From assembly GCA_018826075.1 (NCBI GenBank), contig JAHKAJ010000015.1:15091-79090 (forward strand): 64,000 nt of DNA. The letters are read 5' to 3'. Shown here in pieces: positions 1 to 64,000 of the stretch (the stretch's first letter is position 1; each line of letters starts with the position of its first letter). The notes under the pieces were generated by a model that ran no database searches, was not told the origin of the DNA, and saw only the letters and a program-made list of their open reading frames with translations. The translations under genes were made by a program, and so were the position numbers. This stretch comes from Candidatus Omnitrophota bacterium. Its GTDB lineage: Bacteria > Omnitrophota > Gorgyraeia > Duberdicusellales > 4484-171.

Positions 1-758
1 TTTGAGCAGACCATCCCCGGCTATTTTAAGCGGGATACCCTTTAACTTTTTCCAAGCTTGCAAAAGGATAGCGATTCCTTTCTCTTGAGAAAGCCGGCCG
101 GCAAAAAGAACATAGCTTTTAGTTTTTCTCTCCATCCCAGGATCAGAATTAATAAAATTAGGCTTAATAACTATTTTCTTTTCTGGAAGCCCTCCTTCAA
201 TGTATTTATCACGGGCGAACTTAGTAAGGGCGATATAAATATCAATTTGTTTCTGCCAGGTCTTAAGCCAGCGATGTATAGCTATCATTGAGGCAACTCC
301 GGCAGTTTGTAAATGAGAGCTCCTATAACAAGCCCTTAATACTCCTGGCCAAGGTAAAATAGTTTTTAGACAATGCTCACAAATTTTTCCGTCACGAAAA
401 ATAATTGCTGCCGGACAAAGTAAACGATAATTATGTAATGTCTGGACTACCGGAATTTTTAGTTTCTTGCAAGTATAGTAAGCTGACGGAGAAATGAGAG
501 GAAAAATATTGTGAAAATGAACTATATCCGGTTGTTCTTTATTTAATAGTCGAAGTAACTTGTGCTTTGATTCATTGGACCAGATGAGCTTAGCAGCCAG
601 AACTAAACTATTCATCTTGTCAATCCGGCGGTTATCCTCTGTATAGGTTATAACTTCCTGACCGCCTTGACGTAAAACTGCAACTTCCGATTTAAAAACT
701 TCGTTTTCTCCGCCGTAATTTTTATAGTAATTATGTACTTGAAGTATTTTCATCTCAA
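1..758 (-). CDS. Glycosyltransferase family 4 (GT-B, group-1 type), partial because the C-terminus runs off the window start.
   Basis: The minus-strand ORF begins with ATG at 756..758 and reads MKILQVHNYYKNYGGENEVF...LHNYRLLCPA...YVLFAGRLSQEKGI. It has the typical GT4 N-terminal architecture and is absent from the ORF track only because it is truncated. Confidence 0.6.
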
Positions 759-761
759 ATC

Positions 762-1682
762 TCAAAAGCCAAAATTATAATATACCTTTCTCTTTACTAA
801 AAACTGTAAGCTTTTAGGGGCAATTGAAAAATAGGCTAAAAGAGAAACGGCAGTAAGATTGGCTTTATTTTCCTTAATTGCCCAAAGCAACTCCTGCTTT
901 ACCTTTCCAAACTCTCCGGTCAACAGATAATATATAGCGCAGCGCAGATAAACTTTAGAGATCAGCTTATTTTTAAACCCGGGCTTAAGTCTATAATTTC
1001 TCTGGAAAGCTTTTTCGAGCATATTTTTTTCTTCTTGTTTTGACTGCTCGATATTCTTAAGAATGTAATTTGCTGACATCCGATAAAGAGTTAAAGGCTT
1101 GTTGATATAACCTACTTTATAGTTCTCAGCTAAACGCAGCCACATATCCCAATCAGCAGGAATAAAAATGGTTTCGTCAAAAAGCCCCGCCTTTTCAAAG
1201 CAAGCTTTACGGACGACCGAGGTGGAATTACAAATGTAGTTTCTGGGAAGCAACCTTTTAGCTATCCAGCCGGCTCGCCGGCTTTTAGGGTGAGAAAAAG
1301 TTCGTAAAATCCTATCGTTCTCATCTACGTAATAAGCAGCAGTATGAACGAAACCAAAATCAGGATGTTTCTCTAAATAGCCAACACTCCGCTCTATTTT
1401 TTCCGGTAAATAAATATCGTCGCAATCAAGAAAGCCAATGTAATCGCCGCTAGCTAAACCGATACCTAAATTTCTGGCACTGCAGGCGCCGCCGTTTTTT
1501 TTATAGACATATTTAATCCTCTGCTTAAAGACCGAAAGACACTCCCTGGTATTGTCGCTAGAACCATCATCAACCACAATAAGTTCTATATTTTTATAGG
1601 TCTGATTCAAGACACTATCAATGGCTTTAGCGGTCAGCTCAGCCATATTATAAGCCGGAATAATAACTGATACTTTTTTCAT
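762..1682 (-). CDS. Glycosyltransferase family 2.
   Basis: VSVIIPAYN...LIVVDDGSSDNT...FLDCDD (DXD) motifs. Confidence 0.75.
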   Translation of the reverse strand: MKKVSVIIPAYNMAELTAKAIDSVLNQTYKNIELIVVDDGSSDNTRECLSVFKQRIKYVYKKNGGACSARNLGIGLASGDYIGFLDCDDIYLPEKIERSVGYLEKHPDFGFVHTAAYYVDENDRILRTFSHPKSRRAGWIAKRLLPRNYICNSTSVVRKACFEKAGLFDETIFIPADWDMWLRLAENYKVGYINKPLTLYRMSANYILKNIEQSKQEEKNMLEKAFQRNYRLKPGFKNKLISKVYLRCAIYYLLTGEFGKVKQELLWAIKENKANLTAVSLLAYFSIAPKSLQFLVKRKVYYNFGF

Positions 1683-1691
1683 TTATTATCT

Positions 1692-2576
1692 CTACCTATC
1701 TTTATTGGTCTTAATATATTCGGCCAAAGAATCATGCCAATGAGGCATATGGTTAAGACCAAGTGAATCCAGCTTATAGTTAGAGAGTATTTCCGAACGG
1801 GGCCGCGGCGCCGGCAAAGGAAACTCTTCAGAGCTAATCGGCTTAACCTTCACTCGGCTCTTAAAACCCATAAATTCAACTATTTTTAAAGCAATGTCAT
1901 AACGCGACCCCATGCCTTTATTAACCATATGGTATAAACCATATTTTTCAGTTTCAATTACCTTCAATAAGTTAGCGGCAAAGTCTTTAGTAAAAGTGGG
2001 GCTGCCGAATTTATCGGAAACCGCCCTAAGTTCAGTTCTTCCTTGGCGTAACTGCTGGACGATTTTATAAACAAACTTCTTATCCAGCTGCCAGCCGCCA
2101 ACCATCCAGCCGGCCCGAATAATGAAATAGTCAGAAAGCAACTCCTTTACTACCAGCTCACCCTCGAATTTGCTCCTTCCATAAACATTGATTGGATCCG
2201 GCAAATCAGACTCAATGTAAGCTCGCTGCTTATTACCGTCAAATACATTACTTGTACTAATATAAAGAAGTCGGCAGTTAAACTCCCGGCAGGCATAAGC
2301 AATATTTTTTGTGCCTAGACTATTTACTCTGAAAGCATGTTCGGGATTCTCCTGGCATAAATCAACATTAGTTTCAGCAGCAAGATGAAATATATAGTCT
2401 AGTTGCAGTTGCTCGACTTTACTAAAAACTCTATCCCGATCAGTGACATCTAAAGCCTCTATGTCTGGAACCCGTTGATGAATATCAGTCTGAACGACCT
2501 GGTGTTTGGCCTCTTGCAAACGAACGATAATATCAGCAGCAAGCATACCGGCTGCTCCAGTAATTAATATTTTCAT
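1692..2576 (-). CDS. RmlD-family NDP-4-keto-6-deoxyhexose 4-reductase (dTDP-4-dehydrorhamnose reductase-like).
   Basis: KILITGAAGMLA Rossmann motif, YISTSNVFDG (the STDYVFDG-like motif), YGRSK, GSPTFTKDFA, and a length of 294 aa. Confidence 0.7.
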   Translation of the reverse strand: MKILITGAAGMLAADIIVRLQEAKHQVVQTDIHQRVPDIEALDVTDRDRVFSKVEQLQLDYIFHLAAETNVDLCQENPEHAFRVNSLGTKNIAYACREFNCRLLYISTSNVFDGNKQRAYIESDLPDPINVYGRSKFEGELVVKELLSDYFIIRAGWMVGGWQLDKKFVYKIVQQLRQGRTELRAVSDKFGSPTFTKDFAANLLKVIETEKYGLYHMVNKGMGSRYDIALKIVEFMGFKSRVKVKPISSEEFPLPAPRPRSEILSNYKLDSLGLNHMPHWHDSLAEYIKTNKDR

Positions 2577-2603
2577 GCCTCTCCTTGATTTGCAACCAAA
2601 TAG

Positions 2604-3563
2604 TTAATAATTTGTTGCTGCTTTTCGCAACCGGCCTAAAACTGCAGCGTCAGAGATTAGATCATCGTAAAACTGTCGGTAGTTCTTTTTCTTGATACTT
2701 ATTAATACCTCTCTTAAAAATAACTCAAAACAATCAGCCTTGGCTATCCTTAAAGTCCTTTTTTGGTTTTTTTCGACAATTTTGAACTCATTCTCCATCT
2801 CAACCGGAATTGTAAAAATTCGCTCTATATCTACAAATGTATCTTTACCTAAAAAACTTATGGAATTGCGGTATTCAGTATCAAAACCAAAATGCCCAAC
2901 CATTGACCTTCCTTTAGAGTAAATAGCTAACAAACTAAAAGAAACCTCAAGGTTATCTTTGCTGTCGCGGTTATTTATAGTGCAATACATTTCTTTCGGC
3001 TCCTCGCCAAAAAATAACCTTCCCGGACTAACAGCGTAAGGCCCAAGATCATAAAAAGCTCCTCCGCCTAAAGACCGGCTATATCTAAAATTATCATGAG
3101 CCAGTGGCGGAAAAGAAAAAGAAACAATCAAACGTTGAGGCTCCGTTTTGTTAGCCGAAAAAATATCTTTGGCCATTTTAATTTGAGGATGATAAGCATA
3201 AACCGTAGCTTCAGCCAAACATAGATTGCTCTTTCTTGCTAAATTAACCAATTCTTCGGCTTCCTTCAAACTAGCGAAAGCCGGTTTATCAACTATCACA
3301 TGAAAACCTTTACTAAGTGCAGCTTGAGCTAATTCCTTATGTAAACTATTTACGCTCGATATGTAAACCAAACTAGCCTTACTCTTAGACAAAGCTTGTT
3401 GATAATCATCATAGACATTTCCTCCTAAATCTTTAGGCAAAGTAATTGAAGTTTTAGCCCTATGCGAAGCAAGATCGATGCCGCTAATATCACTAATCGC
3501 CTGTATTGCCGGAATAACTCTTCTTTTTGCAATCTCTGAATAGCTCAAAATTAATACTTGCAT
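2604..3563 (-). CDS. Gfo/Idh/MocA-family oxidoreductase, putatively the NDP-hexose 3-ketoreductase of the 2,6-dideoxy pathway.
   Basis: N-terminal Rossmann fold (MQVLILSYSEIAKRRVIPAI). The track's start at 3611 is a TTG; the ATG at 3561..3563 is the more plausible start. The gene sits immediately downstream of the 2,3-dehydratase. Confidence 0.55.
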   Translation of the reverse strand: MQVLILSYSEIAKRRVIPAIQAISDISGIDLASHRAKTSITLPKDLGGNVYDDYQQALSKSKASLVYISSVNSLHKELAQAALSKGFHVIVDKPAFASLKEAEELVNLARKSNLCLAEATVYAYHPQIKMAKDIFSANKTEPQRLIVSFSFPPLAHDNFRYSRSLGGGAFYDLGPYAVSPGRLFFGEEPKEMYCTINNRDSKDNLEVSFSLLAIYSKGRSMVGHFGFDTEYRNSISFLGKDTFVDIERIFTIPVEMENEFKIVEKNQKRTLRIAKADCFELFLREVLISIKKKNYRQFYDDLISDAAVLGRLRKAATNY

Positions 3564-3579
3564 ATCTTTAACTAAAAAT

Positions 3580-4872
3580 TTACCGGCAAGATAAAAGAGT
3601 TCTTGCCTCAACGCTTACTAAACTGGTCTGGCCAGTAAAATCTAGAAGTTGATCAAAGGTCATCCAGATATAATTAGAAGGTATTTCTAATTCTTCGTTC
3701 TCTCCAACTTCGATTATCATATATCTGTTTTGAGAATGGTAAAAACGTCCTCCTTCTTCCGAAAAAATAACTGAAGATTTAATCTGCTCCGGCGTTGCCT
3801 TAATAAATAACTCTGCAAAAGGAGGCAATTGGCCGCTTTTAAGTCTTTGTTCCGGATCAGAATAAGATACCGTAGGTGCCATTTCGCAAGTATTAATATA
3901 GCCGGGCTCAACTTTAGCCTGGACCAAAGCATGTAAAACACCCTTTATTCTTTTGGTCAGAAACCCCACCATTCCAATATTGGACGGCTTCAATAAAGGT
4001 TGAGACCAGCTTCTGACTTCGCGACCTTCAACCTTAACCGAAACAGCGATAATTGAAAAAAAGGTTCTTGATTCATGACTAATCTGCCAATCATCGATAT
4101 GCCAACCACCCCGGACATCTTTCAAAGCAATACTTTCAGTTTGACACTTATATTTGCTTCTTAATCCCTGGATCCAACTGGCTATCTGCGATTTAGTATA
4201 AATGCCATCACCTTCTTGAGCGGTTAAAGGAAAACAAGAGAGCACCGACCTAGCATCCATATTTACAAAATTATCAATAGCCAAAAGCTCCTTTATCTGC
4301 CTCAAAGTTAACCAATAGAAATTAGGCGGTAAATTTATTTCTTGATCAATCTCAACAATTACGTTGCGATTTCGTTTGCGTAAGAATTTTGCTCCTTGCT
4401 CAGACTGCAGTTGGTCAACTAAAATTTTAGCCTTGCTACCATTAAGAAAAAAATCTAAAAATAAAGGCTGTTTCCCTTTATGAACTTGAGTATAATTACT
4501 TTTAGTAGCTTGGACCGTAGGTGATAATTGAAAAATATTAACATTCCCCGGTTCAACTTTAGCCTGCATAAGAAAATATCTGACCCCGCCGATTATTTTA
4601 GTAACAATACCTAAGATACCGATTTCCGGTTGATTTATGATCGGCTGCTCCCAAAATCCCGGGTATCGAAAATTGGTTTCAATCCTCAAGCCCTCAATTC
4701 TAAAAAATTTACCTGAAGAATGAACGATATTTCCTGAATCTTCTTCAAAGTGCCAACTATCTAATTGGCTAAATGGAATCTGCTTAACTGAAAAATTGGT
4801 TAAGTTTTTTAACCGCTCGAATTCTGACTTAAGGCCCTTAACGCTTATAAAATTTCTATCTTTTATTCTCAT
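3580..4872 (-). CDS. NDP-hexose 2,3-dehydratase (two tandem Hexose_dehydrat/Nudix-like repeats).
   Basis: Internal duplication is visible in the protein: ...YFLMQAKVEPGNVNIFQLSPTVQATKSNY... and ...HALVQAKVEPGYINTCEMAPTVSYSD.... The 430-aa two-repeat architecture is typical of EvaA/TylX3/OleV-type enzymes. Confidence 0.6.
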   Translation of the reverse strand: MRIKDRNFISVKGLKSEFERLKNLTNFSVKQIPFSQLDSWHFEEDSGNIVHSSGKFFRIEGLRIETNFRYPGFWEQPIINQPEIGILGIVTKIIGGVRYFLMQAKVEPGNVNIFQLSPTVQATKSNYTQVHKGKQPLFLDFFLNGSKAKILVDQLQSEQGAKFLRKRNRNVIVEIDQEINLPPNFYWLTLRQIKELLAIDNFVNMDARSVLSCFPLTAQEGDGIYTKSQIASWIQGLRSKYKCQTESIALKDVRGGWHIDDWQISHESRTFFSIIAVSVKVEGREVRSWSQPLLKPSNIGMVGFLTKRIKGVLHALVQAKVEPGYINTCEMAPTVSYSDPEQRLKSGQLPPFAELFIKATPEQIKSSVIFSEEGGRFYHSQNRYMIIEVGENEELEIPSNYIWMTFDQLLDFTGQTSLVSVEARTLLSCR

Positions 4873-4901
4873 TTCTTGCTGGCTATAAATTTTTAAAAAG
4901 A

Positions 4902-6821
4902 TTAAGAGATATCACTGCTCACCCCTTTACCCATTAATTCATTCAAGTAAGCAAAGGTTACCCCAAACAAAGACCAGAAAGGTATGGCATAATAAGGCAA
5001 CTCTAAAATAACCGCAAAATTAGCATACATCAATATGCTGATTATGGCTCCTGACAACAATATTCCGTTAATTGATCTTAAACATATCGACCTTTTTATT
5101 ATTTTAATTAAAAAAATAACCATAAACACAATATATAGCATCCCTACTATTCCTGCTCTATACACAAGGGCTAAGTAAGAGTTATGGAAGGCGATCCAAC
5201 CGTCGCGACCCCATTCCCCCCCGGCGAAACCAGCTATCTCAATGCCGCGAGAACGAAAAGGTTTACCAAAATCAAAACCTAAAAGAGGCTTTTCTTTTAT
5301 AAGCTGGATTAAAGCATCTCTCCAAATTAAAATCCTAAAGATAGAATTGCCACGGGCGTCAGATGCTTTCCTTACTCTAAGTTTATACCGCGTATCACGG
5401 ATATTCAAGAATGGATCTTCGATTTTATTCCGAAACTCCTGAATTGCTTTAGTTAATTCAACGTCTTCAGTTGCGATTTCCAACTCATTTAAAAGCGCTA
5501 GGTTTTGTTCTATCTCATTTTGGGCCTTTTTTACCAAAACCCAAACATCTTCAGTCTCTCTAAACGACTCTGTTTTCTCGGATATTTTCCGAAGCCTTTC
5601 TAAAACCGCATTAACCCTAACCACCTTTTCCTCTAATATCCCTAAGGTAGCTTGGATTTCTGTTGCTATCGGAGAAGATAATGCTTTTTTAGCTTTTGGA
5701 ATTTGAGCTAAATCTGTATTTACCGGTTGCGGGCTGAGTTTTTCTAAAGAATCAATGACGCCAATCGTGCTGGCTTGGATTTCTTTTAATCTAGATTCAG
5801 GTTCCTTGTTTTTTTCTGCTGTCGGATTTACTTCAACTGGCTTTTCCTCAATTACCGAAACCGGCAATGCAGCTTTTCGTTTAATTTGTGGGTTATAAAG
5901 AACTGCTTTGATCTCTTTAGGGTTATAATCATTTTCAGTGTCGCTGACAAGCTCTTTAGACTCTAAATATTGCTTCTTTAGCTTACCTAAATCTATGAGA
6001 GATTTTATTTCCTGAACATATCCCAACTTAAATACAGCTAGCAGCAAAAAAAACATACAAAGCCCCAATATAAAAACTTTAGTTCTTGCCTTAGCCTTTA
6101 AAATAAAAATTATCGCTACGCATATAAATATCGCAGCTGTAACATTACCTACCAGAATTGCCCGCGAATCTCGCAAAAATGCACCATAGGGAACTAACAG
6201 AAATAATAATAAAAAAAGAGCGTATTTGATACTTCTGAGGGAGTAAGCTTTTATTAATACAAAGGCTAAAATAAAAACAGTAAATAAAAAAAACGGCTGG
6301 ATTCGAAAAAATAATTTAACTATGTTTATCCTCAATGAAATAATCAAAAGAAGTGATAGAATTAAAATGGCGTTTTGACTAAAAAACTTTTTCTTATAGA
6401 AAGTATAGCCGAATATTGCAAACAGAGGATAATAAAATAATGCTGCATGCCTAAAAGCTAAAGGCCCCCATTTAGAGGGCCCTAAATACCCCCAAAAAGC
6501 TTTTGCCGCCACAAAGATGAAATAAAAAAACAATGAATAATGCCAAGCTTTTAGTTTTGGAGGAAACTTTTTCCATTTCATGGACAAGACAATTAAACAT
6601 AAAAAAATTAATATTTCACCGATAAATATAGGAAAATCTAAAAAAGAAAACTGAATATGGCATTCGGCAAATTCACGCCTAAACAAAAGATAGCCAAAAG
6701 AAATTAATCCCATGAGAAATAGACCTATAGCCTCTAAGCGACAACTCTTGTCTACGCCAAAACGGTTAAATATTCTACCTAAATAATTAGATATACCGCT
6801 AGTAATGGTTCGATGACTCAT
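4902..6821 (-). CDS. Polytopic membrane protein with a Wzy_C domain (O-antigen ligase / polymerase / O-oligosaccharyltransferase family) and a roughly 240-aa coiled-coil insert.
   Basis: About eight N-terminal TM helices, then a charged coiled-coil region, then RGNSIFRILIWRD...GWIAFHNSYL (the Wzy_C R...H...NSYL signature) and further TM helices. Confidence 0.55.
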   Translation of the reverse strand: MSHRTITSGISNYLGRIFNRFGVDKSCRLEAIGLFLMGLISFGYLLFRREFAECHIQFSFLDFPIFIGEILIFLCLIVLSMKWKKFPPKLKAWHYSLFFYFIFVAAKAFWGYLGPSKWGPLAFRHAALFYYPLFAIFGYTFYKKKFFSQNAILILSLLLIISLRINIVKLFFRIQPFFLFTVFILAFVLIKAYSLRSIKYALFLLLFLLVPYGAFLRDSRAILVGNVTAAIFICVAIIFILKAKARTKVFILGLCMFFLLLAVFKLGYVQEIKSLIDLGKLKKQYLESKELVSDTENDYNPKEIKAVLYNPQIKRKAALPVSVIEEKPVEVNPTAEKNKEPESRLKEIQASTIGVIDSLEKLSPQPVNTDLAQIPKAKKALSSPIATEIQATLGILEEKVVRVNAVLERLRKISEKTESFRETEDVWVLVKKAQNEIEQNLALLNELEIATEDVELTKAIQEFRNKIEDPFLNIRDTRYKLRVRKASDARGNSIFRILIWRDALIQLIKEKPLLGFDFGKPFRSRGIEIAGFAGGEWGRDGWIAFHNSYLALVYRAGIVGMLYIVFMVIFLIKIIKRSICLRSINGILLSGAIISILMYANFAVILELPYYAIPFWSLFGVTFAYLNELMGKGVSSDIS

Positions 6822-7782
6822 TTACCCCTCTGGATCTTTTTCCTAAAGCCCTAATCCAGGTGCCTTGAGGATTATTGGTAACTGTACCGTAATACCACTG
6901 ATAAAATCTTTTTGAAATACATACCGGGATAAAAAAACGCAACTTATAGAATAGGTTTTCCAGTATTTTAAAAATCACTCTATTTTTACCGCGGCCGGCC
7001 GGAGAGCCTTGCATATCCCTTCCATAACAAGCAATCTGCTGAAGGCTTAAACCACTTTTTTCAAAAAGCATTTGCAGGCTCAGCTTATTGAAAAAAGTTA
7101 AATGCGGGAATACGTCCAGTTTGAACAGATAATCTTGATTAGGCAAATCAGCAAAAATGTATCCCCCTTCAGCTAATTTCTCTACTGCTTTTTCCAGCAT
7201 ATCCTTAGGCCGATAAAGGTGTTCTAAAACATTTGATAAAATAATAATATCAAATTGCCCTTCTATTGCCTCTAAACTGTCTTCAACTTTCAATTTAATC
7301 TTAGGATAACCTTTATGCCAAGTTTTTTTGAGTGACTCCCTTAACACATTGTCTTTTTCGACAATGTAATAACTGTCTAAACATATTTCCCGATCTTTAG
7401 CTGCAACCATTCCTAAAAACCCCTGCCCGGCCCCGATATCAAGCATAGATATGGCTTTAGTAATTTTCTTAATAACCGGCTTAATAATTCTCCAACGGGC
7501 AGTAGACAAAGCATAATGGCCAGGGAATTTCCTCGGCAACAAGACCTCTACTCGAGAATTATTCCAATAACCGCTCTGGGAATAAAATTCAAGCAACTGC
7601 TCATCGCTCAATTTGGGAAAAGCTACTCCAACACCGCAACTACTACAAAAAAGGATAGAGTGCGGCTTGGAAAGAAAACTATTCCTAGATAAATCCGTAG
7701 GGTACTTTACAGTTCTAAAACCAGAATCTTCCAAAGACCGAGAACAGACAGGACAAATCAATAATGTTTTCTCGATTATCAT
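6799..7782 (-). CDS. Class I SAM-dependent methyltransferase with an N-terminal Zn ribbon.
   Basis: CPVCSRSL...CSSCGVGVAF Zn ribbon and LDIGAGQGF motif I. Confidence 0.6.
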   Translation of the reverse strand: MIIEKTLLICPVCSRSLEDSGFRTVKYPTDLSRNSFLSKPHSILFCSSCGVGVAFPKLSDEQLLEFYSQSGYWNNSRVEVLLPRKFPGHYALSTARWRIIKPVIKKITKAISMLDIGAGQGFLGMVAAKDREICLDSYYIVEKDNVLRESLKKTWHKGYPKIKLKVEDSLEAIEGQFDIIILSNVLEHLYRPKDMLEKAVEKLAEGGYIFADLPNQDYLFKLDVFPHLTFFNKLSLQMLFEKSGLSLQQIACYGRDMQGSPAGRGKNRVIFKILENLFYKLRFFIPVCISKRFYQWYYGTVTNNPQGTWIRALGKRSRGVNESSNHY

Positions 7783-8705
7783 GATCTAAAAAAATTAATC
7801 AGGTTTTTTGTCGCTTCCACTTCCATTGCCAAACGAGATTCTCTGGTTAAAGTTCCCACATGGGGAGTTAAAATTACATTATCCAGTTCAAAAAGCTTTC
7901 CTCGATAGGGCTCCTTAGAAAAAACATCCAAGGCTGCCGCAGACAAATACTTGCTGGATAAAGCATCGTATAGAGCATTTTCATCAATAAATTTACCCCG
8001 GGAAGTATTGATTACAGCAGCCCCTCTTTTCATCAAGGATATTTTTTCTCTATCCAGCTTAAAAGAGTCAGCAGCATTATCAGAAAGATGGATAGATATA
8101 ATATCAACGACACTCAATAATTCCCGCACCGGTAAAACCTTCAAGTTATTGCTTTTAGCCCAGGCATCATCAATAACCATATCTGCCCCGTAAAGATCAG
8201 CCTCTAATCTATTTAATAATTCAACTACCCGGCGGCCTATCCTGCCTAAACCTAATATCCCCACTTTTGCTCCGCTCAATAAATTTCCAGATACCTTTTG
8301 CCATTTTCCCGACTTCAAAAGAGCGGTATGAAAACTCAAATTACGCAATAAATCAAAAAACATGGCAATGGTTAGTTCGGCCACCGGCTGGATTACCACG
8401 CTGGGAGTATTAAAAACAGCGATACCTTTTTGTTTAGCTTTCGATAGAGCTATATTATCTAAGCCTACGCCGCAACGTGAGATACAGCGAAGCTGCGGCA
8501 AATGGTCAATAACGTAATCGTCATAAGGTTCAAGGCCGGCGATTGCGCCTTCGGAATCTTTACCCATTTTGATTATTTCTTCCTGGACTAACCTTCGGCC
8601 TAAGGGATTAATAAAATACTCAAAACCATTTTGTTCAAGCAGATTCAGCGATTCTTTTCCGTGTTCAGCAAAAGTCGAAGCTGAAATAAATATTTTCTTA
8701 CTCAT
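7779..8705 (-). CDS. D-isomer-specific 2-hydroxyacid dehydrogenase family (PGDH/glycerate dehydrogenase-like).
   Basis: GILGLGRIGRRV NAD-binding motif and a catalytic-domain layout typical of the family. Confidence 0.7.
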   Translation of the reverse strand: MSKKIFISASTFAEHGKESLNLLEQNGFEYFINPLGRRLVQEEIIKMGKDSEGAIAGLEPYDDYVIDHLPQLRCISRCGVGLDNIALSKAKQKGIAVFNTPSVVIQPVAELTIAMFFDLLRNLSFHTALLKSGKWQKVSGNLLSGAKVGILGLGRIGRRVVELLNRLEADLYGADMVIDDAWAKSNNLKVLPVRELLSVVDIISIHLSDNAADSFKLDREKISLMKRGAAVINTSRGKFIDENALYDALSSKYLSAAALDVFSKEPYRGKLFELDNVILTPHVGTLTRESRLAMEVEATKNLINFFRS

Positions 8706-9469
8706 CTTATCTTTTGATAGAATGCCTGCTGAGCAGGGTCCTGAAGCAAAATCTTTTCAACCTCTTCTACATCACTTTCTCTATCTACGGCTACTGTCCG
8801 CTGAGGATAAATAACGCTGTAAATCGGATACCCGTGCTCAAGTATTCTTAAGAAATCTATGGATTCGGCTATTTCCATAGTCGTATGCGGCAAACTAGAA
8901 TATTGCCGTAAAAAAGTTTTGGTAAATGCAGAGATCCCTGTCTGGCGGTATGCCGGGCAATTATTTTTTACCCGCATATAGGGAACAGGCAGACGGGAAT
9001 AATACATAATATAGCCTCTATTGTTTAAAACCGCCTTAACCACGTCAGTATTATTTAAATCGCCTTCCTCGCTAATAACCGAAACCAAGTTAACGCATTC
9101 GGCCTTTTTATCCCTGACTATTGGCCGGACAACCAGATCAAAAGGGCCGGGATCAATAAGCGGCTCATCTCCTGAAATAATAACCACGATATCAACATCT
9201 AATTTTTCAGCTGCCTCTTCGATGCGGTCAGTGCAGCGCTGATGAGTATCAGCGGTCATAACCGCTTTCCCGCCATAGCGTTCAACAGTTTCTTTTATCT
9301 CATTATCGCAAGTAGCCACATAGACATCATTAAAAATTTCGGACAGAAGAGCCCGCCGGCGGACATGTTCAATCATCGGCAAACCCAATATATCCACCAG
9401 GGGTTTTCCGGGAAAACGCGAAGAAGCCATCCGAGCAGGAATAACTGCTGCTATCTTTTTTTTATTCAT
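8702..9469 (-). CDS. KdsB-like 3-deoxy-ulosonate cytidylyltransferase (CTP_transf_3 family).
   Basis: IAAVIPARMASSRFPGKPLVDILGLPMIEHV closely resembles the KdsB N-terminus; length is 255 aa. Confidence 0.65.
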   Translation of the reverse strand: MNKKKIAAVIPARMASSRFPGKPLVDILGLPMIEHVRRRALLSEIFNDVYVATCDNEIKETVERYGGKAVMTADTHQRCTDRIEEAAEKLDVDIVVIISGDEPLIDPGPFDLVVRPIVRDKKAECVNLVSVISEEGDLNNTDVVKAVLNNRGYIMYYSRLPVPYMRVKNNCPAYRQTGISAFTKTFLRQYSSLPHTTMEIAESIDFLRILEHGYPIYSVIYPQRTVAVDRESDVEEVEKILLQDPAQQAFYQKIR

Positions 9470-9491
9470 ATCAAAATTGCTTCATACATAA

Positions 9492-10106
9492 TTAAACGTT
9501 ACTTTTGCGCGAACCGATTTTTATTGCAGGAACCCCACCGACAATATCAAAATCGGCTACATCTTTAGTTACTACAGCCCCTGCACCCACAACAGCCCCC
9601 TTACCAACTACAACATTAGGTAGGATTACGGCATTTGCCCCTATCCAAACATCTTCTTTTATGACTATTTTTCCTTCTTGATGGCCTTGATCTCTTATAG
9701 GAATATTAATATCTTTATATCTATGCCCACTGGCTCGCATAACTACATTTGGGCCCACCAAGACATTACTTTCAATAGTGATCTCTCCTCCTATATCGGC
9801 ATTTATCATAACATTACAATTTAGACCTACTCTATTTCCTATCTTTATACTTGAATCATTACTTTTTGATTCGGCAAAAATACAACTATGCGGAGATATG
9901 CACACCTCATCACCAAACTCAATATTTTTAAACCCTTTAATAGATACGCCCTGTAAAATATACACTTTCTTACCGCAGGTCCTAAATCTTTTTTTATAAA
10001 TAGAATACCGTAAATGACAGCCCAAAATTCCTGGAATTTCTGACAATAGGCTATCGCTAAGTAGCCTAACTTCTCTTAAAATTTTGTTTAGAATACTTAC
10101 TCCCAA
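9492..10106 (-). CDS. Hexapeptide-repeat (left-handed beta-helix) acyl/acetyltransferase.
   Basis: Repeated [LIV]G-x-x-x-x hexapeptides (IGNRVGLNCNVMINADIGGEITIESNVLVGPNVV...). Confidence 0.65.
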   Translation of the reverse strand: MGVSILNKILREVRLLSDSLLSEIPGILGCHLRYSIYKKRFRTCGKKVYILQGVSIKGFKNIEFGDEVCISPHSCIFAESKSNDSSIKIGNRVGLNCNVMINADIGGEITIESNVLVGPNVVMRASGHRYKDINIPIRDQGHQEGKIVIKEDVWIGANAVILPNVVVGKGAVVGAGAVVTKDVADFDIVGGVPAIKIGSRKSNV

Positions 10107-10109
10107 TAT

Positions 10110-10769
10110 TCACTTATTTTGTCTATTCTTCCTTTCCTCTTCAGTGATATGATTTTTGATACCGATGAAATCTTTATGTACCGGAATATTTGCATCTCTA
10201 AAAGACTTGTTGCTATCCCGTCCGACAAAAGGTACGCCTGCTTCTTGTGCAGCCAGATAATCCTCGAAAGTATCTCCGATGAATAAAATCTCATCTTTAA
10301 GAATGCATTCGGTATCTATAACATCTTTAATAACCTTTATTTTAGTCCAAGGATAAGCATATATTTTTTTGAAATAGTTCCTTATACCTCTAAAATTAAT
10401 AACCTCATCTAACTCCTGGCTGGGTGTAATTGATGCCAGGTAAAGAGATACTTTTTTATAATAATAATCTAAGAAATCTTTTGCCCCATCAACATAAGGG
10501 CATTTTTTAATTGCACTAAGCACATAACTAGAAAATTTCTCGCTTAGCGTCTGCGCAACGGCCATATCATAACTGCGGCCTAAAATGTTTTCGGTGATAT
10601 ATTTAAATTTTTCATAGCGGATAGTAGCATTATGAGAAAGATGATAGTGCATTATTTCATCTAAATTCTGAGAATAGTCTTTAAAGAGCTCCTTGAAGGC
10701 TGAATCTTTTATGCCCACTGATTCAACAATGGTTCCATCGAAGTCTAAGATAATTGTTTTAAATCTCAT
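10110..10769 (-). CDS. HAD-superfamily hydrolase/phosphatase.
   Basis: ILDFDGTIVES (the DxDGT motif I). Confidence 0.65.
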   Translation of the reverse strand: MRFKTIILDFDGTIVESVGIKDSAFKELFKDYSQNLDEIMHYHLSHNATIRYEKFKYITENILGRSYDMAVAQTLSEKFSSYVLSAIKKCPYVDGAKDFLDYYYKKVSLYLASITPSQELDEVINFRGIRNYFKKIYAYPWTKIKVIKDVIDTECILKDEILFIGDTFEDYLAAQEAGVPFVGRDSNKSFRDANIPVHKDFIGIKNHITEEERKNRQNK

Positions 10770-11575
10770 TGGGTAGAAACTCGTTCTTTTTTTCTGATCT
10801 GATCAGTTATATTTCTCATGCGTTCGCTCCATTTCCATAATAAGAATATATCCGAAGCTAATACCACAAAGGTATAGCCCAATTTAAACTTATCCTCTAT
10901 AGCTTTCATGTCCGGATCGACTATGTGAGTGCCGCAAGCCTTATTGTGACGACGGCAAGAATCAATTACACGTATTGCCGCCTGGTTAACCTTTGGATGG
11001 TCCAATTGACCAGGAATACCCAACGACCCAGAAATATCATAAGGACCAACCATCACTCCATCTATTTGCTCAAAACTCAAAATCTGATCAATATTTTCTA
11101 CTCCCTTGACAGTCTCGATCTGCATAATCAAAGAAGATGAATCATTCCATGCTGACACATACTCATCAAAATCAAAACCATATCCTTGAGCCCGGGCAAC
11201 GCCAAAACTCCGGCTTCCCTCAGGTGGATACTTACACCAAGGGATTATCTTCTCTGCTTCTTCAGGCAAAGACACCATTGGAACCATTAACCCGTCTGCC
11301 CCTGAGTCCAGAAGACGCTTGATCATTTCCTGATTATGAGTAGCAATCCTAGGAAGGCACAAAGTGCCATTCACCTGAGAAGCGGTTATAATTCTCTGTG
11401 TCTGCTCCTGGCTTATGGTGCTATGCTCAATATCAACTCCTACGAAATCTACACCAATCCTGGAAAAAATCTCGGTTATCGAAGGATGACCCAGTGAAGT
11501 CCAAGCGCCAAAAACCGGTTTACGCTGTCTTAACTTCTGTTTAAATTCGTAACGTCTCTGATTTAATTCTTTCAT
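10766..11575 (-). CDS. HpcH/HpaI-family (class II, pyruvate-dependent) aldolase.
   Basis: Overall similarity to 2-keto-3-deoxy acid aldolases (GAWTSLGHPSITEIFSRIGVDFVGVDIEH...). Confidence 0.55.
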   Translation of the reverse strand: MKELNQRRYEFKQKLRQRKPVFGAWTSLGHPSITEIFSRIGVDFVGVDIEHSTISQEQTQRIITASQVNGTLCLPRIATHNQEMIKRLLDSGADGLMVPMVSLPEEAEKIIPWCKYPPEGSRSFGVARAQGYGFDFDEYVSAWNDSSSLIMQIETVKGVENIDQILSFEQIDGVMVGPYDISGSLGIPGQLDHPKVNQAAIRVIDSCRRHNKACGTHIVDPDMKAIEDKFKLGYTFVVLASDIFLLWKWSERMRNITDQIRKKERVSTQ

Positions 11576-12257
11576 CTTTTAACAATTCCTCCTCGGCTTT
11601 AGCAGCATCATCGAGAAACATTTTTACGGTTTCCTTAGTGTAGGGATGAATGATCATGCCTTTTAGTAGATTTGGTAAAACAGTTACAATATGAGCTCCG
11701 GCATGTAACCATTCGACAACATTCAACACCTCTCGTGTCGAACCTAATATTATTTTTGACTTCAATTTGAAATCCTCAAGCAATTTAGACAATTTCTTTA
11801 TTTCTTCAACAACGTTATAACCCATATTATTTACTCTTCCGCCAAACATAGAAACATAGGTCGCTCCGGCCATGGCAGCCAAGAAACACTGTTGGGCACT
11901 CATCATCGCCGTAACATTCACCCGAATATTGTGTCTTGTCTCCAACTCATGCACAACTTCTAGGTTATCTAACTCGCCTTCCGGACCGTGAACTGTAATT
12001 TTTACTACGATATTCTCAGCCCAGCTGGAAAACTCCTTAGCTTGATCAAACATCTTTTGACGATCATTAGTGGTAACTTCCACCGACAAAGGATAAGGAG
12101 CAATAACCCTGGCGATGTCTCGAGAACAATCTTTTAAAACTTTTTTAACTCCGGACCGATACAGAATCGTCGGATTAGTGGTCACTCCGCGTATTATCCC
12201 CAGTTTGTGAAACTGTTCTACTTCTTCAACTTTTCCGGTATCCAAAAATATAGCCAT
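11541..12257 (-). CDS. Transaldolase / fructose-6-phosphate aldolase family.
   Basis: AIFLDTGKVEEVEQ...GVTTNPTIL signature. A strong SD (AAGGAGGA) lies 7 nt upstream of the ATG. Confidence 0.7.
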   Translation of the reverse strand: MAIFLDTGKVEEVEQFHKLGIIRGVTTNPTILYRSGVKKVLKDCSRDIARVIAPYPLSVEVTTNDRQKMFDQAKEFSSWAENIVVKITVHGPEGELDNLEVVHELETRHNIRVNVTAMMSAQQCFLAAMAGATYVSMFGGRVNNMGYNVVEEIKKLSKLLEDFKLKSKIILGSTREVLNVVEWLHAGAHIVTVLPNLLKGMIIHPYTKETVKMFLDDAAKAEEELLKDERIKSETLRI

Positions 12258-12308
12258 AAAAATTCCTCCTTACTAATTGTTAATAACTATTTTGTTTTCA
12301 AAAACTTT

Positions 12309-12917
12309 TCATTTATTGTGTGCTAATGTACTTTCCCATTTATTTCCTGTCTGCATGACTCTGGGGTCAGAAACAATCAAATGCCAGATAACTCCCTGAA
12401 AAGCTTCGGTTTGAGGAGTAATCGTGTCGGGATTAACCACTGGTATAGTCAAACAGGCATCTGCTAATTTAGCGGTGTAACCGCCATCGTGGCCGACTAC
12501 GCCGACTATTTTAGCCTTGCAGCCTTTTGCATAATCAAGGGCATCGACAATATTAACACTTATATTTCTTTCCCGGTCACCGCCACCTACTGAAAAAACA
12601 AACAGGCAGTCTTTAGTATTCAAATTGCTGCCTTTAAGCCACTGGCTAAAAACCGTATGCCAGCCTTCGTCGTTAGTTCGGGCTGTCAGCTCAGAAATAT
12701 TATCTACCGGCGTATAAGCTTCAAAGCCGGCTATTTTTCTAAAATCGTTGACCGCGTGAGAACAATTTCCAGCGCTGCCGCCTACGCCGATAAAAAATAA
12801 ACGCCCTTTCTGGCTGCGGACTTTGAGCAAAACCTCTATCATCTTTTCGATTTGGCTTCGGTCTATCTTTTCGATAATAGCTGCGGCTTCTTTCAAATAC
12901 TGTTCTGGGTATAACAT
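12309..12917 (-). CDS. SIS-domain sugar-phosphate isomerase (GmhA-like sedoheptulose-7-P isomerase).
   Basis: FFIGVGGSAGNCSHAVNDF; 202 aa; single SIS domain. Confidence 0.7.
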   Translation of the reverse strand: MLYPEQYLKEAAAIIEKIDRSQIEKMIEVLLKVRSQKGRLFFIGVGGSAGNCSHAVNDFRKIAGFEAYTPVDNISELTARTNDEGWHTVFSQWLKGSNLNTKDCLFVFSVGGGDRERNISVNIVDALDYAKGCKAKIVGVVGHDGGYTAKLADACLTIPVVNPDTITPQTEAFQGVIWHLIVSDPRVMQTGNKWESTLAHNK

Positions 12918-12921
12918 CTGA

Positions 12922-13944
12922 CTATTTCTCCTTTTTCCTTAATAATATCCGGGCATAAGAACTGAGTAGATTGGCTTGTAAAAACTGTTGAAAAGAACGC
13001 TTAACATTCTCATCCCTATTTTCAACTATATATTTTACAAATCTAGGAAGCTTTACACTCTTGTTTTGTTGAGCTGTTTTGGCCACTATTGCCAAATCTA
13101 ACACCCCTGGCGTACTGAATTCAATACACTCAAAACCACGCCTTTCAAATAGAACCTTCAAACCTTCTACCGTAAACAGGTTCATTCTATCCGGCGGACA
13201 TAAATTTTCGGCCTTATCCCAAAGAATCTGTAAATCAAAACCGGAAATCAAAACTGTGGTTATGAAACAAAGCCCGCCCGACCTCAACATCTTATAGACT
13301 TTATCCAACAAAAGGTCAACATCAGAAGCCCGGTCAATGACTTCAAATAAGCAGACAACATCAGCTTCGTTACACAGATAAAGGTCTGCGATTTTGGAAT
13401 TTATAACTTTTATTTCCGAACTGAGCTTAAGGCTGTCTAGATCGAGAAAAGGATTTATTAATATTTTCTGCTCAAACTGCTCGGCTCCCAATATTTCTTC
13501 AATATAGTTATAGTGAGCGGTATTAATATCGACCAATTTCTTAGCCTGCGGAAAATATTCGGCAGTTGCGCCGTTTATCCAATCAAAACGCGGCTTGATT
13601 ATTTTCTCTTTCCTCTTGGAAGCTGTTACCTTAGAAAGTTCTTCCCGCCAGAATATCCGCGCTTGAGAATTGCGGTAATAATCGATTAAGGCCGCTTCAC
13701 TGGGCCGCGGCGACAGATAAACCGTTTTACAACTCTCACATTCTAAATAAGTTAAGCCCAATTTTACAAAAGCTTCTTTCTGGCCTCTGCTCTGGCAACC
13801 CGGACAAAGGCAAGGGGTTAGAATTTCCTCATTTACCAAAAAAGAAAAGACATCTTTTTCGATAAGCTTTAAATAAGTATTGAATAATTCTGAAGGCTTT
13901 AAATCAATTTCATTATATTCATCAAAGATTACAATATTTCTCAT
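12922..13944 (-). CDS. Zn-ribbon methyltransferase, possibly a TylC3/NovU-like sugar C-methyltransferase.
   Basis: CLCPGCQSRGQK...CESCKTVYLSP Zn-binding domain followed by an MTase-like region. The start is refined to the ATG at 13942..13944, which is preceded by GGGAGGA. Confidence 0.4.
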   Translation of the reverse strand: MRNIVIFDEYNEIDLKPSELFNTYLKLIEKDVFSFLVNEEILTPCLCPGCQSRGQKEAFVKLGLTYLECESCKTVYLSPRPSEAALIDYYRNSQARIFWREELSKVTASKRKEKIIKPRFDWINGATAEYFPQAKKLVDINTAHYNYIEEILGAEQFEQKILINPFLDLDSLKLSSEIKVINSKIADLYLCNEADVVCLFEVIDRASDVDLLLDKVYKMLRSGGLCFITTVLISGFDLQILWDKAENLCPPDRMNLFTVEGLKVLFERRGFECIEFSTPGVLDLAIVAKTAQQNKSVKLPRFVKYIVENRDENVKRSFQQFLQANLLSSYARILLRKKEK

Positions 13945-14962
13945 CGCCAATCCTCCCTTCGGCCTTGCCGTCTTGATAGGCTTTATCAATGATTTCCATA
14001 ACTGATAAGGCATCACTCGATGAGCTGCTGACAACCGGGCTATCGCTGTCAATACACTTTATAAATTCTTCTACCTCCAGCTCCCATGATTGATCACGAT
14101 CAAAATAAGTTATTTCCTCAGCCGGATTGCCGACCGCGCTAGCTTCATCTTCGAATTGCCGCCGGCCGACAACTAATTTTTCTCTTCCGTAGCTGCCTGA
14201 TTTAGACAAAAGGCCTTCGATTAAAATGTAGCCTTGTTCGAATATGATATTCAGTTGAAAGGCGTGTTTCCAAAGCGTAGCTGAGGAATGCAAAAAAGCA
14301 TTCTGGCCTCTTTGGTTTTGTAAAATAACATAAGCATTGTCTTCGAGATCGAACTTCCAGAATCTATTGCTGAGAAAACACTTTATTTTCTGGAAATCAC
14401 CGCAAAAATAACGAAAAAGATCCAACATGTGTATGCCTTGATCAAGTAATATGCCGCCGCCGGATAAATCTCTATTGTTTCGCCATGATTTTGCAAAGTT
14501 CAATCCTCCCGATTTACCATATACACCCCGCAAACCTATAATTTCACCAAGCCTTTTGCTGTCAACGATGACTTTAGCTTTCATTACCGCCGGATGAAAA
14601 CGGTGGTTAAAACCGAACATCAGTTTGGTTTTGGCGCCTTCTGCGGCGATTATGCTCTGAATATCCTCTAAATTTCTTCCCGGCGGTTTCTCACAAAAAA
14701 CGTGTTTACCTCTGTTCATGCTTTCAATACAAATCTTAGGCGAATAGCTGTTAGGCGTACAAACAAAGATTATTTCCGGATCTCTCCGGATAAGTTCTTG
14801 GAATGATTTAAATACCGGGCAGCCGTCAACGGCTTTGGCTGCTTCCGGATCGGGATCAACGATCCCGATTAACTTTAAACGCGGATTATTTTCGATAACC
14901 AATTTGCGTATTTTACCCATATAACCATAACCGACTATGCCAACCTTATAAATCTTATTCAT
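13922..14962 (-). CDS. Gfo/Idh/MocA-family NAD(P) oxidoreductase.
   Basis: KVGIVGYGYMGKIR Rossmann motif. Confidence 0.7.
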   Translation of the reverse strand: MNKIYKVGIVGYGYMGKIRKLVIENNPRLKLIGIVDPDPEAAKAVDGCPVFKSFQELIRRDPEIIFVCTPNSYSPKICIESMNRGKHVFCEKPPGRNLEDIQSIIAAEGAKTKLMFGFNHRFHPAVMKAKVIVDSKRLGEIIGLRGVYGKSGGLNFAKSWRNNRDLSGGGILLDQGIHMLDLFRYFCGDFQKIKCFLSNRFWKFDLEDNAYVILQNQRGQNAFLHSSATLWKHAFQLNIIFEQGYILIEGLLSKSGSYGREKLVVGRRQFEDEASAVGNPAEEITYFDRDQSWELEVEEFIKCIDSDSPVVSSSSSDALSVMEIIDKAYQDGKAEGRIGDEKYCNL

Positions 14963-14971
14963 AATATATCC

Positions 14972-16819
14972 TCATTCAACGAACTTAGCCAAAGTTTCTT
15001 TGCTGGGCGGATGAAAATAGCTAGCCAGATAAGCCTTAGCTTTATCCCTTTGCAGATTAAAATCTTCCTGGCTTAAATTGTCTATCTCATCTAGTTTTGC
15101 TTTTAAAGAATCTTCTTTATGGACTACCCATTTTAGATGGCGGCAATCAAACAAAGGATCATAACTTAAAATTTCTCCGCGGTCAAAATGGATAACCGGT
15201 TTACCGATACTTAAGGCTTCCAGAGAAACAGTGGTTCCCCAATAGATAACAATATCGGCCCAAATAATATCGTCATAGAGATAATTTCCGTTGGAAACGC
15301 TGACGTTAGGCATCCGGCTCAAATCATAAGCAAACCTTCTTTTAAAATAAGGCCAGGGAACCATGGGATGAGTCCTTATTTTTATATGATAGCCGTTACG
15401 GCCCTGCATCTGGCTTAAAACATAATCCACTATACAGTGGACATCGATATTGCCTTCCAAAGCCACCAAAATATTCTTCAAACGCTTTCTTGGCTGAAAA
15501 GGTTTATCAAAAAGATATTCAAAACGCAAACCACAGGTAGCCTCAATAAAGCCCGGCTCATATTCACCATACCTCTCCATAATCTTCTTGGTTTCAACCC
15601 CAACAGTCAATATTTTATCCGGCAAAGGAGATAATGACCTATCGTGACCGACAACAAACATATTCACTGAAGATTGAGGAACAACCGTATGTTGATAGCC
15701 GATAATCCGGCTAGCCGGAGAATATCGCCTTAAAGCTAATATACACATCCGTTCCCAAGGTTTATTCTCATAAGTTAGAAGGAACTTTTCAACAGCAACT
15801 TTCTTAATCAGATTCTTAGTGCTCCAATAATGCAAAAAATGATAAAATCGGACGCCCTTAAAGGTCCTTTTTAATTCAGCGTTGATTATATCGGAAACAT
15901 CGTATCCGAAAAATAAAACCTTCCGATTAATCCTGATTTTAGTAAATAAAAACTCTATGGCCGCCTTTACAATACTCGGCAAAGTTAAGAGAGCTTCTAC
16001 CGGCAAAATAATCCGCTGCTGGCATTGGCTAATTTTTTTTAGGCACTGTTTATAATCACCTAAAATGCAGGCGTAAATCAAACTCTTTTGCTTACCCTTT
16101 AAAAACTCCGGCAAACTACCAAAAAAAACATCGCGGTAACTACCGTCTTTTAAAAACGAATGGTTATAAATAAAAGTTTTAATAACATAATAGGACTTTT
16201 TAGGATTAAGCTCTTTTTTTATCCTTGAGCCTAATTGTTTTCTGGCATATAAACTACGGCGATAAAACTTTACCGTCTTATATATAACTCCGATGGTTCT
16301 TCGAACAGTTATATATATTGAATCTAACCGCTTCTCGGCCGGATTACCGAAATAATGAAATTGTATATTAACGCTCTTTAAAGTTTTCTTCAGTAACCCG
16401 ATTGTGCTAATTGCCGGGCCGACAATAATTAACTGCAGATAGTCTTCATCTTTGGCAACTTTTGTCATAGTCAAAAACTGATAAAGAAACTCTGGAACTT
16501 TTGAGGCAAATCTGTCTTTGGAGGCTATATCGGTAGCCCACCATACCTTAGAAGAACTAAACTCTTGGGAACAACTCGCAATAGCTTTGTTGTATTCACG
16601 CAGGAATGCATCACGATAAAACTCATCGTGTTCGGACTTAGGGATTTTTTTAAAATTCTTAGCTTCGAGAAGATCCTCAGCCTTTTTGCTGACAGTTTTC
16701 CACAAAAGATATTTCCTGCCTTTTTGCTCTTTAGACGAAAGTGTAGCGAGATAGCTGATTAGCCGTCTTTCGGTTTTAAAAACAAGCGCTGATTTTATAA
16801 ATAGAGTTTCTTTATTCAT
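14972..16819 (-). CDS. Large GT-B-like protein, possibly a KpsC/KpsS (Capsule_synth)-type ulosonic-acid transferase.
   Basis: C-terminal ...DIVIYWGTTVSLEALSIGKPVIHF... resembles the Capsule_synth/TagF-type nucleotide-sugar binding motif. 615 aa. Confidence 0.3.
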   Translation of the reverse strand: MNKETLFIKSALVFKTERRLISYLATLSSKEQKGRKYLLWKTVSKKAEDLLEAKNFKKIPKSEHDEFYRDAFLREYNKAIASCSQEFSSSKVWWATDIASKDRFASKVPEFLYQFLTMTKVAKDEDYLQLIIVGPAISTIGLLKKTLKSVNIQFHYFGNPAEKRLDSIYITVRRTIGVIYKTVKFYRRSLYARKQLGSRIKKELNPKKSYYVIKTFIYNHSFLKDGSYRDVFFGSLPEFLKGKQKSLIYACILGDYKQCLKKISQCQQRIILPVEALLTLPSIVKAAIEFLFTKIRINRKVLFFGYDVSDIINAELKRTFKGVRFYHFLHYWSTKNLIKKVAVEKFLLTYENKPWERMCILALRRYSPASRIIGYQHTVVPQSSVNMFVVGHDRSLSPLPDKILTVGVETKKIMERYGEYEPGFIEATCGLRFEYLFDKPFQPRKRLKNILVALEGNIDVHCIVDYVLSQMQGRNGYHIKIRTHPMVPWPYFKRRFAYDLSRMPNVSVSNGNYLYDDIIWADIVIYWGTTVSLEALSIGKPVIHFDRGEILSYDPLFDCRHLKWVVHKEDSLKAKLDEIDNLSQEDFNLQRDKAKAYLASYFHPPSKETLAKFVE

Positions 16820-16822
16820 TAA

Positions 16823-18991
16823 CTATAGCACTCCGGTGTATTTGTCTCTCAAATAAACAGCTTTAAAAGGGCTTACCGTTCCTTGAAAAACTTGCCTTAC
16901 CTTATCATGGCCCCAAATATTACCGTAACGCTCGGCCGCATCGGCTAAAACTTTCTCTCGAGGAAGTTTTGCTTTAAACCCATCCAAGAGCCATTTCAAA
17001 TAGGTACCTATTCTTTCAGCGGCCCGACCATCCCTAAAAGGATCTATCTCATCAAGTATGGACGACCAATTGCCAAATTCCGGCATGCTCGAAGCATTAT
17101 TCCAATACTCACTGCATGTCTTCCATAAATTCTGCCAATCAGTGAAAACAACACGCCCTGTACCTAATCTGTACAATGAGCTTACTTTCCAACCTTCTCT
17201 GTCCAAAAGAAGTGTCGGCGCGCCGGCTAAAGCCGACTCCACCCCTGCTGTTGCCACGCAAAGATGACCATGAACCGCAACATCACAAGCAATAGCTGCT
17301 AATGCCGGGGGATACCAACCATGCAACAGACCTCCTTCAATTACCAAACATCGGCCAGTCTCCTCAGCGCGCTTCAATAATTCGGCCACTTTTCCCAATC
17401 GCAATCTCAGTGTAGTTGGAACCTTGGGTTTGAAAATAATTCCCAGCTCCGGTTCTGATAAAACTCTTTCAAGTAAAAAACTATAATTCTCCCGCATAAA
17501 CTCATGACCGGTATGCCAACGAGAATCATCAGCTGAACCTTCATCAAAATAAGCTAAGATATATTTTGCTCCGCTCTCTTTAAGTTTATTTCGAATTGCT
17601 TGAGCCGGTTTTTTCAGCAAAGGAAACCTATGGTCACCAAAATAACCTACAGCAACATGATAGGGGATTAATGAGCCGGACCTTCTTTCGATGTCTGCAT
17701 TCCGAGAAGAAAATCCAAAAACTATATCTGAAACAATAGTTGTGCCCATCGAAGAAAACTCTTCAAATGCTCTCTGGTAGATAGCCAAAACTCCTCCTAG
17801 TTTTTCTAAAACATCGGCTATTATGCAATGTTCATGGCCATATTTATACCAAGTTAAATATATTTTCCCATTATAACTGGTAAAAAAATCAAACCAATAA
17901 TTATATTGTGAGACAAAATAAGCCAATTGCTGCTTTAGCCATTTCTTTTCTGCCTTATCTTTTGAAAGGTCTAAACTACTTTTGAAATAATTCACATCTA
18001 GATTGCACTTCCGATGATAAAATACCTCAGCATTTGGAACCTCAACAGCATCGGGAGAAAGAGCAATTGCCCTCATGTCGTACTGTTCAACTTCTTGCAG
18101 CTTTTTTTTATCTAAAGGATCCTCGGCGAAGTTAAAATTAATAACTATATCTTCAGCTGACAAACTGGAATTTTGCCAAAAGAATAAATCAGAAGTTAAT
18201 TCTGGTTGGGCTAAATTAAGGTGTCCGTAGTATTGAACTGCTAGTTTTGGCGATGGATTTCGAGCCGGGAAAACAGCCCTCGTCTGTCTTAAAAACTTAA
18301 TAAGCCCTTCTCGTTTAATAAAAAAACATATACTTTGGAAAAGCTTTAGTTTTGCTCCGCTAAGCCTTACTAAAATATCTCTGAGATTGATGTGCCAATT
18401 TTTTATCGGTATAAGTTCTACTTTGTACTTAGAAGAGTACTTCTTTATCTCCCTCCACCACATCCTCTTATTTATGAAGAGAACTTTTTCTGTATCCTTA
18501 GCTGAAGAATCTTCTTTGGTTTTCCATAGGGCAAGCTGAATTAAAAGCTGTGCCCGCCATACAGTAGAATTTACATTGTAATAAAGATTGGCGATTCGCT
18601 TAGTAAGAAATGTTAGTGTTTTTTTATTAATCTCTTGGCAAGAATCTAATTTTTTAAAAATATCACGAGATAAGATGTCTTTTTGAACCTCAGCAAAATC
18701 GAAATAATCCAGTCTCAGCCTTATGAGATTTCCCGAATCATCTTTAATGTCAATGATTCGAAATTCCAGCTTCCGGAAAGAAAAGCCTAATATTCGAGAA
18801 ATGAAACCAGCAAGAACAAATCCGGCTTTACTCGTATCAATTACATATATATCTTTCTTTATTGATTGCGGCTTTTTTTTCAACAAATAAGGCAATACAT
18901 AAAATAAGTATGAACTCAGAGTGAGCTCCTCAATAAAACACAAACAATGAGTGTCTTTATTACAAGATTGTTTTTGTGTTGAAAAATTCAT
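16823..18991 (-). CDS. Large GT-B-like protein, a paralogous KpsC/KpsS/TagF-like putative transferase.
   Basis: ...CDVAVHGHLCVATAGVESALAGAPTLLLD... motif. The start is probably the ATG at 18989..18991, just after the upstream stop. Confidence 0.3.
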   Translation of the reverse strand: MNFSTQKQSCNKDTHCLCFIEELTLSSYLFYVLPYLLKKKPQSIKKDIYVIDTSKAGFVLAGFISRILGFSFRKLEFRIIDIKDDSGNLIRLRLDYFDFAEVQKDILSRDIFKKLDSCQEINKKTLTFLTKRIANLYYNVNSTVWRAQLLIQLALWKTKEDSSAKDTEKVLFINKRMWWREIKKYSSKYKVELIPIKNWHINLRDILVRLSGAKLKLFQSICFFIKREGLIKFLRQTRAVFPARNPSPKLAVQYYGHLNLAQPELTSDLFFWQNSSLSAEDIVINFNFAEDPLDKKKLQEVEQYDMRAIALSPDAVEVPNAEVFYHRKCNLDVNYFKSSLDLSKDKAEKKWLKQQLAYFVSQYNYWFDFFTSYNGKIYLTWYKYGHEHCIIADVLEKLGGVLAIYQRAFEEFSSMGTTIVSDIVFGFSSRNADIERRSGSLIPYHVAVGYFGDHRFPLLKKPAQAIRNKLKESGAKYILAYFDEGSADDSRWHTGHEFMRENYSFLLERVLSEPELGIIFKPKVPTTLRLRLGKVAELLKRAEETGRCLVIEGGLLHGWYPPALAAIACDVAVHGHLCVATAGVESALAGAPTLLLDREGWKVSSLYRLGTGRVVFTDWQNLWKTCSEYWNNASSMPEFGNWSSILDEIDPFRDGRAAERIGTYLKWLLDGFKAKLPREKVLADAAERYGNIWGHDKVRQVFQGTVSPFKAVYLRDKYTGVL

Positions 18992-19007
18992 AATACTCTG
19001 CAATATT

Positions 19008-19769
19008 TCACCAGGCGCTCCAACCGCCATCCACATTTAATACTTCACCAGTTATATAGTTTGATGCTTCACTGGCCAGAAAAAGACAGCAGTTAGCTAC
19101 ATCCAGGGAGCTGCCCCATTTCTTTTGGGGTGTTCTTTCTATAGTAAACTTATATAAATCTTCTTTCTTCTTGAAATTTTCAAAGTATGAAGTCTGGCAA
19201 AATCCGGGAGCAATAGTATTAACGTTAATATTATGCTCTGCCCATTCAAGAGCCAAACACTTTGAAAGCGTAATGATAGCTCCCTTAGAAGCTCCATAGG
19301 CTGAAAGCTCAGGTAAGCCAAGAGTTCCAACAATAGAAGAAATATTTATAATCTTGCCACTCTTTTTTGAAACCATACTTTTGCCAACTTCGCGGCAAAA
19401 GAAATAAACACTATTAAGATTATTACTTATTACTTGATTCCACTCTTGGCTGTTGGTATCAAGGAATTTTTTTCTAAATCGCATGCCGGCATTATTTATA
19501 AGTAGATCGATCTTATTAAATTTTTCAATTGTTTGCTTCACAAATTTCTCAACAACCTCTTCCTTGGATACATCCCCTTCATATAAAAATATACGCTTGG
19601 AATCAAAACTAACTTCCTCTTTAAGGCTTGATAAATCCTTTAAATTTCTGCTAATAAGAGCAATATTCGCTCCTTCTTTATAAAAAAGCTTGGCAGTCTC
19701 TCTTCCTATACCTTTGCCAGCGCCGCTAATAATAGCTACTTTATCTTTTAATGCGTATTCCTGGGCCAT
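19008..19769 (-). CDS. Short-chain dehydrogenase/reductase (SDR).
   Basis: VAIISGAGKGIGRETA with YxxxK later. Confidence 0.75.
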   Translation of the reverse strand: MAQEYALKDKVAIISGAGKGIGRETAKLFYKEGANIALISRNLKDLSSLKEEVSFDSKRIFLYEGDVSKEEVVEKFVKQTIEKFNKIDLLINNAGMRFRKKFLDTNSQEWNQVISNNLNSVYFFCREVGKSMVSKKSGKIINISSIVGTLGLPELSAYGASKGAIITLSKCLALEWAEHNINVNTIAPGFCQTSYFENFKKKEDLYKFTIERTPQKKWGSSLDVANCCLFLASEASNYITGEVLNVDGGWSAW

Positions 19770-19788
19770 TTTCGCACCTCCGAATCTG

Positions 19789-20928
19789 CTATTTTATAAT
19801 ATAATCAAACGTCTTATTTATAAAATCCTCATCTATATCATCATATACCTGACAACTTCCAATTTCTTTCGGCAAAACAAACCTTAACTTATTATCTTTC
19901 TTTTTTTTATCTTTATTTATATTCAGCACACAATCTTTAATCAAATCATCACGGTTAAATGAGATCTTTTCGGTTTCAACCCTTATCGGAAGCCCGTATT
20001 GTCTAAGGATTTCCTCATGGGCCGCCAAAACAGTTTCATCAGATCCAAGGTATTGCTTTGCTAAATGGGCTGCAGCAACCATACCTAAAGACACACCTTC
20101 TCCATGTCTATATACCTCCTGAAGAGTATCGGTAGAAATCTCTATCGCATGGCCGAGGGTATGACCATAGTTCAACTTAAGCCTTTTAGCTTGTTCTTTT
20201 ACATCGCCGGCCACATGTTCAAGCTTTATCTCTATAGTTCTACACATAATATAAAACAAAACTTCCTCTTGGCGTTTAAGTATTTGTGCGCTATTAGCTT
20301 TAAGGTAACTAAAAAAATCCTTATCGCAGATAAAAGAACATTTTATAATCTCGGCTAACCCAGCCTTAAAGTCACGTTGAGATAATGATTCTATAAAGTC
20401 AAGATCTACGATATTTACTATCGGATGATAATAATTTCCTATAGCATTAATAGTCTTTCGGAAATTAATCGCTACTTTACCTCCAATACTACTATCGATC
20501 ATGGCAGTAAGGGTCGTTGGTATATGCGCAAGATTTATGCCTCTATGGTAAGTACTTGCCACAAAACCGGCTAAATCTCCGATGACTCCTCCCCCTAAAG
20601 CTATAATTGTTGAATCTCGCGAAAATCCGCTAATTTCAAGCAATTCGTAGATTTTGATTGCCTCACTTATAGTTTTATTGTGCTTGCCGGATTCCATAGC
20701 ATAAAAGTAAACATCGTAACCCTCCTTTGATAGAGAAGCTGCTAAGTTTTTGCTAACTTTATCTTTAAAAAAGGAATCAAAAACTAAAAGGATTTTTCTA
20801 TTTTTAGTTTTTTCCGACAATATCTCAACGAGATTACTCGTGAGCAAATCTTTTCCAATAAGAATATCATATTTGCTGCTATCAAAATTTACTCGATATT
20901 TCTTACTAGATAATGTTTTTTGACTCAT
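19789..20928 (-). CDS. 3-dehydroquinate-synthase-like sugar-phosphate cyclase (DHQS/DOIS/EEVS superfamily).
   Basis: GGGVIGDLAGFVASTYHRGINLAHIPTTL and the later metal-binding His residues; 379 aa. Confidence 0.7.
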   Translation of the reverse strand: MSQKTLSSKKYRVNFDSSKYDILIGKDLLTSNLVEILSEKTKNRKILLVFDSFFKDKVSKNLAASLSKEGYDVYFYAMESGKHNKTISEAIKIYELLEISGFSRDSTIIALGGGVIGDLAGFVASTYHRGINLAHIPTTLTAMIDSSIGGKVAINFRKTINAIGNYYHPIVNIVDLDFIESLSQRDFKAGLAEIIKCSFICDKDFFSYLKANSAQILKRQEEVLFYIMCRTIEIKLEHVAGDVKEQAKRLKLNYGHTLGHAIEISTDTLQEVYRHGEGVSLGMVAAAHLAKQYLGSDETVLAAHEEILRQYGLPIRVETEKISFNRDDLIKDCVLNINKDKKKKDNKLRFVLPKEIGSCQVYDDIDEDFINKTFDYIIK

Positions 20929-20937
20929 AATAACATC

Positions 20938-21600
20938 CTAAATTACAAAAAGGCCTGTGTTGACAATTAACTCTGCAACCTTAAAGTCTTCGGGTGTGTC
21001 AATGTCATGACCTTCAAAATGATCAATAAACTTTATATAAGAATTTTGAGAAATTCTCTGACCGGTTTTTTCAAAAATTTCCCTTTTAAATACGTACAAA
21101 CTAGATTGTTCAACGATCACCGGATCTATATCCTGAGTACGGGGAGTTGAAACGCCAAGAGAATAATTCAAAGGCTTGCCACCAAACCAACAAAACTTTT
21201 TTACCTGGTAGGCAGTGAAAGCTGAATCATATTCTCCACTGTTGACCTTATCTATACATTCAGCTATAGTCTGTGGCTTCAAGAAAGGTGAGGTAATATG
21301 TAAAAGCACAATCGTATCAGCCTTATCTTTCTTTAAAAACTCAGCTATAATATCTTGTATTTTTGCCTCTTGGCTATCCAGACTCTTGGGCCGCTCTAGA
21401 AACTTATATTTCAAACCATGCTCAATATGCTTGCAAATAGAATCCTCTGAGGCAAATATTACGACTTCATCGATCGAAGGAACTTTATTCATCGCCTTAA
21501 CTGTGTAATTTATTAAAGGAATACCCCCTAATTTTTTTATGTTTTTAAACGGGACTCTTTCGCTATTAAGCCTTGACGGTATGAATCCTACTGTCCTCAT
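20938..21600 (-). CDS. Acylneuraminate (nonulosonate) cytidylyltransferase-like (CTP_transf_3 family).
   Basis: VGFIPSRLNSERVPFKNIKKLGGIPLINYT. Confidence 0.6.
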   Translation of the reverse strand: MRTVGFIPSRLNSERVPFKNIKKLGGIPLINYTVKAMNKVPSIDEVVIFASEDSICKHIEHGLKYKFLERPKSLDSQEAKIQDIIAEFLKKDKADTIVLLHITSPFLKPQTIAECIDKVNSGEYDSAFTAYQVKKFCWFGGKPLNYSLGVSTPRTQDIDPVIVEQSSLYVFKREIFEKTGQRISQNSYIKFIDHFEGHDIDTPEDFKVAELIVNTGLFVI

Positions 21601-21610
21601 AATCCTTCCC

Positions 21611-22681
21611 CTATTTTTTTCTGCCGCCTAAATATTCTTCTTCATATTCGGCAGAGATTCTATCCAACACCTGCATTGCCTCTTTAGATGCTTTATTTTC
21701 AGCAAACTGTCTACGTAATTGGAGTTCATAATTTTCATCTGCTGACACCGGCGGCTCCCAACCGCAGCGTTTATATATTTTCAATCCTACACCTTCAGCA
21801 TACATCTTACGTGGAACATTTTGCTTTCGCATCATCCTACGGGTAACTGACGAAATTTTGGTCTCCAGTGAATCTACTATTTTCTCCATATAAGATTCAG
21901 GATCGATAACAAAACATTCAAAAGGTACGGTTATAAGCTTCGCTGCCGTTTGCCTTTCTTTAAGTTTAGCCTTAAAAGCTTTTGTTCTTTTAGTCATACT
22001 TTCTATTAAATAAATTGCCTTTTCAACGAGATTGGATTTTAAATATAGATCTTCCCAGCCGCGCACGAAATAAGGAAATGCCTTATTTTTATAAGTAAAA
22101 TAAACTTCAAAATGCCTTGGGTCTGACAAGAACAAACTCTCCATATTAAGCACTTCCTGCTTTAGCATATACAATGGGTGCCTAACCACTTCTATAAATA
22201 CAAGTTTTTTTCCAAGTGCCGAAAAAACAGAGCCTGCCCGGCCTAAAAGATCATGAGTAGTCAGATGTAATATCGGTTTATCCCTCTTAATACGTTCAGT
22301 TATTGCTTCATCGCCGGCCTGAAAGAGTCTTTTTAAATACCTGAAAGGTTTTGCATCACGAAATACACTTGAGGAATCAGTCAGCCTGAAATTTGTTTCA
22401 CGTGACATCATTAAGTTATAGATTCGAAGATCAGTAAATAACTTAATCAATGTCTGCGCTGTATCTTGATCTATTTTTTGCAAAAACTGTAAAGCACAAA
22501 CCATCTCAACCTCATAGGCAAAGGTAAGAAGCTCTACGCGCTCAAGAGCGGCAACAATCGGAGAAAGCATCGTCTTACCGCAACCCGGCTGGCCATCAAC
22601 AATAACAATTTTATTGCCAAACTCAACATCACGAACTATGGCAGTATCTTTTAAGTTAAGCTTTTGCAATACATCTTCCAT
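21611..22681 (-). CDS. P-loop protein, putatively a sulfotransferase or sugar kinase.
   Basis: IVIVDGQPGCGKTML (Walker-A / 5'-PSB-like) and VVRHPLYM (3'-PB-like RxP). The PAPS cassette lies in the same array. Confidence 0.3.
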   Translation of the reverse strand: MEDVLQKLNLKDTAIVRDVEFGNKIVIVDGQPGCGKTMLSPIVAALERVELLTFAYEVEMVCALQFLQKIDQDTAQTLIKLFTDLRIYNLMMSRETNFRLTDSSSVFRDAKPFRYLKRLFQAGDEAITERIKRDKPILHLTTHDLLGRAGSVFSALGKKLVFIEVVRHPLYMLKQEVLNMESLFLSDPRHFEVYFTYKNKAFPYFVRGWEDLYLKSNLVEKAIYLIESMTKRTKAFKAKLKERQTAAKLITVPFECFVIDPESYMEKIVDSLETKISSVTRRMMRKQNVPRKMYAEGVGLKIYKRCGWEPPVSADENYELQLRRQFAENKASKEAMQVLDRISAEYEEEYLGGRKK

Positions 22682-22692
22682 TTTTTACTACT

Positions 22693-23880
22693 TCATCCTC
22701 TACTGCCGGCTATACAACAACCAATAATCTCAATCACCTTATCTTGTTGCTTTGGAGTAAGCCCCACCGAACAAGGTAGACTTAAACCGCTTTTATGTAC
22801 ATCATCGACAACTTCCATTCTATGAGCATAGCAATCTTTAAACGGTGGCAAAGAATACAAAGGATGCCAAAAAAGCCGAGTTTCAATATTGGCGGCCTTC
22901 AATTTTTCCAACAGTTGCTTATTGCTCAAACCATAACTATTCTTATCTATTAAAATTGTATAAAGCCAGAAGATAGACCTGATACCTTGAGCTTCCTGAG
23001 GTAAGGTAATTCCTTTTACTCCGGTTAAGGCTTCATTGTATTTTTTTGCGATTTGCCTCTTCTTGACTATAAATTCGTCAAGCTGTTCCATCTGAGCCAC
23101 TCCTATGGCTGCTTGAATATTAGTCAAGCGATAATTATAGCCGATTTCGTTATGGATATGTTCCAAGGCATCATCTCTGGCTTGGGTAATAAAATAGCGT
23201 GCTCTCTGAGCTAACTTTTGATTATCGGTTAAAATCATTCCGCCGCCGCCGGTTGTAATAATCTTGTTACCATTAAAACTCAAGCAAGCAAGCTCTCCCA
23301 GACTTCCCACTTTCCTTTCTTTGTATAGGCCCCCCAGACTTTGAGCTGCATCTTCAATCACTTTTAACCCAAAACGCTCAGCTATTTTCAAAATCGGATC
23401 CATATCTACAGAATGCCCTAAAAGATGCACCGGCAATATCGCCTTTACAGCTCTTTTGGTTTTAAGATTGATAAACTTTCCCTTTGAATACTTACACTCT
23501 CTAGTCAGAAAATCGTTAACCTTATCTGGATCGATTTGCAGGAAATTCGATTCAACATCAATAAATACAGGGTAAGCACCAATATATTTAACCGCATTGG
23601 CTGAAGCAACGAAAGTTAAGCCCGGCAATAGCACTTCCTCGTCCGGCCTAATACCCGCTACCATTAAAGCAATGTGTAAAGCTGATGTTCCATTAATGCA
23701 GGCAACCGCAAATTTTCTTCCTATATAATTGGCTACCACGCCTTCAAACTTATTTACATATTCACCGGACGATGAAACCCAATTAGTATCCAGACATTCC
23801 TTCACATATTTCCACTCATTACCTTGAATTTGAGGAACGCTTAGACAAATTGCTTTTTTATTATTTTCCTTTTCAACCAT
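22693..23880 (-). CDS. DegT/DnrJ/EryC1-family PLP sugar aminotransferase.
   Basis: Family-typical N-terminus, SSGEYV...SLNGNKIITTGGGGM, and a Lys-containing PLP region. Confidence 0.8.
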   Translation of the reverse strand: MVEKENNKKAICLSVPQIQGNEWKYVKECLDTNWVSSSGEYVNKFEGVVANYIGRKFAVACINGTSALHIALMVAGIRPDEEVLLPGLTFVASANAVKYIGAYPVFIDVESNFLQIDPDKVNDFLTRECKYSKGKFINLKTKRAVKAILPVHLLGHSVDMDPILKIAERFGLKVIEDAAQSLGGLYKERKVGSLGELACLSFNGNKIITTGGGGMILTDNQKLAQRARYFITQARDDALEHIHNEIGYNYRLTNIQAAIGVAQMEQLDEFIVKKRQIAKKYNEALTGVKGITLPQEAQGIRSIFWLYTILIDKNSYGLSNKQLLEKLKAANIETRLFWHPLYSLPPFKDCYAHRMEVVDDVHKSGLSLPCSVGLTPKQQDKVIEIIGCCIAGSRG

Positions 23881-23882
23881 AA

Positions 23883-24884
23883 TTAAATTACATACCTGTC
23901 TTTCTGGTAAAATTCTAAGTTTTTCTCATCCTTAAACCAGGCTATTGTTTTCTCAAGGCCTTGCTCTAAAGAAACTCGCGGCTGCCATTTTAATATTTTT
24001 CTTGCCTTAGTAATATCAGCCTGGAGCAGCATCACTTCGCTATTCTTAGGACGGATTCTCTCTTTTTTGCTTATAATCGAAGGTGTGTTGCCAATTAACT
24101 TAAAAATCATCGTTGATAACTCTTTAATAGATAAGGCCTCTCCAAAACCAATATTAAATACTTGGCCCAAGGCCGACTCTTGCGCCATAGCAGCACAAAT
24201 AAAACCAGAAACAGTATCTTCAACAAAAGTCAAATCACGCTTGGGGGTAAGTAAACCTATATGCACTACTTTTTTGGTTAGAGCCTGTATGACAATCGTA
24301 GGTATAATTGCTCGTGCTGACTGCCGAGGACCATAAGTATTGAAGGGGCGAACCATAACAACCGGCAGCCCAAAGGAACGATAAAAACTTTCAGCGATCT
24401 TATCAGCGCCTATTTTCGTCGCAGAATAAGGAGATTGTCCTTGCAAGGGATGCTTCTCATCTATCGGCGTATATTGTGCTGTTCCATAAGTCTCACTGGT
24501 TGAAGTATGTATGAAACGTTTCACTTTCATGTCTTTTGCCGCCTGCAAAAGATTTAAAGTACCTGTAATATTAGTCTGCACATATGAAGCTGGTGCATGA
24601 TACGAATAAGGAATACCAATTAAGGCTGCTAAGTGAAAAATATACTCCCTGCCTTTCATCGCCTTGTACACATTATCTCTATCGGTTATATCGCCAAGTA
24701 TAATGTCCATTTCATTGGACTTACAAGAGTTATCAAGCCAACCCCAGCGCCCTAAAGAATTGTAATGAACAAAAGCTCTTACCTCAGCGCCTAACTCAAG
24801 GAGACGTTCGCATAAATGACTTCCGATGAATCCTCCGGCTCCGGTAACAAAAACTTTTTTATTTTTCCAGCTGAAGCGCGCCAT
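23883..24884 (-). CDS. NAD-dependent NDP-sugar 4,6-dehydratase/epimerase (extended SDR; LegB/PseB-like).
   Basis: KVFVTGAGGFIGSHL, TSTSETYG, YSATK. Confidence 0.6.
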   Translation of the reverse strand: MARFSWKNKKVFVTGAGGFIGSHLCERLLELGAEVRAFVHYNSLGRWGWLDNSCKSNEMDIILGDITDRDNVYKAMKGREYIFHLAALIGIPYSYHAPASYVQTNITGTLNLLQAAKDMKVKRFIHTSTSETYGTAQYTPIDEKHPLQGQSPYSATKIGADKIAESFYRSFGLPVVMVRPFNTYGPRQSARAIIPTIVIQALTKKVVHIGLLTPKRDLTFVEDTVSGFICAAMAQESALGQVFNIGFGEALSIKELSTMIFKLIGNTPSIISKKERIRPKNSEVMLLQADITKARKILKWQPRVSLEQGLEKTIAWFKDEKNLEFYQKDRYVI

Positions 24885-25938
24885 TCTTAATGTCCTCCTT
24901 TGCTTGTTCGTAATTTTCAGGATGTCCTATATCAAGCCAATACTCCTGTATAGGAAAACAAACTACTCTATGATTAGCTTTTAGTAACTCATTAACTAAA
25001 TCGGTCATATCAAAATTGACATTTTTAGGAATATAGTTGTAAGCTATAGGTTCTAACAAATAAATTCCGGCATTAACAATAAAATTCTTTACTGGTTTTT
25101 CGATAAGCCTTTTTACAACCACATCATCAATATCAATAACTCCATAAGGTATCTCTATCTCGCACTTGCGCACCCCTACAGTCATTATTGCATCATGATG
25201 ACGATGAAAATCCAGCAACCTACGAAAATCTAATTGAGTCAACACGTCTCCGTTAATAACCAAAGTCGGCTCATCCATTGGTTTCATTAATCCCAAAGCT
25301 CCGGCAGTCCCCAAAGGCTGGTCCTCGTTGACATAATCAATATCTACCCCAAAAGCATCTCCTTTGCCAAAATGTTTTATAATCACATCAGATTTATAAT
25401 GAGTAGAAATATTTACTTTTGTGATTCCTGATTTACGCAGCTGCTTTATCGTACGCTCCATCAAGGGGCGATCCTCTAAAAGAAGCATCGGTTTTGGTGT
25501 ATCTTTAGTAAGCGGATGCAAGCGCTGCCCCTTTCCGCCGGCCATGACCACTGCTCTAACCGGCATATTAAGCTCTTCTTCAACCAGCTCTGAAAGCAAA
25601 GCCAGTTCTACGATGTGGGAGTCACTGTCGAGAAGCGGTATTTGTTTTAGCTTTTTCTCACTCATGATTTCAATGAGCTTTTCATGAAGCGTATTGTAAG
25701 GCATTGAAACCGGAACTGGATAGTCTTCAGGACGACAATCAAGCAAGACAGTAATCTTTTTACTTAAAGGGATTTTATTCAAAATGGCTCTGCGGATATC
25801 TCCATCGGTTATTGTTCCAACAAGACGCTGTTGATCATCTACAACAAGAGATATGCCGACACCTCCACGCTGTATAACAGTTAAAGTTTCCTCGATTGTA
25901 TTATCGCAACTTACAAATACTTTTTTTACGTCTTTCAT
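24859..25938 (-). CDS. CBS-pair plus sugar-1-phosphate nucleotidyltransferase (PtmE-like).
   Basis: N-terminal CBS domains (VGTITDGDIRRAI) followed by AVVMAGGKGQRLHPLT. Confidence 0.7.
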   Translation of the reverse strand: MKDVKKVFVSCDNTIEETLTVIQRGGVGISLVVDDQQRLVGTITDGDIRRAILNKIPLSKKITVLLDCRPEDYPVPVSMPYNTLHEKLIEIMSEKKLKQIPLLDSDSHIVELALLSELVEEELNMPVRAVVMAGGKGQRLHPLTKDTPKPMLLLEDRPLMERTIKQLRKSGITKVNISTHYKSDVIIKHFGKGDAFGVDIDYVNEDQPLGTAGALGLMKPMDEPTLVINGDVLTQLDFRRLLDFHRHHDAIMTVGVRKCEIEIPYGVIDIDDVVVKRLIEKPVKNFIVNAGIYLLEPIAYNYIPKNVNFDMTDLVNELLKANHRVVCFPIQEYWLDIGHPENYEQAKEDIKNGALQLEK

Positions 25939-25966
25939 TTTAAATCATTTTTACCATCTTCAACCC

Positions 25967-27166
25967 TCAAGATACTTTATGCTTAAGTTTCCATTCACCA
26001 TTTATTTTTTCCCAAAGATGAGGTGAAAGAGAGCGATAGAAATCGATAACTTCCCAAAATTGCTCTTCTTTAATATCTAAGTATTCAAGAAATTCCTTAA
26101 AGTATTTTTTAGGAAATTCGCCATCGTAACGATGGACTAAGGCTACACCCTCTTCTCTGGTTAAATGCCCGTCTCTGATTTCATGTGCAGCATCTGATGT
26201 AGCACGGGCAATGCCAAACTTGATATATGCCAGATAAAAATGGAATCCGTCGGTCTTGTCATCCAAACTGGCATATTTAGAATATGTGCCCTCTGAACGC
26301 CCGTCAAAGTTTGCCTGAAAACCAGTATGATCAACAGAATAATAGTAATTCTCCTGCGGCACCCACTTTTTATAAAAAGAAAACCAGTGCATCTGCGGTT
26401 TAAGTTTCTCTATATCCTCAAACGGAGGCATTCGATAAAACTGGAAAGGATCACTCTTTACTTCTTCTTCGCTAAACAACCCCGCCTTTTGGCCATGTTT
26501 TATAATTTCATCGACACCAGAACCCTTATAATAAACTTCTTTATAATTATCGGTTGGTTCCACCGGACTATCTACATAGGCAGTAGAACCTCCATATTCT
26601 ACTTCGCCACTTTCGCCATAGAAAATTAAAGGAATCTTAAACTTGGTAGCAATATGAAAAGCATATGCCTTTTGCCCATAAGCAAAAGGCTCCCAAGCAT
26701 CACCCAATAATTCAAAACTAAGACGAGCTAATTTACGATGGATTATTCCGTTAGGAAAACACAAAAGGTTATCAAACCCATGATCTTTAAAGGCGATATA
26801 ATTCTGCCAACCAACGTCTGTGTACATAAAAGGTGCCCAGGTTACAGTGAGCGGGTGCATCCGATATTTATATTTCAGTTGATGGGCAACATAACTACTA
26901 TCCTTTCCGCCGGAACCAGGAACAACGCAGTCATAACTTCCATCCCTGGACCTGTGCTTATCAAGCAACTCCAAAAGCATTTTTTCTCTTTTAACCCAAT
27001 CAATCTTATTATGCTTAAGATAAGCATAGTTACATGCGCTACAGACTCCCTTTTCATCAAAGGTAATTCTTGGCCTTTGGTTTGAAACCACACATTTTGT
27101 ACAATATCTAACCTTTTTGGGGCTTTTTGCTAATTGTCGATCTAAGGTTTTTCCTGAAAACAACAT
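25967..27166 (-). CDS. N-acetyl-sugar amidotransferase (WbpG/PseA/LfnA family, PP-loop).
   Basis: CTKCVVSNQRPRITFDEKGVCSAC Zn ribbon and SGGKDS PP-loop. Confidence 0.7.
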   Translation of the reverse strand: MLFSGKTLDRQLAKSPKKVRYCTKCVVSNQRPRITFDEKGVCSACNYAYLKHNKIDWVKREKMLLELLDKHRSRDGSYDCVVPGSGGKDSSYVAHQLKYKYRMHPLTVTWAPFMYTDVGWQNYIAFKDHGFDNLLCFPNGIIHRKLARLSFELLGDAWEPFAYGQKAYAFHIATKFKIPLIFYGESGEVEYGGSTAYVDSPVEPTDNYKEVYYKGSGVDEIIKHGQKAGLFSEEEVKSDPFQFYRMPPFEDIEKLKPQMHWFSFYKKWVPQENYYYSVDHTGFQANFDGRSEGTYSKYASLDDKTDGFHFYLAYIKFGIARATSDAAHEIRDGHLTREEGVALVHRYDGEFPKKYFKEFLEYLDIKEEQFWEVIDFYRSLSPHLWEKINGEWKLKHKVS

Positions 27167-27205
27167 TATTTCTCCTTTCTCTAGCCAAAAATCCTATTGG
27201 TAAAT

Positions 27206-27862
27206 TTAAACAGCATATAAAAACTCTTTTAAAATTCGCAAACCTACATTCGCACTTACCTCAGGATGAAACTGACATCCAAACACATTCTTAGAACGTA
27301 TTACCGAACAAAAACGACGCTGGCCATATTCAGTTTCAGCAAGAATATGTTCGGGTCTTTGAGAAACAACTGTGTACGAATGTACAAAATAGACAAATTC
27401 ACCCTCAACAGTAGTAGATAAAATGCTGCTCTGCCACTGGCTGGATTCAACTGGCCGAAGCAAGCGGTTCCACCCTACATGCGGTATTTTATAGTTAGAG
27501 CAGCCGTTTTCCGGCTCTAGAAAACGCCGCACCGACCCGGAAATAATATCCAAACCTCGATGCCGACCAAATTCTTCGCTCTCGGTCATAAGAAGCTGCA
27601 TGCCTAAACATATTCCTAAAAACGGCTTACCGGCATCAATGACTTTTAGTATCGGCGCAATTAGCCCCATCTTTCTTATCTTGTCCATGCCATCGCCAAA
27701 AGCACCTACCCCAGGTAAAATAACCCGCTCAGCAGAAGCTATAGCCTCCGAGTCAGAAGATACGACTGCAATCCCACCAAGATACCTTATCACTCTTTCT
27801 AGACTGAAAAGATTGCCCATTCCATAGTCGATTATCACAGTAACTGGCCTTGTGCCTTTCAT
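27206..27862 (-). CDS. HisH-like glutamine amidotransferase subunit (WbuY-type).
   Basis: VIIDYGMGNLFS...GICLGMQLL...HPE class-I GATase triad context. Confidence 0.75.
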   Translation of the reverse strand: MKGTRPVTVIIDYGMGNLFSLERVIRYLGGIAVVSSDSEAIASAERVILPGVGAFGDGMDKIRKMGLIAPILKVIDAGKPFLGICLGMQLLMTESEEFGRHRGLDIISGSVRRFLEPENGCSNYKIPHVGWNRLLRPVESSQWQSSILSTTVEGEFVYFVHSYTVVSQRPEHILAETEYGQRRFCSVIRSKNVFGCQFHPEVSANVGLRILKEFLYAV

Positions 27863-28776
27863 ATTTTCTCTGCTTTTATAACCTCTCTAAAGGCCTCTAC
27901 AGCTCTACAGTCAATACCGGAATCAGATAAATATTTTTTAGCAGTTAGTATGTCTACCGGCTCAAGCCTCTTTTTCATAAAATCTAATGACTCTCTATTT
28001 TGGCTAATAAATTCAACATTACCTTCTTCTGTGAACTTTTCAGCCGAACGCAGTCTCTCTAAACAATGGTAATGAAAAATAGAGGCAGCGCTTACAGCAT
28101 CGGCATGGCCGGTTTCGATAACTTCAAGAAAATGTTCAGTCTTTCCGGCACCGCCACAGGCGATAACCGGAACGGGCACTGATTCTGAAATCATTTTAAT
28201 CAACCCTAAATCATATCCCCTGCCAGTTCCTTCCTTATCGATACTGGTAATAAGCAGTTCTCCGGCGCCAAGGCTAACTGCCTGCTGTGCCCAATCAAAT
28301 ACATCTTTTTCGGTTTTTTCTCGACCATTATCAGTTAAAGCCTCGTATTTACCCTCGCTTCTAAATTTAGCCTCAATCGAAATAACAATACACTGTGAAC
28401 CAAAAACTTTTGCAGCCTCGCTGATAAAGATGGGATTTCTTATGGCGGCAGTATTTATCGCTACCTTATCTGCGCCGGCCCTTAATAACTCTCTTATATC
28501 CTCAATAGTTCTGATTCCACCGCCGGCGGTCAAAGGAATAAATATATTTTGAGCTGCTCTCCTCACAATCTCTAAAAGATTTTCTCTGCCGTAAAGACTG
28601 GCAACAACATCAATATAGATAAGTTCATCGGCCCCATCAGTATAATATTTTGAAGCAAAGTCCTCGGCTTTGCCTAAAACTCTAAGACCTTCAAGGTGAA
28701 CTCCTTTAACTAAATTAGGACCTTTAATATCAAGGCGCGGTATAATTCTTATCATCTCTTCCCCATAACCTTGCAA
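27859..28776 (-). CDS. HisF-like cyclase subunit (WbuZ-type).
   Basis: IIPRLDIKG...TAGGGIRTIED. Confidence 0.75.
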   Translation of the reverse strand: MQGYGEEMIRIIPRLDIKGPNLVKGVHLEGLRVLGKAEDFASKYYTDGADELIYIDVVASLYGRENLLEIVRRAAQNIFIPLTAGGGIRTIEDIRELLRAGADKVAINTAAIRNPIFISEAAKVFGSQCIVISIEAKFRSEGKYEALTDNGREKTEKDVFDWAQQAVSLGAGELLITSIDKEGTGRGYDLGLIKMISESVPVPVIACGGAGKTEHFLEVIETGHADAVSAASIFHYHCLERLRSAEKFTEEGNVEFISQNRESLDFMKKRLEPVDILTAKKYLSDSGIDCRAVEAFREVIKAEKI

Positions 28777-29393
28777 GGATTTCCAAAGGCTTTTGAATTA
28801 TCCTCGATATCGCTGATTACCACACTGCCAGAACCAATTAAACAATTACAGCCTACATTAATTCCCTGATTAACTACTGTGCCAACTCCGATATGGCTAA
28901 ACTTACCAATAGTTACCCCTCCGCTTAAAGTAACTCCCGGAGCGATATGAACCAGCTCTGCAATTTGACAATCATGGTCAACAGAAGACAATGTGTTTAT
29001 TATCGCATTCTTTCCGACCCTTGTTCCTGGATTAACCACTGCGCCAGTCCCGATAAATACGCCTTCATCGAGGGAACATTCTTTTGCAATAACAGCTGCC
29101 GGATGAACAATCGTTGGTAAATTAAACCCTATCTCTTTAAGTTGCTTATAAATCTTCCCTCTTATTGAAAAATCACCTATTGAACCAACAGCAATAAAGG
29201 CATTTTTAATGCCCCGGTTGTAAATATCCAATAAATTATTATCGCTACCAATTACAGAAATATTCGAAACTTTTTTACCTATATCTATATTCGGGTCAAC
29301 AATACCTTCTATTTCAAACTGCTTCGCTTTCAAAACAGCATCAATGATAACTTTACAATGTCCGCCGCCGCCGATAAGTATAATCTTTTCCAT
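28752..29393 (-). CDS. NeuD/PglD-family sugar N-acetyltransferase.
   Basis: ILIGGGGHCKVIIDAV N-terminal domain followed by hexapeptide repeats. Confidence 0.7.
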   Translation of the reverse strand: MEKIILIGGGGHCKVIIDAVLKAKQFEIEGIVDPNIDIGKKVSNISVIGSDNNLLDIYNRGIKNAFIAVGSIGDFSIRGKIYKQLKEIGFNLPTIVHPAAVIAKECSLDEGVFIGTGAVVNPGTRVGKNAIINTLSSVDHDCQIAELVHIAPGVTLSGGVTIGKFSHIGVGTVVNQGINVGCNCLIGSGSVVISDIEDNSKAFGNPCKVMGKR

Positions 29394-29395
29394 CG

Positions 29396-30577
29396 CTAAC
29401 CTACTTTTATTCCAACATTAAAATCTAGATCATAAAAAGCTTTTTTTAAGCTACCTTTTACATCAAAGTTTTTAAAAATATGGTTGATTCTTTTCGCTGC
29501 CTGACCATCGCCATAGGGACTAACAACCGAAGCAAGGCCCTGCTGAAACTCTTTCGAGTAAAGCTTCTCAAAAGAAGCTTTAATCTCCTCTTTTGTCGGC
29601 TCACAATCAATGATACTTTCTGCACGAATCCTTCCCTTTTGTCGATCACCAATATTTATGGTCCCAATCTTAAAACTTAAGGCCTCGATAATTCCGCTCG
29701 ATGAGTTGCCAACGACCGCATCAACCAACTGCATTGTTGACAAATACTTTAAATTTCCCAACGAGGTAAAAGCTTTGGCTTTCTGGGAATTGTTGTTCAC
29801 GTATTGGTCAATCATCTTGTTAATTACTCGACCGCCAACATCAGCGTTAGATTTAGTAAGAATAATACCGGTTTGATCTAATCCCTCTAAGACATCAAGA
29901 AGATTCTTAAACTGGCCTTCCGATGTATTGGATTCCAAAGTAACCGGATGAAAAGTAACCAGTAAGTTGTGTTTTTGAAACTTAAAATCTAAATCTTTCT
30001 CTAGCTCTTCTTTAGAAAGAAGTTTTAATCCTTTTATGTTATCTACCCCCAAGGCGCCTACATTGAATACTCTTTCCGGCGATTCTCCCAGCTGGATAAC
30101 CCTCCTTCTGTAATCCTCGGTGGAAGTAAAATGTAAATGGCTCATCTTAGTCATCGAATGCCTGAAAGCATCATCAAATGATCCTTGAGTAACTTCTCCT
30201 CCGTGAATATGAGCAATCGGGATTCGAGCTATATGTGCAGCTATGGCTGCGCTAAGAATTTCAAACCTATCCCCCAAGACAACAACGATATCAGGTTTCA
30301 ATCTGTCGTAAGCTTCAGATAATCCCGAAATCCCAAGGCTAATAGATTTTGATATACCAACAGGGGTATCGGAATTTAGGAAAATTTCTATTTTTTCATC
30401 TATGCTAAACCCATCTTGTTCTATTTCTTTATAAGTTAAGCCAAAATCCGACTCAAGATGCATTCCAGTTGCAATTAGCTGTGACTTTAAATCGCTATCG
30501 CCTACAACTTCCCTTAACAGAGGCCTAAGAAGACCGTATTCTGCTCTTGAACTAGTAATAAAACAAATCTTTTTCAT
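29396..30577 (-). CDS. Hydrolysing UDP/GDP-N-acetylhexosamine 2-epimerase (NeuC/LegG-like).
   Basis: KICFITSSRAEYGLL...VLGDRFE...HIHGGE. Confidence 0.75.
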   Translation of the reverse strand: MKKICFITSSRAEYGLLRPLLREVVGDSDLKSQLIATGMHLESDFGLTYKEIEQDGFSIDEKIEIFLNSDTPVGISKSISLGISGLSEAYDRLKPDIVVVLGDRFEILSAAIAAHIARIPIAHIHGGEVTQGSFDDAFRHSMTKMSHLHFTSTEDYRRRVIQLGESPERVFNVGALGVDNIKGLKLLSKEELEKDLDFKFQKHNLLVTFHPVTLESNTSEGQFKNLLDVLEGLDQTGIILTKSNADVGGRVINKMIDQYVNNNSQKAKAFTSLGNLKYLSTMQLVDAVVGNSSSGIIEALSFKIGTINIGDRQKGRIRAESIIDCEPTKEEIKASFEKLYSKEFQQGLASVVSPYGDGQAAKRINHIFKNFDVKGSLKKAFYDLDFNVGIKVG

Positions 30578-30591
30578 AACTACTTACAAAC

Positions 30592-32037
30592 TCAAGCCTT
30601 AGCCAGGAGCTGCTTAAACAAACGTACAAATATGGGTAACTCCTTATGGATCGACCTGATCGGATCAATCTTTACCTTCATACAATAACCTAACCACAAA
30701 TAAAATAATACTCGATATAGCCCTGAGAAAGGTAACCAACTTAAAAACTCGGCTGCCGGCCGTAAAATCGGAAAGCGGATAATAATCCCGGCTATCTTTT
30801 GTAAATTTTCAATCTTTCTTTTTTCTTCGGCTGAAGAAAAGGTAAATATTGAAACTCTTTTATTCGACTCAAGAAAATTTTCTGAATTTTTCAGATAGCC
30901 ATTTTTTATGCCATATTTCATAATGTCCGTACCGGGATAAGGATAAATCAACCCGCAAGAAGCAAATGTCGGGCGTAATTTAATATTTAAATCGATTGTC
31001 TCTAAATCAATTCTGAAAGCATCGGGGGCTGGTATACCCATAATATTAAAAGTAACTATTCTGATTCCCTGCCGATGCAATACATCTGCAGCTTTAACAA
31101 TTTGATCATTAGTTATGTTTCGCTGTAATATTTCATTAGCAACCTTTTCGTTACCGCACTCAACCCCCATCCAAACATAACTCAATCCGGCATCGCGCAA
31201 CTGAGCAATGTCCTGCTCTCGAACTAAATCTGGACGTATTTCAATTGAGAAAGGGAGAGCTATCTTTTCCTTATATCTTTTGCAAAACTCATCCAGCCAG
31301 CCTTTAGGCTTCAAAACAAAATTGCTATCACAAAAAGAAACTTGAGTTAAGGGATAATAATCACGTACTTTCTCGATTTCCTCAATCACCCGCTCTGGAG
31401 ATACGCAACGGACCACATTGCCTTTGCCTTTATAGAATTCATTAAATTGTTTATTAAAACAATAACTACACTCAAAGGGACAACCGCGTGAGGCAAAAAA
31501 AGCCTTAGATCTTAAGTTTTTCATGTTGGGATCAGCATCATAAATAATCTTTCGATCGGGCAAGGGTAGCGTGCTTAAATCAGCTTCCAGGGGCCGCAAA
31601 GGATTTTTTATAATATTACCGTTATATTTTAGGTGAAAATTGAGGGTATTCTGATAATCTCCCCCCTTCTCCAGGCTCCGACAGAACTCAGGAAAGGCCT
31701 CATCGCCTTCACCAATACAAATAGCATCAACCCCATCTTCCTTAATCACCTGCGGAAAAAACATGGCATGCGGCCCGCCGAATACGGCTAGAAAATTAAA
31801 ATTTTTCTTGAGAGTCCGATTAACTTCCAAGAGTGTCGAATGTTCACCAGTCATGGCGCTATAGCCTACTACCTGAGGTGAAAATTCCCGCATAATTTCT
31901 TCTATTGTCGTCAAACCGCTAACACTTACTACCGCTAAACGAGTTTCGTGTCCGCAGCGATTCAAGCTTGCGCTAAGAGCCATGACGCCTATACGTTCAT
32001 AAGCAATTACATCCTTGATTATAAATAGTATTTTCAT
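30592..32037 (-). CDS. B12-binding radical-SAM enzyme (class B).
   Basis: N-terminal cobalamin-binding Rossmann domain and SRGCPFECSYC (CxxxCxxC). Confidence 0.75.
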   Translation of the reverse strand: MKILFIIKDVIAYERIGVMALSASLNRCGHETRLAVVSVSGLTTIEEIMREFSPQVVGYSAMTGEHSTLLEVNRTLKKNFNFLAVFGGPHAMFFPQVIKEDGVDAICIGEGDEAFPEFCRSLEKGGDYQNTLNFHLKYNGNIIKNPLRPLEADLSTLPLPDRKIIYDADPNMKNLRSKAFFASRGCPFECSYCFNKQFNEFYKGKGNVVRCVSPERVIEEIEKVRDYYPLTQVSFCDSNFVLKPKGWLDEFCKRYKEKIALPFSIEIRPDLVREQDIAQLRDAGLSYVWMGVECGNEKVANEILQRNITNDQIVKAADVLHRQGIRIVTFNIMGIPAPDAFRIDLETIDLNIKLRPTFASCGLIYPYPGTDIMKYGIKNGYLKNSENFLESNKRVSIFTFSSAEEKRKIENLQKIAGIIIRFPILRPAAEFLSWLPFSGLYRVLFYLWLGYCMKVKIDPIRSIHKELPIFVRLFKQLLAKA

Positions 32038-32038
32038 G

Positions 32039-33022
32039 CTAAACCTCTATTGCCTCGTCAGCTTTAAAACACCTCTTGGCAACCCGGCCAATAACTCTAT
32101 CCCACTCTATCGGACTAATTCCGACGCCGGGACGTTTAGCGGTGATATTTTCTTGACTAAGGATTTCCCCTTTTTTAATTTCCCTTGAAGCAACAATACT
32201 CTTTCTAACTACTTCTCTGTTATGTAGCTCTGAGGGGGATACTCTCTTGATTCCATCACCAAGAGCATTCTTTATTTTTCTTATTGACTCTACCATTGCT
32301 TTGAGTTCGCTTGGCTCCAAAGAGGCCTGATGATCAGGTCCTTCCATGGTTCGATCGAGAGTAAAGTGCTTCTCGACCACCTCTGCTCCAAGAGCTACTG
32401 CTGCAATAGGAACTTCTATCCCCAAGGTATGGTCAGAATATCCAACTTTAACCCTTAAGGTATTCTTGATCGTTAACATTGCTAATAAATTAACGTCTTT
32501 AAAAGGTGTGGGATACTCTGTGTTGCAATGCAAAACTGTAATCTTTTCCTTGGCTGTTCCCGAAGCAACTAAAATATCTAAAGCTTTACTTATTTCTTCT
32601 AACTCGGCCATGCCGGTTGAAATTATTATTTTCTTGTTTAAGCTCCCTACTTTTCGCAAATAAGGAAGATTGGTTATTTCTCCGGAAGGTATTTTAAAAA
32701 TTTCTAAACCTAAACTTTTAAGAAAGTCTATACTTTCTAAATCAAAGGGGGTTGATAAAAATATAACTCCTTTTTCTCTGCAATAATCATTAAGCTCTAT
32801 GTGATCTTGCCGACTCAACTCTAATTTCTTTAGCATATCAAGTTGTAAAGATTGCTGACTAACCACTTTCTCAGCACTGAATGTCTGAAACTTTACTGCG
32901 TCAACGCCAGCTTCGTAAGCTAAATCTACCAGCTGTTTAGCAATCTCGATGTCGCCGTTATGATTTACGCCGACCTCAGCAATAATGAATATCCTGCTGG
33001 TATTTTTCACCATGCAGTCCAA
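32039..33022 (-). CDS. Nonulosonic acid synthase (NeuB/LegI/PseI family) with a SAF domain.
   Basis: IFIIAEVGVNHNGDIEIAKQLVDLAYEAGVDAVKFQTF; C-terminal SAF domain; 327 aa. Confidence 0.8.
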   Translation of the reverse strand: MDCMVKNTSRIFIIAEVGVNHNGDIEIAKQLVDLAYEAGVDAVKFQTFSAEKVVSQQSLQLDMLKKLELSRQDHIELNDYCREKGVIFLSTPFDLESIDFLKSLGLEIFKIPSGEITNLPYLRKVGSLNKKIIISTGMAELEEISKALDILVASGTAKEKITVLHCNTEYPTPFKDVNLLAMLTIKNTLRVKVGYSDHTLGIEVPIAAVALGAEVVEKHFTLDRTMEGPDHQASLEPSELKAMVESIRKIKNALGDGIKRVSPSELHNREVVRKSIVASREIKKGEILSQENITAKRPGVGISPIEWDRVIGRVAKRCFKADEAIEV

Positions 33023-33810
33023 CCTCCATCAACCACTATATTTTGACCGGTTACATAACTAGAAAGTTCACTGGCTAAATAAGCAACTGCCCCTTTTAAA
33101 TCCTCTTCTTTAGCCATGCGCCTCAAGGGGGTACGTTCTAGATAACGCGAAAGAAAAGGCTCTGAGTGGTCTCTAAAGACCCCTCCGGGGGTAACTGTAT
33201 TTACCCGTATCTGAGGCGCTAAGACTGTTGCCAGCCATTTAGTAAAATGGATTAAACCTCCTTTAGTAACGCTATAAGCAGCCGGATTGCCTAAGTCGGT
33301 TCCTTGATATAACCGCATATCCGGGCCGACTAAACCATAGATTGAACTTATATTGATTATTGATCCCTGTCCTGAATAAGCCAATGCTTTCTGGCAAGCT
33401 TGGACTAAAACAAAAATAGAAGTTAGGTTAACTTCCAGTGCCACGCGCCAAGCATCAGTTAGTTGATTTTCAAACGGCACAGCCCAGCCTTTTAATTCAG
33501 AGCTTCCAACTAATGCTGCACAATTTACCAGAATGTCAAGACGCCCGAACTTATCCAATACAGCTTTCGGCACCAAACGCACCTTATCTTCTTTAGCAAG
33601 ATCAACTGCTAACGGTAAAGTTTCTACATTATATTTATTGGCAACTGCTTCTGCTTCCTTATCACACTGGGCTTTATCGATATCCAATAAAACAATCTTA
33701 GCGCCTAACTCAGCTAAAGTTTCTGCCGCCGAAAACCCAATATGTCCGGCACCTCCGGTAATAAGTGCTACCCTATCTTTTAAATCCATTAGTTCTTTCA
33801 ATGATTTCAT
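33007..33810 (-). CDS. SDR-family oxidoreductase.
   Basis: VALITGGAGHIG. Confidence 0.7.
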   Translation of the reverse strand: MKSLKELMDLKDRVALITGGAGHIGFSAAETLAELGAKIVLLDIDKAQCDKEAEAVANKYNVETLPLAVDLAKEDKVRLVPKAVLDKFGRLDILVNCAALVGSSELKGWAVPFENQLTDAWRVALEVNLTSIFVLVQACQKALAYSGQGSIINISSIYGLVGPDMRLYQGTDLGNPAAYSVTKGGLIHFTKWLATVLAPQIRVNTVTPGGVFRDHSEPFLSRYLERTPLRRMAKEEDLKGAVAYLASELSSYVTGQNIVVDGGWTAW

Positions 33811-34514
33811 TTTCTACCTCTTTTATTGATTAAGCACTCAGCAATTTCAAAATCTAACATAGTATCAATATCAATTGCCCTCTCCGATGGTATTTCTACC
33901 ACTTTAACTCTTCCTTCTAGTAAAGAAGAAGCCTTAAGTATATAGGAAGCTACGGCCGCATAAGCCACAGTTGTCATGTCATAGACTACCGGCGCTTGTT
34001 GGCGTCGGCTAATATCTTTACCTGTAGGTATAGCTAATTTAGCGTAACCTTTTTCATCCAGCGTAATCATATTAAAGTAAGGATTGCGCTCAGCAACCTT
34101 AGCGGTAACTACAATATCGGTATCTCCTTGAAGTAACAGCTCTATACAAGAAGTAACGTCTCTTTCGCTACGCAAAGGTGATGTTACTGGAACGCTTACT
34201 GATATATCAACTTTATGACCAAGCTCTTTTTCAACTGCCCCGATTGAATGCTTCCAGGCAAATAACTCCGGGGAATCGTCTCTGGCAAATTCAGCTGGAC
34301 GGATAAAAGGAATTTCCGCACCATACTTACGAGCAACGTCGGCTATTTCCTCGCTATCAGTAGAAACAATTAACCTATCTATCAAAGAAACTTTTTTGGC
34401 TGTTTCAATAGCGTAAGCGATTAGCGGCTTACCGGCTAACTCTTTAATGTTTTTACCAGGTAGACCTTTTGAGCCTCCGCGGGCAAAGATCACACCCAGT
34501 ATGTACGGTTTCAT
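33807..34514 (-). CDS. CMP-nonulosonate synthetase (NeuA-like cytidylyltransferase).
   Basis: LGVIFARGGSKGLPGKNIKELAGKPLIAYAIE. Confidence 0.7.
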   Translation of the reverse strand: MKPYILGVIFARGGSKGLPGKNIKELAGKPLIAYAIETAKKVSLIDRLIVSTDSEEIADVARKYGAEIPFIRPAEFARDDSPELFAWKHSIGAVEKELGHKVDISVSVPVTSPLRSERDVTSCIELLLQGDTDIVVTAKVAERNPYFNMITLDEKGYAKLAIPTGKDISRRQQAPVVYDMTTVAYAAVASYILKASSLLEGRVKVVEIPSERAIDIDTMLDFEIAECLINKRGRK

Positions 34515-35509
34515 AATGAAACTCTTTCCTTTGTTTTTGCTGAAGCTTTCAGTGTATTTACTAAACGAATAACTTCTTTGGCCTCTTCTAGAGAAACAGT
34601 TGGCTTAGAGCCAGAAGCAAGGCAATTAAAAAAGTGCTCTAATTCGGCCTTGTACATTTCGCTTGAACCAGCTTCTCTTACAGCAAGCAGCTCCTGCCAG
34701 CTGCCAGTTTCTGAAGAGAAAAATCTCACACTGCCGCCATCAAATGAATCCCAGAGAAGCGTTCCCTTAACCCCAACTATACGACAGTAACGATTTGCCG
34801 CATGATCGATCATATCAAGATGGACGCTGCCGAAAGCACCACTCTTAAACTTCAAAGATATCTCAACAAGATCTTCAACATCAATTTCTAAATCACTTAC
34901 CTTACCTAAAAAAGCATGTATATCGGTTACTTCTCCAATAAGCCAAGATACATAATCTAATTCATGACTTAATTCAAAACAGGCGCCGCCGCCTAAGTCT
35001 GCCCTGGCGCTAACTGTATCCTGATATCTCTGGCTAGGCCGCCAATTCAATAAATTCTGCCCGGCTGAAACTCTAATTGATAACACCTTACCTATAAGGT
35101 TGTCCCCTAAGGCTTTTTTTATTGTCTGGAGCGCTTTAGAAAATCTTAATACATAGCCAACCATGACTATAAGCCTGCGCTTATTTACTTCTTCAATTAA
35201 TTCCTGCAAACCCTCTTCATTAACTGACAATGGTTTTTCAATAAACAGGTGGCTATTACCCTTGGCAAAGATTAAAGCTGTATCTATATGCCTGGTAGCA
35301 GGATTAGTTATAAAAGTAATCTGCGGCATCCATTGCAAGGCATCTTCTTTCGAAAAAAAGACTTTATCCACCAAAGATTCCAATTCACCCAGCTGGGCTT
35401 CTTTGGAAAACTGCCTCCAGACCGCTATTTGAATACCAGAGTCAATACTCTTTATATTCTTAATATGCCTGCGGGCAATACTACCCAATCCAACAACTAA
35501 AATCTTCAT
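34511..35509 (-). CDS. Gfo/Idh/MocA oxidoreductase.
   Basis: KILVVGLGSIARRH Rossmann motif. Confidence 0.65.
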   Translation of the reverse strand: MKILVVGLGSIARRHIKNIKSIDSGIQIAVWRQFSKEAQLGELESLVDKVFFSKEDALQWMPQITFITNPATRHIDTALIFAKGNSHLFIEKPLSVNEEGLQELIEEVNKRRLIVMVGYVLRFSKALQTIKKALGDNLIGKVLSIRVSAGQNLLNWRPSQRYQDTVSARADLGGGACFELSHELDYVSWLIGEVTDIHAFLGKVSDLEIDVEDLVEISLKFKSGAFGSVHLDMIDHAANRYCRIVGVKGTLLWDSFDGGSVRFFSSETGSWQELLAVREAGSSEMYKAELEHFFNCLASGSKPTVSLEEAKEVIRLVNTLKASAKTKERVSL

Positions 35510-36498
35510 ATCGTTTTCGTCTGGCTATTAATAGCTTCTCTTTTATCGGAAACATTAGAGGACATCTGTTCTGCTAAAGCCATAGTTTTATATGCTCCTT
35601 CCAAATCAAGCATCGGCCATTGACTAACTCGATTACGCACTAACTTTATAAATGCTTGCATCTGCCTAAAAAATCCCGGCTTATACGCGCGGTCAACCTC
35701 ATCAGGCTCAATATCATGTATTACAAAATTCTTATCAGTCCATCTGCCGGCTTCTAAAGGTTTGTACTCAACTGTAACTCCGTACCCATAAAGAACAACG
35801 CTCCAACCACCAGGAGAATACCAATATGCACTGTAGTGGCCTATAGCTCCTGAGTTAAGTTCCATTTGTACGGAAAATTGATCACCGCGCGGCTCTATAT
35901 ATTTATGAGCTAGAGAACTGATTGACTCTGGCTCACCGCCAAAAAATCTTAATAAATCAATCGTATGGGTACTATTTGAAAAAATCCAATGATAGCGATC
36001 TTTTTCCGATAGCCGGGCTGCTCTTAACCACATACGTTCATGGCCTTGAATTTCTACACCTAAAAGCGGGCCGTGGGCGCGTATTATTTCTAAACCTTTA
36101 GCAAATATAGAGTAAAACCGGCGATTAAATCCAACCATGTTAGGAACCGAATGTTCTTTGGCTAAGGCAGCTAATTTCTTTGTATCAGATGGGGTCAAGC
36201 CCGGTGGCTTCTCTATAAATAATGGTAAACCATAAGGGATAGCTTTCGAAGTCACCTCATAAATCTGATCAGCAGAAACAAGCACCATCAAAGCATCGAG
36301 TTGAGCTTCTTTTATAAGTGAATCGAGACTATCAACACAAATAGCAATTCCATATTCACTCGCTAGATTTTCTGCTTTTTTCCGGGTACGAGAAGTTATC
36401 GCTACAGCTTCAATATCATCGATGTCTTTAATCACATCAAGGTGCTTTCTGGTAATTGAACCGGCGCCGATCAATCCTACTTTTATTTTTTTCATCAT
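35506..36498 (-). CDS. Gfo/Idh/MocA oxidoreductase.
   Basis: KVGLIGAGSITRKH. Confidence 0.7.
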   Translation of the reverse strand: MMKKIKVGLIGAGSITRKHLDVIKDIDDIEAVAITSRTRKKAENLASEYGIAICVDSLDSLIKEAQLDALMVLVSADQIYEVTSKAIPYGLPLFIEKPPGLTPSDTKKLAALAKEHSVPNMVGFNRRFYSIFAKGLEIIRAHGPLLGVEIQGHERMWLRAARLSEKDRYHWIFSNSTHTIDLLRFFGGEPESISSLAHKYIEPRGDQFSVQMELNSGAIGHYSAYWYSPGGWSVVLYGYGVTVEYKPLEAGRWTDKNFVIHDIEPDEVDRAYKPGFFRQMQAFIKLVRNRVSQWPMLDLEGAYKTMALAEQMSSNVSDKREAINSQTKTI

Positions 36499-36507
36499 CT
36501 TATCTCT

Positions 36508-37497
36508 TTAGGTAACTGGACAATAATTATCTTCTTTTTTTAACAAACGATTAAAATGCACAAGCAACTCTCCAAGAATAAACTCATGACTCAAAAAACA
36601 CTGCGACAGTGTAGGCAATTGGCAGTTGTCTTTAGCTAATATATCGGCAACAAATGTTTTACTCATATGGCTTACATTCCAATCTTCATCTATGGCAATA
36701 TTGTGCCATTGCCAATCTGATGAAAGATGACTTTCATAGGCAAATTTTTGAAAATGATCAATAATAAACCTGCAGTTTGGCGTATGAATAGTAGTGTGGT
36801 CAGGACTCTTGTTGTCACCGGCAAATGAAATCATGAATTTGCTTCCTTTGTCAGAATAACCGCAGATACTTCCGCTTAGATCACAAACTTGCGGCCCACG
36901 CTTTGAAGAATGAACTATTGGGTCTATCTGGGAACCGAAACTCTTAAGCTGTTTCGACTCATCAAAAAATACAAATAAATCAACTACATGGACACCTATA
37001 TTAGCTAAGCCGTGATTGCCTCCGATTACACTAAACAACAACGGTTCATTCACATTTAGGCACGATTTAATATACTCATGAATAGCATAAGCCCGACTCT
37101 TACAGTTAACCCAAACTAAAAGGTCATTAATCTTACAAAATGTCATTAAATCCTGATAATCTTCTACTGATTGTGACACTATCTTTTCTATTAAAAACTT
37201 TTTATAGCCAAGCTTGCTAGCAGCCTGCTTAACCATATCGCAGCGAATATCAGCCTGGGTTGCGACAATGCAAAGATCACCGTTAGCTGACTCATCATTT
37301 AACTCACTAAACCAACTAAACTTTATTGCCTTGTTTAAATCTGATAACTCTTGCAAGCGCAATTTGCCGACTTCAGCTGCCTTAGGATTAGAGTCAACAA
37401 CATGGACTTCGCCAACCGCACCAAGATAAGCTACTGCCTGCAGGTGCCGACTGCCGAGTGCTCCACAACCAATAATAAGAACTTTATATTGCTTCAT
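36508..37497 (-). CDS. Gfo/Idh/MocA-like oxidoreductase.
   Basis: KVLIIGCGALGSRH. The start is refined to the ATG at 37495..37497, which forms an ATGA overlap with the upstream stop; the track's start is a TTG. Confidence 0.55.
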   Translation of the reverse strand: MKQYKVLIIGCGALGSRHLQAVAYLGAVGEVHVVDSNPKAAEVGKLRLQELSDLNKAIKFSWFSELNDESANGDLCIVATQADIRCDMVKQAASKLGYKKFLIEKIVSQSVEDYQDLMTFCKINDLLVWVNCKSRAYAIHEYIKSCLNVNEPLLFSVIGGNHGLANIGVHVVDLFVFFDESKQLKSFGSQIDPIVHSSKRGPQVCDLSGSICGYSDKGSKFMISFAGDNKSPDHTTIHTPNCRFIIDHFQKFAYESHLSSDWQWHNIAIDEDWNVSHMSKTFVADILAKDNCQLPTLSQCFLSHEFILGELLVHFNRLLKKEDNYCPVT

Positions 37498-38306
37498 TGT
37501 ATTTTCTGCTGGCCGGTCGGCACCCCCCAAAACTCACAACCATTACACAAGGCCACTTCTTTTCTTCTTCCTTCTATATGTTTCTTTAACCATTGCCCTC
37601 TCTGAGAACCATTCCAAATATCTGCTAAAGCTGTTGAGTTGCAATCTCCAATAATACCTAAACCTTTAGGATCAAACCTTACACATATAGAAACTTTTCC
37701 ATCTCTGCGGATAACCATATGATTAAGAAAGTCTAAGCAAACTCCTATCTCAGGTATAGTTGGATTCTTTTTATAGCTAAAACTACCCATAGGAGAATGC
37801 AGTATGCGAGTCGCGACTATACATCCTAAATCCTTATACCGGGTTAAATCCATCTCGCCTAAACAACGTATTATGACATTAGGCTTTCTTGGTCCTTTGA
37901 TTTTTAGAAATTCTTTAATCAACTTATATTGTTCTTCTTGATCTTTATCCTTCTCAAATGTTGAAATAGTCAAAGTATCTAAATTATCAATAATTTCATT
38001 GGCTTTTTCGACTATTAATTTGCCGTTAGTATCCATGCATCTAATTTGCCGAGTAAACAAGCTCGCTGCTTCTTTAAATCTAGGATAAAGAAGCGGCTCG
38101 CCATTATTATGAAGTTGAACCACAATTGAATCCGGTAATTGCTTGGCAATTGATTCAACCAGTTCGAACTCCATATCGCCATAGTTAAGGGCGATCTCTG
38201 GATAATCCCGATCAACCTTTCTGCGTCCGCACATCCAACAATCTTTGTTGCAGCGATTGGTTAACTCTATATTTACAGTCGTCAAATTATTAAAACATTT
38301 ATCCAT
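37494..38306 (-). CDS. Small radical-SAM enzyme with a C-terminal Cys-rich (twitch/SPASM-like) region.
   Basis: TNRCNKDCWMCGRR (CxxxCxxC) and C-terminal ...CNGCEFWG. Confidence 0.65.
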   Translation of the reverse strand: MDKCFNNLTTVNIELTNRCNKDCWMCGRRKVDRDYPEIALNYGDMEFELVESIAKQLPDSIVVQLHNNGEPLLYPRFKEAASLFTRQIRCMDTNGKLIVEKANEIIDNLDTLTISTFEKDKDQEEQYKLIKEFLKIKGPRKPNVIIRCLGEMDLTRYKDLGCIVATRILHSPMGSFSYKKNPTIPEIGVCLDFLNHMVIRRDGKVSICVRFDPKGLGIIGDCNSTALADIWNGSQRGQWLKKHIEGRRKEVALCNGCEFWGVPTGQQKIQ

Positions 38307-38317
38307 TTTCTATATCT

Positions 38318-39178
38318 TTACAGCGATAGGCTCATGATAATCGTGTCGCACTTACCCAAGATTCTTAAATGAGATTCATAAGCCTGGTTAAGCTCTTTTG
38401 AATCAAGAAATTTCCACTGATTATGACCATCGGGTTTACCTTTTGCCAGCCAAAATAGATGGTTAGCTAAAGAATACCTTTGAATCTGCTTTATGTAATT
38501 TACTTTTAAATTTGCTTGCGAAGCTAATTCTTTTAAAGTTTTAATCGTAAACAAAAACAAATGACAACTCCAATAAGTAAAGTCAGAAAAGGCTTCAGAA
38601 TTATAAATTGTCAGTAAAGCATCATCAGCATTAGGCACTTCAATAATAAGCTCTCCCTTACTTTTTAATAATTTACTTAATTCGATTAAAGTTGACTTTG
38701 GATCGGGCAAATGTTCCAAAGTATGAAAAAGAGTAATTAGATCAAATTTATCCTTGGCCGGAACTTCAGGCACAGAGCGATATACTGTTAAATTTAGCTC
38801 TCGGAAACGTTCGACTAAGCGCACCTCCGGCTCAATACCGCAAACCTGGTTGGCTAAACTAGAAGCTTTGACCAGAAAATTACCGCTACCACAACCAAAA
38901 TCAAGCAAAGAACTTTGAGGCAAAACGCTCTTAAGCTCCTGGAAACGGCGCTCGTCATCGGCCTCTGTCTTTTTAATCCAATCTTCGATATTTATAGTTT
39001 GCTCAGTATGCATATTTGAATTTTCATAAAAATCATCTTTAATATGATCAAATGATGATAAGAAAACTAAGTTACAAGAAGCGCATTCTAGTACTTTCAA
39101 CTGGGGATCATCCCGAACCTTGGCTGATCTCTCTCGATAGGTTCGGCCCTTACATAGATAACATTCTTTCTTGGTCAT
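38318..39178 (-). CDS. Class I SAM methyltransferase with an N-terminal Zn ribbon.
   Basis: CYLCKG...CASCNLVF and LLDFGCGSGNFL. Confidence 0.7.
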   Translation of the reverse strand: MTKKECYLCKGRTYRERSAKVRDDPQLKVLECASCNLVFLSSFDHIKDDFYENSNMHTEQTINIEDWIKKTEADDERRFQELKSVLPQSSLLDFGCGSGNFLVKASSLANQVCGIEPEVRLVERFRELNLTVYRSVPEVPAKDKFDLITLFHTLEHLPDPKSTLIELSKLLKSKGELIIEVPNADDALLTIYNSEAFSDFTYWSCHLFLFTIKTLKELASQANLKVNYIKQIQRYSLANHLFWLAKGKPDGHNQWKFLDSKELNQAYESHLRILGKCDTIIMSLSL

Positions 39179-39180
39179 AA

Positions 39181-39885
39181 TTAACTATTTTTGCCTTCTC
39201 TGGGTTTAACAGCACTAGAAAGCAACATAACTTCCTTGGAAAATCTTACCCATTTACTATGAGAACTTAGTCCTTTAGGGGTAATTAAAGCTATCAGTCC
39301 GGACAAAAGATTTAGCCAGGGCAACTTCCACAACAAAGGCAGCTGTCTAAATTTCTCGGCTTTAACCTGACTAAAACCGTTAATCTTAAAAATATCTTCT
39401 AAAGATTTGACTGTAAAAGGGGTCCGATGTGTATAATCTTCATAAAACATCTTGTAAACAGACTGCCAATCCGGTGTCATGGTAATAACTAAACCGCCGG
39501 GATTCAAAACTCGATAAATTTCCTGCACTAGCTTTTCAGGATAATAAAAATGTTCTAAAACTGATTTTGAAAAAATTACATCAAAACTGCTATCTTTATA
39601 CGGCAAAGGTTCATTTTCCAAATCTGATTGTAAAATTTCTGATTTCGAACAAAGATCTTTTGCCGCCAAAGATTCATCAACGCCATAGCCTTTTAATCCA
39701 CAGCGCACAAATCCTCTTAAAAACTCCCCGCGACCACAACCTAAATCAAGTATTTTCTGGCCAGCCGATAGCTGGTATCTTTTAACAAGATACTCAGTAA
39801 GCAAATCGGGATATTGAGTGAGTGGTTTTTCCTTTTGGTCATAGATTACCGAAACATAGTCTCTTTTATTGACTTCTTTAGACAT
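39181..39885 (-). CDS. Class I SAM methyltransferase.
   Basis: ILDLGCGRGEFL. The start is refined to the ATG at 39883..39885, which is GGAGG-preceded and overlaps the upstream stop. Confidence 0.7.
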   Translation of the reverse strand: MSKEVNKRDYVSVIYDQKEKPLTQYPDLLTEYLVKRYQLSAGQKILDLGCGRGEFLRGFVRCGLKGYGVDESLAAKDLCSKSEILQSDLENEPLPYKDSSFDVIFSKSVLEHFYYPEKLVQEIYRVLNPGGLVITMTPDWQSVYKMFYEDYTHRTPFTVKSLEDIFKINGFSQVKAEKFRQLPLLWKLPWLNLLSGLIALITPKGLSSHSKWVRFSKEVMLLSSAVKPREGKNS

Positions 39886-40313
39886 CAGAGAACCTCCACT
39901 AATTCGATAAATGTTCCTTCGGGGGCCCGGCAAAAGGCAACTTTAGCATAGCCGTCAGGTGAAACCTCAGGCCGGGAGTTAAAGAAAATTCCTGCGTCCT
40001 TTAATCTTTGGTATTCACTATCTAAATTATCCACAGTAAAAGCCACATGTCTGATACCGATATCAGTTATTTGATCTACCTCTATCTCCTGAAGATGAGA
40101 ATGGTACTCGAGCAACTCAATCATTTCCCCGTCTGGGGCCTTCATCTTAACTGTTGTTACAGATACTCCTTCCAAAGCGAGAACCTTATCAATATAGCCA
40201 CCCTTCTCTTCCATTTGCCTTTCAACCTTGAAACCGAGTAAATCACGGTAAAAAGCTAAAGACTTCTCAAGATTCTTAACTACTATCCCGGTATGACGAA
40301 TGTTTTTAACCAT
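39885..40313 (-). CDS. VOC (glyoxalase/bleomycin-resistance/dioxygenase) family protein, possibly a sugar isomerase/epimerase.
   Basis: IRHTGIVVKNLEKSLAFYRDLLGF. Confidence 0.55.
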   Translation of the reverse strand: MVKNIRHTGIVVKNLEKSLAFYRDLLGFKVERQMEEKGGYIDKVLALEGVSVTTVKMKAPDGEMIELLEYHSHLQEIEVDQITDIGIRHVAFTVDNLDSEYQRLKDAGIFFNSRPEVSPDGYAKVAFCRAPEGTFIELVEVL

Positions 40314-41041
40314 TATTCTATTACCACTCTATTTAACTTAATCTCTTCAGAGACCATTTCCTGGTCAAAAGAAACGACAAAAACTATATACCGAGCTAAC
40401 TCTTTAGGGTCAATAAAAGTATCAAAGTTTTGATTTTCAATTAGTTTTCCCATCCTTGTTTTTACTGCTCCCGGCGAAACACAAAATGTTCTGATATTGT
40501 GATCTTTTAGCTCTTTGTGTAAAGATCGAGAAAATCCTAAAAGAGCATGCTTTGAAGCACAGTAAAGTGAGGTCTTTTTGTATCCGGTGTAAGCCGAAGA
40601 AGAACCAATATTTATAATCCTACCCCATTTTTTCTTTACCATACCTTTAGAAAACTCTTTGCAAAATATGAATGCCGATCTGACATTTAAGTTAAAACTG
40701 GTTTCAAAATCTTCCAAGCTAGAATCGGATAGATTCTTGACTACAAAAATACCAGCACAATTAATTAAAATATCTATAATCAACATCTTCTCTTTTGCTA
40801 GGGCTATTATTTTATTTATATCCTGAATCTTATTAAAATCTCCGGCTTGATAAAAAATATTTCTTTTCTTATCCTGAGAGGCTTCTATCTCTTCCTTCAA
40901 ACTTTTCAATTTAGCGCTATTGGTCGCGGTCAAAAATAAATTACAACCATTGGCAGCCATTTGCAAGGCTATCTGCTTTCCTATTCCGCCAGTTGCGCCG
41001 GTTATAAAACAATTCTTATTTTCAAATAGTTTAAACTTCAT
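40313..41041 (-). CDS. SDR-family oxidoreductase.
   Basis: CFITGATGGIGKQIA. Confidence 0.7.
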   Translation of the reverse strand: MKFKLFENKNCFITGATGGIGKQIALQMAANGCNLFLTATNSAKLKSLKEEIEASQDKKRNIFYQAGDFNKIQDINKIIALAKEKMLIIDILINCAGIFVVKNLSDSSLEDFETSFNLNVRSAFIFCKEFSKGMVKKKWGRIINIGSSSAYTGYKKTSLYCASKHALLGFSRSLHKELKDHNIRTFCVSPGAVKTRMGKLIENQNFDTFIDPKELARYIVFVVSFDQEMVSEEIKLNRVVIE

Positions 41042-41802
41042 TAACCAAAAATCCTCCTTGCAAGATTTGGATCCTTGCCAATTTGATATTCTAGATAACC
41101 AAAGTCTTCCGGAATGTCGACTTCAAAAATCTGTGGCGTAACATAAGCGATAACCCGATCGCCGTGTATCTTTTTAGCCTCTCTAACATAAGCACTCTTA
41201 ATTATGTCAACATAGCCATTAGCTTGATAGGTTGTTGCAAACTCCTGACGAGGACGATTGGCCGCTTCTATGTCTAAAGATCCTGAACCGATAGATTTCA
41301 AATATCCTTCCTCTATATCAAAAGCTTTATAAACTGATTCGGTCATCGCATGCACTGAACGCAAAGCAGTGACCGACTCTTCAGCTTCCTTGATCCGCGA
41401 AATCGCCCCTTCGATATAACTTATCTCACGAAACGGTGTTGTCGGACGTAGATGAACTAGATATTTAGGCTGATACCCTTGATTGTCCTGCAGCCAATCT
41501 AAAAGATGTTTAATAAACTCATAGTCGGTACTGCTGTCGCCGGATATCTCCTTGGGCCGCAAAAAAGGAACGTCAGCCTTGTATTTCCGGGCGATATCAG
41601 CGTAATGTTCGGAATCGGTCGAGACAATTACTCTATCGATATTAGCTGTTGCGGTTGCCGCCGCAATGGTATAAGCAAACAAAGGCCGGCCGCCTAATAA
41701 TTTGATATTCTTATCGATCACAGATCTTGAACCGGATCTTGCCGGAATTACAGCAACCACTTCTTCCATAGTTAACAAACCTCTTGTATGCTTGACTCCC
41801 AA
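41041..41802 (-). CDS. NeuA-like nonulosonate cytidylyltransferase (CTP_transf_3 family).
   Basis: VAVIPARSGSRSVIDKNIKLLGGRPLFAYTI. Confidence 0.65.
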   Translation of the reverse strand: MGVKHTRGLLTMEEVVAVIPARSGSRSVIDKNIKLLGGRPLFAYTIAAATATANIDRVIVSTDSEHYADIARKYKADVPFLRPKEISGDSSTDYEFIKHLLDWLQDNQGYQPKYLVHLRPTTPFREISYIEGAISRIKEAEESVTALRSVHAMTESVYKAFDIEEGYLKSIGSGSLDIEAANRPRQEFATTYQANGYVDIIKSAYVREAKKIHGDRVIAYVTPQIFEVDIPEDFGYLEYQIGKDPNLARRIFG

Positions 41803-42632
41803 CGAATATGAGCCCTTAATTTTTGAGCAATTGGCACTTCTTTGCTGTGCATGGTTAGTTTTCCTGTACCCATTGCAGCTTCTATTTTTCGCACGGCTCC
41901 CACTAATGTCCGCAAACCACCTGGTTCAACTGAGGCTGCTTGATCTGAACCATACATCGCCCGATCTAAAGTAATATGCCTCTCCAATGAAGAAATCCCT
42001 AAAGAAGCCGCTGCATAAGACACCGCTAAACCAACTTCATGTCCGCTATAGCCAACCTTGCACTGATATAAATTACGTAAAGCTTCTATCCGTTTCAAAT
42101 TAGCATCTTCATCAGCCATCGGGTAAGTAGAAATGCAATGCATTAGCTCAAAAGAACACTTAGCTTTCTTGAAAATTTCTACCGCTCGGTCAATGTGTTT
42201 TTTTTCACTCATGCCGGTCGCAATAAAAGTATGCTTACCTTCTGAAGCAACTAGCTCAAGTAGCTCTTCATAAACAATCATTGCCGAAGCGATCTTGTTA
42301 TATTTTAAATTAAATTGTTGCAAAAACTTCTGACTTTCAATATCCCAAGCTGAAGCAAACCATTCAATGCTCTTTTCTTTACAATATTGATCGATCTCTT
42401 GATATTCTTTGAGTCCAAATTCAAGGCCTTCCTTTTGAGCCCGTTGGGTATCGCCCCAGGGACTTTGACGCGGTGAATCTAGAAACTGTTTTGAATAAAC
42501 TAAATCAACTGTCCGCTTCTGAAACTTAACAACATCGCATCCGGCATCTTTAGCTGTATCAATTAACTGCTTAGCAATGCCTACATCTCCGTTATGATTA
42601 ATCCCGACTTCAGCAACAATAAATATTCCCAT
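41772..42632 (-). CDS. NeuB-like synthase TIM-barrel domain with no apparent C-terminal SAF domain.
   Basis: IFIVAEVGINHNGDVGIAKQLIDTAKDAGCDVVKFQ. At 286 aa it is about 40-60 aa shorter than canonical NeuB. Confidence 0.55.
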   Translation of the reverse strand: MGIFIVAEVGINHNGDVGIAKQLIDTAKDAGCDVVKFQKRTVDLVYSKQFLDSPRQSPWGDTQRAQKEGLEFGLKEYQEIDQYCKEKSIEWFASAWDIESQKFLQQFNLKYNKIASAMIVYEELLELVASEGKHTFIATGMSEKKHIDRAVEIFKKAKCSFELMHCISTYPMADEDANLKRIEALRNLYQCKVGYSGHEVGLAVSYAAASLGISSLERHITLDRAMYGSDQAASVEPGGLRTLVGAVRKIEAAMGTGKLTMHSKEVPIAQKLRAHIRWESSIQEVC

Positions 42633-42652
42633 TTTTTCTCCTTGGTTAAAGT

Positions 42653-43942
42653 TTAGTTAGTTCTATCTGCCAACTCTACTAATAATTCATCAATACTTTT
42701 TTCGGCCGAAGGAACGTGTTTTCCTCTTCTAAAAATAACCGGATCATAAGTCCCGTCTTCTTCAATCCAATCAATTCCTTCTGAGTTGCCAAACCAAGCT
42801 TTGGGATTCAAGGTGTAACTCTTAGATATTGCACTAAAACCGATAACAAAAGCTTGATCGCAAGCAGCTCGGCCGTCACGCAGGGCACTGGAAGCAAAAC
42901 CAACCATACCTAAATAATCACACATGACTTCTCTTATTGGCTGATCATACCCAACGCAAATTGCGTTAACACCTTTACTTTTAAGATAATCCTGTAAATC
43001 ATAGGCCCAATGACTATTATCCCGTGGATGAAAACGTAAATGTACACTTCTAGCGCCACTCTCAGACAAAACAATCTGGATATCTCGATAGATAATTTCC
43101 AGCTGACTGGGAGAAAGTTTACTTTCATTAATAAAGCCACTCAATATCAGTAAAATAGCCGACTTATCTTTTTTAGCCTCATTGCCATTACAGCGGCAAT
43201 TTCCCTGTGTCGGATACTTAACAACATGCGCTTGGGCTTTTTTAAATAACTTTCTCACCTCTTCGGCTTCAACCTCATCGCAAAAAACAAAAACTCCTGA
43301 ATTATCTTTCGGAGCGATTTGATTAGAACTAACGTGTCCAGTTAAAGGGAATATTTTTCTAACCAACAACCCTGGTAAAATAATTCGACTACAAAACCGG
43401 TTCCCTTCTTTAAGAAAAAGGTGAAAAATCTTATTAGCATAGGCTTTTCCAGTCTGAAAAAATTCGTCAAATGATTTTGCCTGTTTAGTTTTTCTAAGTA
43501 CTTTGGATAAAAAACTATCCTGACTGCCGGGGTCAACAACTCGTTTGTACAAAGGATACCCCAGGGCTGCCCAAAAACAAACACAGACACAATGCGAAGG
43601 AATAACGCATTCTACTATATATCGCTCAAACACCTGGGCCACAGCATTTGATAGAAAAACATCGAAATTAGAACTGCGCCAGGTTTTCAGCTTTGACTTA
43701 ATATAAAAATGATGCTTGAGTATATTTTTAGAACTAGGCACAAGCCAGTATTCCTTAATTAACCCCTGAACACGCATTGAATCTAAAGCTTCTAGAGTTT
43801 TTGCTGGGGTAAAGTAATCTATTAAGATAATCGAAATCGAAAAATTCTCAGCCAATTTTGGTATCAAAGGAATCATTGTCTCATAAAAAACTTGAGGGCT
43901 GCCCCAGGACATCAATAGCTTTTTCTTATCATTCTTACTCAT
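42653..43942 (-). CDS. Hypothetical GT-B-like protein, possibly a TagF-like glycerophosphotransferase or a nonulosonate transferase.
   Basis: ...VHLRFHPRD... and ...LGMVGFASSAL... resemble TagF/Capsule_synth motifs. No confident family call. Confidence 0.25.
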   Translation of the reverse strand: MSKNDKKKLLMSWGSPQVFYETMIPLIPKLAENFSISIILIDYFTPAKTLEALDSMRVQGLIKEYWLVPSSKNILKHHFYIKSKLKTWRSSNFDVFLSNAVAQVFERYIVECVIPSHCVCVCFWAALGYPLYKRVVDPGSQDSFLSKVLRKTKQAKSFDEFFQTGKAYANKIFHLFLKEGNRFCSRIILPGLLVRKIFPLTGHVSSNQIAPKDNSGVFVFCDEVEAEEVRKLFKKAQAHVVKYPTQGNCRCNGNEAKKDKSAILLILSGFINESKLSPSQLEIIYRDIQIVLSESGARSVHLRFHPRDNSHWAYDLQDYLKSKGVNAICVGYDQPIREVMCDYLGMVGFASSALRDGRAACDQAFVIGFSAISKSYTLNPKAWFGNSEGIDWIEEDGTYDPVIFRRGKHVPSAEKSIDELLVELADRTN

Positions 43943-45765
43943 CTATAATCACTCCCTAAGGCCTGTAAACAAACAAGTCTATGATATACTCCTTTCTGTT
44001 CAAGGAGCTCCTGATGAGTTCCCTGCTGAACAAGGCAGCCGCCGCTAACAACAAATATTCGGTCAGCATCTAAAACCGTGGAAAGACGATGAGCTATAGT
44101 AATAACCGTTCTTCCTTTAGCGATATAATCTAAAGCCTGCTGAACTATCCGCTCTGACTCTGTGTCTAGAGATGAGGTTGCTTCATCAAAAACAAGAATC
44201 TCAGGCTCAGTTAAGATAGCCCTAGCAATTGCGATCCGCTGCCTTTGGCCTCCCGATAAACGCACGCCTCTTTCACCAAGCAAGGTATCATAGCCCTTAG
44301 GCAGTTCCTTTATAAACTCAGAAACATGGGCCCGTTGGGCGGCTGTCTCTATCTCCTCTTTGCTGGCTCCAGGTTTAGCAAAGGCAATGTTAGCCTGAAC
44401 TGTATCATTAAATAAAAAAGTGTCTTGAGAAACAACTCCGATTGACCTACGCCAAAAATTAAGATCCAGCTCTCGCAAGTCAACACCATCAATAAGAATC
44501 TGTCCCTTTTGGGGATCATAAAAACGCAATAGAAGTTCTACTATCGTTGATTTGCCGCCGCCAGAAGGGCCAACAATGCCAACTTTCAATCCTTTAGTAA
44601 TCGACAAAGACACATCGCTCAATACTACATTCTCACCACTATTGTATTGAAAACTAAGATCTTTTATCTCTATTTCCTTTTTTAAGCCGGAGAAACATTT
44701 GCTACCATTAGGAATGTAGAGCGATTCTTTTTCCTGAATAAATTGATGAATGCGATTCAAGAAAGGCCAATAGCCAATAATTGAAACTCGTATTGAATTA
44801 AAAGCATTTGCCGAAGGTAGAATCCGGAAAAATATAAAAAGAAAGACTAGAAGGACCTGGATCGAAGACTCACCGTAATGCTGCAAAGCAAATGATCCAG
44901 CAATCATAACCAAAGCTAAACTGCTGACAGCTATAAATTCAAAAAAAGGCTTAACTAGATCTTTTGCCTTAACCAAACTAAAAACCTTTTTTCTATATTC
45001 TTCTGCATCTTTATCGAACCTATTGATAGTATCATTCTCACGATTAAACAAATGAATGGTCTTCATGCCAGTTAAGGCGTCAAGCAAAGTACTAGTTAAA
45101 TTTTTAACCGCTAAATCGGAAGCCTTACCGGATGCTGCTGCCCGGCGACTTAAGCCTTTAAGGATCGACGAAGCTAATACAACTAGAACAACAGCAAGGA
45201 TTGTCATCTTCCAAGATAAAACAAATAACATTGAAAGAAGCAACAAAATAGTAAGCAGCTTAGGAACAATATTTCCTATATTACCTATCAACACTCCTAC
45301 ATGATTAGCATTAGTTATAATCAGAGATTGAATATGGCCCAATCGTTGCAAGTTAAAGTAACCTATTTTAAATTTCATCAATTGTTCAAAGCAAAGCATG
45401 CGATAGTATTTTATGGAATTCTGCTGCAGGCGATTTACTAAAATATTCCCCATATAGGTTAAAAAACTCTTAAGCGAAATTATAATAATCATAAACGCGG
45501 CAATGGTTTGAATTTTTTGTTTGAGTCCCATATCAACAAAAAAAGAAGAAACTAGACTAAAAGGATATGGCAACGGCACAATCTTTGGCCCAGCGGCGCC
45601 ATCTAACAAAGGAATAACTATAGTTACTCCAAAGCCCTCAGTTAAAGATACACCAATTCCAAAAAAGGCGATAAGAATAACTATGCCTTTAAACCGTTTT
45701 AACAACTGCACGAGCTGTTTTGTATTATCTTTAACTAACAGCTCTTTATGTAACTGCTCATCCAT
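43939..45765 (-). CDS. Fused TMD-NBD ABC exporter (MsbA/PglK-like flippase type).
   Basis: Six N-terminal TM helices, Walker A (GPSGGGKST), signature (LSGGQRQR) and Walker B (ILVFDEATS). Confidence 0.85.
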   Translation of the reverse strand: MDEQLHKELLVKDNTKQLVQLLKRFKGIVILIAFFGIGVSLTEGFGVTIVIPLLDGAAGPKIVPLPYPFSLVSSFFVDMGLKQKIQTIAAFMIIIISLKSFLTYMGNILVNRLQQNSIKYYRMLCFEQLMKFKIGYFNLQRLGHIQSLIITNANHVGVLIGNIGNIVPKLLTILLLLSMLFVLSWKMTILAVVLVVLASSILKGLSRRAAASGKASDLAVKNLTSTLLDALTGMKTIHLFNRENDTINRFDKDAEEYRKKVFSLVKAKDLVKPFFEFIAVSSLALVMIAGSFALQHYGESSIQVLLVFLFIFFRILPSANAFNSIRVSIIGYWPFLNRIHQFIQEKESLYIPNGSKCFSGLKKEIEIKDLSFQYNSGENVVLSDVSLSITKGLKVGIVGPSGGGKSTIVELLLRFYDPQKGQILIDGVDLRELDLNFWRRSIGVVSQDTFLFNDTVQANIAFAKPGASKEEIETAAQRAHVSEFIKELPKGYDTLLGERGVRLSGGQRQRIAIARAILTEPEILVFDEATSSLDTESERIVQQALDYIAKGRTVITIAHRLSTVLDADRIFVVSGGCLVQQGTHQELLEQKGVYHRLVCLQALGSDYR

Positions 45766-46825
45766 ATCGCGCCTCTTGACATTTCTTAGAAATAGCTGTC
45801 ACTGCCTTATATATAGGTAAAAACCCAGGATAGTTTACTGACTTTTTATTTAACAATGAACTCAAACTCACTTCTTTTGAGGAAAACAACTGCTTGGTTT
45901 TCTTTAAAATCCCATAGGCTCCGGGAATGCACTTACTTATCTTCTTTAAGCGTTCTTTTGGGGAAAAAACAGCATAGCGCTGCTTAAACTTATCTGACAG
46001 GCAACCATTCAGATAGCTCCAAAAAGCCCTTTTAGATATAGCCTGAGCCTGCTCGCGAGTAATACTATCCTCCTGAATAAGGCCTTCAACCAAAGAATCA
46101 TGAAATATTTTATAAGCTTCATTCCAGTCAGGATTAGTTATCCAATCATAAATATCACTATGAAATGCACGCCCCTGATGGTGCTGTCTCACTAAATACA
46201 GGTCATCATAATGCTTTATTTTTCCATGAACAACAGAAAGGCAACATGGCAATAGCTCCTCCATAAATGCCCGCTCAGAGAGTTGTTTAACATTCTGATA
46301 TAACTTTTTCCATGTTTCCGTGCGCTGAACTGAAAAAACAGTAACACTGTAATTATTTAAATGGCCTATTAACCTCTCGCTTGCTGTTGATTCCTCTACT
46401 GCCCGCTGAGGATACCTCCCTATATTCAAAAACTCTCCATAAACACCGGAATTCTTAAGTGAAAAAACCAAAGCGCTACCATGAGCGGCACTATATTCTG
46501 GATTGCTCTCTAGAAAATCAATACACTTTTCCAACGTTTTGGTAATAATGAAGTCATCGTCAAGAATGATTGCTGCATAAGGAGTATCTAACTTGTCGAC
46601 CAGGGCCTTCAAGCACATTGAAATCGATAGATTAGGATACTCAAGGTGTCTAATGTTTAACTTACCGTCTAGGCTCTTAATAAATTCTTTAGTTCGTTCC
46701 AGATGAGTCTGGTCACTGGAATCTCCTATACAAATTGAATAGGGATAGTCTGTGTCAGCGTAATATTGCAGTAATCTAATTAAAAAATCAGATCGGTCCA
46801 TTGTCGGAATCATCAAGGTAATCAT
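45758..46825 (-). CDS. GT2-like glycosyltransferase.
   Basis: LMIPTMDRSDFL...AAIILDDDF (DXD). Confidence 0.5.
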   Translation of the reverse strand: MITLMIPTMDRSDFLIRLLQYYADTDYPYSICIGDSSDQTHLERTKEFIKSLDGKLNIRHLEYPNLSISMCLKALVDKLDTPYAAIILDDDFIITKTLEKCIDFLESNPEYSAAHGSALVFSLKNSGVYGEFLNIGRYPQRAVEESTASERLIGHLNNYSVTVFSVQRTETWKKLYQNVKQLSERAFMEELLPCCLSVVHGKIKHYDDLYLVRQHHQGRAFHSDIYDWITNPDWNEAYKIFHDSLVEGLIQEDSITREQAQAISKRAFWSYLNGCLSDKFKQRYAVFSPKERLKKISKCIPGAYGILKKTKQLFSSKEVSLSSLLNKKSVNYPGFLPIYKAVTAISKKCQEARYG

Positions 46826-46849
46826 AACTATCTTTTTATAGCCCTGCGT

Positions 46850-48055
46850 TTAACCTTCTTGCTTATTATTTATAAACTCTTCGACGATTTTTAAAAAATA
46901 ATCGAGATGCTCTTTGCCTAAATCCTGATGCACCCCAATATGCAGACCATTGTTACCTACATACTCAGCATTTGGGAAATCACCTAACTTATAGCCTAAG
47001 AATTCGAATCCCGGACATTGAGTCGGCATTGAAGAAAAAAGACTTCGTGTGTCAACGCCTTTTTCTTCAAGAAAAATCACCAATTGTTCACGACTGAATT
47101 TAGCCTTTTCCTGGACAATAATCGGAAAGGCATGTGGACCTATCTTTTCATAAGCGGCCTCTTCTATAGTTACAAGGTCAGCTTCGAACTTTTTAAAATT
47201 ATCAATTAAATATTTTAAGTTTTCTCTTCTTTTATCTAATATGTCCTGATAACTATCGATATTGCCAAGACCAATAGCCGCTTCCATTTCGTTCATCTTG
47301 CAGGAATAGCCAATCCGCTCAAAGCTAAATCGAATATCTCGCTTTTGACCATATTGAAACCGCTTAGCGCAATATTTAGATTGGGTATTAAGTTGGCAAA
47401 TTTTGCATTTGCAGGCTCGACCATGGCAACGCAACGATCTTAAAATTTCAGCAAATTCAGAGTTATCAGTAGTTATGATTCCGCCTTCAACCGTAGTGAT
47501 AATGTGGGCTACATAAAGGCTAAAAGCTCCCATATCAGCCAAGGCCCCAGCTTTTTTGCCCTTATATTCGGCACCATGAGCTTCAGCAGCATCTTCGATA
47601 ACATAAAGATTGTATTTTTTGGCTATTAGTTTAATCTCATCCATCGCTGCTGGTTTACCCATTAAATGAACCGGCATAATTGCGCATGTGTTATCAGTAA
47701 TTGCTGCCTCTATTTTTTTAGGATCGATATTTAAAGTTTTCCGATCAATATCGATAAATGCCGGCCTAAACCCGGCTTGCAACACTGCGTTTCCAGTAGC
47801 TACAAAAGAAAGTGCCGGAACTATTACCTGATCGTCTTTTTGAGCCCCAAAATCATACAATGTTGCTAAGGCTAAAGCATCGGCATCAGTGCCACTGGAT
47901 ACAGCGACTGCTTCTTTAACCCCGATTAGCTGAGCGAATCTCTCTTCCAATTCTCTTACATATTTACCGGAAGAAAGACGATTAGAATCTAAACACTGAT
48001 TAACCAATTCTTTTGCTTTAGTAGTAACTGAAATAGTACCAAAAGGTATTCTCAT
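46850..48055 (-). CDS. DegT/DnrJ/EryC1-family PLP sugar aminotransferase.
   Basis: VSSGTDALALA and the family-wide layout. The start is refined to the ATG at 48053..48055, which forms an ATGA overlap and has an AAGGGAG SD. Confidence 0.8.
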   Translation of the reverse strand: MRIPFGTISVTTKAKELVNQCLDSNRLSSGKYVRELEERFAQLIGVKEAVAVSSGTDADALALATLYDFGAQKDDQVIVPALSFVATGNAVLQAGFRPAFIDIDRKTLNIDPKKIEAAITDNTCAIMPVHLMGKPAAMDEIKLIAKKYNLYVIEDAAEAHGAEYKGKKAGALADMGAFSLYVAHIITTVEGGIITTDNSEFAEILRSLRCHGRACKCKICQLNTQSKYCAKRFQYGQKRDIRFSFERIGYSCKMNEMEAAIGLGNIDSYQDILDKRRENLKYLIDNFKKFEADLVTIEEAAYEKIGPHAFPIIVQEKAKFSREQLVIFLEEKGVDTRSLFSSMPTQCPGFEFLGYKLGDFPNAEYVGNNGLHIGVHQDLGKEHLDYFLKIVEEFINNKQEG

Positions 48056-49482
48056 TTTTTCAACTCCCTTTGGAAAAGACATCTTTTAATTTTGTCAGTC
48101 AATCTAAATAACATAAGAATCGCCCCTAAAATTCCACTTTTACGAATCATCGGTAAAATTCGCCAAGGAGCAGAATAGATACTTAAAAATCCGTCATTTT
48201 GTAGCTGAAGTAACTTTTCGGCCGACAACTCGTTCACCTCCATAACCGCTGAACCGTAACGCCTGTACCTTGAATAGTCTTCAGTCAATAATCTTAATCC
48301 ATAATCTCCTCTTCTAGCCATATCATAAAGCTCAGTGCCAGGGTAGGGAGTAGCAATGCTAAAATTGGCCTGCTGAATATCTCGGGCCTGACGCAAAAAG
48401 CTAAGTGTTTTGCCTACGGTTTCAGCTGTCTCCCCGGGTAAACCAAGCATAATCGAATTCAAAGTCTCAATGCCATATTTATTAGTAATCCGATTGGCTT
48501 TTTCATAACTATCTAAAGGAACTTCTTTTTTAATAATTTTGCGAATTTCAGGATCGACAGTTTCTAAACCAAAAGAAATTCTAATTAAACCGCTGTTAGC
48601 CATAACTTCTACCAACTCTTCATCAATCAGATTTGCTCGAGTGCTGCCGTCAAAAGTTATTTTCAAGTTCTCTTTAATTATTGCCTGACAAATTGCTAAA
48701 ATATAGTTTCGATCCAAAGTAAGAGTATCATCAAGAAAAGTAAAATGCCGAGTATTAAAATTATAAATCACTGACTTAATCTCAGCGATGACTGAATCTA
48801 CAGATCTTCTTCTCACCTGACTTCCAAATACTTTAGTGCTACAAAATATGCATTTAAAAGGGCAACCTCTTGTAGTCATGATAGTAGTGAAATTCTTTCT
48901 GCCCCTTAAAGTTCCGATATTATATTTTTCTCTGTTTAGCAGGTGTCGGGCCGGATAAGGTATTGAATCGATGTCCTTTACTGGTTCTGAACTGCCGGTA
49001 GAAATAGTTTTGCCGTCTTTCCGATAAATAATGCCTTTAATACCGGAAATGTCTTCATCATTTTCATAACGGTTCAAAAAATTAACCCATGACTCCTCAG
49101 CTTCGCCAATAAACGCATAGTCAAAACAAGCTGGGAAATCTTTTTCCTGTAATATAGTTATATGGGCCCCTCCGATAACTATCGGGATATTAGAAAACCT
49201 CCGTTTAAAAGCCTTGGCATGCTCAACCACTATATGGAAAAAAGGAGTAGTTGCGGTCATGCCGATAATATCCGGATTGAAATTTTCTATTTCTTTGGTA
49301 ATTTTTTCTAAAGAAATATTTTCAGCCTCAGCATCGATAATTTTCACTGTATGACCCAGTTTTTCAGCCAAAGCAGCGATGTAAGCTAAATTTAACGGCG
49401 GCCAAATAGATGCTTTTTTGGCAAAATGCGAAAATATTCCGTATTCAGCCGTCCAGCGTGGAAATAGCAATAGGATCTTCAT
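48052..49482 (-). CDS. B12-binding radical-SAM enzyme (class B).
   Basis: N-terminal B12-binding domain and TRGCPFKCIFC. Confidence 0.75.
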   Translation of the reverse strand: MKILLLFPRWTAEYGIFSHFAKKASIWPPLNLAYIAALAEKLGHTVKIIDAEAENISLEKITKEIENFNPDIIGMTATTPFFHIVVEHAKAFKRRFSNIPIVIGGAHITILQEKDFPACFDYAFIGEAEESWVNFLNRYENDEDISGIKGIIYRKDGKTISTGSSEPVKDIDSIPYPARHLLNREKYNIGTLRGRKNFTTIMTTRGCPFKCIFCSTKVFGSQVRRRSVDSVIAEIKSVIYNFNTRHFTFLDDTLTLDRNYILAICQAIIKENLKITFDGSTRANLIDEELVEVMANSGLIRISFGLETVDPEIRKIIKKEVPLDSYEKANRITNKYGIETLNSIMLGLPGETAETVGKTLSFLRQARDIQQANFSIATPYPGTELYDMARRGDYGLRLLTEDYSRYRRYGSAVMEVNELSAEKLLQLQNDGFLSIYSAPWRILPMIRKSGILGAILMLFRLTDKIKRCLFQRELKK

Positions 49483-49483
49483 C

Positions 49484-50185
49484 TTAATTTTTCACTACCA
49501 AACTCTTCTTTGCTTGTTCGTATCTCTCCGGGGTACCGATATCAACTAATTGCTGTTCAGTTACATAGCCAAAGCAATTTTTGTTTTTAAGTTTAGGGAA
49601 TAAATCATATTCCAAAGAAAATATCCCTTTAGGCATATAGGAAAAAATAGTTTTTTCCATAAAATATATACCTGCATTCATAAAGCCTTGTTTTTGAGAG
49701 TCGGCCCGCTCAGAAAAATCTTTTATCTGACCAAAATCATCCAAAGTAACTATTCCGCAATCTCCTGACTCTCTTGCCTTAACTAGAACTAAAGTAGTAA
49801 AAGCTTTTTTACTCTGATGAAAGTTGAAAACCTTATTAAAATCCAAATCACAAAAAGAATCACCATTTATAGCTAAAAATAAATCACTGGTAACTAACTT
49901 CTCGGCCTTCTTTAAGCCACCGCCAGTGCCCAAAGCGCTCTCTTCTTCAGAAAAAACTATATCCTCCCGGTCTTTAAAATACTCTATGACCTCTTCTCTT
50001 TTATAGCCAACACTTAAAATAAACCGCTTAAAACTAAATCTCTTAAGATTCGTAATTAAAAGATCCAAAAAAGGTTTGCCATTAATATCCGCTAAAACTT
50101 TAGGCTTATCAGCTAAAACTGATTGTAATCTTTCACCCTTTCCACCGCAAAGGATAACTACATCTATATTTGTTAAATCACTCAT
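49484..50185 (-). CDS. Sugar-1-phosphate nucleotidyltransferase (HddC/NTP_transferase-like).
   Basis: VVILCGGKGERL...KPKVL. Confidence 0.7.
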   Translation of the reverse strand: MSDLTNIDVVILCGGKGERLQSVLADKPKVLADINGKPFLDLLITNLKRFSFKRFILSVGYKREEVIEYFKDREDIVFSEEESALGTGGGLKKAEKLVTSDLFLAINGDSFCDLDFNKVFNFHQSKKAFTTLVLVKARESGDCGIVTLDDFGQIKDFSERADSQKQGFMNAGIYFMEKTIFSYMPKGIFSLEYDLFPKLKNKNCFGYVTEQQLVDIGTPERYEQAKKSLVVKN

Positions 50186-51246
50186 TGCTTAATTATGGTT
50201 GAATTGCTAGCTATCTTTTCAGCCGCTAAAACATCCTTGTCAACATCTGCCCAAGACTGATGATCAGGAGCATAGTAAATTATCTGACTACCTAAAGTAT
50301 CAAACTTAAAAGGAACATAGAGTAACTCACCCAAAGCCTTTCTTACCTGAGGCTGAAGCTCAGGTTTAACAAAAAATAAAATAAACCCTCCACCACCGGC
50401 TCCCAAAAGTTTTCCGCCGCTGGCTCCGGCTCTGATAGCGCTTTCATATATTTCATCAATAACCGGAGTTGAGATCTTAGAAGTTAAACTCCTTTTTAAC
50501 ATCCAATTTTCATTAAGTAACTTACCAAACTCATCATAGCTATCTTTGCTTTGATTTAAAATATCCATTGCTGCAGCCACCATCTCATGCATAGCTGAAA
50601 GTTCCTTCTTTTTATTGGCCGTTTTTCTTATTTGCTCTTCGGCAATTTCAGAAGCAGTTCTTGAAAAACCAGTAAAAAACAACATTAGATGCTTTTGAAA
50701 ATGTTGCATTTTCTCAAGATCTACAGTTACCGGCTGAACTTCAATGTTATGGCTGTTAAAGGTAATTTCATTAAATCCGCCGAACGCGGCGATGGTTTGA
50801 TCTTGTGAACCAACATGCTCTTTGATTCGCTCCTGCTCAATGTGAATAGCTTCAAGCGCCAGCTGCTTCTTAGTTATCATATTGCCTTTTAAAGCATATA
50901 AAGCATTAAGCAAGCCTACGGTAAAAGATGAACTTGAGCCAAGACCGGTTCTAGCCGGCAAATCGCCATCATGATGTATTTCTACCCCCTTATCTAAATT
51001 CATAAAACCTAAACATTCCCTAACTGAGGGGTGTTTTATCTGAGAAAGCTTTTTTACTGCCTCGCGTTCTGAATAGACTATTCTATATTTATAACCAAAA
51101 AATGGCGGAAGGTACCGACAAGTTACATAACAATACTTATTAATTGAAGCTGAAATCACGGAGCCTTCATTTTCCTTATACCAAACCGGGTAATCAGTCC
51201 CTCCGCCAAAAAACGAAATTCTGAATGGAGTTCTGCTTATAATCAT
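50182..51246 (-). CDS. GHMP sugar kinase (HddA-like heptose-7-P kinase).
   Basis: IISRTPFRISFFGGGTDYP; GHMP motif PxGSGLGSSSS, here ARTGLGSSSS. Confidence 0.7.
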   Translation of the reverse strand: MIISRTPFRISFFGGGTDYPVWYKENEGSVISASINKYCYVTCRYLPPFFGYKYRIVYSEREAVKKLSQIKHPSVRECLGFMNLDKGVEIHHDGDLPARTGLGSSSSFTVGLLNALYALKGNMITKKQLALEAIHIEQERIKEHVGSQDQTIAAFGGFNEITFNSHNIEVQPVTVDLEKMQHFQKHLMLFFTGFSRTASEIAEEQIRKTANKKKELSAMHEMVAAAMDILNQSKDSYDEFGKLLNENWMLKRSLTSKISTPVIDEIYESAIRAGASGGKLLGAGGGGFILFFVKPELQPQVRKALGELLYVPFKFDTLGSQIIYYAPDHQSWADVDKDVLAAEKIASNSTIIKQ

Positions 51247-52217
51247 TTTGCCCCCACCATAGCTCTACAAGCTTCTTTAATCCGGTTTAGGATGCTGATT
51301 GTGTCTATCTGATTTATTTTATAGAGATGGTCACGGCCGCCAAGTTCAAAAACATACCTATCTTGGAAACCTAAACCTTTAAAGAAAACATTAGCTTGCC
51401 GATCATTTAAAATATTTAAAATCGCTGAATCCAGCCCGCCTTTTTTAATAAAAGCCTCTTCCAAAGTAATTACATATTTATAGTTCTTTAGAGTTTCAAA
51501 AATCAAATCTTCGTTCAAGGGTTTAATCAAAAGCATATCCAATAATCCGCAGTTAATACCTTGATTGCTAAGCTCCTCCACTACTTCACGAGCCTTGTGG
51601 GTCATGTAGCCGGTTGAAACTAAACAAACATTTTCACCTTTCTTAAGTTCATAAAATCCTCTTTCTAAATCCTCAAAAGTAATCGTATCGTAAATTTGCG
51701 GCAAGGGTTTGGCATCGAGCCGAAAGTATTTTGGTTTTTTAACCTTAAAAGAATATTCAGCCAAAGCCTTAGTTGCTACCCAATCACTGGGAGAAGCCAC
51801 AATAAAGTTAGGTAAAACTCGCATTAAAGCAATGTCCTCAAGACAATGGTGACTGGGTCCGGAGACATCATAACTTATCCCTGAACCAACTCCGACTAAA
51901 TTTATATTTAACTCCTTAGTTTGAGCAAGCAAAGATAAGTTATTTCTATTCTGTTCAAAAGCCCGCATAATTAAAAACGGTGCAATAGCATAAGCATAGA
52001 CGATGTAACCTTCCAAAGCCAACCCGGTTGAGATGTTAATTAAATTCTGCTCGGCAATTCCCACATTGATAAACCGGTCACTAAAATCTGCTCTCACTTT
52101 ATCGAGAACCGACGAACCAAAATCAGCCGATAAAAAGAAAATACTCTCATCTTTGGTCATTCGCTGATAAATCTGCTCAATAAAAGCATCACGCATTGTC
52201 TTCTTGCTAGGATTCAT
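51243..52217 (-). CDS. Transketolase, C-terminal (pyrimidine-binding) subunit.
   Basis: FLSADFGSS...INVGIAEQNLI. Confidence 0.75.
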   Translation of the reverse strand: MNPSKKTMRDAFIEQIYQRMTKDESIFFLSADFGSSVLDKVRADFSDRFINVGIAEQNLINISTGLALEGYIVYAYAIAPFLIMRAFEQNRNNLSLLAQTKELNINLVGVGSGISYDVSGPSHHCLEDIALMRVLPNFIVASPSDWVATKALAEYSFKVKKPKYFRLDAKPLPQIYDTITFEDLERGFYELKKGENVCLVSTGYMTHKAREVVEELSNQGINCGLLDMLLIKPLNEDLIFETLKNYKYVITLEEAFIKKGGLDSAILNILNDRQANVFFKGLGFQDRYVFELGGRDHLYKINQIDTISILNRIKEACRAMVGAK

Positions 52218-53029
52218 AAGCTCGATTCCTCAACTAGAGCATCAACCTCTTGGGCCGAAAGAGACCGAACATGGCAAAGACTATCATTTTCTAATTTAGG
52301 GACCCCTTTTCCTTTTTTGGTTTGAGCAATAATGAGCTTAGGCTTAGAGTTTCTGTCTTTTTTGGCTTTCAGCAAAACTTCCTGCATTACCGCTGGGTTA
52401 TGACCGTCAACTTCTTGAGTCATCCAACCAAAAGCCTTAAATTTATCGGCTAAGGGAGTTAAATCAAGTATTTTACTGCAATAATCAAGCATGCAAATCT
52501 TATTGTTATCAATAATTAAAATTAGATTATCCAACTTATGATAGCCGGCAAACATAACTGCCTCCCAAACTGAACCTTCATAAAGCTCTCCATCACCAAG
52601 AACAACAAAAACGCTCTCAAGCCTATTCTTTCTCTTTAAACCTATAGCTACTCCTGAAGCCACGCCTAGGCCGTGGCCTAGGGAACCATTTATAGTTTCA
52701 TAGCCAGGAATCAGGGTGTCGGGGATACCACCCAAGAACGAGCCTTCCTTGCAAACAGTTAAAAGTTCTTTTTTATCAAAAAATCCTAAATCAGCTAAAA
52801 TCGGATATAAACAGATTGAACCATGGCCTTTGCTGACTATCAACCGGTCTCTGTCTTCGGCCCTAAGGTTTGTCGGGTCATATTTCAATACTTTGCCATA
52901 ATACAGAGCCACAAAAAGCTCAACACTGGATAACGAAGAGGCAATCCGGGTCTCAGGAGCTAACTTATGCACCTTTAAAGTTTCTTTACGCACCCAATTA
53001 GACTTTTCAACTAAGAAATTTGGCTGCAT
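52214..53029 (-). CDS. Transketolase, N-terminal (TPP-binding) subunit.
   Basis: GHGSICLYP...LGDGELYEGSVWEA. Confidence 0.75.
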   Translation of the reverse strand: MQPNFLVEKSNWVRKETLKVHKLAPETRIASSLSSVELFVALYYGKVLKYDPTNLRAEDRDRLIVSKGHGSICLYPILADLGFFDKKELLTVCKEGSFLGGIPDTLIPGYETINGSLGHGLGVASGVAIGLKRKNRLESVFVVLGDGELYEGSVWEAVMFAGYHKLDNLILIIDNNKICMLDYCSKILDLTPLADKFKAFGWMTQEVDGHNPAVMQEVLLKAKKDRNSKPKLIIAQTKKGKGVPKLENDSLCHVRSLSAQEVDALVEESSL

Positions 53030-54516
53030 TCTAATGGATCCTCAAACAGCTTCCGGTTTAGTTTATGTTCCAACATCTGCTTTATATGTTCAAGCGTAGG
53101 TTGACCGAATTTTTCCTCAACCATCTTAAGATATCTAGGATTTTTATAATACTCATCAAAGGCCCGGTCTCTAAAACTTAACACCTCTTTGGCCGAAATA
53201 TGCTTAGTAGCCAAAGGAATAGTTTCTCGACTAATCTGTGAATATTCGAGCCAATTAGAAGAAAGTTTAATTCCCTGCTTTAGGGACTCCTGATAAAGCC
53301 TTGAACCAGGATAAGCCATGGTGGTGTAAAAATTAATATATTCGCAATTAAGCTCTTTTGCTAAATCTAAAGTCTCCTGCATTGATTCTAAATCATCATC
53401 GGGAAGGCCAAACATAAAATTACCGATTATGTTAATTCCTGCATCTTTGGTCATTTCAACCACTCTTTTTATTGCCGCCTGATCAAACCTACCCTTGGAA
53501 ACTTCCTCACGCACTTTTCTGCTAGCAGCTTCGATTCCATAAGCTAACCAATTTACTCCGGCTTTTTTTAACTTGTTCAAAATAGCTTCATCAACTGTAT
53601 CAATTCTGGCATAAGCCCAAATATTTAAATCATAGTTACGCTCAATCAATAAATCACAAAATTGGTTAACTCTTTCCTTATTAAGAACAAAAAGTTCATC
53701 AAGAATTTTAAAGTTTTTAACAGCATACTTCTTTACTAAAAAATCTATCTCTTCAACTACTTTTGAAATACTGCGATAACGTATTCCCGGTTGCCCATTG
53801 TACAACGCCCTGATATTGCAATATTTACAGTCAAAAGGACAACCCAAACTAGTATAGATAACTGCATAAGGACTGCGTTGATTGACATGGTCAAAACAAT
53901 GCCAATTGTGAGCACGGTATTTATCCATCGGCAAAAGATCCCAGGCAATAAACCCCAACTCATCTAAATCTTTAATTAAATCTGCCCAACCATTAGCAAT
54001 AACTTTCCCGTTTTTTACATACCAAAGACCTTTAATCAAAAGATCTCCCATTTCCTGATCAGTTTTCAATGTTTTTAAAAGTTCTAAAATCGGATAGAAA
54101 CTTTCTCCCCGACAAACAAAATCAACTGCTTCCTCCTTGAGAGTTTTCTCAGGCAAAGCTGAAACGTGAATACCATAGGCGACGGTCTTACCCTTAAGCT
54201 GCTTTGCTTTAAGCAGTTTTAAAACCTGACTGGCTGCGGCCATCTTAGGTGTTGATGCCGCCGATGGATTAGCCCCTATTGTACCAACGCCAATCAAAAT
54301 TGGATCGCAAGCAACGATTCTTTCAACGATCTCTTGAGTACTTAACTTTTCTGCATCAGCATCTATAATTGCGACTTCAAATCCCTTGTCGCGAATAAAA
54401 CTGGCTAACAAACCTGTCCATACTGGAGGTTCGATTCCAGAAAAAACCTCACTCAGTTTTCCATATGTGACTTTTTTATTGCCGGGATTTATTAGTAAAA
54501 GGTCTGGCTTATTCAT
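53011..54516 (-). CDS. B12-binding radical-SAM enzyme (class B).
   Basis: B12-binding N-terminal domain and SLGCPFDCKYCN. Confidence 0.75.
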   Translation of the reverse strand: MNKPDLLLINPGNKKVTYGKLSEVFSGIEPPVWTGLLASFIRDKGFEVAIIDADAEKLSTQEIVERIVACDPILIGVGTIGANPSAASTPKMAAASQVLKLLKAKQLKGKTVAYGIHVSALPEKTLKEEAVDFVCRGESFYPILELLKTLKTDQEMGDLLIKGLWYVKNGKVIANGWADLIKDLDELGFIAWDLLPMDKYRAHNWHCFDHVNQRSPYAVIYTSLGCPFDCKYCNIRALYNGQPGIRYRSISKVVEEIDFLVKKYAVKNFKILDELFVLNKERVNQFCDLLIERNYDLNIWAYARIDTVDEAILNKLKKAGVNWLAYGIEAASRKVREEVSKGRFDQAAIKRVVEMTKDAGINIIGNFMFGLPDDDLESMQETLDLAKELNCEYINFYTTMAYPGSRLYQESLKQGIKLSSNWLEYSQISRETIPLATKHISAKEVLSFRDRAFDEYYKNPRYLKMVEEKFGQPTLEHIKQMLEHKLNRKLFEDPLECSQIS

Positions 54517-54525
54517 TGAGCTCCT

Positions 54526-55458
54526 CTAAACGTTAGAATATTGATTCCTTTTTATAATCTGATATCCTTTTATCAATTCAGCAATTCCATCTTGGAGTGA
54601 AACATCAGGTTTTAATCCGGTAGCTTCGATTTTTTCATTACTAACAATATAGTCTCTTTTGTCGGGATCTTCGCCGATATCGGCTTCAACAAAATAAAAA
54701 TCAGGGAGTTGCTTCTTAATCTCCTGGCATAACTCTCCTTTGCTTAAATTAGCATCACTCAAACCTACGTTATAAGCCTGATTTTTCATAGTTTCAAAAT
54801 TACCTAAAGCATGAATAAAAGCCTTAGCCACATCACGAACATGGATATAATTTCTTTTGAAATGAGCCTGAAAAAGAACTATGAACTTATCGTTTACAGC
54901 TCGGTAAACAAAGTCATTAACTAAAAGATCGAGGCGCATTCGGGGGCTAACTCCAAAAGCAGTGGCTAAACGTAAAGTAATGACATTTCCAGATTCAAGC
55001 AGCATTTTTTCAGTTTCTACCTTTAACTTTCCATAAAGCGAAACCGGCCTTAAAGGAGTTTCCTCGGTACAAAAAATGTCTTTTTGGCCTATACCATAAC
55101 CACTATTGGTGGTTGGGTAGACGATAGTCTGATTTTGGCTACGTAAATCCAATATTAGCTTCACTGCGTCAAGAATAACGCTCCTGGCCACTAAAGGGTC
55201 TTTCTCGCAAAGCGGAGCGCCAGTAAGACAAGCTAAAGGAATAATAGCCTCCACTCCTTTCATGCTCTCGGAAATTATGCTTTTATCTCTGGCGTCACCA
55301 CGGATAATGGTTAATTTTTTATGATTGCAGCAATCTAGAAGTGAAGACTGATTATACATAAAGTTATCAACTACTCTTACTTCATGGCCATTATTAAGTA
55401 ATTGAGGAACTAATACTGATCCTATATAACCGGCCCCGCCAGTAACTACTATTCTCAT
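54526..55458 (-). CDS. NAD-dependent NDP-sugar epimerase/reductase (extended SDR).
   Basis: RIVVTGGAGYIGS and YGKLK. Confidence 0.7.
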   Translation of the reverse strand: MRIVVTGGAGYIGSVLVPQLLNNGHEVRVVDNFMYNQSSLLDCCNHKKLTIIRGDARDKSIISESMKGVEAIIPLACLTGAPLCEKDPLVARSVILDAVKLILDLRSQNQTIVYPTTNSGYGIGQKDIFCTEETPLRPVSLYGKLKVETEKMLLESGNVITLRLATAFGVSPRMRLDLLVNDFVYRAVNDKFIVLFQAHFKRNYIHVRDVAKAFIHALGNFETMKNQAYNVGLSDANLSKGELCQEIKKQLPDFYFVEADIGEDPDKRDYIVSNEKIEATGLKPDVSLQDGIAELIKGYQIIKRNQYSNV

Positions 55459-56423
55459 ATTTTCTTAACCCCCGTTTCAGCTTCATTGTTTGATAGTTTA
55501 ACCGCCGTTTGATAACCAAGATAGGTCTTAGCAATTCCTTCCTCTAGCGATGTTTTCGGCAGCCAGCCTAATTTTCTTATTTTTGTAGCATCTAAAGACT
55601 TCTCAGGAGCTCCGTCAGGTTTTGTGTTGTCAAAGATAAGTTCTCCTTTGTACCCGACAATATCTTTTATAACCATAGCTAATTCTTTTATCGAGATATT
55701 TTCTCCTGAGCCAAGGTTAATTGCTGTCGAACCATTATAACTAGTTATCAAAAAAATAGCCGCCTTGGCAACATCATCAATAAAAACAAATTCTCTTCTC
55801 GGATTACCACTTCCCCAAACAATCACCGAATCAAAATTATTAATCTTAGCTTGATGAAATTTATCAATTAAAGCCGGAAGCACATGTGAATCTTGAGAAC
55901 CAAAATGATCATCAGGACCATAAATATTTGAAGGTATAATACAGATAAAACTTGTTTTATACTGACGATTATAAGCCTCACACATTTTAACCCCGGCAAT
56001 TTTAGCTATAGCATAAGGTTCACTGGTTGACTCTAGGCGCCCTGTCAGCAGGTTATCTTCATTCATCGGCTGAAGGCAATGCTTAGGATACATGCAAGCA
56101 CTGCCAAAGAATAAAAGCTTTTTAACTCCCGAAGCGTATGCCGAATGGATGGTATTGGTCTGGATCATAAGGTTCTCGTAGATAAAATCTGCTGGATAGC
56201 TACTGTTTGCACCGATTCCACCGACCCGGGCAGCAGCTAAAAATACATAATCGGGCCTCTCCTGACTGAAAAATCTTTCAACTTCTATCTGCCGAGTAAG
56301 ATCCAATTCTTGATGGCTTCTGGTTAGTAGATTGGTATAGCCTTTTTTATTAAGTTCACGAACTAAGGATTTTCCGACTAATCCTGTGTGTCCGGCAACA
56401 TAAATCCTAGCCTGTTTTTCCAT
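55455..56423 (-). CDS. GDP-L-fucose synthase-like (Fcl/WcaG) 3,5-epimerase/4-reductase.
   Basis: RIYVAGHTGLVGKSLVREL...FLAAARVGGIGANSSYPADFIYENLMIQTN closely matches Fcl. No GMD-like gene was recognised nearby. Confidence 0.75.
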   Translation of the reverse strand: MEKQARIYVAGHTGLVGKSLVRELNKKGYTNLLTRSHQELDLTRQIEVERFFSQERPDYVFLAAARVGGIGANSSYPADFIYENLMIQTNTIHSAYASGVKKLLFFGSACMYPKHCLQPMNEDNLLTGRLESTSEPYAIAKIAGVKMCEAYNRQYKTSFICIIPSNIYGPDDHFGSQDSHVLPALIDKFHQAKINNFDSVIVWGSGNPRREFVFIDDVAKAAIFLITSYNGSTAINLGSGENISIKELAMVIKDIVGYKGELIFDNTKPDGAPEKSLDATKIRKLGWLPKTSLEEGIAKTYLGYQTAVKLSNNEAETGVKKI

Positions 56424-56427
56424 AAAT

Positions 56428-58404
56428 CTAAATACCCAACTTCTCTTCAGTCCAGGTCCGTTTTTCCTTATACCACTGGACAGTATTTTTTATTCCGGTT
56501 TTAAAATCTACCTGGGTTGAGAAACCCAAAGCCGAGATCTTTGATGAATCCAGGCAATAGCGAAAATCATGGCCTGGACGGTCAGTGACAAAATCAATAC
56601 AGTCTTTATCTTTTCCCAATAGTTTTAAGATCTCTCTGGCTAAATCGATATTTCTTTTCTCAACCCCTGAGCCTAAGTTATAGACTTCGCCAAGCTTTCC
56701 CTTGTCCATGACCAAAGCAATACCCCGGACACAATCGGTAACATAAAGCCATTCGCGTTTATTCAATCCTTGAGCATAGACCGGAATTTTTCTATCGGCT
56801 AAAACACTGGAGATCGCCACCGGGATAAACTTTTCCGGGTATTGCCAGGGGCCGTAATTATTGGAAGGCCTGATGGTCACTGCCGGAAAACCATAAGTCC
56901 GGACATAGGCTCGAACTAGGAAATCTGCGGCAGCCTTAGAAGCTGAATACGGCGAATTAGGCGCCAAAGGATGATTTTCCTTAAACTTACCTTTTTCAAT
57001 ATCACCGTAAACTTCATCGGTGGAAATATGGACAAACCTCTTTACCTTATATTTGCGGGCGCAGGCTAAAAGGTTAAGAGTACCCCGGACATTGACTTCT
57101 TCAAAAATAAACGGGTCTCTGATTGAATTATCGACATGGGTATTATGACAAACTACATTTCCTATTCCACAAACGAAATTGTGGCTCTTCTCTACTTCCA
57201 GATCATAAACCCAACCTTCATATTGAATTTCCTGTTTTTTTCTCTTCACCAATCCATAATGCTGGCCAGATAATTCAGTCTTAAACTCCCAGCTTCTTTT
57301 ATAGTTCTTTCTATCGCATTCAAAAACTTTGAATTTTTTTCCTTGTAATGTTAAAAGGAGGCTGATTTGATTCGTTAATTTGTAAGAAGTAGTCGAATAC
57401 CTGCCATCTTTAGTGCCATCACCTTCGAGTAACTTACTCCAAAAAAAACTCCGTTGATTAGCTTCTAAATCAAAAATCCAATCTGGGAAGAATTTTCCAT
57501 CACAATATTTTCCACAATTTTTTATTAAATAATTGAAAAACTTTTTATTGGACACCTGTAAATAAAACACATCTTTATGCTGTTTATTTTTATGCTTACC
57601 GATATAGCATTTTAACGAAAATTCTTTTCTAATTAGTTCTCCTATATGTTCAATCCATCCCTTGTTAGCTTGATTAATTTCTATGATATATCCGCCATTA
57701 GCCTTATTGAAAGTCGCATTTCCTTCTGTTATATAGGCTGCTAGAATTTCCAAAAGTGCCAAGCTTTTTCTCTTATTCCTTTTTTTTATTTCATTTATTT
57801 CTCTAATAACCAATAACTCCGGGTTAGTGTGCGGATTAGTCAACTCAAGACTTGAACTATAAATAGAATGGTTTGGAGTTGCTTTTATAACTCCATGCTT
57901 CTGAATTAGTTTTATAATCTTACCTTTATACCTATGTCGAGTAATTGCTTTGACTGGCATCCATTGGCCACCATTCAGAAAACTTAAAATTTTCGTCTGC
58001 TTGCCTCTTAAAAATATCGCTTCCCCCTTTTCGTTCTTTATGGGCTTATTATTTTTAGCCTGTTCTTTCCACAGCTCACCAAAGGTAATTGTTCTTGTCC
58101 CTATCCTGGGGACAGATTGAACTGGGACATAAATATCCTCGGGAATGCTTTCAGCCGCTAAATGTACCACCGTGTCTATAGGATGTGGAAAAATCTCTTC
58201 AATGTCAGAAATATTTCTTAAATCAGCCTTGATAAAATGATAACTTTTATTTTTGGAAACATCTTTCAAGCGGGCTAAATCTCCGGCGTAACTTAAATTA
58301 TCCAGGTTAAAGACGTTACAGTCGCGCTTATTTTCTAAAAGATAACGCACAAAATGCGATCCAATAAACCCTAAACCACCGGTAACTAAAATATTTTTAG
58401 CCAT
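56428..58404 (-). CDS. rmlB: dTDP-glucose 4,6-dehydratase (RmlB) interrupted by an intein.
   Basis: ILVTGGLGFIGSHF...HLAAE|intein|THVDNSI...YSASKAA.... The protein is 658 aa against about 320-350 for RmlB. Confidence 0.8.
   Translation of the reverse strand: MAKNILVTGGLGFIGSHFVRYLLENKRDCNVFNLDNLSYAGDLARLKDVSKNKSYHFIKADLRNISDIEEIFPHPIDTVVHLAAESIPEDIYVPVQSVPRIGTRTITFGELWKEQAKNNKPIKNEKGEAIFLRGKQTKILSFLNGGQWMPVKAITRHRYKGKIIKLIQKHGVIKATPNHSIYSSSLELTNPHTNPELLVIREINEIKKRNKRKSLALLEILAAYITEGNATFNKANGGYIIEINQANKGWIEHIGELIRKEFSLKCYIGKHKNKQHKDVFYLQVSNKKFFNYLIKNCGKYCDGKFFPDWIFDLEANQRSFFWSKLLEGDGTKDGRYSTTSYKLTNQISLLLTLQGKKFKVFECDRKNYKRSWEFKTELSGQHYGLVKRKKQEIQYEGWVYDLEVEKSHNFVCGIGNVVCHNTHVDNSIRDPFIFEEVNVRGTLNLLACARKYKVKRFVHISTDEVYGDIEKGKFKENHPLAPNSPYSASKAAADFLVRAYVRTYGFPAVTIRPSNNYGPWQYPEKFIPVAISSVLADRKIPVYAQGLNKREWLYVTDCVRGIALVMDKGKLGEVYNLGSGVEKRNIDLAREILKLLGKDKDCIDFVTDRPGHDFRYCLDSSKISALGFSTQVDFKTGIKNTVQWYKEKRTWTEEKLGI
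57142..58149 (-). mobile_element. Intein (about 336 aa) with a LAGLIDADG-type homing endonuclease, inserted in the RmlB HLAAE-S/THVD active-site region.
   Basis: Ser1 is residue 86 (codon 58147..58149). Block B reads GVIKATPNHSIY. The LAGLIDADG-like motifs are LALLEILAAYITEGNA and FFWSKLLEGDGTKDGRY. The C-terminal blocks F and G read GWVYDLEVEKSHNFVCGIGNVVCHN, ending at Asn421 (57142..57144), followed by Thr+1. Confidence 0.7.
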
Positions 58405-58957
58405 AGTTAAATCCTACATCGGCATCCTGCAAAGTAGGCCATTTTTTATCCCGTTCTGACAGAATCGGTTCTAAGCTGGGCCAGTGGACATCAATGGTCC
58501 GGTCTGACCAGATGATCCCCCGGTCGTCAGCCGGAGAATACTCATTGCTACAGCTATAGATGACTTCGCTGTTTTCCTCAAGGGTACAGAAACCGTGAGC
58601 AAAACCTTCGGGGATATAAAGCATAGCCTGATTTTTAGTCGAAAGCACAGCTGAAACCCAACGGCCAAAAGTAGCTGAACCCCGCCTGATATCCACTGCT
58701 ACATCAAGGATGCCTCCCGAAACCACCCTGACTAATTTTGCCTGCTGCATTGGTTTTTTCTGAAAATGTAAACCCCGGATCACTCCTTTAGCAAAAGTTT
58801 TAGAGTGATTCTCCTGAACAAACCGGTCTTTGATCCCGAATTTGGCAAAATCGCTTTCCTTATAGGTTTCCATAAAAAACCCCCGTTCATCGCCGATTAA
58901 GCGGGGCTTGATCAAGACCACTTCCGAGATTTCCAACCTTTTAAATTCAAAGGGCAT
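58397..58957 (-). CDS. rmlC: dTDP-4-dehydrorhamnose 3,5-epimerase (RmlC).
   Basis: Cupin-fold RmlC; ERGFFMETY; 186 aa. Confidence 0.8.
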   Translation of the reverse strand: MPFEFKRLEISEVVLIKPRLIGDERGFFMETYKESDFAKFGIKDRFVQENHSKTFAKGVIRGLHFQKKPMQQAKLVRVVSGGILDVAVDIRRGSATFGRWVSAVLSTKNQAMLYIPEGFAHGFCTLEENSEVIYSCSNEYSPADDRGIIWSDRTIDVHWPSLEPILSERDKKWPTLQDADVGFNYG

Positions 58958-58958
58958 T

Positions 58959-59828
58959 TTACTGTTCCTCAGCCAGAATGCTTAATAAATACTCTCCGTA
59001 ATTAGTGTTTACCTGTTTGGCTAATTGTCTTAACTGCCCGGCATTGATATAACCCATCCGAAAAGCTACTTCCTCGATACAGCCGACTTTTAAACCCTGG
59101 CGGTCTTCAATGGTCTTTATAAACATTGAAGCGTCGATTAAGGAATCATAGGTTCCGGTATCCAGCCAGGCATAGCCGCGGTTGAGAAATTTAGTTTTCA
59201 GTTTGCCGCGTTTAAGATATTCATTATTGACATCAGTGATCTCAAGCTCCCCCCGGGCTGAAGGCTTAAGAGCTTTGGCAATCTCGATTACTTTATTATC
59301 ATAAAAGTACAAACCGGTCACTGCCCAGTTTGATTTAGGATTGGCGGGTTTTTCTTTAAGCGCTGTAATATTTTTATTCTTGTCGAATTCGATTACTCCG
59401 TACCTCTCGGGATCTTTTACGTAATAACCGAAGATTACTCCACCCTCCGGTTCTGAAGCCGCTTCAACTAAAAGATCGGAAAGATTATGGCCATACAAAA
59501 CATTATCTCCTAAAATCAAACAAACCCGGTCTTGGCCGATAAACTCCTCGGCCAGAATAAAGGCCTGGGCTATACCTTCAGGCTTACTTTGAGCCAGGTA
59601 AGAAAATTTTACCCCTAAAGAACTTCCGTCACCCAAAAGATATTGAAAACGTTCAAGATCCCGGGGGGCTGAAATTATCAGAATATCCCTGATCCCGGCC
59701 AGCATTAAGACTGATAAAGGGTAATAAATAAGCGGCTTATCATAAACCGGCAGTAATTGTTTGCAGACCCCTTTAGTGATCGGATAAAGCCTGGTAGCAG
59801 TACCTCCGGCTAGAATTATTCCTTTCAT
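58959..59828 (-). CDS. rmlA: Glucose-1-phosphate thymidylyltransferase (RmlA).
   Basis: [37 protein letters not shown]. The ATG at 59826..59828 with a GGAGG SD is preferred over the track's TTG. Confidence 0.85.
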
Positions 59829-59830
59829 AA

Positions 59831-60208
59831 TCAAACCTCCGCCTTAATATCTTCAATCTCCTCTCCGTTAGCAATCAACTCCTGCTGTAACTTGCTCCAT
59901 TCGCTGCGCATCCGATTATATTCTTCCTCTTTTTTCTTTAAAAAGTGATAGGCAAGATGAATCTTCTGCTTTAAGCCGCTTTTAGTAAGAATATACCTTA
60001 CCTTACCCAACTTATCTTTGCCATGGGAGAAATTTCTGGCTTTGATCAGGTTTTTCTTGATTAGCGATTTTAGCAAGTAGTTAGTTTTACCCAAAGAGAT
60101 CTCAAGATGACTCGACACATCTCTCTGAGTTAAATCGTCTTGGCTGGATAAAAGACGCAGGATATTAAAAATATCCTCACCGAGAGTATATTTTTCTTCT
60201 TTCGCCAT
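59831..60208 (-). CDS. Small winged-helix (MarR/PadR-like) transcriptional regulator; first gene after the promoter.
   Basis: 125 aa, with a ...[30 protein letters not shown]... HTH-like segment and a C-terminal coiled-coil. Confidence 0.4.
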
Positions 60209-60220
60209 GAACTTATATAA

Positions 60221-60236
60221 CCCGTTAGCCCGTTAG
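60221..60236 (-). repeat. Perfect tandem 8-mer direct repeat (CCCGTTAG x2), a candidate operator in the 5' leader of the regulator gene.
   Basis: Plus-strand CCCGTTAGCCCGTTAG lies 12 nt from the regulator start codon at 60206..60208. Confidence 0.35.
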
Positions 60237-60276
60237 GAAAATATGAAAACTTACCCCTTGTTCATTTATTGAACAT

Positions 60277-60304
60277 ATTATAAAACCACACCGGGATATG
60301 TCAA
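60277..60304 (-). promoter_or_regulatory. Near-consensus sigma70-type promoter (TTGACA-N16-TATAAT) driving the regulator and the downstream array.
   Basis: On the minus strand, TTGACA is at 60299..60304 and TATAAT at 60277..60282, with a 16-nt spacer. It lies in the only substantial intergenic gap of the window. Confidence 0.45.
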
Positions 60305-60351
60305 CCTTTTTATTGGTTTAGATTTAGGGGAAGAAATCAAAAGGTCAGGAT

Positions 60352-61146
60352 CTATAACTTGCTGCGGTTTAATATCTTAGAAAGAATATCTTTCCGGGGA
60401 GCCGCGCAGATAAAACCGGAGTTTTTTAAGCTTTTCTTGTTATAGCTTAGACCCAAGACCCTGGCTCCAGAGCTTTCAGCGATGGCCTGGCCGCTAGCAG
60501 TGTCCCACTCCATGGTCGGGCCTTGCCTTAGGTAAAGATCGGCTTTTGCCTCAGCCACCCGGCAGAACTTCAGGGAACTTCCGGCATAAATTATCCGGGG
60601 ATTCTTAAACCAAGAGACCACTGTTTCTTCCTCAAGGCTTTGGTGAGAACGGCTCCGTACTATTACCACTCGCTTACCAGAAAGTTTATTGGCCAAAATC
60701 GGCTTAAACTTATTGTTTTTATCGACCTTAAAAGCGCCTTTTTGTTTCTGGCCGAAATATAATTGCTGCCGGGCCGGAATACCGATTATTCCTAAAACCG
60801 GCTGAGAGTTATGGATTAAGGCGATATTGACCGTAAACTCTCCGTTTCGTTTAATAAACTCTTTGGTTCCGTCCAAAGGATCGATCAACCAAAAATATTT
60901 CCAGTTCTTTCTTTTGCTGAAACTTACCGGCCGGCTTTCTTCGGAAATAAGCGGTATCTTGGGAAATAATTTCTTTAGCTTTTTAACTATCAGCTCCTGA
61001 GAAAGCTGATCAGCCAAAGTTAAAGGGCTATTATCTTTTTTTATTGAGACTTCGGTTTGATGGGAATTATAAACTTCGATTATCTTTTGGCCGGCCAGAG
61101 AGGCTATCTTAAGCAGTTGTTTTATCTGAGAATCATTAAAAATCAT
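60352..61146 (-). CDS. cysQ: 3'(2'),5'-bisphosphate nucleotidase (CysQ; inositol monophosphatase family).
   Basis: WLIDPLDGTKEF. Confidence 0.75.
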   Translation of the reverse strand: MIFNDSQIKQLLKIASLAGQKIIEVYNSHQTEVSIKKDNSPLTLADQLSQELIVKKLKKLFPKIPLISEESRPVSFSKRKNWKYFWLIDPLDGTKEFIKRNGEFTVNIALIHNSQPVLGIIGIPARQQLYFGQKQKGAFKVDKNNKFKPILANKLSGKRVVIVRSRSHQSLEEETVVSWFKNPRIIYAGSSLKFCRVAEAKADLYLRQGPTMEWDTASGQAIAESSGARVLGLSYNKKSLKNSGFICAAPRKDILSKILNRSKL

Positions 61147-61760
61147 TTTTGGATATAACCATTCTTGTCCAAATAATCTAAGATCGCTTTTGCGCTTTCC
61201 TGCTTATTAAATTTTTCTGTATCTACAACTAGCTCAGGGCTTTGCGGCTCTTCATATGGGGCGGAAATTCCGGTAAATTCTTTAATTACCCCCGAACGGG
61301 CTTTTTGATAAAAGCCTTTAGGGTCTCTTTGTTCACAAATCGAAAGCCCGGCTTTAATAAATACCTCGATAAAATCACTCTTGGATAAGATCTTTCTTAC
61401 CTGATCCCGGTCTTTTCGGTAAGGAGAGATGAAGGCAGTTATAACTAAAAATCCGGCATCGGAAAAAAGTTTTGCCACTTCTCCAATCCTGCGGATATTT
61501 TCCTCACGGTCCTGGGGTGAAAATCCCAGGTTGCTGTTCAAACCGTGCCTGATATTATCCCCGTCTAAGACGTAAACTTGACAATCTCTTTCAAATAGCA
61601 TTGCCTGCAGCTCGACAGCTATAGTTGACTTTCCCGAAGAAGGAAGCCCGGTAAACCAGATAACCGCTCCTTTGTTTTTGTTTCTTTGTTCGCGGTCGGA
61701 TTTTGAAACTCCGCTCTCATGCCAGGTTATATTTGTACTTTTAATTTTATCCTTATTCAT
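61143..61760 (-). CDS. cysC: Adenylylsulfate (APS) kinase.
   Basis: GAVIWFTGLPSSGKSTIA. Confidence 0.85.
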   Translation of the reverse strand: MNKDKIKSTNITWHESGVSKSDREQRNKNKGAVIWFTGLPSSGKSTIAVELQAMLFERDCQVYVLDGDNIRHGLNSNLGFSPQDREENIRRIGEVAKLFSDAGFLVITAFISPYRKDRDQVRKILSKSDFIEVFIKAGLSICEQRDPKGFYQKARSGVIKEFTGISAPYEEPQSPELVVDTEKFNKQESAKAILDYLDKNGYIQK

Positions 61761-63024
61761 CTTTTCTCCTTCGGTAATAATCAGTTAAAATTTGCGAAAC
61801 CGGTTTGCGCATCACTCTTTGATCGACTTCTTCGCCATTCTGAAGTTTTTTTCTCAACTCCTTACCGGAAATCGATATCTGATGATAGCCTTTTTTACCA
61901 AACTCATCAACCAGGCCGACTCTTTCTATTTCCTCAAAATAAGCGGCAAAACCGACCTTGACCGGCTGGATAAGCAGTTCACCCTTAAGTTGACTGAATT
62001 TATCCTGGGCATCAAAGTCACGCCAGGCCGCAATTCCGTCATCAAAAGAAGCGTCGGCGTGTTTCCTGCCGATAATAATGTCACTAAATCCGTAATTCTG
62101 CCGATAGATAGCATGCATTATCGCCTCTTTGGGCCCGGCATAAAACATCTTCATATCCAGCCCGATCAGTAAAAATTCATCGCTTAGATCATAACCTTTA
62201 GTTTTCCATAGCTCTAAATCTTTATCACCAAAACCCAGCAGTTTATGTTCGATCAAGGCCTCATAAGTCTGCATCCGGACATCAGCCGGGACATCATCGG
62301 ATTTAGTTGCCCCGACTAAAGGGTTAAGCACTACTCCGGTAAAAAAACCCTGCCGGGTAAGCTCCTCCATGGCATAAACCAGGGCATATTCATGGGCCCG
62401 GTGTAAAGCATTTCTGGTCTGAAAAGCAATAATCCTTTCCCAGCCGCGCTTCTTGAATATTTCTCTAGTAGCTTGGGGAAAAAGCATGTATTTGCTGTAG
62501 GCCGAACGGGCAACTTGAGAGAAAGCCCGGATCTTTCCGCCTAAAAGGTACTCGCGCCGGTCATCGTTAACAATCCGGGGGCCGGGATGATCAATGCGTT
62601 CAGTACCGTAAACTGATCGGTTATAAGCTTTCTTATCAAAAAAATAAATATCGGAAATTTCCAGCAGGCCGACAGTCTCGCCGGATTCAGTTTTAACGGC
62701 CACGGTTTCGCCGATACTGAATTTGTCGGCTTCTTGCTTATAAACTGGAAAAGCGATCGGAATAGTCCAGGCATAAAGTTTGCCATTCCTTTCTATGCAT
62801 TCATCCTGCAAAACTTTATTAAACTCATTTTCATCCATCGGCCCTTCTAAAGGAGATAGGGCTCCGTCGGCAATCCGGTAAAATACCGAAAGATCTGAAT
62901 CGAAAATATTATAAACCTTGATTTGTGAAGTTTTGGCTAAAAAACCGGGTTTTTCGGATTCGCTGATAAAGCGGTTGATCAGGCCTATGCCGCCGTGAAC
63001 CGGATAACTACTCTGATTTTTCAT
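61753..63024 (-). CDS. sat: Sulfate adenylyltransferase (ATP sulfurylase, Sat type).
   Basis: IAFQTRNALHRAHEYAL (QTRN...H...H motif). Confidence 0.8.
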   Translation of the reverse strand: MKNQSSYPVHGGIGLINRFISESEKPGFLAKTSQIKVYNIFDSDLSVFYRIADGALSPLEGPMDENEFNKVLQDECIERNGKLYAWTIPIAFPVYKQEADKFSIGETVAVKTESGETVGLLEISDIYFFDKKAYNRSVYGTERIDHPGPRIVNDDRREYLLGGKIRAFSQVARSAYSKYMLFPQATREIFKKRGWERIIAFQTRNALHRAHEYALVYAMEELTRQGFFTGVVLNPLVGATKSDDVPADVRMQTYEALIEHKLLGFGDKDLELWKTKGYDLSDEFLLIGLDMKMFYAGPKEAIMHAIYRQNYGFSDIIIGRKHADASFDDGIAAWRDFDAQDKFSQLKGELLIQPVKVGFAAYFEEIERVGLVDEFGKKGYHQISISGKELRKKLQNGEEVDQRVMRKPVSQILTDYYRRRKDE

Positions 63025-64000
63025 GAAATCTCTTGATTGTTGAGGTTACATACTCGACTTGCCGGTCGCTTAAAAAAGGGTGGATCGGAAGGCTTAAGAT
63101 TTTTTTGGCGGTATCTTCGCTGGCTTTCAAACTGCCGCCTGATTTAGCTGTCTTAAAAGCTTTCATCTTATGTAAAGGAACCGGATAGTAGACGCGTGAA
63201 CTTATCCCCTTGGAATTCAAATAGTTAAGAAGCTGATCTCTTTTTGATGAAACTTTTAAACTATAAAGATGATAAACGTGTTCACTAGCTTTAGGCACAA
63301 AAGGAGTTTTAATCCCTTTGATACCTTTTAGGCCTAAGTCATAGCTTCTGGCAAACTTTCTTCTTAAAGCATTCAATTTATCGATATATTTAAGTTTAGC
63401 TAAAAGTATTGCTGCCTGGATTGAATCCAAGCGAGAATTATATCCGATAAAAGAAGCGTCGTATTGGCTGGTCTGGCCGTGGTTACGCAAAGTTTTTAAA
63501 GACTCAAATAATTTATGGCTGTCAGTTACGATCAGGCCTGCGTCGCCAAAACCGCCTAAATTCTTGGAAGGAAAAAAACTAAAAGCTCCACAATCCCCGA
63601 AGCTGCCTAACTTTTTATTTTCCAAGCTGGCGCCGAAACTTTGTGCAACATCTTCCACCACAAACAAATCGTTCTCTCTGGCTATTTCAAGAATCGCCGA
63701 TAAATCAGCAGCTAAACCGTAAAGGTGCACCGGCATGATGCCTACGGTATTTTTAGTAATCGCTTTTTTGATCTTTAAAGGGTCGATATTAAAAGTCTCG
63801 GGGTCAATATCTACGAATACCGGGGTTGCCCCGCAACGGACAATACTTTCAGCGGTAGCGATAAAGGTAAAGGGGGTGGTGATGACCTCGTCTTTCTTAT
63901 CAAAATATTCCCGGCCTTTGATTTTAAGAGCCAGGGCGCTTAAAGATAAGATAAGGGCTTCGGTGCCGGATGAGACGCCGATCGAATATTTTGAACCTAG
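63008..64000 (-). CDS. DegT/DnrJ/EryC1-family aminotransferase, partial because the N-terminus lies beyond the window end.
   Basis: The in-frame translation continues upstream of the track ORF to the window edge (...SGTEALILSLSALALKIKGREYFDKKDEVITTPFTFIATAESI...MPVHLYG...). Confidence 0.75.
   Translation of the reverse strand, partial: LGSKYSIGVSSGTEALILSLSALALKIKGREYFDKKDEVITTPFTFIATAESIVRCGATPVFVDIDPETFNIDPLKIKKAITKNTVGIMPVHLYGLAADLSAILEIARENDLFVVEDVAQSFGASLENKKLGSFGDCGAFSFFPSKNLGGFGDAGLIVTDSHKLFESLKTLRNHGQTSQYDASFIGYNSRLDSIQAAILLAKLKYIDKLNALRRKFARSYDLGLKGIKGIKTPFVPKASEHVYHLYSLKVSSKRDQLLNYLNSKGISSRVYYPVPLHKMKAFKTAKSGGSLKASEDTAKKILSLPIHPFLSDRQVEYVTSTIKRFHEKSE

Follow-up and report, generated by a model that had tools for sequence, protein, structure and literature searches.

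Rhizobial NodPQ/NodH and LpsS are well-known examples of systems in which PAPS genes operate together with a sulfotransferase. The sulfated capsule cluster of Vibrio sp. KMM 8419 has its own PAPS-synthesis genes as well as sulfotransferases, and the authors who described it regard the co-location of PAPS genes with polysaccharide genes as a hallmark of sulfated polysaccharide synthesis (PMC11641403). The stretch of DNA analyzed here, a 64 kb window from an uncultured Omnitrophota bacterium, resembles the Vibrio and rhizobial systems in that sulfate-activation genes also lie inside a surface-glycan locus. It differs from them in employing the Sat type of ATP sulfurylase instead of CysDN/NodPQ, in the addition of a CysQ PAP phosphatase, in its host, and in the lack of a canonical sulfotransferase within the 64 kb. 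Taken alone, the cassette is an ordinary further example from a poorly known phylum; PAPS genes in a glycan locus are known to mark sulfated polysaccharides. The added value lies in a candidate enzyme, which has a confidently modelled fold, belongs to a very large family unnamed in the databases, and resides in legionaminic-acid-type clusters. On balance, we lean towards the view that the cassette is a PAPS module for surface-glycan sulfation, with the protein encoded by ORF 21611..22681 as the most likely sulfotransferase and a nonulosonic-acid-type sugar as the acceptor. Given the PAPS genes in the glycan region, and the fact that the sole sulfotransferase-shaped protein belongs to an unnamed family, the cell probably sulfates its surface glycan by means of an unrecognized enzyme.

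The sat-cysC-cysQ cassette and its surroundings

The cassette lies on the minus strand and comprises sat (61753..63024), cysC, encoding an adenylyl-sulfate (APS) kinase (61143..61760), and cysQ, encoding a 3'(2'),5'-bisphosphate nucleotidase, or PAP phosphatase (60352..61146). Upstream of sat, a gene for a DegT/DnrJ/EryC1-type sugar aminotransferase on the same strand (63008..>63997) runs to the window end at 64000; its 5' end lies beyond the window, and the Pfam match (PF01041, 2.8e-104) covers profile positions 38–359. The reading frames overlap by 17 nt between the DegT stop and the sat start, by 8 nt between sat and cysC, and by 4 nt between cysC and cysQ. These overlaps and the E-values of the cassette are far above chance level. 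The initial annotation had described just such a cassette adjoining a DegT gene, and all four genes were recovered with Pfam support. As judged by their profile matches, sat, cysC and cysQ are genuine genes that are predicted to provide a complete set for PAPS synthesis and recycling.

The Sat protein is of the homo-oligomeric type, with matches to PUA_2 (1.7e-32) and to the ATP-sulfurylase domain (3.9e-59, a strong match of 200 bits). It aligns over its full length with the solved ATP sulfurylases in the PDB, the best being 8a8d (7.5e-45), and it retains the active-site motif QTRNxxHRAH as QTRNALHRAH. In contrast to the classic ATP sulfurylases, however, its clade has GRKHAD in place of GRDHAG (in 68 of the 71 relatives compared) and scores under the NCBIfam Sat cut-offs (261.5 vs 322.95 bits for the window protein). 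Most of these 71 relatives carry an APS kinase fusion. The window genes share the PUA_2, ATP-sulfurylase and APS-kinase chemistry of the bifunctional Sat-APS kinases, such as that of Aquifex aeolicus (2gks) and most clade members, but sat and cysC are separate, overlapping genes and are not fused. CysQ matches Inositol_P (PF00459, 4.3e-51) and exceeds the cut-off of the NCBIfam equivalog TIGR01331 (258.8 vs 228.8 bits).

CysC matches the Pfam APS_kinase model (PF01583, 5.7e-69) and has the Walker A sequence GLPSSGKST. APS-kinase homologues in glycan loci can act on other substrates: Campylobacter jejuni Cj1415 reportedly phosphorylates CDP-phosphoramidate for the capsular O-methyl phosphoramidate. 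The relatives of the window cassette, moreover, have a second, membrane-anchored DUF2061-APS-kinase paralogue adjoining Sat. The kinase might therefore yield a 3'-phosphorylated donor other than PAPS, and the glycan modification would then not be sulfate. We regard this as very improbable, because the window CysC scores 267.7 bits on apsK (TIGR00455, an equivalog-domain model with a cut-off of 138.7 bits), the APS kinase is fused to ATP sulfurylase in most relatives, the kinase is paired with a PAP phosphatase, and the glutamine kinase/phosphoramidate cytidylyltransferase set was not found.

Downstream of cysQ, a gap of 143 nt contains a sigma-70-type promoter-like site, TTGACA-16-TATAAT (60304..60277, minus strand), recognized by consensus only, with 12 of the 12 positions matching. 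It is followed by a gene for a small winged-helix MarR/HTH_24-like regulator (59831..60208; HTH_24 3.7e-08, MarR_2 2.6e-05), which is the first gene of the downstream glycan island and shares 4 nt with rmlA. The sugar-nucleotide genes of this island begin with rmlACB (56428..59834). Among them, rmlA (58959..59834) and rmlC (58397..58957) were named from their translations and from homologues in the related locus L163 that match NTP_transferase and dTDP_sugar_isom, respectively, while rmlB (56428..58404) contains an intein (Epimerase/GDP_Man_Dehyd, Intein_splicing and LAGLIDADG_3 matches). The island extends over about 56 kb on one strand; the regulator and the rml genes, like all 61 ORFs of at least 150 amino acids in the window, are encoded on the minus strand. 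An Rfam search of the window returned no match.

The proposal that the cassette is fused to the head of the glycan island needs some qualification. The cassette is contiguous with the glycan genes, but it appears from the overlapping frames to be the translationally coupled tail of the upstream DegT operon, which in relatives additionally carries UDP-sugar dehydrogenase and epimerase genes. Since the promoter-like site parts the cassette from the downstream island, the impression of a fusion partly reflects the window end.

Pfam scans of the 61 ORFs detected no CysD, CysN, CysH, sulfite reductase or Sulfotransfer_* domain, and the reported lack of cysD, cysN, cysH and cysI in the window was thereby borne out. 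Two other uses of sulfur can be set aside: UDP-sulfoquinovose synthesis requires sulfite, and an APS or PAPS reductase is absent from the window; dissimilatory metabolism is at odds with the lack of Apr and Dsr there and with the presence of CysC and CysQ.

Conservation of the cassette among relatives

Seven related MAG loci (L003, L004, L005, L008, L015, L029 and L162/L163) preserve the arrangement UDP-sugar dehydrogenases–epimerases–DegT–(DUF2061-APS kinase)–Sat(-CysC)–CysQ–HTH regulator–rml, with LptD or a GT9 heptosyltransferase close by. The DegT-Sat adjacency is found in every one of them, and a regulator homologue follows the PAPS cassette in L003, L004, L005, L008, L015 and L163. The window Sat is 65–74% identical to the Sat part of the clade members. 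Elsewhere, the same Sat clade adjoins sulfate importers and PAP phosphatases: 132 neighbours of Sat relatives include about 20 sulfate symporter-like proteins, 15 PHP-domain proteins and 7 NusG paralogues, along with four Sulfotransfer_3 and three Sulfotransfer_1 matches. Iterative searches found sulfotransferase-like ORFs in eight Sat loci, seven of them Pfam-confirmed and including Omnitrophota loci L044 and L049.

A search within 10 kb of the cassette in the closest relatives revealed no canonical sulfotransferase. A conserved ORF of 296–341 amino acids follows CysQ in relatives and is absent from the window; as a possible hidden sulfotransferase it was discarded, being beta-rich, ending in ...RF and having no P-loop.

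These neighbourhoods bear on the question of whether the cassette merely serves general sulfate activation, for assimilation by way of a PAPS reductase or for sulfated metabolites of another kind, with the glycan synteny inherited and functionally meaningless. Sat, CysC and CysQ also open the PAPS-dependent assimilation route, and many Sat relatives, such as those in Bacteroidales loci, have no glycan genes in their vicinity. Nevertheless, we find this explanation unlikely. The 64 kb contain neither CysH nor sulfite reductase, the cassette and a sugar aminotransferase gene have overlapping frames, the same junction recurs in at least seven loci at 65–73% Sat identity, and in other lineages, including the Omnitrophota locus L049, Sat is flanked by canonical sulfotransferases and glycosyltransferases. 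The conserved arrangement, together with the importers, PAP phosphatases and sulfotransferases near the Sat clade, supports a dedicated PAPS supply over sulfur assimilation. The initial annotation had favoured such a supply; the completeness of the cassette, its tie to glycan genes in relatives and the lack of assimilation genes in the window agree with this, while the link from PAPS to the glycan is our inference.

In the mechanism that we favour, DegT-sat-cysC-cysQ would form one translationally coupled operon within the LPS/surface-glycan region. Sat would adenylate sulfate to APS, CysC would phosphorylate APS to PAPS, and CysQ would hydrolyze PAP, which sulfotransfer leaves behind and which is inhibitory. 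The cassette would thereby act as a dedicated donor supply and recycling system for the sulfation of the surface glycan.

A sulfotransferase-like fold in ORF 21611..22681

The window contains one sulfotransferase candidate, a protein of 356 amino acids encoded on the minus strand at 21611..22681. The cassette lies 39 kb away, and the two are probably in different transcription units. Other candidates were sought by several routes. A regular expression for the PSB motif yielded no further candidate among the window ORFs, and a Walker-A scan left only ORF 21611, CysC and an ABC transporter as genuine P-loop proteins. Searches of the window with canonical sulfotransferases from the Sat-relative loci (jackhmmer and an unfiltered HMM) gave nothing significant, although ORF 21611 was top-ranked, at an E-value of only 0.15. 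The ORFs 14972..16819, 16823..19036, 42653..43942 and 45758..46825 showed no sulfotransferase signal and no PDB match; from their sequences we read them as probably glycosyltransferase-like, two of them having NCBIfam matches of that type. It had been stated at the outset that no confident sulfotransferase was identified, and indeed the window has no Sulfotransfer_* Pfam match and no PSB motif.

The AlphaFold (AF2) model of ORF 21611 is of high confidence (pLDDT 93.2, pTM 0.91). In a Foldseek search against the PDB, ranks 1–37 were exclusively sulfotransferases, the best being TPST2 (3ap3, 1.6e-6), with TM-scores of only 0.4–0.5; CMP kinases appeared among the weaker matches, at ranks 38 and 45. 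The protein is thus predicted to adopt the sulfotransferase alpha/beta fold, in common with the Sulfotransfer_3/TPST-like proteins (PF13469; TPST2 3ap3; CurM/OLS 4gbm and 4gox; Stf1/Stf9), and its strand-loop-helix order is also theirs. On the sequence level, Sulfotransfer_3, whose gathering score is 27, matches ORF 21611 with 14.8 bits, and 29 of 45 family members match it below threshold, the best at 5e-4. None of the Pfam sulfotransferase models reaches its gathering score on the family, and a search of the PDB with the family profile returned generic P-loop matches only. The hhalign comparison of the family with canonical Sulfotransfer_3 gave a probability of 36.8%, and the wider profile gave 81.2% (E 1.2e-5 over 232 columns). 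In the latter alignment the P-loop falls on the PSB loop, VVRHP on IIRDG (the 3'-PB motif), and PFExF..P on YEDL..P. These alignments suggest a remote homology between ORF 21611 and Sulfotransfer_3. Both share the 3'-PB Arg with a polar residue at +8, and [FY]E....P after the last strand. On the other hand, they are only 11–16% identical, no model threshold is met, and the ORF 21611 family is located in nonulosonic-acid clusters.

A further difference lies in the P-loop. ORF 21611 has the motifs GQPGCGKT (a Walker-A-type loop), TTH143, VVR167HP and PFE255, and in the wider family K36, H143, R167, P169, E255 and P290-R291 hardly vary. The family consensus is the Walker-A sequence G-x-x-G-x-G-K-[TS], whereas the canonical 5'-PSB loop is [PH][KR]xG[ST][ST]. 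The position of the catalytic Lys/Arg of the PSB loop is Gly in the family, with Arg in only 9 of 128 members, and the 3'-PB Ser position (175) is Gln or His. Because the loop is of the kinase type and not the canonical loop for the 5'-phosphosulfate of PAPS, an ATP-dependent kinase function has to be weighed. The cassette would then feed a glycan sulfotransferase outside the window, and ORF 21611 would be an ATP-dependent kinase or other phosphotransferase of the nonulosonic-acid or CMP-sugar pathway. Its sulfotransferase-like scaffold would have retained the ancestral Walker A, and it could, for instance, supply the neighbouring DHQ-synthase-like enzyme with a phosphorylated intermediate.

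We judge this alternative possible, although less probable than a sulfotransferase function. The Walker A Lys is kept in 126 of 126 family members, CMP kinases do occur in the Foldseek results, and DHQ-synthase-type enzymes use phosphorylated ulosonic acids. However, all of the 37 leading structural matches are sulfotransferases, and the 3'-PB and YEDL motifs, which are absent from kinases, find their counterparts in the profile alignment. R167, which matches the canonical 3'-PB Arg in the alignment and is present in 127 of 128 members, and P290-R291 occupy the 3'-phosphate-binding positions of sulfotransferases. In addition, about 10% of the family have A, G or F directly after the Walker Lys, which would be unusual for a Mg-binding Walker A. 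In the closest relatives, as described above, the search within 10 kb of the cassette likewise gave no canonical sulfotransferase.

The initial annotation had pointed to the GQPGCGKT and RHP motifs and named ORF 21611 as the best sulfotransferase candidate, possibly from an unrecognized family. Both motifs are there, the second as VVRHP; the structural model strengthens the candidacy; and neither Pfam nor NCBIfam has a family for this protein.

Gene neighbourhood of the candidate and its significance

At 50% identity the family falls into about 1,400 clusters, and it spans many phyla. In the window, ORF 21611 is accompanied on the minus strand by genes identified with Pfam/NCBIfam as a WbuX-type N-acetyl-sugar amidotransferase (25967..27166), a CBS-NTP transferase (24859..25938), an epimerase (23883..24884), a further DegT aminotransferase (22693..23880), CTP_transf_3 (20938..21600) and the DHQ-synthase-like enzyme (19789..20928). 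These neighbours recur around family members in the loci L078–L081 and in 80 metagenome loci, in legionaminic-acid-type clusters containing WbuX, SIS, SDR, DHQS-like, 2-Hacid_dh, GFO and CTP_transf_3 genes.

The relation of the family to the PAPS genes is looser. No Sat, CysC or CysQ gene lies within 8–10 kb of the family member in the 80 metagenome loci or in two of three other genomes, and the conservation of the nonulosonic-acid module in those 80 loci speaks for a kinase. Conversely, no family member was found within 10 kb of 75 Sat relatives. Outside Omnitrophota, 83 family loci have no PAPS genes within 8–10 kb; among the loci examined, PAPS genes share a contig with a family member in Omnitrophota only. 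A second Omnitrophica genome combines a Sat cassette with a family member on the same strand of one 90,288-bp contig, about 46 kb apart, as compared with 39 kb in the window.

Returning to the sulfotransferase function that we favour, ORF 21611..22681 would be the likeliest sulfotransferase of the locus, drawn from a large unannotated family. As it sits among nonulosonic-acid genes, we propose that the acceptor may be a legionaminic-acid-type sugar, its CMP-activated form, or a glycan bearing that sugar. PAPS as the donor, the identity of the acceptor and the sulfation of the glycan are each things that we infer. In its most specific form, the hypothesis holds that the family is a sulfotransferase branch that binds PAPS by a GK[TS] loop and O-sulfates legionaminic-acid-type nonulosonic acids; this we put forward as a doubtful possibility. 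WSCD1 and WSCD2 are, by the description in PMC9304399, vertebrate sialate O-sulfotransferases; if the acceptor is a legionaminic-type sugar, the reaction of ORF 21611 would correspond, in bacteria, to sialic-acid sulfation, by functional analogy only. Neither bacterial nonulosonic-acid sulfation nor the ORF 21611 family turned up in our literature searches.

A sulfotransferase function of ORF 21611 would mean that bacteria modify sugars in a new way, forming sulfated nonulosonic acid, in other words 'sulfated sialic-acid analogues', and the family would supply a missing marker of glycan sulfation for metagenome surveys. In the extracellular polymeric substances (EPS) of sludge, the known sulfotransferases fail to account for the sulfated glycoconjugates measured (PMC10483923), and the family could partly explain why such glycoconjugates are detected while recognizable sulfotransferase genes are scarce in environmental genomes. 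Should ORF 21611 instead prove to be a kinase, the family would still stand for a step not yet recognized in a CMP-sugar pathway that is widespread.

The PAPS cassette and its junction with the glycan island

The cassette at the head of the island consists of three minus-strand genes, as the initial annotation had described. The product of sat (61753..63024) contains PUA_2 (1.7e-32) and ATP-sulfurylase (3.9e-59) domains in Pfam, cysC (61143..61760) encodes an APS kinase (Pfam, 5.7e-69; NCBIfam TIGR00455, 267.7 bits against a cut-off of 138.7), and cysQ (60352..61146) encodes a CysQ-type bisphosphate nucleotidase (Inositol_P, 4.3e-51; TIGR01331, 258.8 bits against a cut-off of 228.8). A DegT aminotransferase gene (Pfam, 2.8e-104), truncated at the window end, lies upstream of sat on the same strand. 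Sat scores below the NCBIfam cut-offs; solved ATP sulfurylases in the PDB align with it end to end (best 8a8d, 7.5e-45), and its QTRNALHRAH motif is kept. The second motif reads GRKHAD in place of GRDHAG, a clade trait found in 68 of 71 relatives. Most members of this clade are Sat–APS-kinase fusions of 600–650 aa, and clade Sat proteins fall below the NCBIfam Sat cut-offs. The sat gene is also present on GCA_018827925.1.

Pfam scans of all large window ORFs detected no CysD, CysN, CysH, sulfite reductase or Sulfotransfer family, in agreement with the absence of assimilation genes noted previously. Beside this gene content, a role of the cassette in general sulfur metabolism appears improbable. 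Far less probable still is that the CysC-like kinase makes a non-sulfate 3'-phospho donor, for which C. jejuni Cj1415 provides the precedent.

The window is a single-strand array: every ORF of 150 aa or more (61/61) is on the minus strand. The GC content is 0.35–0.43. The PAPS genes are translationally coupled to the gene of a sugar-nucleotide enzyme, as their reading frames overlap: the end of DegT with the start of sat by 17 nt, sat with cysC by 8 nt and cysC with cysQ by 4 nt. A 143-nt gap 3' of cysQ holds a perfect TTGACA-16-TATAAT match (60304..60277), a putative promoter by consensus match only, and beyond it a 125-aa MarR/HTH_24-like gene, rmlA, rmlC and rmlB, the last with an intein, lead into the remaining island. 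The overlaps with DegT, together with the promoter-like gap, indicate that the cassette forms the 3' end of a sugar operon that starts upstream. Judging from this arrangement, it appears to abut the island rather than to lie within the island's own transcript, and thus the proposed fusion to the glycan island holds for contiguity, but probably not for the transcription unit.

The rmlB gene (dTDP-glucose 4,6-dehydratase; 56428..58404, minus strand) carries a ~335-aa intein with a LAGLIDADG endonuclease at the conserved HLAAE/S...VVCHN/THVDNS site. Among related MAGs (L015:8303-10363; L163, with a 655-aa RmlB; L005:3-2624), RmlB proteins of 655–686 aa occur, and one MAG has an intein in a UDP-glucose dehydrogenase.

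Recurrence of the cassette in related genomes

A genome scan with Sat yielded 75 loci (53–70% identity) in Planctomycetia-labelled, Omnitrophota, Bacteroidales, KSB1, Marinimicrobia and other MAGs. The loci L003, L004, L005, L008, L015, L029 and L162/L163 share one order: (LptD), two UDP-sugar dehydrogenases, two to four epimerases, DegT, a DUF2061-APS-kinase paralogue, Sat (often fused to APS kinase), CysQ, a beta-rich ORF of 296–341 aa, (a NusG paralogue), an HTH regulator and rml genes. This recurring order indicates that the window junction is conserved in the LPS/glycan region of the lineage.

Some genes of the relatives are missing from the window. The 242-aa gene between DegT and Sat, a DUF2061 membrane segment fused to an APS-kinase domain (L003:9233-9961, L004:5259-5987, L008:8718-9446, L163:5576-6304), is absent because DegT overlaps sat directly. 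Also absent is the beta-rich ORF, which ends in ...RF, belongs to no Pfam family and lies directly 3' of CysQ in several relatives (L004:8729-9739, L008:12198-13223, L029:4138-4515, L163:9108-9998); it may be an outer-membrane protein. In L163, which belongs to a second Omnitrophica genome, CysQ and the HTH regulator are separated by genes for a NodU/CmcH-type carbamoyltransferase and a B12-radical-SAM protein (10090-11907), at a position where the window has just the 143-nt gap.

The 132 same-strand Sat neighbours scanned across all loci included about 20 sulfate-symporter-like proteins (CitMHS/Na_sulph_symp + TrkA_C), 15 PHP-domain proteins, seven NusG paralogues, four TauE, four Sulfotransfer_3 and three Sulfotransfer_1 members. 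Iterative searches found sulfotransferase-like ORFs in eight Sat loci; Pfam confirmed seven of the eight. Two Omnitrophota loci, L044 and L049, are among the seven, and L049 has GT2 genes too. From these neighbourhoods, the clade appears to be a PAPS-synthase module often feeding sulfotransferases.

The sulfotransferase candidate

In the window itself, no canonical sulfotransferase was found by Pfam and NCBIfam scans, by jackhmmer/HMM searches seeded with canonical enzymes, or by a PSB-motif scan. Genuine P-loops are limited to CysC, an ABC exporter and the ORF at 21611..22681 (hereafter ORF 21611), which the initial annotation had named as the best candidate. It is 100% identical to a Candidatus Omnitrophica MAG protein. 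Its homologues number over 700, every one labelled 'hypothetical' and none with a Pfam domain; in a 50%-identity library the family comprises 1,423 clusters at E<=1e-3 and 1,025 at 1e-10.

The AlphaFold model of ORF 21611 is confident (pLDDT 93.2, pTM 0.91; 45-sequence alignment), and a Foldseek search against the PDB returned only sulfotransferases at ranks 1–37 (E down to 1.6e-6, TM 0.4–0.5), including TPST1/2, tick TPST, the OLS and CurM sulfotransferase domains, Stf1, Stf9, cytosolic SULTs and 3-OST. At a permissive Pfam threshold, 29 of 45 family members matched Sulfotransfer_3 (best 5e-4), the other frequent matches all being generic P-loop NTPase models. Profile–profile comparison with six canonical Sulfotransfer_3 proteins gave 36.8%, and a 128-sequence family profile gave 81.2% (E 1.2e-5, 232 columns). 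This profile alignment places the family P-loop on the canonical 5'-PSB loop, VVR167HP on IIRDG with its 3'-PB Arg, and PFE255xF..P on YEDL..P; K36, H143, R167, P169, E255 and P290-R291 are near-invariant. The predicted structure and the profiles argue for a sulfotransferase fold in ORF 21611.

The candidacy is nevertheless qualified by the loop, which reads as a Walker-A GxxGxGK[TS] with Gly at the catalytic Lys/Arg position of sulfotransferases; the 3'-PB Ser position is Gln or His. Since the PSB loop is a defining sulfotransferase feature, we did not file ORF 21611 as a Sulfotransfer_3 member and regard it as a remote relative that shares the fold. A less likely reading is that the protein is a kinase on a sulfotransferase-like scaffold, the real sulfotransferase being encoded elsewhere. 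In about 10% of the family, the loop Lys is followed by A, G or F. A Walker A that ligates Mg seldom has these residues, a slight point in favour of metal-independent, sulfotransferase-like chemistry. That ORF 21611 is the PAPS-dependent enzyme is a tentative assignment, to which we give a little less than an even chance.

Gene neighbourhood and a possible sulfated nonulosonic acid

Members of the ORF 21611 family from three further genomes and 80 metagenome loci lie within a legionaminic-acid-type cluster (NeuB, UDP-GlcNAc 2-epimerase, PglD-like acetyltransferase, CBS-NTP transferase, GFO oxidoreductase, CTP_transf_3, SDR and WbuX/HisH/HisF amidotransferase). An uncharacterised module (SIS, SDR, DHQ-synthase-like, 2-hydroxyacid dehydrogenase, GFO and CTP_transf_3 genes) is part of the cluster too, as is a ~700-aa ORF resembling a GT-B glycosyltransferase. 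This module and the unannotated ~700-aa ORF (16823..19036) travel with the family in the window (7779..21600) and in dozens of metagenome loci (L083-L161), and look like a pathway to a CMP-activated sugar.

No Sat, CysC or CysQ occurred within 8–10 kb of family members in these genomes and loci, and the 75 Sat relatives likewise had no family member within 10 kb; across the family, cassette and candidate are not generally paired. One further co-location was found on a 90,288-bp Omnitrophica contig, where a Sat homologue (P0274, 73% identity) and a family member (P0005) lie on the same strand at a distance of about 46 kb; the head, DegT-Sat-CysC-CysQ-...-HTH-rml, is the same as in the window. 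The pairing is thus conserved in at least two Omnitrophota genomes, which, being related, could owe it to shared ancestry.

Within the island, two NeuB-type nonulosonic-acid synthase genes (32039..33022, 41772..42632) and four CTP_transf_3 cytidylyltransferase genes imply at least two different activated ulosonic acids. Three B12-binding radical-SAM genes (30592..32037, 48052..49482, 53011..54516) and a SPASM-domain gene (37494..38306) suggest that the sugars undergo unusual C-methylation or some other radical chemistry. In the stretch 49484..53029, a GHMP kinase and a nucleotidyltransferase come after a split transketolase (52214..53029 and 51243..52217); these genes, with a transaldolase, HpcH aldolase and SIS isomerase further down (10766..12917), point to a higher-carbon sugar phosphate made by the island's own enzymes.

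PAPS genes and sulfotransferases in one cluster are an established mark of sulfated polysaccharides, as in rhizobial NodPQ/NodH. Another example is the capsule cluster of Vibrio sp. KMM 8419, which contains cysNDC (PMC11641403). Unlike both, the window has a Sat-type PAPS synthase, includes CysQ, comes from an Omnitrophota host and lacks a canonical sulfotransferase. Neither nonulosonic-acid sulfation in bacteria nor the ORF 21611 family was the subject of any paper found in literature searches. According to one study, sulfated glycoconjugates measured in environmental EPS are not explained by known sulfotransferases (PMC10483923).

We propose that sulfate would be activated to APS and then PAPS, that a sulfotransferase, with ORF 21611 as the best candidate, would move it onto a glycan or nucleotide-sugar acceptor, and that the released PAP would be removed by CysQ. 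In ORF 21611, as judged from the sequence alignment, K36 may stand in for the PSB Lys, the base may be H143 or E59, and R167, Q175 and R291 may hold the 3'-phosphate. The gene neighbourhood suggests a legionaminic-type nonulosonic acid or its CMP derivative as acceptor. On balance, we lean slightly towards the cassette being a dedicated PAPS supply for glycan sulfation.
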